Positions 1 through 64,000 of a stretch of 64,000 nucleotides of DNA are shown here, in pieces; positions within the stretch are counted from its first letter, which is position 1, and every line of letters begins with the position of its first letter. The position numbers and the translations under genes were made by a program. The notes beneath the pieces were generated by a model, which ran no database searches, was not told the origin of the DNA, and saw only the letters and a list, made by a program, of their open reading frames with translations. This DNA comes from Convolutriloba macropyga. Lineage: Eukaryota. The stretch lies in the NCBI RefSeq assembly GCF_964194025.1, contig NC_134468.1, forward strand, positions 47,616,001 through 47,680,000, read 5' to 3'.

Positions 1-3000
1 TTGCTTGGCATATATTTTCTCAGTTTTCGAAAAATGTTGAAGCTACTCGACTTCGGAGAAGTTTTATAAGCAAGTGTAAACAAGTAAGAACTCCTTCACC
101 CATCTGCTGATCTATTATACATCTGGCAAAACATGAAAAATAGAAGCTGAACTAAATACGTAAACTTAACTAAAACAAATGTAGATTCATCATTAACGCA
201 GATAAATCACCGATAGATACCGCTAACACGATTGCTGAACTTCGTTTGAGAGCAATCAATAAGAATTTTGTAGGAACCAAAACTAAGACTAAGTAGTTAC
301 AGAATCGGGTTTCTTTTTTCACTTCCACTTGCAAAAAGGGTGAAGTGACAGAAAAGAAACTTGCCGGGCATATATATCTCCATTTATTGGAAAAAGTTGG
401 ATCGAAAAGTGTGTCGAGCCAAACAGGGATTATATCTTTTGACAAAAAGTAAAAAAAAACTTAGTTCCTGCAAATACCTCTTATTTCTGAAATCAATAGT
501 AAAAATTTGCTAATTTTGCTTATAGTACACATATGCTTATAGTACACTTGCAAAACGAATCATTCAGACGCAGAAAAATTTCTCCATCGTGTTGATGAAA
601 GCCATGGAGATTATCCAAAATAACTCAAGATGCTCCCAACTTCTACGCAAGGCACAAAATGCTCCAACAACAGGCGAAGCTTCCGGTATCTTTTTCCGAC
701 TTGCTTAATGACATTAAAATATACAGGGCTGCTATCTACAGTTACAAGCTGACAATCAAAACTTCGGGGATGAATATTCTGAACAAACTGATTTTTATGA
801 CGTTCAATGGAATTCTCATTCGCACCTCATCCACTACAATTACCTGTTGTAACAGAAGATGAAAAGCAGTCACATGCTACAAGCTCATAATCGACTTACA
901 ACCAAGAAAATTGTCATAACGGATAAACAATTGTGAAAGCTTCTTTGAACTACAGCTCCCCAGCGATAGGAAATCAAATAAGTGATTAAACCATCATGCG
1001 ACGTCAACCTATTGTGCCAGCACCTAGCCATTAACCTTAAATCAGACTAAAAAATCTCAAAGAGGCACATTGTTCTTTTTAAAGATATTTAAATATTGTT
1101 CATATAAAGAGTCGCAGTGTTCTTTTTGAGGACGCACAGTATCATGTAACAGAATTGATATGAATTGTATTTCTGTATTGGTTAAAACAAAAAGATATAT
1201 GTGAAAGGAAAGTAGCGGGTTTGTTGGATTGGCATAATAAAAGTTCTGAAGAAAAAGTTGGATGAGGAATTGGAAGAGATAGAAAAATAGAATAAAGTAC
1301 TTGCAAGAATTTGTTTCAAATTTTAAAGGAGTTCCTCAGAAGCTGCATCTGATAAAGAAAGAACAGATATAAAATAGATAGAAGAGGTGAATCGCATACC
1401 TGGAGACTAATAAACCGTATGGCTTCAAGAAACATAATGCTCTGCAGGTTCACCGTTTAACCCGTATTTGAGGGCGAAGAGTCACATTCAGACGAAAAGA
1501 ACCAGACTGAAAAATAGTTTTACAAAAAATTGCATTAAAAGAACATCTGTTCTAACATGATTGCCTGGCATATATTTTCTCAAGTGTCAACAAGAAGAAC
1601 TCCTTAACCGATCTGCTGATCTATTACAGATCTGCCATAACAAGAACTATAAAAGCTGAACTAAACATGTATATTTAACTAAAACAAATATAGATTCATC
1701 AGTCACGCAGATACATCACCGATAGATACCGCTAACATGATTGCTAAACTTCGTTTGAGAGCAATTAAGAATTTTATAGGAACCAAAACAAAGACTAAGT
1801 AGTTACAGGATCGGGTTTCTTTTTTCAATTCCACTTGCAAACAGGGTGAAAAGTTACAGAAGAAAAGAAACTTGCCGGGCATATAAATTTCCATTTTTTT
1901 GAAAAACGTTGGATCGAATATTGTGTCCAGCCCAACAGGGATTATATCTGAGAAAAACCAACAAACTTAGTTCCTGAAATTAAAAGTAAACAGTTGCTAC
2001 TTTTGCTTATAGTACACTATTGCTTATAGAACACTTGCAAAACGAATCATTCAGACGCAGACCAATTGCTCAATCGTATTGATGAAAGCCATGGAGATTA
2101 CCCAAAATAATTCAAGAACATTATTGACAACTTCTACGCGAGGCACCAAATGCTCCAACTACAGGCGAGTCCTCTGGTACCTTTTTCTGACTTGCTCGAC
2201 GACCTTAAAATGTACAGGGTTGCTACCTACAGTTACAAGCTGACAATCAAAACTTTGGGGATGAACATTGCGAACAAACTGATTTTTATGGCAATCAATG
2301 GAATTCTCATTCGCACCTCATCCATTACAATTACCTGTTAAAACAGAAGAAAAGCAGTCACATGCTACAAGCTGATAATCGACTTACAACCAAGAAAATT
2401 GTCATAACGGATAAACAATTGTCAAAGCTTCTTTGAACTACAGCTCCCCAGCGATAGGAAATCAAATAAGTGATTAAACCATCATGCGACGTCAACCTAT
2501 TGTGCCAGCACCTAGCCATTAACCTTAAATCAGACTAAAAAATCTCAAAGAGGCACATTGTTCTTTTTAAAGATATTTAAATATTGTTCATATAAAGAGT
2601 CGCAGTGTTCTTTTTGAGGACGCACAGTATCATGTAACAGAATTGATATGAATTGTATTTCTGTATTGGTTAAAACAAAAAGATATATGTGAAAGGAAAG
2701 TAGCGGGTTTGTTGGATTGGCATACTAAAAGTTTTGAAGAAAAAGTTGGATGAGGAATTGGAAGAGATAGAAAAATAGAATAAAGTACTTGCAAGAAGCT
2801 GTTTCAAATTTTAAAGGAGTTCCTCAGAAGCTGCATCTGATAAAGAAACAACAGATATAAAATAGATAGAAGAGGTGAATCGCATACCTGGAGACTATTA
2901 AACCGTATGGCTTCAAGAAACATAATGCTCTGCAGGTTCACCGTTTAACCCGTATTTGAGGGCGAAGAGTCACATTCAGACGAAAAGAACCAGACTGAAA

Positions 3001-4905
3001 AATAGTTTTACAAAAAATTGCATTAAAAGAACATCTGTTCTAACATGATTGCCTGGCATATATTTTCTCAAGTGTCAACAAGTAAGAACTCCTTAACCGA
3101 TCTGCTGATCTATTACAGATCTGCCAAAACAAGAACTATAAAAGCTGAACTAAACATGTATATTTAACTAAAACAAATATAGATTCATCAGTAACGCAGA
3201 TACATCACCGATAGCTACCGCTAACATGATTGCTAAACTTCGTTTGAGAGCAATTAAGAATTTTATAGGAACCAAAACAAAGACTAAGTAGTTACAGGAT
3301 CGGGTTTCTTTTTTCAATTCCACTTGCAAACAGGGTGAAAAGTTACAGAAGAAAAGAAACTTGCCGGGCATATAAATTTCCATTTTTTTGAAAAACGTTG
3401 GATCGAATATTGTGTCCAGCCCAACAGGGATTATATCTGAGAAAAACCAACAACCTTAGTTCCTGAAATTAAAAGTAAACAGTTGCTACTTTTGCTTATA
3501 GTACACTATTGCTTATAGAACACTTGCAAAACGAATCATTCAGACGCAGACCAATTGCTCAATCGTATTGATGAAAGCCATGGAGATTACCCAAAATAAT
3601 TCAAGAACATTTTTGACAACTTCCACGCAAGGCACCAAATGCTCCAACTACAGGCGAGTCCTCTGGTACCTTTTTCTGACTTGCTCGACGACCTTAAAAT
3701 GTACAGGGTTGCTACCTACAGTTACAAGCAGACAATCAAAACTTCGGGGATGAATATTGCGAACAAACTGATTTTTATGACATTCAATAGAATTCTTATT
3801 CGGAACTCTTCCACTACGATTAACTGTTGTAACAGAAGATAAAAAGCAGTCACATGCTAAAAGATCTTAATCGACTCACAACTAAAAAAAATTGTCATCA
3901 AGGATAAACAATTGTCAAAGCTTCTTGGAACTACAGCTCCGCAGCGATAGGAAATCGAATAAGTGATTGAACCATTATGCGACTTCAATTTATTGTGCCA
4001 GCAGCTAGCCATTAATCTTAAATCAGACTAAAAAAATCCCAAAGAGGCACATTGTTCTTTCTAAAGAGATTTTAATATTGTTCATATAAAGAGTCGCATT
4101 GTTCTTTCTGAGGACACGCAGTGTCATCTAAAAAAAATGATATGAATTGTATTTCTGTACTGGTTGAAACAAAAAGATGTATATACAAGCAATGTGACGG
4201 GTTTGTTGGATTGGCTTACTAAAAGTTTTGACGAAAAAGTTGGATGAGGAATTGGAAGAGATAGAAAAATGAGAATAAAAGTTGCAAACAATTGTTTCAA
4301 ATTTTAAAGGAGTTGCTCAGAAGCTGCATATGAGAAAGAAAGAACAGAAATAATATAGAAAGAAGAGGTGAATCGCATACCCTGAGACTATTGAACCGTA
4401 TGGCTTCAAGCAACATAATGCCCTCCGGGTTCACCGTTTATCCCGTATTTAAGAGAGAAGAGTCACATATTCAAACGAGAAGAATCAGACGGAAAGTTGG
4501 TTTTACAAAAAATTGCATCAAAAGAACATCAGTTCTATCATGATTGCCTGACATATATTTTCTCACTTTTTGAAAAAAGTTGGATCAGAAAGCTTGTCAA
4601 GCCCAACTGGGATAATATGGTCTATCGTGATGTGCAACTTTGAATCGACACTTTTCGAGAAATGTGGCATTCTTAATATCTCCCGCTCATTCCGACCAAA
4701 AAGCCGCTTTCAACTCGCGGAAGGTACTCGACTTCGGAGAAGTTTTATAAGCAAGTGTAAACAAGTAAGAACTCCTTTACCCATCTGCTTATCTATTACA
4801 CATCTGCCAAAACATGAACTATGGAAGCTGAACTAAATATGTAAATTTAACTAAAACAAATATAGATTCATCATTAACGCAGATATATCACCGATAGATA
4901 CCGCT
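1..4905. repeat. ~1.49-kb tandem repeat, about 3.3 units (unit starts near 1, 1561, 3049, 4544), origin unidentified
   Basis: The motif ttgc(c/t)tg(g/a)catatattttct recurs at 1, 1561, 3049 and 4544. Near-identical short ORFs recur at 659/2150/3639 (+) and 1703/3168 (-). Confidence 0.95.
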
Positions 4906-4967
4906 GAAATGAAAAAAATTAACGTTCAATATTCGAAATTAACTTAACTACTTTGTGCAACAACCCA

Positions 4968-5666
4968 TTAGCTAGATCTGAATAGAGGCGTCACCGCAGT
5001 ACGCACTCTAACGAGAGAATTCTCAGCAAACTGATGCAGGAAATGAGGGGTACAGTAGAGTTCAGCCCACTTGAGGAGCGTTTCGGCAAGACGGGGAAAG
5101 TTATCCATGCAAACATATTGGCGAAAAGAGTCGTACAAACGATCCATGACTTCCCTAAATACTGCAAACGCTTGCACTTGCGACACTGATCTCGGATTAG
5201 TCTCGCTGTTATTCGAATTGATGACGGATGAGCATATATGTTTCATAGTTCCTGCAGCCACTAAATCTCTTTCAATTTGAGCTTTCTCTTCTCGGAGCGA
5301 TTTTATGTCGTTTTCAAGAGAATCAATATACGCAGATGCCCGAGTAAGAATATTTGCATGACTAAGTTTTGAGGTTTCAGTTTGACTGCATCCTCGTAGA
5401 CACATTTGCGCGAGTTTGTCGTACCCGGTTTTAATCATATCACGTCTCTTCTTCTCTGAAGCAGTTTGGAGAGGTCGCTTTACCTCGCCATCAGCATCAT
5501 CAGAGTTTTGATTCATTTCATTTACGAATGACTGATCATTCATGTCCTCGGTTTTGAAGTTGAGGAAGGACAACACATGCTGGTTATGTATCTCGTGATC
5601 GTTCTCTGGCTGAAGCGAGTCAAAATGACGCAAGCCAGAGGGCTGACTCATGTGAGTCTCACTCAT
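4968..5666 (-). CDS. MLX: Max-like protein X (MLX)-type bHLH-leucine zipper transcription factor, intronless CDS
   Basis: 232-aa ORF with bHLH (SEKKRRDMIKTGYDKL...KLSHANILTRASAYIDSL), a zipper, and the MLX-type C-terminal DCD region (VSQVQAFAVFREVMDRLYDSF...LLKWAELYCTPHFL). Confidence 0.85.
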   Translation of the reverse strand: MSETHMSQPSGLRHFDSLQPENDHEIHNQHVLSFLNFKTEDMNDQSFVNEMNQNSDDADGEVKRPLQTASEKKRRDMIKTGYDKLAQMCLRGCSQTETSKLSHANILTRASAYIDSLENDIKSLREEKAQIERDLVAAGTMKHICSSVINSNNSETNPRSVSQVQAFAVFREVMDRLYDSFRQYVCMDNFPRLAETLLKWAELYCTPHFLHQFAENSLVRVRTAVTPLFRSS

Positions 5667-5749
5667 AATTTCTGCAAACTAATTTGGGAATAGAGAAATG
5701 CTCATTACGACAACACAAGATAAAAATACAGATATGTGACACAATCTAT

Positions 5750-5960
5750 ATCATAGAAGTCATGTTTGACACCATCTATAGTAGAGTCAAAAATCATCTA
5801 AATGAAAGTCAGCATGGTTTTCGCAAACGCAGGTCTACGACAGTTCAACTTCTGCTGTTCCTAGACCAATAAGATGACTAAAATTATTTTTAAAAAATTT
5901 ACATTAACTTTCAGTACTTTACCCCAGCGTTCGAAACGGTTCCTCACGACATTCTGTTTG
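5750..5960 (+). mobile_element. CR1/L2-like LINE reverse transcriptase fragment
   Basis: HLNESQHGFRKRRSTTVQLLLFLD followed by ..AFETVPHDIL in a shifted frame (RT motifs 2-3). Confidence 0.75.
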
Positions 5961-6189
5961 AGATCAATTTTTTGGAAAGGTAAATTAAGAAATGCCCCTA
6001 CCCAACACTGGGAGAATATTGGCTGGTCCGGGGCCCTCCCAGCACTACGTCTTCAAAAAGCATTTCGTATTGTTTAATTCTTCCAATAAAATGATAATAG
6101 ATTCAAACAATACGAAAAGTTATGGCATACACTGCCAGGAAACGCCCATAAGATTGACAGAATCTATGAGAGATCTGTCACTGGCGCGC

Positions 6190-8640
6190 AAACTTCAAAA
6201 TACTGAACAAAAACAAAGCAAAGCAGAAGTTCGTTGAATGCTTTGATAAAATAGTTTGCAGAAAGAGGCATCTATGAAGAACTTTCATTGAAGTTTGCCG
6301 CTATCTTCCCCAACCTGGTTCTTTTTGTGTGAAACCGACAAGCCACGGGTCACTTACCACTACACTCGCCCGACGTCTACAGTTATGGTGCCAAGGCCAC
6401 CTCGACGAGCTTCTTCTGGAAACTAGAGCTCTGCAGTATAAATTTCGTAAGACCCATAAAAAGGCAAATTGATAAAGTGAAACAGTTCAACAACTTCATG
6501 GAGACCGGAAAATTTTTGAATGCCATCAAGTGTCTCACTGGTGAACAATCGTCCGGGATTTTATCGCCAAAGGATACAATTAACGGAGCTCTATAAGAAG
6601 TGGTCGAAGAGAAATACCCCACTCAATCCCAAGTAAACCTCAATTACATAGTTGACGAAGCCACTAGTTTGAGTCAATCCCGTACCACCCTGCAATCTTC
6701 AAAAACATAGGCGCATCGTCAGTGAAAAGAGCAGCCTTGAAAACTCATGCCAGCCACGGAACGTACTGTTTAGACGAAAACGAGTAGAGAAGAATTTTCA
6801 CTTGTTTCAAAGAAGTTTCAGCAAGCAAAGTGAAAACGTTAGCCGGAATTGCTATTCGTCTGGCAACTGAAAAAGCGTCTGACAACAATCTCGTAAGTGT
6901 ACAACGCATGCAGAATAGTCCCCTCAAACAAAAACCCGGGTGTTCGAACAATTGGCGTAGAAGTTCTTAGTCGCACCATAGACAAATTCATCACCAAGCG
7001 TATCGATGAACTCCAATTCTTGGGCGGCAACACACAATTTTACCTAAGCCAAAAGTACACAGGGATTGAACACTCAATTCATTCTCTGCGCTCGCAGTGT
7101 AAAAAACTGAAAATGAAGCTGCTCTACTAATGGATGCAAAAATGCCTTCAACTGCCTCAATCATAAATTGTCATTTGAAAATATCAAGAGGATTTGCCCC
7201 GCCATGAGTTTTGTTGTTCACACCCATATACAGGCCCGTCAAATTTATACGTCGAAGGTAAAGCAATGCAATCCATAGAAGGCAAAACTCAAGGCGACTC
7301 ATTGTTTTGGCTATGTATGGAGTAGCCACCCTCCCTTGCTCATGCTTTTCCAGAATACGCACTTGACGCAAAAAATGTACGCAGCCGATTGAAGCGCAGC
7401 AAGACGCATGAAGGACATACTCTTGTTCTTCATACAACTCACTGAACATTATCGCTATTTTGGCTACATCGTGAACACCCCCGAAATGTTTTTAATATTA
7501 AAAGAGGCTTCAAAGATCAAAGCTCTCAGGTTGTCTGAGGGTACGGAAATTGAAATTGTTGTCGGTTTTCGTGTTCTAGGATCTGTAACAGGCAAAGAGA
7601 AAGCACTTGAGAAATTCAATATAACCACAAATGGAAAATATTCCAGTTTGTTGAAATAATTGGGGCTGGTAGCAAGGACATCCCCTCAAAACGCTTATAA
7701 ATGCCTCATATGATGCCTTTGCTACCAACCCTCGAGGGCGCACATAACATCAAGGAGCCAACAGATTACGAAATGGAGTACGCCCGCATGCGCTCTTCTG
7801 AAAATGAGGATCTAGCAATTGCTCAAATCACCCAAGAGCGCATTCGATGACCACATGCGCTCTTCCTGAAGATGAAGATCTAGCTAATTCTCATCTTACC
7901 CAAGAACGCATAGCGCAAAACCAACGAAAACCACGCCTGAATAAATTTCGATCGAGTGGAATGATATTATGGAAAGACACAGACCGAGCAACGCCATGTG
8001 ATAGAAATGTCTCTGGAAAAAGTACCTCGAACTGGCTCAGCTATACCGCTTAAACGTTACGGTTTCACACTAACTAAGCCCAAATTTAGAGACGTGCTCA
8101 GCTTTATATATAACATCGGAGCCAAGGAATGCCCATTAATCCGAGAATTTTTTGCTAAGATCATGGAAGACTTTGGCTGTGATGTTGAGATTGAGCCGGA
8201 TCTTCAGTTGCTTCAAGGCGAGTCTTATATACACAAAATTTTGGCACTGATGAAAAGAAGATAATAAAAATTAAAACGAATGGCCTATGGAGCAGGTTCA
8301 ACCGTTTCTTCTTCGACGTATAGTCATGCAAAAAAAACTCCGTAGAATGTTACAAATATCATGAGTCGTTGAAGTGCCTCAATAATGAGCAACGTATACT
8401 TGATGTCGAGAAGAGTTGTCTTGTTCCAGTCGTGTTTTCCTGCATGGCGGGCGTAGAAACCTCTGCAAGGCACACTATTAATCCACTAGCTAGCAAAGTA
8501 CTTGGACGCAATAACGTACATAAGCACGAGAATAGGTTTCTCTGCAGCGCTATCATATGCCTCAGAGGATGCCGTAGTTCCAAATGAACGACTGACATTC
8601 ATATTTCTGGCAATGCCATAGTCCGGTAGGGGAAACTAGG
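6190..8640 (+). mobile_element. Decayed CRE-clade non-LTR retrotransposon (RT + restriction-like endonuclease)
   Basis: Frame-broken motifs: KNPGVRTIGVEVL, GIEHSIH, DAKNAFN, QGD..LAMYG, GFRVLGSV, PLKRYGFTLTK..FRD, EPDLQLLQGE, VEKSCLVPVVFSCMAG, AIICLRGCR. Confidence 0.85.
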
Positions 8641-8904
8641 TTCATAACAATTTAATTTGTTTGCCGAAGTTCTAAAAGAGTTATAGTGCCTTTATTGTGT
8701 TTTTCGATGCTATGAGCATGTATATTTCCGGTAAATATACACAAGAAGCTGTGAGGTTTTATAGTGGGGCTCACTGTTCCTTCCAATAGGTGGATCACAC
8801 CCCCGTTTTTTGGCACCCCCAAACATCAGCTGAAAAAGTAAAACAAAAGACAGACAGGATTACAAAACAAACAAAAAATGACAAAAATGATGAGTCAAAC
8901 TAAC

Positions 8905-11340
8905 AACCTCCCTTTTTCAAACCACAACTCCCATCAAGGCATCAACAATTTTGCGCAATATAGGTGTCCATGATCCACGAATGCAGAGGATGGAACTCCT
9001 CAGGAGAGAAAGACTGATTTTTGTGCTTAGATATGATATATCATCTTAGCGGTTCAGTTTTCGAGCAGAGAGTTTTGATGCCAGTTGTTTAAGCGCTTTT
9101 GAAGCTGATGGCCAGCTCGAACAGTGCATGCGAAGACAAGCGATCGAAATGTTGCTTTAATAAACTCAAATTTTCTTTGTTCATATTTGTTCTTTTTAAT
9201 AGATTCATGGTTTTGTAGGCTTCGCTACTGCTTTCAGGACACTTTTTTGCCAGTGGGTTGAAAATATTCAAAACAAAATATTTTTTGTTGAACCTCAATT
9301 CCCAAAGTCCGTTGGTCTTGATATCTAATTTTGCATCATCATCTGTTGTCGTTGATTTAAGAGCAAAGGTTCCCCTGCAACTGCTGAAGATGAGGTTCGA
9401 TCTCGACATCATGTCAGACATGGCTGAACAAGTTCAATGGTATAGCGTTCAAACAGCTTGATGCTGCTTTTTTACTAGATAAGTCAAGCGAGAGAATCTT
9501 GTTCCTATTCAAAATTCAAGAGCCCCCTTGTCTGATGTGTTAGCTGGATTTTTTTCCTTATTTTTCTTGTACGATTTCTTGATAAGGGACTTAACAGTTG
9601 AACTGGTGCTTCATCTTCTTTAAAGCGGCTTTCAGGGTTCAAGGATGTTCAGGCCATCCTCCTTTATCGGCAACAAAAAATATTCTGATATGTTTGGTTG
9701 TACGTGATATTCTTTAATAGATTAGGTTATAGCTCATCGCTGGTTGATTTCTCATATTCTTTTAACAGTTGTTCAATATTAAGTGTTGTACGAGCTGAAA
9801 AGAAGGTCAATTTATGCTGAACCGATGATATGAACGTTTTCTAAACATTTTGAGGTGAAACATCGGCATGAGCGGCCATTTTTATAACAACAATTTATGC
9901 TTTTTTAGTGATCTTTCTAAAAAAACTTTTTCTGCATTATCAGAACCTAATACACTACCAAGTACTCTACAACCGTCAACTTTTTCCACTTCGTCGTGAA
10001 CAAAATTATGCTGTGCTTTTTCAAATTGATGTCCTTGGCAATGATGTGACATTTGGTTAAGATGATAACCGAACGCAGGACCATGTTTTTCTAAAGGCTT
10101 TTCCATTTTATTATGAGCAGTCTTTCGCTTAATTTTTTTGAACTGTGAAGCAATTGTCAAAAAGCTTAATTATGGGGGAAAACTCAATTCTATACATCGA
10201 CAACCCTCCTGAGAGAAGATTGTTTGGTTTTTTTAAAAAAGTCAAGTTTAATTTTTCACGATATGAAGTATATATGGAATGATAGCGAGAAGGGCATTAT
10301 TTTTCGATGTTTCCTCAGGCAAAATCTTGGCTGAGACTATTAAAAACTTCTTTTGCGTCGATAAGCAAAATCGCCCCCTGAATCTGTTTTTAAAGCAGCT
10401 CTCAATGACTGGATTGCATGTTCAATTCCTCCTTTTTGACCTGTACATAGTTGCTGACCACCACCTAAAATATTAAGGTCGGTTTTAACACATTTGGCAA
10501 TAGTTCTTCCAATAAATTGACTGAGGACGTCTCCATTGCCTATCGGTCGTACATGGGGCATTTACTAAGAGCTATCAACCAACATAAATTAGATGGCGGA
10601 AGAAACGTCAAATGAGACGCAGCTATGCGTATTGCTAGTTAAGCAATCGATTTGCATGGATCTTTTGAGGACGACTTAAAGATGTCAAAATCCTTCGCCT
10701 TTTGTTGACAACCAGACCAAAAATACCATGGCTTCAATGCGTCTTCAAGGTAGACTTTCCAGCTATTGAGGCATTCAGGTTTTCAAATATGGATTGGTGT
10801 CATAGTAAGTTTTTTGGATGTTCATTGCTCACTAGATAATTCAAATTTGCTTTGCGTGATTCTGGATGTATCTGAATGTTCTGCATGAGGCAACACTATT
10901 GCGCAGTACATTGCGTTTTCTGCGTTAGAATCACTGAAAAAGGCAGAGAGAATTTCTTTGGTGTATCGGTGAAATTAAGGTCTGTTTTGTTTCTTGTCAG
11001 CGTAAAATAGACTGCTTTCCAAGGAACAACTTGATTGTAGATGTTTTTCATAAGCCCTTTTTTGCTTTCCTCGAAGTTCAGCCAGTAACTACAGGGCTTA
11101 TGACAAGTTTCCCTAAAAGCACGCAATTTCTGGCCATCGGCCGCTGCATGGCTTAGAGTTGTTGCCTTTGAAGAGATTATAGTTGCTTTTGTTTCGCAGC
11201 TTGCGCAGCGGAAGCTATCATGGTGTTCTTGGCTAGTGCTGAATCCGCTACACTTTACGTGCTGATAAGTGGCCCATGAGTAGCACAAAACTCCTCGCCG
11301 TCTGAGATGTATTGAACATTTTAAGCAGTAGTCTGAAAGG
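8905..11340 (-). mobile_element. Decayed CRE-clade non-LTR retrotransposon with an N-terminal PHD-like finger, tail-to-tail with the previous copy
   Basis: VRPIGNGDVL, QQLCTGQKGGIEHAI, GCRVLGSVLG, AKLDIKTNGLW..FNPLA, SLLRSSILCIRGS. N-terminus reads CLKC..CYSW..HVKC..CASC. Confidence 0.85.
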
Positions 11341-12044
11341 ATACGATTAACTAACGGGTGAAGAAATCAAACATGCGGGTTAAATAAAAAACAAATGAAC
11401 GGTTACCATAGAAAGACAAATGACATATTTACAGAAGTGATTAAAAGAGAGAGTGAAGTATGGGGACAAAATTTGAATAGGTGGAAGAATAAAGCTACTA
11501 ATTAATTTATATAGAGCATAATATAGATTTCTAATAGGATATTTTGTAAAACTATTATTTCTTGAGCCAATAGTTTTTGACGACAAAGATGACAAGTGGA
11601 TGAAGTTTTTTAGTAATTTTGATATTACTAGACTTCATTTCTGGAATACTTCCAATGTAACGGAAAACTTGAGACAATCAATTGTTTTCGATTTGAACGG
11701 TAACTTTTCTCCTTACTTCATTGATGTTTGAACATCGGAAACTTTTTTTTGCGAAAATTGAAGATCATATTTCAACTCCGAAAGAAAAATTTAGTGCTAA
11801 ACCACAACAATGAATCATAGTTATTAGGAACAAGGTACGAGTAACTAAACCTATAAAGTTTTAACTAATATCATATTTGACTAATCATATCAACTTTCCA
11901 GACTACAGATCAACGGTTTTTCTAGGAAATTCATTTTCATCAAACTTCCATGAAATGAAACTCTTTACCACGTGCAATGAGAAACCTTAAGAAGACTAAA
12001 ATTTCCTTCCCGGGTCGAATATCCTCAATGAAGTCCTCCCGTTT

Positions 12045-13310
12045 TGTTGTAAGAGTGTGGGGTATTTGTCTATTGGGGTAAATTGATGTAAGAGTAGTGG
12101 GGTAATTTGTTCTGATGGGGTAAAATGATGTAAGAGTTGGGCTGCAATAGGAGGTCTTTTGAGGAATTATCCCCCCTAACTCAATTTGGCATGTAAGAGT
12201 GGGATACAATAGGCTGCAATTGGAGGAATTTTGAGGAATTACCCCCAAACACCCTGACTAATATTGCCATGTAAGAGTGGGCCTCAATGGGCTGCAACGG
12301 GAGGATTTTTCAGGACTGACTGAAACTGCCATGTAACAGTGGGCTGCAATGGGAGGACTTGTGAGGAGTTACCCTCTGACTAAAAATGATATGTAAGAGT
12401 GGGCTGCAATGGGCTGCAATGGGAGGACTCTTCAGGAATGACCCCCATGACTAAAGTTGCCATGAAAGAGTGGGCTGCAATGGGTAAAGTGGTGTAAGAG
12501 TGAGGGGGTTATCTGTCCAGAGGGGGGCAAAATTAGCTAAGTTGAGCTGCCAAGGGGTGTAAAATGGTGTAAGAGTGAGGGGGTGATTTGTTCAGAGCAA
12601 GTAAAATAATGTAAGAGTTAGGTTGCCAAGGGGGGTAAAATGGTGTAACAGTGAGGGTGTAATTTGTTCTGAGGGGATAAAACGATGTAGGAGTGACGGG
12701 GTATTTTGTTGAGAGAGGGCAATTCCATTAAGTATTGTTCATATATATGCAGTCAAGAGCTGGACAAGCATTGATGGTCTGGAGGTTAGGGCAAAGCAGT
12801 TGAGGGTACAGAGGTTGTGGGCTCAAGACTGGCAATCTTCAGGTATGGGGGCTAAATCAATGTTAGATTGAGGGGCTAAAATGATGTAAGAGTTGAGCCG
12901 ACAGGGAGATAAGATGATGTAAGAGTGGGGCTGCAATGGGAGGATTTTTTAGGAAAACGTAGCTCAAAACTTACGTCTTTTTGGGCTGAATTGGGCTTCC
13001 AAGGGGGGTAAAATGGTGCAAAAGTGAGGGGGTAAAAGACAAATTAACCACCCAGTCACAAATCTTTTGGTCTGTCAAGTAGGGTACAACGATGTAAAGA
13101 TTGACGGTAACTTCCTCCTTACCTCCGAACTCTTACATCGTTTTAACCACAAAAAATTTAAGAGCGGGGTTAATTTGTCTCCTACCCCTCACTCTTGCAC
13201 CATTTTACCCCCGTTGGAAGCCCAGTGCAGCCCGAAAATATGTAAGAGTTTTCAGCTGCATTTTTTCTAAAAAATCTTCCCATTTCAGCTCCACTCTTAC
13301 GTCATTTTAG
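12045..13310. repeat. Degenerate G-rich minisatellite (core atgtaagagtgggctgcaatgggagga) with an inverted terminal arm
   Basis: Many recurrences of tgtaagagt(g/t)g. 13165-13310 is the reverse complement of ~12905-13053. Confidence 0.85.
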
Positions 13311-13593
13311 TTGGAAAAATCCAACCCGGATTGATAAATGTTTTACAGATTTATTAAATGAGCAGACATTGTCTTCAAAGTTTTATTGTTGCATTTGGTA
13401 GGATTTTCTCTTTATATGTCTCATCACTAACCTCGTCAACGGCTTTTTAATGATTGTTTGTACAAAGAAAATAAAAATATATTCTCTTTAATTTAATTGA
13501 GTGCACCTTCAAATTGAATAACGCATTGCTTTCAAACTTTAAATTGAATTCAAGTGCTTCTATCTCTCAGTTCCATTTCTCTATCCCAAGTTC

Positions 13594-14422
13594 ATCCCCA
13601 GTTGAGACGTCGAATTATGAAAAGACCGTGGTCGACAAATATTTGGTATAGAAAGACAGTGGTCGACCGATGTTGGGTATGAAATGGTTTTATGTTGACG
13701 CTAGTAGTCTTGGTCGACTTTATGTCTGCCCTTATGGTCATGGTCAACTTTAGGTCAACCCTAATGGACATGGTTGACTTTAGGTCGACCGATACGGTCA
13801 TGGTCGACTTTAGGTCAACCGATATGGCAATGATCGACTTTGAGTTTTGACAAATACGTTTTTGCATATAATGTAGTTTCAGGTGTTAATTAATTTACTT
13901 CTGTTTGCAAAAACTTGTAGCCAAAGACAAAAAATATATTTTTTTCTAAAAAATTTTTCGAGCCAACATATTGTCCTTCTATTTCATATCATTGACATGT
14001 TTCTATTGCAATTGATGCTATCTTTGTACATACGGGGTACTCAACACTCAGTATAAAGTACCCATGAACCCCTAAAATCTTTGTACATACGGGGTACTCA
14101 ACACTCAGTTTAAAGTACCCATGAACCCCTAAAATTGCACCAAGCATTTGTTAAAAGAGACCTGTGAGCAGACTTAAGGTCGACCGTATTGGATATGAAA
14201 AGACCATTGGTCGAGTTATGAAAAGAGTTTAAATCGACGATATCGGATATTGACAGACTATTGGTCGACCAATATTGGATATGAAAAGACCATTGGCCGA
14301 CATATGAAAAGACTTTAGTTCAAAGATCACTAAGGAAGTCGATCATGTATTTAAGGTAGGGAAATTACCCTTCATGTCGACTTTATAAGTTTTTTCATAA
14401 AGTCGACCCCTCAATTGGGGAT
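13594..14422. mobile_element. Foldback/MITE-like element with terminal inverted repeats and internal GTCGAC-rich subrepeats
   Basis: Left end atccccagttgagacgtcgaattatgaaaa matches the reverse complement of the right end (atccccaattgaggggtcgactttatgaaaa). ~30-bp ggtcatggtcgactttaggtcaacc units lie inside, plus a 57-bp tandem duplication at 14020-14133. Confidence 0.7.
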
Positions 14423-14439
14423 CAATAAACTCCCCAAAG

Positions 14440-14890
14440 TCCTAGCAGACAAAGATTACGCTGACCATTTGCAGTTCATTCGGCAAAATCAGAAGACGCT
14501 CGACAGAAGTACGCAGAAATGAAATGCCTGTAGTCGAAAAAATGCGATTCAACAAAACTAAACTATAATCAAAAAGTCTTAACTACTCAGCCTCAAAAGC
14601 GACTTGCCGACCAGCCTCATAGGTGATTTCAATTTTTATGGACCTAAATCCGTGGTTATTCGCAAACAATCTCAAACTTATGCTTATTGATTCAATTATT
14701 TGCTAGCATGATCATACTAGACTTCATTTTTGGAAAATTTCCAATGGAATGAAAAACCTCAAAATGTTGACTACCAAAAAGATGCTGATTGTTAAATAAA
14801 ACTATCAAAAAAATGTTTATAAACTTTCAGTATTTTAATTGGATTTTACCTCAGCGTTCGATACGGTTCCTCATGACATTCTGTAGATCA
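14440..14890 (+). mobile_element. Fragments of a CR1/L2-like LINE
   Basis: ..LIGDFNF (APE-like) near 14620 and LDFTSAFDTVPHDIL (RT motif 3) near 14840, similar to 5920-5960. Confidence 0.55.
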
Positions 14891-15112
14891 TTATTTTGTA
14901 ATTGGACTTTTCTCCCCACTCCATTCAAATTTGTCATAGCCTAATTGTTGTGATACAACTATTAAGCGATTTCATATAATCCAGGACAACTACTAGTGAT
15001 GCGATCAACCGCGTGGCTTCAAGAACCAAGTCAACTTCTCGATACTATCCAAGCGTGGAAGAACTGCTTGTAGTGATGAACAATGATGCTGATTACAAGG
15101 TTCTCACTGGGA

Positions 15113-15378
15113 ACATAACCGACTAACGTCGGGCGAACAGCTCTCAAATGCCCGGCAAGCGGTTTGCTCCTTCAGTAAGTAGGCGTTGTTTAGTGAGGCT
15201 AGCTTTAGCCTAATTGAAGCAGCGTGAGGTGAGCCGAGCTAGGGGGCACGGTGGGTGAGGGGATCTTTGGCTGCACCGAGACCTTACGGCCTGAACGATA
15301 TTCAGGTGTGGGTATTGGGCGGGGGGCTGATGTAAATTGCGGCGGGTTGGGTTTGGGTTGGGCGGGGGTGGCTTGTGA
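15113..15378 (+). repeat. Dispersed short G-rich repeat with head aacataaccgactaacgtc
   Basis: The G-rich part recurs at 17060-17227 and 21405-21562. The head recurs on the minus strand near 57640, 59500 and 62710. Confidence 0.7.
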
Positions 15379-18300
15379 TCAATTTCTAAGAAGCGCCCTA
15401 GGCAACATAAGTATAATCTCCAAAACAATTTCTATTAATCGCAAACTTCGAACCAGTGCGCTGAAAGACTCTAATGGAAAATAATGCACACTGTGTGCTA
15501 TCCTCCATTTATCGCTTTTCTGAGGACGAAAAGTGAAATTGGTCAGACGAGAACTCGGCCAAGCGAAAAACATCATGAAAACAGACCAACAGGACTATCT
15601 TTTTTTACAAATTTTGTTTGAGATAAAGTAACAGTGATTTCCTAAAGGGGTAGTTATCTCAATTATGCTTTAAAAACTTATTTTCATGCATCTTACAATG
15701 ATACAGTGTTAATTAGAGTAACAGATGATGACATCACGCCATATAAAAGCGGCTGAAGTGCCACATCAACAAAAGAGTTAAAGAAAAAGAGAGAGAGAGA
15801 GAGATAGAATCTAGGAGATAGAAAAAGTGAACGCAAAAGAGACGGGAAGCAACTCCCAACAACACAAAGAGAAGTAGAGCTAGGAATAGTTTCCATGATG
15901 AAGTTGGATTTTGCGACTTTAGTTTTCTATCATTGTTAGTGATTAAATCATATAAAAAAACTGAAAAAAGTAAAATTAAAAAAAGTCCGTTGTGAAAAAA
16001 ATGTTCGGAAACAAATTTTGTCTCTGGAGTTCTGACACGTAACCCATCTGCAAGACCGCAAAATTTTCGCTGGCCAGTAATGATTGTTAAACACAGTTCA
16101 AACAATCAATTTTAAAATATTTGCAAATTCTAACAAAAATTTGCTGAAATTCGTGATATTTATATTTTTGGAACCATATAATTGCCTCAAGAGACTATCC
16201 AGTATCCTTATTTCAAGCCATAAAATGTTTCACTGGCTCAATGATCTATAATGTTGGAACTTGACAATAATTTTCCGAAAATTTGAGAAAATAACTAAAG
16301 TCTATCAAATTTTTGCTAACGCTTGAAATATTGATAATCATTCCAGAAACTCTAGAAACTATGCAAGAGATCCTTATAAAACTTTGGAAGTGATACATGG
16401 GCTCCTGGTGCCTGAAAATTCAGAAACATTTGAAAAAAATTTGAAAGAAATGCAAATAAATTAAAAGATAATTGCTTAAATTTGTGATATTAAAGTCTTG
16501 AATTACATTCCATTACACCTAGCCATGCCCACTATACTGTAACTTGTTATCAAAACAGAGCGGAGGATTGTTGGCTGTTTAGGTTGCAGAAAACTAAAAT
16601 ATGGCACAAATCTACTCAAAAAGAAAGTTAAATCATAAATGAAAAAGAAGGTTATATCATAAATGCTAAAATTTGCGGTTAATCATCCGATGCACTTCAA
16701 CAAAACTCGTTGCTGAGAACGAAAACTTGTTCATTATTTGGGATTTCTTCCACAAAAACGAAGAGCACGATGGAATAATTTATAAAGAAATGTTTATTGG
16801 AGAAAAAACTTCACAAAAAACAAAACCGGACCAACAATTTGTCGACTATTTTGAAAAAAAATTTTGTTGAGAAGGTACAATTTGATGGCTTATCACTTAC
16901 GATCACCGCTGTTTTTCAGCTCTTAATTCTCGCACGCCTGAGAACTTTAAATTGGGAGTCTGTGATCAAAGCGCTAAAGAGGCGACTGCAAAATTCAAAA
17001 GGTCAATTCGACAATCTTTTCTTTGAAGCAAAACGGCAAAAAAACGAAATTTTAGCCTGATTGAAAGGGCGTGAGGTGAGCGGAACGAGGGGGCGCCGTG
17101 GGTGTGGGGATCACTGGCTGCATCGAGACCTTACGGCCTGAACGATATTGAGGTGTGGGTATTGCTCGGGGGGCTGATGTGAATTGCCGCGGGTTGGGTT
17201 AGTGGTTGGGTGGGGATGGCTTGTGATCAATTTCTAAGAAGCGCCCTTGGCAACATATGTATTATCTCCAAAACACTTTCTGTTAATCGCAAACTTCGAA
17301 CCAGTGCGCTGAAAGACTCTAAGGGAAAATAATGCACAGTGTGTGCTATCCTCCATTTATCGCTTTTCTGAGGACGAAAAGTGAAATTGGTCAGACGAGA
17401 ACTCGGCCAAGCGAAAAACATCATGAAAACAGACCAACAGGACTATCTTTTTTTACAAATTTTGTTTGAGATAAAGTAACAGTGATTTCCTAAAGGGGTA
17501 GTTATCTCAATTATGCTTTAAAAACTTATTTTCGTGCATTTTACTATAATACAGCGTTAATTAGAGTAACAGATGATGACATCACGCCACATGAAAGCGG
17601 CTGAAGCGCAACAACAACAAAAGAGTTAAGGAAAAAGAGAGAGAGAGAGAGAGAGATAGAGTCTGGGAGATAGAAAAAGTAAACGCGACAGAGACGCGAA
17701 AGCAACCCCCAACAGAGAGGGAGAACTATGAAAAATTTCCATGATGAGGTTGCATTTTGCAACTTCAGTTTTCTGTCCTTTTTAGTGCTTAAGTCATATA
17801 GAAAAAAAACTGAAATGTGTAAAGTTAAAAAATTCCAGATTTTGTTGTGAAAAAAATGTTCAGAAACAATTTTTGTCTCTGGAGTTCTGATACGTAGCCC
17901 ATCTGCAAGACCTCAAAACTTTCGCTGGCCAGTAGTGATTGTTAAAATCAGTTTAAACAATCATGTTCAAAATATTTGCAAACTCTAACAAATATTTGCT
18001 GCAATTCGTGACTTTTATATCTTCGGAACAATATAATTGCCTCATGAGACTATCCAGTATCCTTATTTCAAGCCCTAAAATGTCTCACTGGCTCAAAGAT
18101 CCATAAAATTGGAACTTGATAATAATTTCCCAAAAATTGTTAAAAGAAAGTAAATTCTATCAAAAAATTGCTAATGCTAGAGTTATTGATAACCATTCCA
18201 GTAACTCTAGAAACAATGCGGGAGATCCTTATCAAACCATAGAGGAGATCCCTAGGCCGCTGGTGCCTGAAATTTAGAAAATTTTTAAACAATCGAAAAT

Positions 18301-21300
18301 TTTAAAGAATTGCTGATAATTTAAAAGAAAATTGCTTAAAAGTGATATTAAAATCTTGAACTACATTCCATTAGACCTAGCAATGCCCACTATGCTGTAA
18401 CCTATTATCAAAACATAGCGGAGGTTCCTTGGCTTTTTAGGCTGCATGAACCTGAGAAATGACCCAAGTATTCTCAAAAAACTTGAAAAAGCAATTTTTA
18501 TCAAAAATGCTAAAATTTGCGGCTCACTATCCGATGAGTTTCAAGAAAAGTCATTGCCGAACAACGAAATCCTATTCAATAATATTTGGGATTTCACCCC
18601 CAAAAACGAAGATCACGATGAAAAAATTCATTAAAAAATGTTTATTGGAGAACAAACGTCATTGTGCTCAACAAAAACAATCTACATCAAACATTTATCG
18701 ACTACTTTGACTAAAACTTTTGTCGAGAAGGCACAATTTGATGGCTTATCATTTACGATTACAGCAATTTTTCAGCTCTTAATTCCCGCACGCGTCAAAA
18801 CTTTAAATTGTGGGTCTGTGATCAAAACGCTTACTAGGCGACCTCAAATTTCGAAAGGTCACCTAGACATCCTTTTCTTTGTAAAAAAACTGCAGAAAAA
18901 TGAACGTCCTAAGAAGAAATTCTGGCGGAAAGGAAGAAGGTCTGAAACAATTCATCCAACAAGCCTACTGAAACAGAAAGAATATCGACTGCAATTAAAA
19001 TTCTAACAGCAGAGCTCTCCCCAGGAATCTTCGCGCCGAATGATATAATCAATGAAAAACTCTACTTGAGTTAATCCATGAAAAACCCTCTCAAGCCAAT
19101 CTAAGCTATTTATTTAACCCCATGGATTCATTTCCATTTTGCACCACCCCTATATACTTAAAAAATTCAGTAAGACGGCAGTTCCAAAAGCGGGCAAGAA
19201 AATCCATGGCAGCCACAGTCCGTCAGTTTCAGACGCAAAAGATAGAAGAGCAAAATCTGAATAATTTCAGAGAGAACTGAAACAATAGTGTGAAAACGTA
19301 AACCAAATTGTTATCGGGATAGCTAGCAAAAGTTCCTGATATATAAATGGCAGCATATAACTTTTGTGGTCTCATACCATTCAAGAAAAACCCTGGAGTC
19401 AGAACAATTGCCGTTGGAGAAGTCTTGCGCTATGTTTTTGAGAGGTGTGTTATGAATCGCTTTTAAAGTGACTTGCTGTTCCTTGGAGGAACTATCCAGC
19501 TCTGCTTAGGCAAGAAATGTTTAAATAAATGTGCTAGTTTTTCTATGTATTATGCTTATGGTTCACGCAAAAATGAAGCAGTACTCCTAGTAGACGGCAA
19601 AAAAGCATTCAATTGGTCAATCAAAGACAAGTTTTTGAAAAAAATTTGCCCTGATTTCTGTTATATTGCACAAAACTTGTACAGAGACCCCTGCGATCTG
19701 TGTAAAGCCATCACTCGCTAGCAGCCCCAAGAATCCACCAGCCAGGGAGATCTTTTTGCATTGGCAAAGTATGATATACAATTACTCACATTGATTGACA
19801 TCATGCAAAACTAGAAAAAAGCATAAAAACTGCGCAGACAATGGCAGTCCGGTAGGAAGCTTATAGAAGCTGCAGAAATTGTTCATGGATTAATCCAGTC
19901 ATGGTAAGCCTATTCGATTCCTAGAATATGCTTCAAACTGCCAACTGATTGTAAAGGAGCACAAAAATCCAGATGTCTTGAATTTTTACAGCAAAATTTG
20001 TCGACATTGTAGACCGCTGCAGTGTTTATGGATCAGTTCTTGGCGGTGAAGATTCACCTGGAACCCTCTCAGCGTTAATAATTTTTTCCGAGCAATTGGA
20101 CGAAAAAATTGGGAAGTGCAACAATCATTTCTGCAAAACCGTTAGTCATGTTTAACGTGAAGTTTTCATTAACAATTTGTTTTTCTTGCTCAAAGAATTG
20201 CTAACACTCAGATTTTCTTCTTGGATGCAGGCAAAAATATGCAAAAAATTTTAGTAAACATGGTTTTGCGGCTCGCCCGTCACCGACAATGCACGCCAAT
20301 TTTATTCGCCAACTCAACATCAGGGAGCCAATGGAATAAAACACTAACTACACTAAGTCAGGCGCTGCTGTCAAGCCCATTGGAAAGAAAAGATCGCCCA
20401 TTTTTGCCTCATAGGGGATAAGATTACACAGAACAGACGCGACTCTACATTTTACTTAAGAGTGTGAAAGCTTGCAAAACAGTTATTATTTGAGGGCTAC
20501 GTGAAAACAAATGTCGGTTTGGCATCAAAAATAGAGCCTCGAACTGGAATATTGCTTTCAAAGTGAAGTGGTACGGTTCAACGTTGAGATTGGTACGGTT
20601 CAATGGGATTTCCGCAACCTCTTTGTGCAATCGGTACAATCTCAAAGGAAAAAGACCTATGTAACGCCCTTGAGGGGAAAATTTACACTAACCCATGTTT
20701 TCTACTGTACAAAAGGACTTAGAAGCCTAACTACAAATTTAGAGATATTCGCGAAATTAAGGCATGACGTTATATATATTATCAAAATTGAGCCATCACA
20801 TCAGTTATTAGAAGACAAAATCTTTCACAACAAATCTAACAGCAGTGATATTAACGCTCACTGATCAAAGCAAACATCTTGTACGTGTACAGATTCAGCA
20901 GTTTGTTCTTCGACATGAGAAAAATTATTTTGTTGGCTAAGTCTTGGTCAAATAAGATAAAGAGGAATAAGATAGCACGAAGCATTTAAAGATTTAAATA
21001 ACGACATTTTTTGGAAATTGAAAAATGGAATTCTGTTCGGTTCTCGTTTAGCTGCGCGAAAGGCGCATGGTGCTTTGCAATGGCACTATATAGCAACTAC
21101 TAACAGAAACAAAGAGCACGATGGAATAATTCATAAAGAAATGTTTATTGGAGAAAAAACTTCATAAAAAACAAAACCGGACCAAAAATTTGTCGACTAT
21201 TTAAAAAAAATTTTGTTGCGAAGGCACAATTTGATGGCTTATCACTTACGATCACCGCTGTTTTTCAGCTCTTAATTCTCGCACGCCTGAGAACTTTAAA

Positions 21301-21965
21301 TTGGAAGTCTGTGATCAAAGCGCTAACTAGGCGACTGCAAAACTCAAAAGGTCAACTCGAAAAACTTTTCTTTGAAGCAAAACGGCAAAAAAAACGAAAT
21401 TTTAGCCTGAGGTGAGCGGAACGAGGGGGCGCGGTGGGTGTGGGGATCTTTTGCTGCATCATGACCTTACAGCCTGAACGATATTCAGGTGTGGGTATTG
21501 CTCGGGGGGCTGATGTGAACTGCCGCGGGTTGGGTTAGTGGTTGGGTGGGGATGGATTGTGATCAATTTTTAAGAAGCGCCCTTGGCAACATAAGTATTA
21601 TCTCCAAAACACTTTCTGTTAATTGCATACTTCGAACTAGTGCGCTGAAAGGCTCTAAAGGAAATTAATGCACAGTGTGTGCTAATCATTTATAGCTTTT
21701 CTGAGGACGAAAAATCAAATTGGTCAGAAGAAAACTCGCCCACGCAAAAAACTGCGTGGAAATAAACCAATAGGACTATTCATTTTTACAAATTTGCTTG
21801 AGATCAATTAACAATGACTTCTTAAAAAAAGCTAGCTATCTCAATTATGATTAAAAAACTTATTTTCGTGCATTTTACTATAATACAGTGTTAATTAGAG
21901 TAACAGATGATGACATCACGCCACATAAAAGCGGCTGAAGCGCAACAACAACAAAAGAGTTAAGG

Positions 21966-22009
<44 letters not shown>

Positions 22010-24560
22010 TCTGGGAGATAGAAAAAGTAAACGCGAAAGAGACGCAAAAGCAACCCCCAACAGGGAAGAAGAACTAGGAATATTTTCCATGATGAGGTTT
22101 GATTTTGCAACTTCAGTGTTCTATCCTTTTTAGTGCTTAAATCATAAAGAAAAAAAAACTGAAATTTGTAAAATTAAAAAAAATTCCAGATTGTGTTGTA
22201 AAAAAAATGTCCAGAAACAATTTTTTGTCTCTGGAGTTCTGATACGTATCCCATCTGCAAGACCTCAAAACTTTCGCTGGCCAGTAATGATTGTTAAACT
22301 CAGTCTAAACAATCATGTTCAAAATATTTGCAAATTCTAACAGAAATTTGCTGAAATTCGTGACTTTTATATCTTCGGAACCATAAAATTGCCTCATGAG
22401 ACTATCCAGTATCCTTATTTCAAGCCCTAAAATGTCTCACTGGCTCAAAGATCCATAAAATTGGAACTTGATAATAATTTTCCGAAAGTTTCGAAAAGAA
22501 AGTAAATTCTATCAAAAATTTGCTAATGCTAGAGTTATTGACAACCATTCCAGTAACTCTAGAAATAATGCGGGAGATCCTTATCAAACCATAGAGGAGA
22601 TCCGTAGGCCACTGGTGCCTGAAATTTAGAAAACTCATAAACAATCGAAAATTTTAAAGAATTGCTGATAATTTAAAAGAAAATTGCTTAAAAGTGATAT
22701 TAAAATCTTGAACTACATTCCATTAGACCTAGCAATGCCCACTATGCTGTAACCTATTATCAAAACATAGCGGAGGTTCCTTGGCTTTTTAGGCTGCATG
22801 AACCTGAGAAATGACCCAAGTATTCTCAAAAAACTTGAAAAAGCAATTTTTATCAAAAATGCTAAAATTTGCGGCTCACTATCCGATGAGTTTCAAGAAA
22901 AGTCATTGCCGAACAACGAAATCCTATTCAATAATATTTGGGATTTCACCCCCAAAAACGAAGATCACGATGAAAAAATTCATTAAAAAATGTTTATTGG
23001 AGAACAAACGTCATTGTGCTCAACAAAAACAATCTACATCAAACATTTATCGACTACTTTGACTAAAACTTTTGTCGAGAAGGCACAATTTGATGGCTTA
23101 TCATTTACGATTACAGCAATTTTTCAGCTCTTAATTCCCGCACGCGTCAAAACTTTAAATTGTGGGTCTGTGATCAAAACGCTTACTAGGCGACCTCAAA
23201 TTTCGAAAGGTCACCTAGACATCCTTTTCTTTGTAAAAAAACTGCAGAAAAATGAACGTCCTAAGAAGAAATTCTGGCGGAAAGGAAGAAGGTCTGAAAC
23301 AATTCATCCAACAAGCCTACTGAAACAGAAAGAATATCGACTGCAATTAAAATTCTAACAGCAGAGCTCTCCCCAGGAATCTTCGCGCCGAATGATATAA
23401 TCAATGAAAAACTCTACTTGAGTTAATCCATGAAAAACCCTCTCAAGCCAATCTAAGCTATTTATTTAACCCCATGGATTCATTTCCATTTTGCACCACC
23501 CCTATATACTTAAAAAATTCAGTAAGACGGCAGTTCCAAAAGCGGGCAAGAAAATCCATGGCAGCCACAGTCCGTCAGTTTCAGACGCAAAAGATAGAAG
23601 AGCAAAATCTGAATAATTTCAGAGAGAACTGAAACAATAGTGTGAAAACGTAAACCAAATTGTTATCGGGATAGCTAGCAAAAGTTCCTGATATATAAAT
23701 GGCAGCATATAACTTTTGTGGTCTCATACCATTCAAGAAAAACCCTGGAGTCAGAACAATTGCCGTTGGAGAAGTCTTGCGCTATGTTTTTGAGAGGTGT
23801 GTTATGAATCGCTTTTGAAAATTAATCAAAGACTAGTTTTTGAAAAAAAGTCTGCCCTGATTTCTGTTATATTGCACAAAACTCATTTGGGATAAGATTA
23901 GATAAGACAAACGCAATGCTGCACTTGACTTAAAGATTTAAAGCTTGGACAACAGATCTTTTTTGCGAGCTACTCAAAAACAAATGTCATTTTGGCATTG
24001 AAAAAAAAGAGCCTCGAAGTAGATTATTGCCTTCAAAGTGAAGTGGTACGGTTCAACGTTGAGAAAATGGGATTTCCGTGACCTTTTTGTGCAATGGGTA
24101 CAATCTCAAAAGAAAAAGACCTATGTAACGCCCTTGAGGGGAAAATATACAGTAACCCATGTTTTCTACTGTACAAAGGGACTTAGAAGCTGCACGACAA
24201 ATTTAGAGACATTCGCGAAATTAATGCATAACGTTATATATGATATCAAAATTGAGCCATCACATCAGTTATTAGAAGACAAAATCTTTCACAACAAATC
24301 TAACATCGTGATATTAACGCTCACTGATCAAAGCAAACATCTTGTACGTGTACAGATTCAGCAGTTTGTTCTTCGACATGGGAAAAATAAATTTGTCGGC
24401 TAAGTCTTGGTCAAATAAGATAAAGAGGAATAAGATAGCAAGAAGCATTTAAAAATTTAAATAAAAAAATTTTTTGGAAACTGATAAAAAGATTTTTGTT
24501 CGGTTCTCGTTTAGCTGCGTGAAAAGCGCATGGTGCTTTGCAATGGCACTATATAGCAAC
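15210..24560 (+). repeat. Nested local tandem duplications (~1.85-kb and ~4.35-kb periods), each with a (GA)n microsatellite and CRE fragments
   Basis: Identical ORFs at 18446/22798, 18459/22811 and 18638/22990 (offset 4352). Near-identical ORFs at 15379/17227 (offset 1848). (GA)n at ~15790, 17638, 21971. Confidence 0.9.
18600..21100 (+). mobile_element. Decayed CRE-clade retrotransposon copy
   Basis: ITAIFQLLI, KKNPGVRTIAVGEVLR, EAVLLVDGKKAFN, QGDL, IEPSHQLLEDKIFHNKS. Confidence 0.8.
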
Positions 24561-24738
24561 TACTAACAAAAAAATACACATAATTGGTTGCAATAATTCC
24601 CATTCGGACAACAATAAATATGCACTCCTGCGCAACGAAATCTTCTGTCTCAGAGGCTGCCGTGCTACTAAAAGTGTTTCAATGGTTAATAATACCTATA
24701 GTGTTCTTTGTGGGAGAGGAGGTTATACACCAAGTTAG
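22950..24738 (+). mobile_element. Decayed, internally deleted CRE-clade retrotransposon copy
   Basis: Duplicate of the 18600 copy with the RT middle deleted near 23815-23885. Ends in YALLRNEIFCLRGCR. Confidence 0.8.
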
Positions 24739-24899
24739 TTGTGATTTTTCAACAATTTGATGCGGCTCCTGAAGTCTAGCATTGTGCAATAAGTTCAAAC
24801 CATAATTCACTAAATTTAAATTTGCTGCTGTGATGTTTCATTGAGGGGTTAACTGTTCGTCAATTGATTTGGTTTTATTTTCCCATAAAAGAATTGAGT

Positions 24900-27525
24900 A
24901 CCAAAACACTTACGTGCCAAAAGTCAGCAATGCCATTAGTAATGACTTAGCCAGAAGTCCATTTCCGTTCCAACTTTTTAACGTTCGCGTTTGTTTTGTG
25001 TTTTAAGCATTGCTATGCGACTCATTGTCACACGAACCGCTTCTCGTCACACGAATTGCTTTTTGTCACACGAACCGCTTCAGTTTTCTCCAAAAACGTC
25101 AAAAAGTCTCTGTGACTTCAAGCAAAGCGGGACCAAAACTTTGTCGACTGTTTGGAGGCAAATCCAAGCGAGACAAACGGTGTAAAAGAAAATCCATCGG
25201 ATTGGAGAATGATCTGAAACAATTTAACAAGTTCACACAAACAGGATTAATGTCGAACGCTATTAAAAGCCTAAAAGCAGAGCTCTCCTCATGAATCTTC
25301 TCGCCAAAGGAAACAATCAAATGGAAAAATTGTACATGAATTTTTCTATGAAAAACACCCACAACACTCTCAAGCCACTCTAAACTATTTTTAGCCCATT
25401 TATTATTTTCCATTCCAAACCACGCCTTTATACTTGAAAACTCGATTAAGGCGGCAATTCTCAAAGCGGCCTTGAAGAACCATGGCAGCCATGGTTCATC
25501 ATTTTCAAACGCAAAGTAAAAAAGGAGAAATCTGAATGGCTGGAAAGAGAACTCAGTCATTATTGTGAAAATGAAAGCGGAATTGTTATCGTATTAGACA
25601 GCGAAAAAAACATTTGATAAATAGTTGGCAGCGGATAATGTTTTTGTTCTCATACCACTCAACACAAACCCTGGTGTAAAACTATTTGGCCTTGGAGAAT
25701 ACTTGCGCCATGTTTTTGAGATCTTTTTTTATGAAGCACATTTAAAGTGACTTGCTGTTCCTTAGAGGACTTAGCCAGCTCTGCTTAGGCCAAAAATTTG
25801 GCAATGAATTTGCTATATATTCAATGTGTTGTGCGTATGATTATATCAATTATGAAGCAGTACTTTTTATATGATTTTCAAAAGAAATAGTGCATTCAAT
25901 TGCTGAATCAACATCTCAACTGGCTTCTGAACATTTAAAAAGATTTTGCCCTGATTTCTGCTATACTGCTCAAAATTCCTACACATTCCAATGCAACCTG
26001 TGTGTAGCTGGCAACGTATGGTATAGAAATACTCACATTGATTGACACCATGCAAAACTAAAAGCAAACGCAAAAACGGAGCACGGACAATGTCAGTCTG
26101 GTAGGGGGGTTAAAGAACCTGCTGAAGCTGTTCAAAGATTCTTTCGGTCATGATAAGGTTAATCGAAACCTTGAAGATGCTTCGAAAAACCAATTGATTG
26201 TAAAGGAGCACAAAAAAATCCAGATGACTTAAATTTTCAGAGCCAAACTTGTCGCTAATGTAGATCGCTGCAATATTTTTGGATCAGTTTTTGGCGGTGA
26301 AGGTTCACCTGGATTCTTCTCAGCGTTAACAATTTTTTCCGAGCTGTTTCAGAAAATTGGAAAGTGCAAGAATCATTTCTGCAAAACCGTTAGTCATGTT
26401 TAACGTGAGGTTTTCATTAACAATTTGTTTTTCTTGCTCGAACAATTGCTAACACTCAGAAATTTTTTCTTGGATGCAGGGAAAAATATGCAAAAATTTT
26501 AGTAAACATCGTTTTGCGGCTCGCCCGTCACCGACAATGCATGCCAATTTTATTCGCCGCCAACTCAACATCAGGGAGACAACGGAATAAAACACTAACT
26601 AACCAGAGTCAGGCGCTGCAGAAAAGCTCATTGGAAAGAAGCTATCAACCATTTTTGCCTCATAGGGGATAAGATTACACAAGACAAACGCAACGCTGCA
26701 CTTTACTTAAAAGTATGAAAGCTTGCAAAACTGATATTATTTTGTGAGTTAGGTGAAAACACATGTCAGTTTTGCAACTGAATAAGGAGCCTCGGACTGG
26801 ATTATTGCCTTGAAAATGAAGGGGTACGGTTTTATTTTGAGAAAATGGGATTTACGCAACCTTTTTGTGCATTCGGTGCAATCTCAAAAAAGAAACCTAT
26901 CTAACGGCCTTGAGGGGACAAAATTACTCTACCCATGCTCTCCACTCGGCAGAGGGACTTAGAAGCTGCACTATAAATTTAGAGACACGTTCGCCATATT
27001 AATGCATGATGTTTTCTCTTATATTGAATTTCAGCCATCACTTCAGTTATTAGAAGACGAAATCTTTCACAACAAATCTAACAGTAGAAAAATTAACGCT
27101 GACTGATCAAAGCAAACAACTTGTACGTGTACAGATTCAACAGTGTGTTCTTCAACATGAGAAAACTTAATTTGTTGGCTAAGTCATGGTCAAATAAGAT
27201 AAAGAGGAAAGGAAATAACGTGAGGCATTTAAAAACTTAAAAAATAACATTTTTTGGAAAATGAAAAATGGAATTCTGTTTGGCTCCTGTTTAGCTGGGT
27301 GAAGAGTGCATGGTGCCCGGCACTATATAGCAACTAGCAACAAAATTATTGGAAAGAAAAGGGCACACATAATTGGATGCAATAATTTTCATTAGGACAG
27401 CGATGACTTTGCACTCCTACGCAGCGAAATCTTCTGTCTCAGAGGCTGCCGTGTTACCAAAAGTGTTACCGTGGTTGATAAAAGCTGTAGTGTTCTTTGT
27501 GGGAGAGGAGGTTAGACACCAAATT
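24900..27525 (+). mobile_element. Decayed CRE-clade retrotransposon copy
   Basis: KQFNKFTQTGLMSNAIKSL, NHGSHGSS, NPGV..GEYLR, ..LLRSEIFCLRGCR. Confidence 0.8.
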
Positions 27526-27699
27526 AGTAGTGATTTTTCAACCGTTTGATGCGGCTCCTGAAGTCATTATAGCATTGTGCTGTAAGTTTAAAATACAATG
27601 AGCTAAAATTAAATCTGCTGCTGTGATAATTCATTGAGGGTTAGCTGTTCATCAATTGGGTTGGTTGTACTTTCCCATAAAAAATTGAGTATCAAAAAA

Positions 27700-30386
27700 C
27701 TCGCGTGCCAAAAGTCTGCAGTGCCATTAGTTATCACTTAGCCAGGAGTCCAATTCCGTTGCAACTTTATAACGTTCGCGTTTGCTTCGTGTTTTAAGCC
27801 TGGCTATGCAACTCATTGCAGAAGTAACTTCGAGCTTCTGACATAATAGTCACACGAACCGCTTCAATGTTCTTTTAAAAAAACGTCAAAGGTTCTCTGT
27901 GACTTCAAACAAAGCGGGACTAAAAATTTCTCGACTGTTTTGAGGCGAACCCCAGTGATACAAACGGCGTAAAGAAAATCTAGCGGATTGGAGGATGGTC
28001 TGAAACAATTTAACAAGTTCTCAAAAACAGGAATACTATCGAACGCAATAAAAAACCTAACAGCAGAGCTCTCCTCGGGAATCTTCTCGCCAAAGGAAAC
28101 AATCAATGGAAAAACTGTACTTGAATTACTCTATGAAAAACACCCACAACACTCTCAAGCCACTCTAGACTATTTTTTAGCCCCTTTATTAATTTCCATT
28201 TCATACCGCGCTTATATACTTGAAAACTTCATTAAGGCGGCAATTCTCAAAGCGGGCTTGAAGAACTATGGCAGCTACGGTCATGTGCCGCATTTTCAGA
28301 CGCAAAGGAAAAAAGAAGAAATCTGAATGGCTTGAAAGAGAAATCAGTCAATATTGTGAAAAAGAAAAGGGAATTGTTATCGTATTAGCCAGCAAAAAAA
28401 ACTACTGATAAAAAGTTGTTATCCTATTATGTTTGTCTCATATCACTCAAAAAAACCCTGGAGTTAAACTAATTAGCGTTGGAGAAGCCTTGCGTCATGT
28501 TTTTGAGAAGTGTGTTATGAAGCACTTTTAATGTGGCTTACTGCTCCTTGGAGGAATTAGCCAGCTCTGCTTAGGCCAAAATTTAGGCAATGACTTTGCT
28601 ATAAATTCAGTGTGTTGTGCTTATGATTCTCCCATTTATGAACCAGTACTTCTTATATACTTTCTAAAAGAAATACTGCATTCAATTGCTCAATCAACAA
28701 ATGATTTTTGAAAATATAAAAAAAAATTGCCCTGTTTTCTGCTACCTTGCTCAAAATTGATAAACAATCCCGTGCGACCAGTGTGTAGTTGTCATCCGCT
28801 AGCAGTCCAAGAATCCACTAGCCAGGGAGATCTTATTGCAATGGCAACGTTTGGTATGAAGCAATAATCGCATTGATTGACTTCATGTAGAACTCCAGGA
28901 GAAAATCAAAAACGGAGCGCCGACAATTGAAGACAGGTAGGAGGCTTAAAAACCTGCTGAATCTGTTCATGGACTTACTCGGTCACGATAAGCTCATTCG
29001 ATACCTAAAATATGCTTCAAAAATCAATTGGTTGAAAAATTCAGCTTGCTTAAATTTTCAGAGCAAAACTTTTCCACATTGTAGATCGCTGCACTGTTTT
29101 TGAATCAACTCTTGGCAATGAAGTTTTACCTGGAGTCTCCTCAGTGATAAAATTTTTTCTGAGCTGCTTCAGAAACTGGGAACCCGCAAAAATCAATTCT
29201 GCAGAAACCGTTAGTCATGTTAAACGTGAAGTTTTCCATAACAATTTGCTTTTTTTGTTCGAACAATTGCTAATACTCAGAACTGTTTCCTAGATGCGGG
29301 GAAAAATAAGCAAAACTTTAAAAAACGTTGTTTTGCGACTCGCCCGTCACTGATGCACGCCAAATTCCTTTCGCAACCGACTTCAAATCGCGGAGCCAAT
29401 GAAATAAAACACTAACTACAATTAGTCAGGCGCTGCTGTAAAGCCCATTGGAACGGACGTCATGGACGATGCACGCCAATTTCATTCGCCATCAAGACCG
29501 TTGGAAAGAAGGTATCAGCCATTTTTTCTTCATTTGGGATAAAATTAGATAAGACAAACGCAATGCTGCACTTGACTTAAAGGTTTAAAGCTTGGACAAC
29601 AGATCTTTTTTGCGGGTTACTCAAAAACAAATGTCATTTTGGCATCCAAAAAAGAGCCTCGAAGTAGATTATTGGCTTGAAAGTGAAGGCGTAGGGTTTT
29701 ATGTTGAGAAAAAGGGATTTCCGCAACCTTTTTGTGCTTTCGGTACAATCTCAAAAAAGAGACCTATCTAACGGCATTAAGGGGAAAAATTACACTAACC
29801 TATGCTCTCCACTGTGCAAAGGTACTTAGAAGCTGCACTACAAACTTAGAGACACATTCACGAAGTCAATGCATGACGCTTTCAATGACGTGGATTTTGA
29901 GCCATCACTCCAGTTGTTAGAAGATGAAGTCTTTCACAACAATTCTAACAGCACTGGGATTAACGCCTACTGATCAACGCAAACAACTTGTGGGGTCCAG
30001 GTTCACCAGATCGTTGTTCGACATGAGAACGATTAATTTGTCGGCTAAGTAATGGCCAAGGCAGATAAAGAGGAATTGAAACAACACGAGGCATTTAGAA
30101 AATCTAAATAAGAACCTATTTTGGAAATTGAAAATTGCAATTCCGTTTGGTTTTTGTTTAGCTGCGTGAGAAGCGAGTGATGCTCTGCAACACGTACTAT
30201 CAAGTGAATTGCGACAAAAATCTTCGAAAAACAATGATGACACAAACTCAGACGCAAAAACACATATTCGCATTCCTACGCAGCGAAATCATCTGTCTCA
30301 GAGGCTGCCTTGTTACTAGAATTGTTACTGTGGTTGATAATAACTGTAGTGTTCAGTGTGTAGAAGAGGAGTTAAACACAAGTTAG
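27700..30386 (+). mobile_element. Decayed CRE-clade retrotransposon copy
   Basis: KQFNKFSKTGILSNAIKNLTAELSSGIFSP, LYEKHP, QGDLIAMA, FAFLRSEIICLRGC. Confidence 0.8.
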
Positions 30387-30989
30387 TAGTGGTTTTTCAA
30401 CGTTTTGATGCAGCTCCTGAAGTCTAGCATTGTGCTATAAGTTTAAAACCCAATGCGCCAAATTTAAATCCGCTGCTGTGATGTTCCAATGTGGAGGTTA
30501 AGTGTTCTTCAATTGGGTTGATCAAGCTGTTCCTAATTATTGTGTATTTTTGGAGAATAAATCTCTACTCACCAGTTGTAGTAGTTGAAAATTCTGGGCA
30601 TTACTTACAATCACGGGGGTCAGCAGCCCTGTCTTTGGTCCATGGTACAGCGCATAAAATTAAACAAGTCATTCTCGATGCATATCGCGGAGTTGAAAAT
30701 TTAATGAAAATAGAAGCGATCTAAATGAAACAATTGGAACCGCATTTAAATGCGATCGACGAATACGTGGTGCGGGACTTGACATTGAAGTATTATTTCA
30801 AATGCAAAAATTTTTGACTTTTGAATTTCAAAAATTTTTCTGATACATGTTGATTCGAAATTATGTCAACCCCAACAAGTAAGGGATAACAGCAGACAGG
30901 AATGAAAGTAAAAACTCCTTTTCAAGAATTGAAAACAAATAACCGTGAATTTCAAAAACTCCAGTAAAGAACTGCCTCTTATAACACTC

Positions 30990-33360
30990 ACGTGCCGCAA
31001 GTTTGCAGTGGCATTAGTGAAAAATTCGATTTCCGTTGTAATTATAAAATGTACGCGTTTGTTTCGAGTTTTTGCACTGTTACGTGACCCGGCAGAAAAT
31101 CTGAATAAATATCACGAATCGCTTTTTGCTGCTTCTCAGGGACTTCAAACAAAGTGGCCCAAAAATTTGTTGACTGTTTTGTCAAATCTTTGAAATTCTT
31201 TGCTGAGGAGGAACGGTTTGAAGGCTTCTCATTTAGGATCACAGCAATTTTTCAACTCTTAATTTTTGCATGCGGGAAAACTGTAAATGATGGGTTTGTG
31301 ACCGAAAGCTTACAAGGTGGCTTCCAATTTCGAAAAGATCAATTAGACGAATTTTCTCTGAGGCAAAATCCCTGCAAAACAAACTTTCAAAAAAATTCTA
31401 AGCGGAATGAAGGATGCTCTGAAACACTTTAACCATTTTATGGACACAGGAAAAATTTGGAACACAAATAATTGCCTAGCAGCAGAGCTCTCCTCAGGAA
31501 TCGCCGAGGAATAAAATCATTGGAAAATTGAAATTAAAATTTTCCATGAAAAACACTCATAACGTTCTCTAGCCAATCTAATTTTTTTGACCCGCAAGCC
31601 TTCAATTCTTTTATATACCAGCCCACTATAATTGAAAACGTCAGCGGTGTCCTTGAAAACCAATGGCAGCCACGGTAAACTCAATTTCAAACGCAAAGAA
31701 TTGCTGGCAGGTTCTGAATGGCTTCAAAGAGAATTCAGCCAATAATGCGCAAACTTTATCCAAATTGCTATCAGATCAGCCAGTGAAAAATTACTAACAA
31801 TTATTTGGCCGCATACAAGGCCTTTAGGCTCATACCACTCAAAAAAGACGTTGGAGTTAGACCATTTGGCATTGGAGAAACCACGCTACTTAATTTTGGG
31901 AAGCGTATCATGAAGCGAATTGAAAATGATCTCCTGTTCTTTGAATGTATTAGCCAGCTTCGCCAGGCCAGAAATGTTGAATTGAGTGTGCTAAATACTG
32001 CATGCGTTGTGGTTATGATTTTCCCGAAAACAGAAATCCTTTTAGACGCCAAATTTGCATTCAATCGCTCAACCGACCTTTTGTTTTGGACATATAAAAA
32101 ATTTCCTTGTTTCCATCTGCGCTGATCAAATTCCCTCAGCCCCGTGCAAACTGTGTTTAGCCGTTATTTGATAGCAGTCCTAAGAATACAGCAACCAGGG
32201 AGATCCCACAGCCATGGCAATTTATGGTATAGCATTAGTCAGAATGATGAGCAGCATGTGCAACTACAATGGAACGCAAAAGTGATGCACAGACAATCGC
32301 ATTCCTGTAGGAAGTTTGGAGAACCTGCTCAAATTGTTGATTGACGTATCCAATCATGGTAATCTTACTGAATACCCAGAAGATGCTTCCAAATGCCAAT
32401 TGATTGTAAGGGAGCACGCAAAATTCTGATCTCTTTATTTTTTAGACGAAATGATATTGATATTGTAGATGGCTGCAGTGTTGTTTTCGGGATAAGTCCT
32501 TGGCGGTGGAGACTTTCCTGAAACCTGCATAGCAAATAATTTACGAATTATTTTTTCCAGAGTTTTTCAACAAAAATTAATTTTCTTGTTCGAACAATTC
32601 CTAACGCTCTCTTTCTCAGAACGATTTCTTTCAAGCGAAGACAAATATTCAAAAGTTCATCTAGACATCGTTTTACGGTTCATCGTCACCAAAGATGAAC
32701 GCCAATTGTTTTCGCTAGCAACTCAACATCATGGAGCTAACCGAAATCGACACTGACTGCGCACTGCATTTTTTGGGGAAAATTCAAACTAACCCACGCT
32801 ATCTATTGTGCAAAATGGTTTATACTAAGAAGCGGAACAACCAAATTAGCGACAGGTTCGCGAAAATATTGCATGACGTTTTCTATGACGTCTAAGTTGA
32901 GCCATCACTTCAGTTGTTAGAAGGCGAAATCTTTCACAACAAATCTAATAGCACTGATATTAACGCTCATTGATCAAAGCAAATAGCTTTTGGGGGTCCA
33001 GATTCAACAGATTGTTCATCGTTTTGAGAACAATTATTTGTTTGCTATGTCATGGCCAAAGAAGCTAAAGAGTCATAGAAATATCACGAGGCAATTAAAA
33101 ATCTGAATAACAATTTATTTTCGGAAATAGGAGAAAGCGATTTTGTTCCGCCTTTTTTCTGTGTGGGAGGCGCATGGTGGTCTGAGAAACTTACTTTAAA
33201 GCAAATGGCAACAAAAATCTTTGCAGGAAAAGATGACATATTTTCGGAAAAAAATTCTGTTCAGACAAAGATAGGTTTTGAACCCCTACACAGCGCTATT
33301 GAATGTGTCAGGGGCTGTCGTGATAGAAAACGTGTAATCCTAGATTGGATACTTGAATAG
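30990..33360 (+). mobile_element. Decayed CRE-clade retrotransposon copy
   Basis: AYKAFRLIPLKKDVGVRPFGIGE, LDAKFAFN, QGDPTAMAIYG, EPSLQLLEGE, SAIECVRGCR. Confidence 0.8.
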
Positions 33361-34099
33361 ATACTAGATTCAAAAGTACTCTGAAATTCTAGTTAACAGT
33401 TGTCATGTTGCTCAATTCGAAGGTTACACTTTAATGCATATGCATCAAAACATTGAAATGTTCCAAAATGTTACTGAAACGGTAGAAAGTTACTTAGAGC
33501 TTAAAACTAAATTAAAAGATCTTGAAGAAATTTATAAAAACGAAATTTAAACGAAATTTCTGAAATTTTTGTTTGTAACAATCAACAATTTTCAAGGAAC
33601 CTCTCACTTTAATGCTTTGTTTCTTATTTAATTTGAAAACATTTATTTTGTAAATAGAATAACATCAAGTTGCATTTCACTTTCGCTGGATATAGCATTA
33701 ACGTTTGTGCAGTAAAGATTCTAATTGCTTTTTTCTTTGACAACCAATTAATTTAATCACTTGCATATAGGTCTTCCAGGTGATGAAGCACATAGTCTCC
33801 AGGAGCTAGCAGAACTCTTTGTTTGTCCTCAAGCATAATTGATAACTCCACCAGGACGAGGATAGAGAACTGCACACACACTAGATGTAATTTCACAAAA
33901 TAAATGACATTTTGAGGAGCCTGCTCAACGGGAAAAAGGAAAACCAAAACTGGGTAAGAACCACGTAGAGCAAGACAAAAGCGTCTTGCGAGGCTAGGAA
34001 ACTTGTTACTTAGGGACGGAAGTGCCCGATTTTAGAGCCAAATTCCCAATCTTGGCGCTGTTGTGTGGCATAGTTCTACCCCCATTGACTATTTTAATT

Positions 34100-35830
34100 G
34101 TTGAGCCTGAGTAATGGTGAACGAGAGCTGATTTTAAAACAAATCAAAACTTAGAAAAACGTGAGAATGATAACTCAAAAGTTCACTGCCTGGAAACCTG
34201 TGTAGATAAGAATTTAATTCCTAATTTTCTGAGGCTCCCTGTTCCGAATGACGTCTTCAGCCGTTCCGAATGACTGCTGCTACTCTGAGCTGGCAGTTAA
34301 AATCTTTCAACGTTGATTACAAAATGACCAGTTGAGAATAGAATAAATATTGTTTGTATGATTGACCTGCGTCAGAAATCTGAGAAATGGAGGTCAGAAA
34401 TGGGAAAGTCTAAAAAGTTTGCAAATTGAAAGAAAACAATTCAAAAAGAATAAATCCAAAGCTTGAAAAATTCTTCTATTTTTATCGTCAAGATAGAACG
34501 TTGAGAAAAACGCCGAGTTAGTCAGAAGCCTGGACGCGCTAAGCCTACAAGTAGTTGTCAAAGAAATTCTATCTTAACGGCCAAACACCCAATTAACACA
34601 AACTTAATGAATCCCCTATTTTGGCAGACATTATCAAGTTAGTGAGTAGTTTGAGAGAAATTTTTGTTGCCTTGAAAAGATTCGTGGAGTAGAGGCGTCC
34701 GCCGAATGGTACGCAAAGAATTTAAGGGAGAAACCAACGGATTGAAGAATATCAAGTGTGGCAAACTTTCTTAAAATAAGGAAAATTTCAGTTGTGGTTT
34801 TCTATTAGGTTTGTTGACAATTGTCCTGAAAAATCATAATATCAATCAAAAAAGAACAAAATAAACAAAAAGAACCGACGAACAGATAGAACTCATTTTT
34901 CAAGGACAGGAACAACAAATGACAAGATAATCCGCAAAATAGAAAAAGACATTAGCGGAAATTTTCCAATTGTTAACCAAACTAGAAAACAAAAATTATT
35001 TGCAAGATAAGTAGATGGCATAAATTGCATCGTAAAGGACAACGCTAAAAATTTGCTTCAATAAAATTTGGGTTCACAATAAAAAATATGGACAAAAACA
35101 TGAATTAGCCTTCCTGTAAAAGGCAGCATACGTTGATGAACAAAGAGACCTTTCCTGTAAATGGTACCAAAAGCCAACAGACACTTGAACAATTCTATAT
35201 TTCTTTGCCTACGTTCTCCTCCAGCATATGAAAGTTATTTTATAGTGTACTATCAATAGGTTTTTTGATCTAAAAGCAATCCGCAATCCACCCTAAATAT
35301 CAACGAAACATTTGTTGAAATAATCAATTACAAAAAATTGGTCGTCAGGCATTGTAAATCACACAATTGGAAAATTTTTCGGGAGTTTAGAAAAACTTCT
35401 GTTGGAAAAATTTTCTTTACTAGGTTTTTCTGAAAAGACCTCATAAATAACAGCGGAATATAAGTCAAGCGATAAACCAAAACTAAAGAAAACAGCCACA
35501 CATTTCTGAGAGTATAGAGTCCAATTATGCATTAGACACAACGAAAAGATACAAAAGAAAACTCACCTTATTGTGATATAGACAATACGGAAACTAAAAT
35601 CCTGCCTACAATGCATAAAGTCTAATTTTGACCAGCATCTAAAGTTGCTCATGATTTACAAAAAAACATGTTGCAATCCCACCTATGCCGGACAAATTTG
35701 CAGACACATAACCACGCGGAAAGCTGAGCATCAAAAAGACTCACCGAATAGTCAACATGTGAGCGAACGTTGTGGTACACCACGAGGGTCTGATTGACGT
35801 ATAATAGAAGAGTGTCTAGCAAAGTGCTGA
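34100..35830 (+). mobile_element. Decayed Penelope-like retroelement (GIY-YIG endonuclease remnant)
   Basis: N-terminal LETCVDKNLIPNFL near 34190. C-terminal TCCNPTYAGQICRHITTRKAEHQK at ~35665-35740 matches the GIY-YIG pattern Y(V/I)GQT.R....R..EH. Confidence 0.65.
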
Positions 35831-36179
35831 AAGTTCAAAATACAATTCGCTAAATTTGAATCCACTGCTATAAAGTTTCAAAGTGGGTAATAGCTGAACC
35901 GTCCATTGGGTCGATCATACCCTTTCCCATTTTTGTTGTATTGTAGAATAATAAACCTCTGCTCATCCCCAAATCCCCCAACTTCAGCAGTAGGAGAAGC
36001 AGTAGTAGTAGNNNNNNNNNNNNNNNNNNNNNNNNNNNNNNNNNNNNNNNNNNNNNNNNNNNNNNNNNNNNNNNNNNNNNNNNNNNNNNNNNNNNNNNNN
36101 NNNNNNNNNNNNNNNNNNNNNNNNNNNNNNNNNNNNNNNNNNNNNNNNNNNNNNNNNNNNNNNNNNNNNNNNNNNNNNN

Positions 36180-36450
36180 CTAGACGCGCTCCTGGGGGGC
36201 AACGGAAAACGTGGATGAGTCAAATCGAAGGAGACTATGTACGAAACAAAGTATCGTTCACCAGATTGCAGGAGAAAAGTATCGTTCACCAGATTGCAGG
36301 AGAAAGCAGCAACCGGGTCAGAGAATGCCTTCAACAATTTCGTCGTACAGCACTTCACAGAATAACCAAACAAATAACTCTTCTTGTTTTGTTTGTATTT
36401 GTTGCCAACCGTGCCTTTATTTCATATTTGGAATTAAAGTGTTGAAACAG
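36180..36450 (+). mobile_element. 3' end of RTE-clade LINE family A
   Basis: Near-identical to 45443-45682 with an internal 27-bp duplication. Ends ggaattaaagtgttgaaacag before (TAG)n. Confidence 0.9.
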
Positions 36451-36491
36451 TAGTAGTAGTAGTAATAGTAGTAGTAGTGGTAGTAGTAGTG

Positions 36492-36544
<53 letters not shown>

Positions 36545-36591
36545 TGTAGTATTTGTAGTAGTAGTATTTGTAGTAGTAGTAGTAGTAGTGT
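36451..36591 (+). repeat. (TAG)n microsatellite tail of the RTE element
   Basis: Directly visible. It resumes after the gap at 36739-36746. Further TAG runs at 36001-36011, 50804-50820 and 51577-51591. Confidence 0.97.
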
Positions 36592-36746
36592 NNNNNNNNN
36601 NNNNNNNNNNNNNNNNNNNNNNNNNNNNNNNNNNNNNNNNNNNNNNNNNNNNNNNNNNNNNNNNNNNNNNNNNNNNNNNNNNNNNNNNNNNNNNNNNNNN
36701 NNNNNNNNNNNNNNNNNNNNNNNNNNNNNNNNNNNNNNGTAGTAGT

Positions 36747-37478
36747 TGCCACACGCGTGTTTTTCCTGCAAAGTACAAGATGTTCTCGGAAACGAATTTG
36801 AAAACATAGAAGCGTTCAAGTATCTCGGATCATATGTCAGCCTCAAGCATGGAGACCTGCAGGAAGTCAATTGCAAACTTGCAGAAGGTAGACAACGGTT
36901 TGCTAACTTCCAAAATCTCTGGAAGAGCAAGCAGCTCAGCGTGCACCTCAAGTGCAATTTGTACAAAGCACTCGTTTTATCAGCCGTGCTGTACAGCTCA
37001 GAGACTTGGACTCTTTCGAAATTAATTGAGAGAAAACTTGAGAGTTTCCACTGTGGTTGTCTTCGGAGAATTCTACGTGTGTCATATCTGGAGAAAACAA
37101 CGAACGAAGAAATTATGTCAAGATCACGAATGCCCCAACTATCCCGATGATCATGCTCAAACGGATAAAATGGTACGGACACATCCAGAGAATGGAACCA
37201 GGAAGATTAGCCGCAGTGCCTTCGATTGGGACCCGCCCGATCAATACGTCCATGCTAGACGCGCCTCCTGGGGGGCAACGGAAAACGTGGATGAGTCAAA
37301 TCGAAGGAGACTGTGTACGAAACAAAGTATCGTTCACCAGATTGCAGGAGAAAGCAGCAACCGGGTCAAAGAATGCCTTCAACAATTTCGTCGTACAGCA
37401 CTTCACAGAATAACCAAACAAATAACTCTTCTTGTTTTGTTTGTATTTGTTGCCAACCGTGCCTTTATTTCATATTTG
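36747..37478 (+). mobile_element. 5'-truncated RTE-clade LINE family A copy
   Basis: Near-identical to 44933-45682 (FKYLGS..LYSSETWTL..WYGHIQRM). Starts directly after gtagtagt. Confidence 0.92.
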
Positions 37479-39045
37479 NNNNNNNNNNNNNNNNNNNNNN
37501 NNNNNNNNNNNNNNNNNNNNNNNNNNNNNNNNNNNNNNNNNNNNNNNNNNNNNNNNNNNNNNNNNNNNNNNNNNNNNNNNNNNNNNNNNNNNNNNNNNNN
37601 NNNNNNNNNNNNNNNNNNNNNNNNNNNNNNNNNNNNNNNNNNNNNNNNNNNNNNNNNNNNNNNNNNNNNNNNNNNNNNNNNNNNNNNNNNNNNNNNNNNN
37701 NNNNNNNNNNNNNNNNNNNNNNNNNNNNNNNNNNNNNNNNNNNNNNNNNNNNNNNNNNNNNNNNNNNNNNNNNNNNNNNNNNNNNNNNNNNNNNNNNNNG
37801 CTATTCGGAGCAGCGGGGGTCCGTATCAGCGGCTGTCCCAGACGCCGCTGCTCAGTGTGATCAACTACGTCCTATGTGCAGAGCCTAGACTAGGGGCCCT
37901 AGACAGCGGAAACCTGGCTGGGAGGGTAGCTCGACATCGCTACTATTAGATAAGACCTTAACATTTAACTTGCCGGACGGAAAAATGCCCACTACCGGCC
38001 TAGTAGTGGACCCTAATATCGTGGGTGATCAGACCTAGCTGCTACACCCCTTTTTAGCACAGAAGTGAGTGATAATATTTTTTCATAGGCTGATTTCTGC
38101 ACATTCCTAAGGCTCTTGAAAGTGATCTAAAGTTTTTCTGAAAGCTCTCTAGCACCACTACAATTTGTGTTTTCGGCTTTTTCAAATTTCAAGCTATAAA
38201 GATGGGCTAACTTTTTAGTAGTAGGTTGGTGAGCACACCACGCTGCTAGTGCTTATACGTGTGTGAGATTCCCAATTTACATTTTGGATGACTTTTTTTT
38301 GCACCAATATCATTGTTTTGGCCTAGAAAGACATCCTAGTATAGGAATTAGGTATCTAAAATCATTATTTGTGGTGCCTACATAGCGGTGGTTGTGGAAA
38401 GAGAGAGGAGCCTACTGCTAATATTGAAGATAAAAACTTCTCTCATTTTCAACATGTTGTTGATTCACAACACGTTTTTCACTGTCTAGAGCTACAACCT
38501 ACCTGTATGGACACTGCAAGAAAGTATAAAAAGTTTCTACAAGCCTCTGAGTGAAATCTGTGCTCAGTAATAACAGTGACACCTGACACAAAAATTCATC
38601 AAAAAATTGATCACGTAGCCTACTGATAGCCACTACTGGGTAGTCACCCCACTTCTTGCACTTATCCACTTGAAATATTGGTCTCTAATTCTGATCTCAA
38701 TAGAAAACAAGATGTAGCCCCAACATTTGAATTAACGTCTCCTCTTGATCCTTTTCTATATACATGGGCTTTGAAACATGGTTGAAACGGGCCACGGACC
38801 CGACTGCTAGAGCAGTTTTTGAAATGCATAATCCGAGTAACATAAATGTATATATAACGAAAGATAGGCTACACAGTAGCTAAAACAAATTAAAACAATA
38901 AACAAAGGTGAGATTTCATAACAAGGATAATAAAACAACAGTAAGCTTAACACAACATCAACATCACTATAAAACAAAAGAAGTTTAACAAAATTAGCAA
39001 TGAAGTCCTGTCTCACCAGTTTGAGTACTAAAGTTTGTAGGTCTC

Positions 39046-41146
39046 TTACTCGGCCAGCCGATTCACTAGAGCTTTAAGTTTGTCATAGATCTTGTTGACG
39101 GTGTTTTTATGGGGATTTCTACCCAGTTTTTCACGAATGGTTGCCGAAATCTGCTGCTTATTCGGCGTTGTCTTTATTTGAGCAAAAAGTAAAAGTAGGC
39201 CTTTCTCCTCCGCTCTCCAATTAATTCTACCAGAGAATTTGTTTAGACTAGCAATAAACTCCTTCCTCCTCCTGTCCGGGACCACACTCTGGAGTTTTCT
39301 GGCGGATACAGTGGAAGAAAACACCGAGAGATTCTCATCTACGTCTGAGAAATCTTCTTGCTGCGGGTCAAATTCTTCTTCGTCGTCCTCATCCCCCCCT
39401 CACCATCAGACTGAAGATAGTTACCCAATTCCTCTGCTTCTAGGTCGCTGTCATCTTCCATGGCGTCGACGTGTTGTTCATGGGCTTCCACCTCAAACAT
39501 AGCAGTCACGTCCTCCTCATCCATATCCGACTCATTATCACTGAGGTCCTCTCTCACTTCTCTGCTAGCGCTTGGTCCAGCCTTTTGTTCGTACAAATGG
39601 GGGAAAATGGGGTCACCGGGCTCGCTACAATTGAAATAGATGGTCTCTCTGTTCATCTCGTCGAATTCTTCAGGCGTTACGTTAGAGGGGAGGGTTCTGA
39701 TTCTCTCTGTTGGTATGCGAAAAAGCTTCCCATATTCTTGCAGCACCTTCCCTGTATTTATAAGGTCCATCACGTAGTGTCTCGATTCCGTCTTGTCCTC
39801 GTGCGCAGTCTGATTTAAATGTGCTTGGTAGAGTTGTGGATTCTTTTCTTTTTGCCCATACATGTAAGTTGATAACACTCTTCTCATTGATGTCGGGTTA
39901 AAACTTTTAGTGAGGAGGGACTTCGGTGCTACTTCAGTTAACGAGTCCTTCACGAAACGTGCGATCGACTTCTCTTTTTGGTTAAGGATGGTGGGAAATA
40001 TGTACAAGGGCTCCATTCCGGTCTCCTTCCTGAATGCGGAAAACATTTGCTCGAACCATGGGACCTGGGGCACGGTGAGCTCGAATTTCACAGCAAATTG
40101 AGCACCTGTCTTGTGATCTGTTGAGTACACGGGTTCGCCTCGTCGCATTGATGCCCACTGTTCGTATTTTAAGTTGAGAATTGGTCCAGGTCTGGTACCG
40201 GATAAGGAGTGAAAGTAAAAGAAGACCAGACCCTTCAGCAAGTTGTATGAATACTTATCAGACGTCGGACTATCAAGGTGGTCCGTGACACACTGTAACA
40301 TCGATGCACATTCATCTGCTGTCGGGGTCTCTTCCTTCTTCTTGTTCATCAACAAAACTTGATCTTTCTTCATTTGGTGTCTGTAATCACTTGAAATTTC
40401 GCTCAGAACATCAACCCAAATGTCATACGGAAGTCTTATCTGTTTTTGGTTTCGCTTTATGTACCTGAGGTACTTTTTGAGAACGACAATGAAAACAACC
40501 ATACTACTAGCCTTGTAGTTCCCATTCTTCTTTATTTCGTCAATAAATTTCGCTGCTTCGTCATGTCTCTTGAACTGCCCGGTGGTAACCCACAAACGAT
40601 TAAGATGGTGTTGAAAAGTCTTTGTCACGCGTTTATGAACTGCGTCCGTGCTGTTATTCTTTCTGCTAGCTTTCTTCACTAGGTCACGCACAAAATACTC
40701 AAGGAGCACTCCTCCATTCACCTTTGGCTCTCTGATTTGAGTTAACTCGTCTTGAATGAATTCAGGCATCTCTCCTGGGTCCTTGGGGTTGTTGATACGG
40801 ACTATATCACTGTCAAAGTGATCACGGAGGCTGCTGCTAGTCTTCTTATTCCTCTCGTCTCCCTTCTTTTTGTGATCAGTTTGGTTCACGAATCGACGCA
40901 AGCACAGAGTGCAATCATAAACAGGATCTTTACATGACCCGGAACGATTAAAGTGCCTCCTACAATCCAAGAGATACAGTCTCACACTCTTCGTCATCCT
41001 GTAGTGGGATTTTTGGTAGTGCTGTGCCATATCGGCCAATTTCCTTCCGCACACATAACAGCGGGACTTCTTTATCACACGATGCACTCTGGGACTATCC
41101 AAATGTTGGATCTCGTCAAGATCAGAAGCCTCTGATATCGGGTCGG
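39046..41146 (-). CDS. Exon 2 of a tyrosine recombinase (Crypton-like) gene: zinc finger(s), YR catalytic domain, acidic tract, Myb/SANT-like tail; one-base frameshift at 39393-39399
   Basis: SGTRPG (R), DHKTG (K), PTSMRR (box II R), TAHEDKT (H), RHY (Y). C2H2 finger CYVC..HYQKSH. Adding one G to the G7 run joins the 587-aa ORF to the 39046-39324 ORF (..RINWRAEEKGLL). Acceptor TTTTTTTTTAG ends at 41147. Confidence 0.8.
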
Positions 41147-41220
41147 CTAAAAAAAAACTCAGAATGGATACCGTATATATATATAGCTACGAAGTCTGAT
41201 CTCACTAAATAAAAACTTAC

Positions 41221-41482
41221 TGTACATCAAGCGGCCATACGGAGTTCGGTGTGCACTTATTTGCGAGTCTAGCTGGCTGTCCTTATCAATCTCCCGATTT
41301 TCACAATTCCTCGTCTTCTTCTTGGGCGTTGGTGTTGTTAGCTGGGACCGCTTTCTTTTAGTAGTGGGAGCTGACGTGCTTGGGCCAGCAACTTCGGAAG
41401 TTGTCTCAATATAATCATGGCTTTTCAGAACAATTTCATGCGCGGGGAGTTCCGGCGTGAAGGTACAAACTGTATCATCCAT
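41221..41482 (-). CDS. Exon 1 of the tyrosine recombinase gene (basic NLS-like N-terminus)
   Basis: ATG at 41482, TKRKR..PKKKTR. The GTAAGT donor at 41220 and a 74-bp intron (41147-41220) join in frame, phase 1 (..LMY-T-DPISEASDLDEIQHLDSPRV..). Confidence 0.7.
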
Positions 41483-50829: not shown

Positions 50830-53800
50830 CTCTTGGGTTTCCACCCAATTTACAGTTCAGATCAGTTTTATCCTCTTTAGTATGTTGCAGTTTCCACATC
50901 TGCAAATCAATCTCCAAGTGCATTTGTTCTCTTCCACATAATGATTTGTGAAAAAATTCCAGTATAATTTCTTTAAAGTAATTTTGTTTAGGGTCTTTCG
51001 ATAATCATTAGTAACTCTAGAAACGTAGCTGAAGAGCAATTTCGATCTTCTAAAAACTTTTTTGTTAGTTATGTTAATTCTCGCTTTTGTGATTCGATAT
51101 TCACCCCGTTAAGTCTGACGTGTTGTTTCTACTGCTTCTTTAAAATTGCTAATAAATTCATCATAATCCCCTCGAACGATGGATAATAGAAGCAAAAGAT
51201 CGTGCATTTTTACATAGAGACTCAGTGGTAACATATTTAAGGTCACTAAGCAATTCCGGTAGTTCTGATTTGAGTTGAGTATCCATTTTGTTGCATGGTG
51301 TCGTACTTTTTCAAGTGTATGCATTTAGTTTCAATTTCCAGTCACATGAGCTTGACAAATTACGTTTTTCTGATAGAGTGCTCTCACTGCTTTCCTAGAC
51401 CCACTAAGCCAATTATCTTTCCAATTTAAGTTTTGCTGTATAATGAGTCCCAAATCACGTTGAGACTTGACTGATTCCAGATCTTTCTTCCCAATTTTTG
51501 CCTTGATGCCCTTATTTTAAGTTAAGTATATGAATTTTCTTTGTATTTAGATTCATATGCTTCCAGTCACATGAATAGTAGTAGTAGTAGAAGAAATGGA
51601 GTTAGAAGTAGTACTAAAAGAAGTGGAACTAGTAGGAGAAATGGAGGTGGTCCATGAATTGACCTTTGGGGTACAACGCTTGTGACATTTTGGAGGGAAG
51701 ATTTTTTACCTTTTATTTGAACAAATTGCTTTCTGTTTGAGAGAAGCGACTTGATTAGACCCCATATGCTTCCACCAATTCCAAGAAATTTCATTTTTTC
51801 AAGTAAGATGAAATGCAAAACAGTGTCAAAGGCTTAGGCGAAATCAGTACACTTAATCTTCTAGTTGCTTCAAGATCTTTGTATTCAAAAATTTGATCTG
51901 GAAAACTGATTAAATGAAGTGTGGCAGATCGTCGCTTCCTAAAAGCGTACTGACTTGGGTGCAATTTTCTTTCAAGAATTTAGTAAATGTTGTCAAAAAT
52001 TAGATTTTCAAAAAATTCTGAGGAACAGCAAAAAAGAATTATTGGCCGATAACATGTCACATCAGCTTTACTACCTTATTTAAAATTTGGCGTATTCTGG
52101 CTGATTTTCCAATATGTAGGAAACCACTGTTTGTTAATGCATGTCTGGAAGAGTAATTTCATTGATTTACATAAAGTTTTGTGGCATTTCTTTAAAATGA
52201 GGTTCCCAATTCGATCCGTTCCGGTGGACTTGTCTGGATTTAGATCACATAAAATATCGCTGATTTGCTTTCCGCTACATGTCAGTTTAATTAAACTTTC
52301 ATTAGTATTCGTAGTTGTTACTCTTTCCCACAAGCTAAATACTGAAATCAAATACCGATTGAATAGTTCTGCCTTTTCCTTGTCAACGAACGTCTCCTCA
52401 TTATTTAATTTCACTGTTGGTGGTATGAAGGCAGCCTTCCGAAGCCATGTACTTCAGATACTTTTGAATCTTACTAAAATTTCTCTCTTCAAAAACCGAT
52501 TTTTTTTTAGAAATCTCGTAAGTCATATTTACTCGACAGTTTGATTTGGTTTTCAAGCCTTTTCAAATTAATCAATTTGCTTAGAGAGCTTTTAGTTTGC
52601 TTTTTGAGTGTATTCAGTCATTTGATTTAATTTGATGTAAGACTTGAAATCCATGGAGCCAGATTAGTTTGGTTATCCTCGGAAAATCTTTGTCAATTTT
52701 TTCCATAACCATTTATACCATTGGAGCAATAGTTCGTCAGCATTACTCTAGCAACAAGTTAAAAACGGTTCTTGTTCAATGCTTTCAATTAATTTCTCCC
52801 AATTTGTTCTTTTGAAGGCATACATTGTAGATATTGCTATGGAAAACTTTTCAATTTTGAACGATTCAATTATCGTTTCGATCGGCTTGTGGTCAAAAAA
52901 TTGTTTTCTGTTCTGGAAAAGATCTATCAACAATTTTTCTGGACAATCACATTGTATTAACACTTCAGGATTCTTACAAAGGACTACATCAATTTAGTCG
53001 TTAGAAAAATTGCTGAAATTGAGGTCAATTGGTGTTCCTAATAGCTCTTTTTCGTGTTCAATTTTTGATGAAGTAGAGCGCCAATTTCTTTGTGAGAAAT
53101 TTAGGTCATCCATTATTATCACTCTATCACTATGGTTTTCACAACTGCTGAATCATGAACTAAATCAACGAGCTGCTGCATTTCCTTTAATTTACATTGA
53201 TAGGGGCTAGAGTAGGGTGCATTGTATATATTGCAAAAAAAAAGATATCAGAACCCATCATTGTCCAAATTTTATTTTAATGAAGTCCAGTTTTGCAATT
53301 CCTAACTGCATATATTGGTGAGGAATGTTCATTTCGACGGCGATGAGAACACTACCAAGTTTGGTCTTGCGGTCTTCAGAAATTTGTCTATCGTTTCTGT
53401 AGATGGTGTTTTTATCAAGAAAAAAAGCTGACAACGGATTATCTTGTGTTAGTCAAGTGTCAGTTATACAGATGAAATCAAAATCATAAGTGTTAGGACT
53501 GTAAGCAAACTTGATTCTTCTCTGTGAATCAAGAAGACTTCTAGCATTGAAAATTAAGATTGACATTTTTGGTCGTCAAAATCCGTTTAGATCATCTTCT
53601 GAGCTGCTTGAATCATTCTAATTTTCATAAACGGAACTTTTTTGAAGGGTACCCATTTTTTGATTTCAAACTCTCCCAGAGTAAGACTACGAAATCTTAT
53701 CTCTTTGGAGGTTAGTTTGTTTTCAGAGCTCTACATTAAATTCGCTTTTTGAGACTTTCATTTTGCATTTTTGCGTCCGTGCTATTGAGTTCTGGTCTTA

Positions 53801-54450
53801 TATAGAGTGCATTCTCGTACATTTGTTGTAGCCTTTCAACTTAAAGGCAGCTCGTAGGTTGAGATCACGGCTAATAGGATTTTCAGTAATAATTGAGAAA
53901 GTTAGCGGAAAAGTTTCGTTACGATCGTACTTTCCAAGCCTTTGTGCTTCGACAAGTTTTCTGTCCCCTATGTTCAAAAATTCGATAAGAGCCTCAACCT
54001 CAGCAATGTCGACGTTTACCCTGTCATCAGCGGAGTTAGTTTCTGAAATTTGTCCGGGGATACCTCTAATACATATTCGCAATGCAAATTTCTCAGGAAC
54101 TGACACCCAATTTCCAGGTTTCACCGCACCAACGATTGTTTGTAAGTTTTTGTGTCTTCTTTTCCGATCTCTCTTCGGTTTGTAAATTTTTCATAATATT
54201 ATTTGATTTTTCAATTTTCTCAGCAACTGATTTCATTTGCTCTTGAGGTTTTTTTGATTCATCATTGGTTTTTTCCTGAATTGAATTTAGTTTTTTTCTC
54301 GTTCAGGCTTTCATTTTTCCATTCTATTTTGTCTAAAAAATCTTGCCTTTTCGTTTTACAATTGTTCAAGATGTGAATGAGATTATCCTTGAGTTTACTA
54401 GAACATCAATACTGTTCTTATGGAACTCTTATGGTACAGCTAGCAGTTAA
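50830..54450 (-). mobile_element. Decayed near full-length CR1/L2-like LINE (ORF1 + APE-RT ORF2)
   Basis: ORF1-like LRICIRGIPG..AQRLGKY (53798-54124). ORF2 MSILIFNARSL (~53565), IYRNDR, KSTGTDRIGNLILK..FPTYWK, AFDTVLH..LLEKM, VPQRSIHGP, QRDLGLI, LEKVRHHATKWIL. Confidence 0.85.
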
Positions 54451-55070
54451 GTGAAGCGTCTTGTTACAGATACAGCAGACAAATTTGCTGTCTGTTTTTA
54501 TTCGCGGCCGGTACCTGGCACAACTGTCTCTAGTAATTTCAGTTTTAACCTGAGTTTAGTTGTGGCTACTTGAACATATAATGAGATTGGAGGAAAAAAA
54601 TTATGAAATATTGGCCTTCGAACTGCTTTTAAATGCCCAAATTATACCGACATGCGGCCCCGTATTGAGCTGAAAATAATTTGTGTTACGTGAAACCAAT
54701 CTGTGGTTTTGTAGCAAATACAAGAACTACTACTACTGAATTAATTGTTGAAGCAGCCACAAGAACACCTCCCAGAGCACTCCTTTTCAGCAAGATGAAC
54801 ACGTCGATCGATTGATACCGAGAAATAGTTATGCAAAATTTTGTTTTTCATGACTGAACAGAAACTTCCCAATGACTCCTTCGCGATATGGATCGAGTTG
54901 TCTATCAAATGATACTCGCAATAAATTTTGTGACAAACTCCTCTGTATTGTAACTCAGTGCCTCTTTCTTTCCAATGAACTCGTTTGTTGGCCTTACTCG
55001 CCGCTTGTTATGAGTGGAATCTCCGCGGACTGAGATGTCAATGATCTAAGCGTGTTTACAGAGACTCTTC

Positions 55071-55232
55071 GGATCTTTTCCGTTTGTGCGCCCCCCAGCT
55101 TAGTGGGCGCATATTATTTGCACCCCCCAGACGCACGTGCAATATTTTTACATAGTGATTTACTATGTAATGCCACGTGCTCTGTAACTGGGGGGCGCAT
55201 AACGTACTGGGGGGTACAAACGGAAAAGATCC
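55071..55232. mobile_element. 162-bp palindromic MITE with an 8-bp target-site duplication
   Basis: TIR ggatcttttccgtttgt / acaaacggaaaagatcc. GACTCTTC is duplicated at 55063-55070 and 55233-55240. Confidence 0.92.
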
Positions 55233-55659
55233 GACTCTTCAAACTAGTTGCTCAGGTGATGAGTAAATCAGCAACTTCGGGTTGTTTATATAAAAGTTCT
55301 ACTCCGTTGAAAAGATCGTTGCCAACAATGAATAACGCTATTAAGTCCTATTTTTTCTTTGGAGGCAAGAACTTGTCAACGTGTTCGGTCCGAGCCCCAG
55401 GCAACGAAAAAATGTTTATGTTGGGGAATCGTAAATCATGGCCTGTGAATCTGCAATGAGGAGGTTCTTTGAGGAAGATGACTTGAATCTGTGGTATCTC
55501 ATGGGTGTGAGGGCTTCACCCGTCTAAGCTAGGGACAGATGGGGCTTTTGGAGAAGTCAGATACCAGTGAAACCTATCTGAAGCTTCGTATGGTTTGACA
55601 AGTAATAAATAGTTTCAGTGTACCCTAGCTCAAGTGATCTATTTAATAAGTTTATCATT

Positions 55660-55945
55660 AAACTTTGGCTCCCAGTCGTTTGTCTGCTGTCTCGGGTGGT
55701 AACCCTTGAATTGCTGCAGCGGAAGACGAGGAGAGAAAGAATGACAAGTATAACGGTCTTGTTGAAAAAGGTTATTTGTTTCAGCCTTTAGCGTTTGAAT
55801 TTCAAGCGTACACAGAGGAGTTTTTGAAAGACCTTTGTAAATCCCTCTGTATTATGAATAATGAGCCTAGAGTTGGCAGTTTTTGGAACAGAATCTCCCT
55901 TGCTATCCAAATAGCTAATGCTGCTTGTATTGGGAACTGTTAACT
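55660..55945 (+). mobile_element. 3' restriction-like endonuclease fragment of a second CRE-like family
   Basis: TLAPS..AAAEDEERKNDKYNGLVEKGYLFQPLAFE...RISLAIQIANAACI. Confidence 0.7.
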
Positions 55946-56279
55946 ACAAAACCACATTTGACGAGATTTTTTATTTGTAATGTTTTTCGGAAAATGTGTC
56001 AGCTTCTGCTCGTAGCGCAGCTGTTTTTTTGGCTTTTCTCCTGTCACTCAATGTCATTGTTATCGTTGAATTCCTTCTCTGTTGTTGAATTCCTTCTTTT
56101 GAATTGTTGAGCATGCCGGGTTTTTATGATAACAGGTCCTTTTGACTGACTGGAGTGCCTGGGGCTCCTAATGATAATTTCTAGACAGTCTGATTTTAAA
56201 AAAGTTGAATTCGAACTTTGACTTCGGGAAAAGTTAATCTTAATACTAATCATTTGGGCATGAGGGTTTTTTCAGTGAT

Positions 56280-56456
56280 ATGGCCTCATTGGATTTCGAT
56301 GTCACTGGTGATGACATCACAGAGAAGTTTTTGCAGTCATGTCGAGTGATCGAATTGGGCGAGCTGGTGCATTGTCCGAACTTCACTTTATTCGAAGCTA
56401 TGTCTGGCATAGAGCTAATGGATTCAAAAATGGATTCTGGTCTTCTTGCAAATAAA
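56280..56456 (+). CDS. NAA35: N-alpha-acetyltransferase 35 (NatC auxiliary subunit, MAK10), coding exon 1
   Basis: DITEKFLQSCRVIELGELVHCPNFTLFEAMSGIELMDSKMDSG matches the Mak10 N-terminus. GT donor at 56457, phase 0. Confidence 0.92.
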
Positions 56457-56523
56457 GTATTAGTTTAGAGATGAGATTTTGCTTCTTTGGCTTGGTATAT
56501 TTACACTTTTAAACTCTTTTCAG

Positions 56524-56847
56524 AATGATAAACCAGAGTTGTTGAATTGGGACGATATCAACACTTCTGATGTCGGCAACGCTGTAATTGTGGAAATAGT
56601 TGATTCTGTGCTGCGGTCTATTGTATCTTTTCTAGAAGGGAGCTCTCTAGCGCAAACGGTCTTCACCTGCCTCTATCTACATGATCCCATCAAGATACAG
56701 CATTTACGTCTCCGGATGTGCTGCTTAGCTCTCCTCAGAATTCTTGACAAATGCTTTGGTATTTTAAACACTGCCGCTGTTTTTGAAGAGGAAGATGTTT
56801 ATCTGATGACGTATGGGTTCAGTTTTGCGTCTGGGACTAATGAAAAA
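56524..56847 (+). CDS. NAA35: NAA35/MAK10 coding exon 2
   Basis: TTTTCAG acceptor ends at 56523. SFLEGSSLAQTVFTCLYLH..AAVFEEEDV. GTAAGT donor at 56848. Confidence 0.92.
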
Positions 56848-56980
56848 GTAAGTTTTTAAAAATAATTGCACAAGCGAATTTATAATTCCGCATATAATAT
56901 ATCCTAATAATCTGACTGGATGTGGCAAAGTCATCTATGAAGTCTATCGGTTCGCCTGTTTCTGCTCCATCAATCGTAAT

Positions 56981-57278
56981 GGTCCTAGGAAATTGGGTCG
57001 AAAGGAAAATTAGCCGAATGGAATATTAGCCGAAAAGGAGACATTAAGTGAGAACGGACGTCATATTTTGTTCGGTTGCGATAGATTCAAATCAAGTCCC
57101 ATAGGGCACTGAGGCATGGGCGTGGCCCTCGAGGCAAGACAAATGTGATAATTTCACGTGTAAGCGAGTCAGATAATTGCTCTTCCCACTTATGTTTGCA
57201 TGCAGCAACTATTTCTGCTGCTTTGCCAAATTTTGACTTCTTCGGCTAATATTAACGTCGGCTAGTTTTCCGGACACC
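56981..57278. mobile_element. Degenerate MITE in the NAA35 intron
   Basis: Subterminal (a/t)attagccgaa repeats on the left are mirrored by ttcggctaat on the right. GG..CC termini are flanked by AAT on both sides. Confidence 0.55.
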
Positions 57279-57432
57279 AATTGTAACACCTTTTTGCTGG
57301 CTTTTATTTCGGATTTAGCTGCTTTTTGAAATTTTTAAGTAGTCGCCTGTAAACCGAAATTTTGGCTTAGAAGGTTTTCACCGAAACTTTTGAGGTGAAA
57401 TTTTCAGTGCGGGGGGGGGGGGGTTTCTTAAT

Positions 57433-57662
57433 CTTAATGTTTGAACACCTCCGTCAGCCTACCTCCCTCATTCATCCCTTCCCCCCGCACCCCACTCCCC
57501 CCCCGCGCCCCGCACCCCACTTCCCCCGTCCTCCCATCAATTGACTCCCACCCACTCCGCTCATCCCCAACTAATGCTAGCATCCCTAAGCCCAAGCTGG
57601 ATACTACCGCAGCCAACCACTTGCCGGAGTTATTCGCCTGACGTTAGTCGGTCATGTTTTTA
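57433..57662 (-). repeat. Dispersed G-rich repeat related to 15113-15378
   Basis: The reverse complement begins aaaacatgaccgactaacgtcaggcgaa, followed by a G-rich tract. Confidence 0.6.
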
Positions 57663-59119
57663 GATTTATTAGTAGCCTTCGTCAGCCTCTCAACGGCTAT
57701 TATTTAGGCGCTATCCTTTTTTAATTCGCTTTCTCTTTTGACCAAGTTTTTCGTTTTATATAAGGCACGATTTTCACTTTTGACTCGTGACTTAGAAAAT
57801 TTGGTCAATTTCGAGCTCTTATTTTTTCTGTTTGAATCCTAATGTGCGTCTATCGCGTCAACGCCGGCTATTTTTAACCGGTAAAAGTCACTGAAACAGG
57901 ACGTTTAAGTCAATGCAACCCATGAAAACAAGTGTTTGGACAATCTGCTGAGCAAAAGTCAAGAGCAGAGAGAAGAGTGGTTTTCGTGCATACATTAATG
58001 CGAGTAAAAGGGAGGAAATTTATGAATAAAACATTTTTCTGAGCGAGCAAGATTTCTGTTAGCGTGCGGCTATTTCAAAGCAGTTTTAATGTTTAACTCT
58101 AATATTTAGCTTTGAAAATGTCCTCTCAATTGTAAACAAGTATATTATAAACTTGTATGCATTTTTGCGAAATTTGGAGCTGTTCGTGTCATTTTGCCAT
58201 TTTTGGTGCGTTTTTGGTTATCTTCTGATTTCAATTTTGTGTTAGTTATGATAGGGAAAAATTAAATGAAGCCAAATTTGGTGGTCAAATTAAATGAAGC
58301 CAAATTTAGCCGAAGTTTTCTGCTCATTTTTGTTTTATGTGTTTTTCGTAATGTTTTCTACAATTGTCTTCTTTTACCATTTTAGTAAGAGCAATACGTT
58401 ACTGCATAGGAAAAGATAATTAAATAATTTCGAAATTTGACTATCAATTTTTTTTACTATCAGTTTTTTTCGTCTTTCTGTGAAAGTTAGTTTTGCCTGC
58501 TAAATACAAATAGGAAAGAAAAAATGACAAAAAAGCAATTAAAAATTAATAAAGCAATGAATAAGAATAAGCTAATTAAAAACACAAATTTTGAGAGAAA
58601 TAAAATAAGGGAAACGTTGTGTTGTTAAAGATATCATGCCTCATGTAAACAATTTTCTTGAAATACCCGCCGAAAATTTTTCATCTGCTTGGCAATCGCC
58701 AACCGCAAAATTTTGCTAAACAAATGCTAATTTTCAAACGATTACACGTGGATTACGAATGGAAAATTTAAAATATCGGAGTAGAGGGTCGGAACACATA
58801 GGTTCTCTTCATTTTAAAAAATGGAACCAGTGTTTCTTTTTTTGGAATCGAACTTCATAATTGGAATAAGGTTTTCACGAAAAACGAGACGGAAAGCTTG
58901 TTTGAATAACAGTAAATGTGAAGTTCTTCTCAAAAGTGTATATGGTAGTCTGAGAATCGGACCTAGTAAACAGCTTTCTGATGCTCGAATGCCGAGAAGG
59001 GAACAAAAAGTAGAAAAAACAGCGAAATTTTTTATGCATCTAATTTTCAATTGACTATGGTTAATGTGTACTTAATTCTTTGTGTTCTGAGCTAAGAACA
59101 ATTCCTTAGTTATTATTCG

Positions 59120-59522
59120 CTCTTGAACGAAGTTCATAGCAATTATTGTAAACGGGTTTCTCTTTTTAATGCAAAATTTTCGCTTGACAATTTTGACTTT
59201 TCGATTGACTTTTACGCCATTGACTTTTGGCGTTTCGCGTGGTCTAAAATTCTCTCAATCACAGTTTCAAGCAGCTGAATTCATTTGGCGGCAATTTAAT
59301 AGTAAAAGCCAAATGAAAAGTGCGCCGAAACTGGTGTCATTTTTTACTTTAAATCTTAATAGTGGTATATGTTAACCTCTAATGTGGTTATGTGAAGCCC
59401 ACTATTGAACTTCTTAGTCCCATTTAGGCCCCCCCCCCCCGACTGAAGCAGGCTGCAATTGATTAGAGCTCCCACTGGTCGTTCGAGAGCAATTCTTCTG
59501 ACGTTTAGTCGGTTATGTTTTC
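59120..59522 (-). repeat. ~400-bp dispersed repeat, copy 1
   Basis: Highly similar to 62310-62730 (ORFs 59169 and 62308 nearly match). Carries the aaaacataaccgact head. Confidence 0.85.
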
Positions 59523-60947
59523 TATATTTTTGTTGCCTTGTTCTAGAGAATTAATTTCCTTTTTCTATTTTAGTTTCGAATTTAATTGCCTTGTTCTAGT
59601 CGAAATTGATGCTTGAATGTCGAGAGGAAACAAAAAGTAGAAAAGTTTGAAGTTCTAAACGTCTAATTTTACTGAAGATAATGAGTTCAAATTTGGAAAA
59701 TGGGAGTTCTATAGAATTAAATACAATTAGATTCTATCTCCGATGTATTATTGTTTTCCGGGAACTTTTGAGGGCTTTTGTGCTATCTTTCGTTAACCCA
59801 ATTAGTGAACCTTTGCTAGGTTTCGTTAAGGCCAGTAAGAGAACCTGCTCTTGTACGTCGTACAAAGTGTTTCATTCACAACTTAGTTACCCAGAAAGAA
59901 AGTTGTTGAGAATATGAAAAAATAATTCTATTTTCATCAAATAAAATTTACCAATTAAGATGATTTACAGAAACAAGAAAATTAAGCAAGTAATATACTG
60001 CTCAAAGAGTTGTGCTTCATTACGTAGTGTATGTCAGTATAAGATGTCAAGAATTGCAGATTGCAACTGATTTATTCAAGCTCGATTTATACTTATAGTC
60101 TCGTGTGTTTACCTGTTGTAAATGCATCTGTTACTGACTGTAGATAACGATGTTGACAGAATGTGATTAGGTTCCCAAAACTGTTTCAATGTAAATTTGA
60201 TATCAGTGAAGTTTATTAGCCACAGAGAACGATTTTTGAATATTCTGTACTAACAACTGGGCTCGTCGCAAATCAATAACAAATGTGATTTGAAGTCGTT
60301 AATTTTTTAAGTCTAACATACGTCGCACCATTGATTTGGTGAGAGTGGAGGTATTTTTAGTTGGAGTTTCACCCCCATGTATGGTATTCATCGACTAATA
60401 ATAGCAGACGAATCGTGAACAGATCCAAATGGCTTTGATTGACTCTTGCTCTGAATTTGGATTGACATGCTCTTCTAATTCTAATTCTTGATGTGCCTTT
60501 AAATGCGTTTGCTTTTTTGATCAGCTGTTTTCTAACAACTATCATCAAGCCATTCTAAAAATCAGAAATTGAAGAAAAATATAGTCACAGCTGCCTAGAA
60601 AATAAGGAGCAGGGAGAAATATTGAAAAATAATTAAAACTGGTCAAAATTTGGTCGAAAATCAATTCTCTGTCTTTATTATCAATTTGATACCGATCCAA
60701 TCAAAGGTAACTCAAGCCTCTGTGAAAAAAAAACAGACCAAAAATAGAGACCTTAGACTGTGAAAACACGTAAAAGAAAACGAAAATTGCTATAAAATTT
60801 GAAATGACAAAACGGCTCAAAATTGAATTCAGAGTGTTAAAACTAAGAAACTATTTTTAAGCACGTGAACAAAGGCAGTCACTTTCTTCTTCTCTCTCTC
60901 AGAAAAATCCGTGAATAAAATCATTCCAACATTCTCTGATCTTTTAT

Positions 60948-61053
60948 TAATAGCCGCCCTCATCTTCTCGGCCGGCTATTATTGCGCTCGTATTTTTTTT
61001 TAATAGCCGCCCTCATCTTCTCAGCCGGCTATTATTGCGCTCGTTTTTTTTTA
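60948..61053. repeat. Two tandem ~53-bp hairpin-plus-T-run units
   Basis: taatagccg-ccctcatcttctc(g/a)gc-cggctatta-ttgcgctcgt-T-run, present twice. Confidence 0.85.
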
Positions 61054-62309
61054 CTTCGTCAAAGTTTTTTTCGCTTTACCATTTTGCCGCTTTTTTGACA
61101 TTTTGCGTGAAATCTTTTTGACTTCTCTAGGCTAGTTTCTCTCTTCTCTCATTCTGCTAAAATTGAATTTGAACATCAGTTGCTAAGCAAAGCAATTCAA
61201 AATGAACAGAGTCGGTATAAAAAATTGAAGTCAGAAATAGAAACGGGATAAACCCATAAAGCCCAATTTTAGATGCCCGCTATTTGAACGTCGATCCTAT
61301 AAGTCTTAGTTACCACCTCTAATGCTTATTGGTGTTGATAGTAGCCCCTGTAGCCTCTCTCTAAGAAACAGAAGTATGTTCAACTACGAAATGCCATCAA
61401 AATAAATCGGACTTAAAAAATATTTTTGTACAAAAATCTTTTGTTTTCAATATATTGTATTCGTTCAATCCCAATCATGCATATTGGAATCAACGGCGGC
61501 TATTTTCCGGCAATCTGCCGGGTATGTTTCAAAAGATTGACCGAAACACTTGTTTTCTTGTGTGGCAATGACTTTTACATCGTGCGTGCTTGAGAGTTCA
61601 GTGATAAAGAAAATAAAGCCGGCAGAATTCCGGAGACGACTCGATTTTGTCTTCACCCAAAAATAATTTTGAAATAACTTGTTTGGTGAAGAACTCATCG
61701 GAGCTAAGAAAATATAAAACTATTCTGTCAAAAACCGACGAAAAGTTATCCCTAAAGAAAATAATCGTGATAACATTTGTTATATGTAAAAAAATATAAT
61801 TTTTTAAATTTTGAAAAATTGCGGAAAAAAAACAAAAATGTACAATACAAAAACTTTTTTTCACTCAATCGAGACTATAAAATTTCTGATTCAGCAGTAG
61901 GTAAGCCCACAAGCCAAAAGTTTTCAAAAAGTGAAAAAACTATAATTAATAAATATTGTAACAACTTTCTCAAATCTCAGAAAAAATTCTTTTCTTTGAA
62001 AGACTCTGATGAAATTACAAACGAATGCAATGAAAAGAAAAAGTGCACCTCAATAGCGTCAAAATACGCAAAGTGGCTGAAAAACCTTAAATTTAGTTTG
62101 TTTTCAAAAGCCAATCAAAACAACGTGATCATTTAAAAATTTTGTCAATACCCTCTAATACATAAAGTTGAATCCGAAAAAAATTGAAAAAGCGGCACTG
62201 CTTAGGGAGAGTTTCGTGTGGCTTCATTTCTCGTTTTTTGTATGTGCAAGAATGTATGTACAGAATAACAATATTTCTACTTTGTTTAACTGAACGAATA
62301 TGTTTAATT

Positions 62310-62730
62310 GCTCTTGAGTGAAGTTCAAGGCAATTATTGTAACCGCGTCTTTTTTATGGCAAATTTCTGCTTGACAGTTTTGACTTTTCGAGTGCCTTTT
62401 ACGCCCTTGACTTCTTGCGTTTCGTGTGATCTAAAGTTCTCTCAATCACAATTTCAAGCAGCTGAATTCAATTGGCGGCAATTTAATACTAAAAGTCAAA
62501 TGAAAAGTGCGCCGAAACTGGTGCCATTTTTTACTTTAAATCTTAATAGTGGTATATGTTAACCTCTAATGTGGTTATGTGAAGCCCACTATTGAACTTC
62601 TTAGTCCCATTTAGGCTCCCCGTCCTCCCTCACTCCACCCCCTCCCCCCCGACTAGCAGGCTGCAATTGATTAGAACTCCCACTAGTCGTTCGAGAGCAG
62701 TGCTTCCGACGTTTTGTCGGTTTTGTTTTT
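62310..62730 (-). repeat. ~400-bp dispersed repeat, copy 2
   Basis: Same-orientation copy of 59120-59522. Confidence 0.85.
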
Positions 62731-64000
62731 CCAATTTCATGGGTCCCTGAACTTCCGTTTTTTGCTCATAAAAAACAGCCGGAAGAATTCCAAAAACGAA
62801 CGGAAGGAGACAGTTTCTTACCTTAACTGGCATAACAACATCTTTCTTTATAATTGTTGTACTTATGAAACAACAGGAAAATGAACAATAGAAAAGTATC
62901 TGTCCAGAAAAGCTGATAAAGCATTTGATAAAAAGTTCTTTATAAGTGGTAAGTTCAGAACAACTGTATGCAAGAAAATATGCAGTACGGTTTGGATGCA
63001 ACGCAAAAGAAATGAAGGACAAAATCAAAACGTAATAAATTTTCCCAAATTCTCCCAGTAATTTGCCAACAAACTGCTAAAATGATACTTCCCAAAAATT
63101 ATTTTGAAGAACATTTGTTACTTATGCTCATGCATTCAACTACTCAAACTCTGGCTGAAATATATTGAGCAGCAAGAAAAAATACAAAGAACTAAAAAAA
63201 ACAAAGTTAGAAAATCGTTTTATCCATTACAGTGGAAGCACCCTGTGCAGCCTCCAATGACATTTTTAAGAGGAATACCTCCAATGTAAGGACGGAACAA
63301 GAGAAGCTAGAGCGAAAAGCAGAAAGTTAAAATGTATAGGAAAAACCGAAAATTGAACAACAGAAAACCTAAAAAAAAGTAAACAACAATGATCTGTAGC
63401 CAAAACAATTCAAAATAATATCAATTCATTGGAAAGGTAGCGAAAACAGCTAGAACAGCTAATTCAACAATTTTTAACGACAGAACTCCCAAATTGCTAT
63501 AAAAATTTGAAGAAGAATGCAAAGTTTGTTTCAGAAGCGTCCAAAATGGCAAATTCTAAAAAAATTTACTAACTCTTATCTCTTTCTCTAGGGACCTAAA
63601 CTCTTTGTTTTTATGCATTTCGCTTCTTGTTTTAAATATACACAACAAATTTACCAAAAAAATGAGAATAACTGAAACGACCCGAAAGTCGGTCTGCCAA
63701 ACAACTATTCCGTCAAAAAACTAGTACTTAGTGAAACTTGCCATGAAAAGAATTCAAAATCAGTCCGTGAAAAAACAAGCTCTTGAAAAACTAGAATACT
63801 TAATGAAAGTTAAAGGGCACATTGAGCCACAGAAAAGGTGCTCTGAGCAAAAAAGAATTTTGAAATGCTCGCAAAACAATAGGAAAATCATAATATATAT
63901 ATAATTTTTCTAATATTATAGGAAAAACTAAAAACGGCAAAAAATTGAGGTAAATTAGCCTTAAAATCACCAAAATAGTTAAAATATAATATTTCATCAT

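Follow-up and report, generated by a model that had tools for sequence, protein, structure and literature searches.

A probable Crypton-type tyrosine recombinase transposon between RTE-type retrotransposons of Convolutriloba macropyga

Introduction

A stretch of 64,000 nt of the Convolutriloba macropyga genome (contig NC_134468.1, positions 47,616,001 to 47,680,000; here called the window) carries a tyrosine recombinase gene between two RTE-type retrotransposons. Is this gene part of a mobile element, to which group does that element belong, and what brought it to this place? A first, sequence-only reading took it for a Crypton-like DNA transposon of a divergent family or for a virus-derived integrase element, and raised the possibility that it shares a TAG target with its neighbours or serves them as a landing site. 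We favour, at a probability of about 65%, a Crypton-type, recombinase-only DNA transposon of approximately 4.2-4.7 kb that has been amplified recently and is most like the microsatellite-seeking CryptonV group. Feature coordinates are collected in Table 1.

Table 1. Features of the recombinase element and its surroundings, in window coordinates
Feature	Position	Strand	Description
Nested cluster	36003-50820		(TAG)n on both sides; TAG runs 36003-36011, 36451-36588, 50806-50820
Left neighbour	36741-37478	+	3' end of a 5'-truncated RTE-type retrotransposon; 95% identical to 44927-45682
Visible element body	37800-41944	-	4145 nt; contigs of runs X1 and X4 fill 30/30 bins to both edges
9-bp perfect inverted repeat	37808-37853		near left end
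33-nt direct repeat, copy 1	38390-38422	+	ends in the word CTACTGCTA; candidate arm-type binding site
33-nt direct repeat, copy 2	41527-41559	+	45 nt upstream of start codon
Exon 1	41482-41221	-	262 nt, 87 codons + 1 nt; low-complexity, basic; putative start codon
Intron 1	41220-41147	-	predicted; 74 nt, phase 1, GT-AG, GTAAGT...TTTTTTTTTAG
Exon 2	41146-39046	-	2101 nt to stop
Two tandem zinc-finger-like motifs	41060-40872	-	C-x2-C-x9-H-x4-H and C-x2-C-x9-H; C43-C46-H56-H61, C92-C95-H105
Core-binding (SAM-like) domain	40724-40332	-	structural alignment to XerH, Cre and lambda Int begins at about model residue 155
Catalytic domain	40331-39774	-	tyrosine recombinase by active-site residues, fold, and Pfam match in relative P0183
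Active-site residues	R332 40193; K359 40112; T432 39893; R435 39884; H462 39803; Y471 39776-39774	-	T432 in place of His
Candidate intron 2	39403-39345	-	hypothetical; 59 nt, ATG/GTGAGG...TTTCTCAG/AC; would preserve the frame whatever the G-run length
G7 run	39399-39393	-	frame-shift point within acidic linker
C-terminal four-helix domain	39285-39049	-	conserved; carries W-x2-EEK and KIYDKLK; resemblance to Myb confined to motifs
Right neighbour	42196-45682	+	near full-length RTE-type retrotransposon (endonuclease and RT), 5' end in gap

Gene structure and recombinase domains

The gene is real and, apart from the corrections given below, as first described. Its two exons (262 + 2101 nt) sum to one base less than 788 codons, which bears out the length of about 787 amino acids that had been proposed on the basis of a 74-bp intron and a one-G repair. 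The intron coordinates stand as well; the missing G, in turn, is no lesion private to this copy, as it belongs to the majority form in two runs (see below). Splicing of intron 1 is predicted from DNA and protein letters. A (TA)n tract inside the predicted intron differs in length between copies, with an additional TA in run X5, and three of the eight proteins that enter the intron read through it in a changed frame. Proteins of a sister subfamily read LFLADP or LFSADP across the acceptor, which would fit a YAG kept there. An N-terminus of the exon 1 type recurs in P0015, P0016, and P0019, and a Pfam search of this region matched no family.

Membership in the tyrosine recombinase superfamily, with the core-binding and catalytic fold of lambda integrase, is confirmed on the predicted model. 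VIA placed XerH first (Z 13.2, rmsd 4.8, 281 aligned residues), followed by Tn1549 Int (12.0), Cre (11.4), and lambda Int (11.2), the first unrelated row appearing at Z 7.5; Foldseek returned XerA and lambda Int as top rows, such that the lambda-integrase fold, on which the first reading depended, was found by both methods. Among sequence profiles, relative P0183 exceeds the Pfam Phage_integrase cut-off (38.1 vs 27.1 bits) and is the only one of five proteins called integrase by PHROGs. Phage_int_SAM_1 matches weakly in P0001 (E 0.072) and at E 2.2e-4 in P0181. NCBIfam gave a single XerA-type match (E 0.0065, one of 35 members), and a PDB sequence search with the 47-row profile found nothing better than E 0.09.

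The catalytic set read from the sequence, R-K-(H replaced)xxR-H-Y, is upheld by the columns of the 47-row alignment: R332 is conserved in 47, K359 in 46, R435 in 43, H462 in 40, and Y471 in 39 of the 47 rows. Position 432 is N in 24 rows and T in 19, and never H. Five of the six residues of the set R-K-HxxR-H/W-Y are thus canonical, while the replacement of the HxxR histidine by N or T (43 of 47 rows) is a family-wide trait; these roles are assigned by order and spacing in sequence, not by residue-level superposition. H462 and Y471 are spaced by nine residues, as are the corresponding His and Tyr of Cre and lambda Int. The core-binding and catalytic domains superpose on those of XerH, Tn1549/Tn916 Int, Cre, and lambda Int with Z 11-13 over 250-280 residues. 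In contrast, sequence identity to these proteins is 8-14%, and the gene studied here has a eukaryotic intron, zinc fingers, an acidic linker, and an extra C-terminal domain.

Instead of the single N-terminal C2H2 finger reported at first, we find two zinc-finger-like motifs, which are retained in distant relatives (model pLDDT 68-90), although a Pfam search of P0001 did not call C2H2. They form a probable arm- or target-binding domain. The C-terminal domain aligns across 24 rows and is modelled with a pLDDT of 83.7. It had been called Myb/SANT-like, and of this the W-x2-EE motif, present in many relatives, and a conserved helical domain hold; an Atlas cluster at 0.92 similarity carries PF00249 on 40% of its members. 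Neither profiles nor structures support the name: Pfam gave no match, Foldseek none with E < 1, and VIA a best Z of 5.3, to unrelated non-Myb helical chains.

Copies and relatives

Related proteins fall into clusters of 54, 17, and 20 members at 98, 73, and 57% identity, many of them broken; several assemblies of one organism may have contributed to the ENA proteins in these clusters. All 15 listed members of the cluster of 54 lie on differently sized contigs. In run X1, 154 contigs aligned to the element, 59 of which are less than 90% alike (the contig comparison covered four of the ten listed runs, with the small-share runs X6 and X7 set aside). The window differs from the major core contig in 6 of 2014 letters (0.3%), and several subfamilies span 98 to 51% identity. 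Judged by these identities, the element is recently amplified, and the window holds one young copy of a multicopy family. A single-copy, syntenic gene, which would have spoken for domestication, is not what we see, as the family is multicopy and includes decayed copies.

Zinc fingers, recombinase, and C-terminal helical domain are kept throughout a wider family of 63 matches, in some members of which a SET domain is added. Distant relatives are multicopy, too: three of ten clusters have 10-16 members on many contigs. In two of ten further clusters, all members lie on a contig of one size (five at 21251, two at 11875), which points to apparent tandem copies with one gene every 5-6 kb or so. P0188, which represents a second, distant type of recombinase, was matched with a probability of 97.7% and E 1.8e-12 at 16% identity over 251 columns. 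The nearest Atlas neighbours (0.96-0.97) are unnamed eukaryote clusters, most commonly from Chordata, Arthropoda, and Cnidaria. A tree of 45 catalytic domains (two of the 47 alignment rows being too short) unites the window clade with P0063 and P0056 (96/87); none of its sequences is a named reference by which it might be rooted.

Repeating the homolog search with the first alignment brought up close copies only. Pattern-based scans yielded matches, none of which was confirmed, in viral contigs of IMG/VR (two scans; 15 and 113 matches), in metagenome contigs (two scans; 7 and 405), and in genome contigs (one scan; 15).

Extent and ends of the element

Both true termini lie inside N gaps (37479-37799 and 41945-42195), and the full length would be about 4.2-4.7 kb if the scaffold is right. 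Contig coverage of the ends amounts to five records per run (X1, X4). The flanking gaps are too short for another gene. Within 37800-41944 there is no RT or other long ORF, all other frames of at least 80 codons overlapping the gene, and tblastn with the RTE ORFs gave no match better than E 0.2. The first reading, which saw no RT, RNase H, or gag in the 37.8-41.9 kb segment and hence nothing DIRS-like, is borne out by these searches. DIRS, Ngaro, and VIPER elements were accordingly rejected: RT and RNase H are absent from the element, and the flanking RTs carry an apurinic-type endonuclease and 3' tails of their own. No similarity was found between the element and the rest of the window, and Rfam had no match in the window.

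The two copies of the 33-nt direct repeat are identical at 30 of 33 positions (E 2.9e-6; their score of 54 compares with at most 44 among 200 shuffles), and the window holds no third copy. The core of the 9-bp inverted repeat, AGCAGCG, is found again at 38241 and once more at 41938-41944, on the right edge; the DNA fold of the inverted repeat reaches z -2.5 in a 71-nt window and is not significant in a 146-nt window. Long inverted repeats are absent from the visible 4145 nt, the termini being hidden in the gaps, and when the two ends were aligned in inverted orientation, the best score was 27.5, shuffles averaging 26.6.

The five joints listed among copies are all internal skips, i.e., internally deleted forms. 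No end-to-start joint, as expected of a circle, is among them; the stretch compared did not include the ends, and rare forms tend to be missing from contigs. What is joined at 41010 resembles nothing in the window above chance level. In X1, single-contig depth rises from 427 in the core to 481-797 at the ends; in X4, it rises from 800-961 to 1449-1633. Summed contig depth does not equal copy number.

The frameshift and a candidate second intron

The frame of exon 2 ends in a stop at 39341-39339, past the G7 run, and the C-terminal domain lies in a different frame from the exon 2 start, open across 39399-39049. Nine close proteins, including that of the window, span the site: three are in frame, four have the window's shift, and two stop there. 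The copies' run lengths, as deduced from protein letters, are equivalent to 6, 7, and 8, and G7 is the dominant form in runs X1 and X4. The frameshift is hence the majority form in these runs and not a private lesion of the window copy. Programmed -1 ribosomal frameshifting at the G run is not favoured, since the fold of the 83 nt downstream equals that of shuffles (z 0.14). Most copies carry the G7 shift, and in the simplest view these would make a protein with an intact catalytic part that lacks the C-terminal domain. Such copies would either function without this domain or be moved in trans by the in-frame minority.

A tentative further reading, to which we give about one chance in four, places the G run within a newly born 59-nt intron predicted from DNA letters; it is compatible with the Crypton-type explanation and concerns the frameshift only. 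Splicing would drop about 20 linker residues and restore the C-terminal domain, such that G7 copies would be fully autonomous. Exon 2, over its 2101 nt, has only one G/GTRAG donor, which lies 4 nt ahead of the G run, and an in-frame YAG acceptor follows 59 nt on, about 23 nt behind a branch-like word TTTGAC; the varying run length with its dominant G7 suits this reading as well. Against it, frame-keeping acceptors are cheap (14 frame-keeping GT-AG pairs were listed, this one among them), a YAG closer by, at 43 nt, would break the frame, and the acceptor has a poor polypyrimidine tract. Moreover, in the in-frame copies and in the 76% subfamily this part of the gene clearly encodes acidic protein, and donor and run are not independent, as the donor word's final base is the first G of the run.

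TAG repeats and targeting

The RTE label of the neighbours comes from the earlier reading of the sequence and not from a phylogeny. A 3' end of the left neighbour's type is followed by (GTA)n at 36449-36589, and a (GTA)n tail of the left neighbour is therefore expected at the gap start. The right neighbour matches Exo_endo_phos (1.1e-10) and RVT_1 (3.8e-20) in Pfam, and a relative of it has 243 nt upstream of the matching point. Of the window's 64,000 bases, long TAG runs take up no more than a few hundred, and the element sits where one is expected. In its non-coding ends, the top 6-mer of an unbiased count is CTGCTA/TAGCAG (7 vs 0.6 expected), a TAG dimer with one mismatch. CTRCTA occurs 11 times there against 1.9 expected (0/300 shuffles); it is mildly enriched in the coding part also (6 vs 1.5, 1/300 shuffles), such that enrichment is not confined to the ends. 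One diverged contig in X1 and in X4 extends about 20 nt further left and then reads AGTA, in phase with a GTA repeat, the left-end TAG evidence thus consisting of four letters of one contig per run.

The TAG-like words in the ends and the place between TAG-tailed RTEs suggest, from one insertion site, that the element may target (TAG)n. The proposal that it shares its target with the RTEs thereby finds indirect support in position, words, and one loose end, with the termini hidden and a single site considered. Adjacency of element and RTEs itself rests on scaffolding through repeats, with no terminus or target duplication visible, as both lie in N gaps.

A rather unlikely alternative, about a third as credible as our preferred reading, is the same Crypton-like transposon without target specificity, which landed by chance in a repeat-rich cluster or was placed there by the scaffold, the TAG-like words being its own binding sites. 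The single site with both junctions in gaps would allow this, as would the close relatives on dozens of contigs whose flanks are unread; passages of PMC3212892 describe animal CryptonA and CryptonI without terminal repeats. It accounts poorly for the nature of the top 6-mer, for the AGTA at the left loose end, and for a position at one of the few places in the window where a TAG run is expected.

Classification and origin

The recombinase is the sole enzyme of the element, which has neither RT nor DDE transposase, and the family is dispersed and multicopy with deletion derivatives, its copy number being uncalibrated; both are broad traits of Cryptons. The earlier classification as a divergent Crypton-like DNA transposon is thus supported by a recombinase-only content, by the fold, and by multiple copies with decay. 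Two points sit awkwardly with it, namely the majority frameshift in an autonomous element and the replaced HxxR histidine, although the latter is family-wide.

Kapitonov and Jurka reportedly described CryptonV DNA transposons in Repbase Reports in 2012. Proteins of the pattern R-P-G/HKT/T-x2-RK/H-x8-Y, like P0188, are presumably those labelled Crypton-V in repeat libraries; P0188 and the window clade share only 16% identity over 251 columns. Likeness to CryptonV lies in the recombinase-only organization and the microsatellite-associated insertion that we infer here, and Cnidaria, from which CryptonV was named, are represented among the nearest Atlas clusters. Twin zinc fingers, a helical domain at the C-terminus, a SET domain in some members, and a possible TAG target mark the window family. 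An excerpt of PMC8869645 reports insertion of CryptonV families in microsatellites, while those of PMC5753468 and PMC4455052 give the class name only. The assignment is probably CryptonV-like, with CryptonV known here by description and not by sequence, and the element is most likely a relative of repeat-seeking Cryptons rather than a new kind of element.

With CryptonA, I, F, and S, as outlined in passages of Kojima and Jurka 2011 (PMC3212892), the element shares a single recombinase gene, the absence of RT, and internally deleted derivatives, and its visible part shows no long TIR. Cryptons in the broad sense have no long TIR, and their terminal direct repeats measure 4-6 bp or are absent. 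From all four groups the window family differs in the tetrad histidine, which is replaced by N or T. CryptonA and CryptonI are described there with no domain after the recombinase, whereas the window family has a conserved C-terminal helical domain (24 rows), and DUF3504, the CryptonA type, is not among the families matched by the 47 members at E 0.05. GCR1_C, the C-terminal domain of CryptonF, was not matched by Pfam in P0143, P0004, P0031, and P0056. CryptonS is confined, according to these passages, to oomycetes and diatoms. Starship captains (DUF3435) and DIRS/Ngaro recombinases have the same fold, and Atlas places DUF3435 clusters at a similarity of 0.92 and an ALOG + Phage_integrase cluster at 0.86; the 47 members match neither DUF3435 nor ALOG, and the window element has no cargo, RT, or RNase H.

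A bolder view, which we consider improbable, would see an unnamed deep clade of animal recombinase transposons (at least 63 clusters when grouped at 50% identity, with paired zinc fingers, a C-terminal helical domain of its own, and in some members SET), separate from CryptonV and related to nimaviral integrases. Such a clade would home to (TAG)n via internal target mimics and feed on the tails of TAG-tailed retrotransposons, its dominant young lineage being autonomous through the newborn 59-nt intron.

More doubtful still is descent from a larger virus-like element (of the nimavirus, Polinton-like-virus, or herpesvirus type) with the recombinase as its integrase, of which a fragment or an orphaned gene would be left here. 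Passages of Kawato et al. (PMC10871703) report for endogenous nimaviruses a layout of C2H2, N-terminal SAM-like domain, and recombinase with an incomplete residue set (five of seven key residues located), and insertion in telomere repeats or 28S rDNA, i.e., repeat-specific as suggested here. The similar architecture makes shared protein ancestry possible. However, the nimaviral genes belong to large viral genomes (one of 579 kb in that description), whereas at most about 4.7 kb with one gene lie here between RTE pieces, contigs span it from edge to edge, and relatives are apparently tandem at about 5-6 kb per gene, as judged from contig sizes. No capsid, polymerase, or helicase gene is linked to the element. 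BFVD gave only generic integrases at 8-16% identity, its top 50 rows naming no nimaviral or Polinton-like-virus integrase (several rows are unnamed), and the two pattern-based IMG/VR scans gave no relative. The virus-derived element of the first reading finds no backing in a one-gene segment of this size.

That the recombinase element came first, its TAG-rich ends then serving as landing sites for RTEs, is highly unlikely. In its favour, TAG-like words abound in the ends, and an RTE copy adjoins each gap. Yet the left flank consists of the 3' end of one RTE copy and the right flank of the 5' part of a different one, 37800-41944 holds 4.1 kb free of RTE sequence, no element sequence lies beyond the RTEs, and on its outer sides the cluster is closed by TAG tracts that belong to non-element DNA; the order of arrival is unreadable from one locus. 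The landing-site proposal of the sequence-only reading is accordingly not retained. Least credible is a domesticated host gene multiplied by segmental duplication, which the predicted intron and the repeated domestication of Crypton recombinases (noted in passages of PMC3212892) would permit, and against which stand many broken copies, subfamilies from 98 to 51% identity, deletion derivatives, the majority frameshift, and the full catalytic set retained.

Proposed mechanism and significance

For the Crypton-type, repeat-seeking element that we prefer, the following course may be envisaged along the lines of the published Crypton model, itself still a hypothesis. The recombinase would bind both ends, and either the zinc fingers or the helical domain at the C-terminus might assist binding on CTGCTA-type sites and the 33-nt repeats. 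Strand exchange through a 3'-phosphotyrosine at Y471 would excise a circle, an intermediate that has been proposed in the literature and not demonstrated, Crypton transposition being without experimental demonstration according to an excerpt of PMC13565253. The circle would integrate at a short core shared with (TAG)n. As RTE tails continually supply (GTA)n, both elements would pile up in the same tracts.

As long as repeat targeting and the second intron are candidates, this is one more Crypton-like family. If intron 2 is real, it would show plainly how the birth of an intron can rescue a transposon from a frameshift. With its youth (0.3% from the major form), its abundance, its complete catalytic set, and its apparent aim at a simple repeat, the family may offer a direct route to circles, to ends, and to a eukaryotic repeat-targeting recombinase.

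Identity of the recombinase

The element is a Crypton-type transposon from a divergent, unnamed clade, and we assign a probability of about 0.9 to its being a DNA transposon driven by its recombinase. Pfam alone gives no recognition of P0001, the protein of the exon-2 reading frame (best E 0.072, Phage_int_SAM_1). In an AlphaFold model built from a 47-row alignment (pLDDT 79), residues 155-470 superpose on tyrosine recombinases, with Z 13.2 for XerH (rmsd 4.8, 281 aligned), 12.0 for Tn1549 Int, 11.4 for Cre and 11.2 for lambda Int. Foldseek ranks XerA and lambda Int at the top, and BFVD yields phage integrases and VLF-1, with identities of 8-16%. Checked for the lambda-integrase fold, the tyrosine recombinase gene proposed by the sequence-only reading is thereby confirmed.

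The catalytic residues are conserved in the same alignment: R332 in 47, K359 in 46, R435 in 43, H462 in 40 and Y471 in 39 of the 47 rows. At the His position of HxxR, 43 rows have N or T; the R-K-(H replaced)xxR-H-Y set read earlier stands, with the His replaced family-wide. N-terminal to the core-binding domain lie two zinc-finger-like motifs, where a single C2H2 finger had been claimed. The C-terminal domain is conserved throughout the family and confidently predicted as four helices. Structure searches and Pfam matched it to neither a Myb structure nor a Myb profile; the Myb label goes back to a W-x2-EE motif and to one Atlas cluster with PF00249 on 40% of its members.

Gene structure and frame shift

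Features of the element and of the remaining window, with strand where assigned
Feature	Position	Strand	Description
Element stretch	37800-41944	-	4145 nt, flanked by N gaps (321 and 251 bases)
Exon 1	41482-41221	-	87 codons + one base
Putative intron 1	41220-41147	-	74 nt, ends GTAAGT and TTTTTTTTTAG
Exon 2	to stop at 39046	-	2101 nt
Rival second intron	39403-39345	-	59 nt
Direct repeat	38390-38422 and 41527-41559		33 nt, ends in CTRCTA-type word
Inverted repeat	37808-37853		9 bp
Joint with foreign sequence	41001-41010		via doubled GTAGTG
RTE cluster	36003-50820		(TAG)n at start and end
Inverted duplication	48844-49117 and 49863-50136		274 nt, 96%; inside second RTE family, beside gap
Tandem units	1-5700		about 1.49 kb each
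bHLH reading frame	4968-5678	-	follows the tandem units; HLH E 8.5e-9
Degenerate repeats	12044-13250		G-rich, 40-78 nt, with inverted copies
Duplications	15300-33300		tandem or dispersed; spacings about 1.85, 2.8 and 4.35 kb; 60-100% identity

For an in-frame copy, exon arithmetic yields 787 aa, as the sequence-only reading had it (~787 aa). Intron 1 is entered from exon 1 by eight proteins, three of which read through in altered frame, and an extra TA occurs within it in sequencing run X5. From the splice signals and this tolerance of frame change among copies, we infer that intron 1 is spliced.

P0001 terminates 17 codons past a seven-G run, and the C-terminal remainder lies in another frame (P0143). 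In run X1, one gap-free contig of depth 427 covers 39030-41043; in run X4, a contig without gaps extends to 39399 at depth 961, and one contig (depth 138.5) has a longer G run. At this run, three of nine close proteins are in frame, four are shifted like the window and two stop. These forms indicate that either the family was amplified mainly in the shifted form, or the G run slips repeatedly, with the reservation that rare variants are lost from contigs and that homopolymer errors can enter long-read assemblies. Since the catalytic part is unaffected by the shift, the simplest reading is that shifted copies were moved by trans-mobilisation or that the C-terminal domain is dispensable. As a rival reading, a hypothetical second intron would keep the frame at any G-run length, and the sole G/GTRAG of exon 2 lies at its beginning, at 39403; however, frame-keeping GT-AG pairs are common (14 listed), and sister subfamilies use this stretch as coding sequence. 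No frameshift-stimulating structure was found at the G run.

Copies and deletion forms

The element belongs to a young multicopy mobile family with deletion forms. The homolog search gave eight clusters at 51-98% identity, three of which hold 54, 17 and 20 members; in the largest, each of the 15 members listed lies on a contig of different length, and many members are truncated. Contigs of X1 and X4 span 30/30 bins and reach both edges of the element, X1-X4 being one study whose source may overlap that of the ENA proteins. In X1, 59 of the 154 compared contigs are <90% alike, and the major core contig shows 6 differences from the window in 2014 letters. Five joints are listed among the run contigs, every one an internal deletion. 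Single-contig depth, which is uncalibrated as copy number, is 481-797 at the ends versus 427 in the core in X1, and 1449-1633 versus 800-961 in X4; higher end depth and internal deletions are expected from non-autonomous derivatives. X5, which carries another organism label, holds pieces >99% identical at low depth, which may reflect sample mixing or a sister species.

At 41001-41010, foreign sequence joins the gene in X1, X4 and X5, and depth rises about twofold. The foreign letters are without match in the window; either an abundant non-autonomous family may have its inner junction here, or a TAG-like site may have received an insertion.

Genomic surroundings and probable target

The element is placed between two head-to-tail RTE copies, not within one. 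Its left neighbour is a 5'-truncated RTE whose tail is expected at the gap opening. The right neighbour is another RTE without ~240 nt of its 5' end, as estimated from a related copy, and this missing part would occupy most of the right gap. No RTE sequence was found inside 37800-41944, and the suggestion that the element is itself an RTE landing site finds no support.

(GTA)n follows RTE-type 3' ends wherever visible. One diverged contig each in X1 and X4 runs ~20 nt left of 37800, then into AGTA, as read from the nearest 30 letters of a loose end of 51; this would fit, on thin evidence, a terminus that abuts a GTA repeat. An unbiased 6-mer count, with the remaining window as reference, ranks CTGCTA/TAGCAG first in the non-coding ends (7 observed versus 0.6 expected; p 3e-6, uncorrected for about 2000 words). 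CTRCTA occurs there 11 times versus 1.9 in shuffles (reached in 0/300), and in the coding part also 6 times versus 1.5. These words, the 33-nt repeat and the inverted repeat are candidate arm-type binding sites resembling the target.

Left of 37808, the diverged-contig extension shows a 5-bp palindrome enclosing a spacer of 7 nt, which resembles a small core site for a recombinase. It also contains the pentamer TATGG, which marks CryptonS ends (PMC3212892). With one contig per run, both features may be chance.

The cluster holds two RTE-type families, ~68% identical, both with (GTA)n ends and a Cys-rich, zinc-finger-like insert after RT. For the inverted duplication, a twin-priming-like 5' inversion is one explanation and an artefact of assembly the other. 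Elsewhere in the window, the duplications of 15300-33300 lack a long reading frame and could be a complex satellite or a cluster of multi-exon genes, and the G-rich repeats resemble subterminal repeats of foldback-type elements.

Proposed mechanism and known systems

What is directly observed is the class of enzyme with its active-site residues, the anatomy with a single gene, the young multicopy family with its deletion forms, and the location. That the recombinase-driven transposon also targets TAG appears fairly likely. By the Crypton model, proposed in PMC3212892 and called undemonstrated in PMC13565253, the element would be excised as a circle and reintegrated at a short core, in this case inside (TAG)n, by tyrosine-mediated strand exchange; RTE tails would renew this target.

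DIRS and Ngaro elements carry RT, which the element lacks, in line with the earlier statement that it is not DIRS-like. It differs from CryptonA/I by having the C-terminal domain and no DUF3504, and from CryptonF by the absence of GCR1_C. Of the proposed Crypton-like or virus-derived origin, the first part is retained, the element being of the recombinase-only Crypton type; no linked viral genes were found in it. CryptonV is described as microsatellite-specific (PMC8869645), and the element would resemble it in mode of action. Nimaviral integrases are described with repeat-specific insertion and a similar domain layout (PMC10871703). In the partly accessible literature searched (with Repbase and most subscription journals outside coverage), neither a SET/zinc-finger/recombinase transposon clade nor a TAG-targeted one is described. 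The element is probably CryptonV-like.

Wider family

Among 1.84 billion representatives, a full scan found 63 matches, the distant ones mostly 19-35% identical; the full-length ones retrieved (24 of the 63) share the layout. Only one of 20 distant clusters checked for names had one, 'hypothetical protein'. Three of ten distant clusters are multicopy across many contigs. In two of ten others, the members are all on contigs of one size (P0066 and P0119-P0122 on contigs of 21251, P0068 and P0123 on contigs of 11875); this points to distant relatives arranged in tandem, with 4 copies and 2 copies, respectively. In the Atlas, the neighbours at 0.96-0.97 are eukaryote clusters without a name, most commonly of Chordata, Arthropoda or Cnidaria, which makes an animal host probable.

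With a profile built from distant members, 14 proteins were recovered, four with a SET domain, and P0188 at E 1.1e-7; P0188 aligns with every motif in register, at a probability of 97.7%. P0183 exceeds the Phage_integrase cut-off, and P0075 has a SET domain too. Proteins of the P0188 type are presumably those labelled Crypton-V in repeat libraries.

The SET domain stands on the recombinase protein in P0075, P0180, P0181, P0182 and P0185, N-terminally in the three retrieved, and in two SET-bearing relatives long peptide repeats join both parts. In these relatives, the transposon may carry its own chromatin writer.
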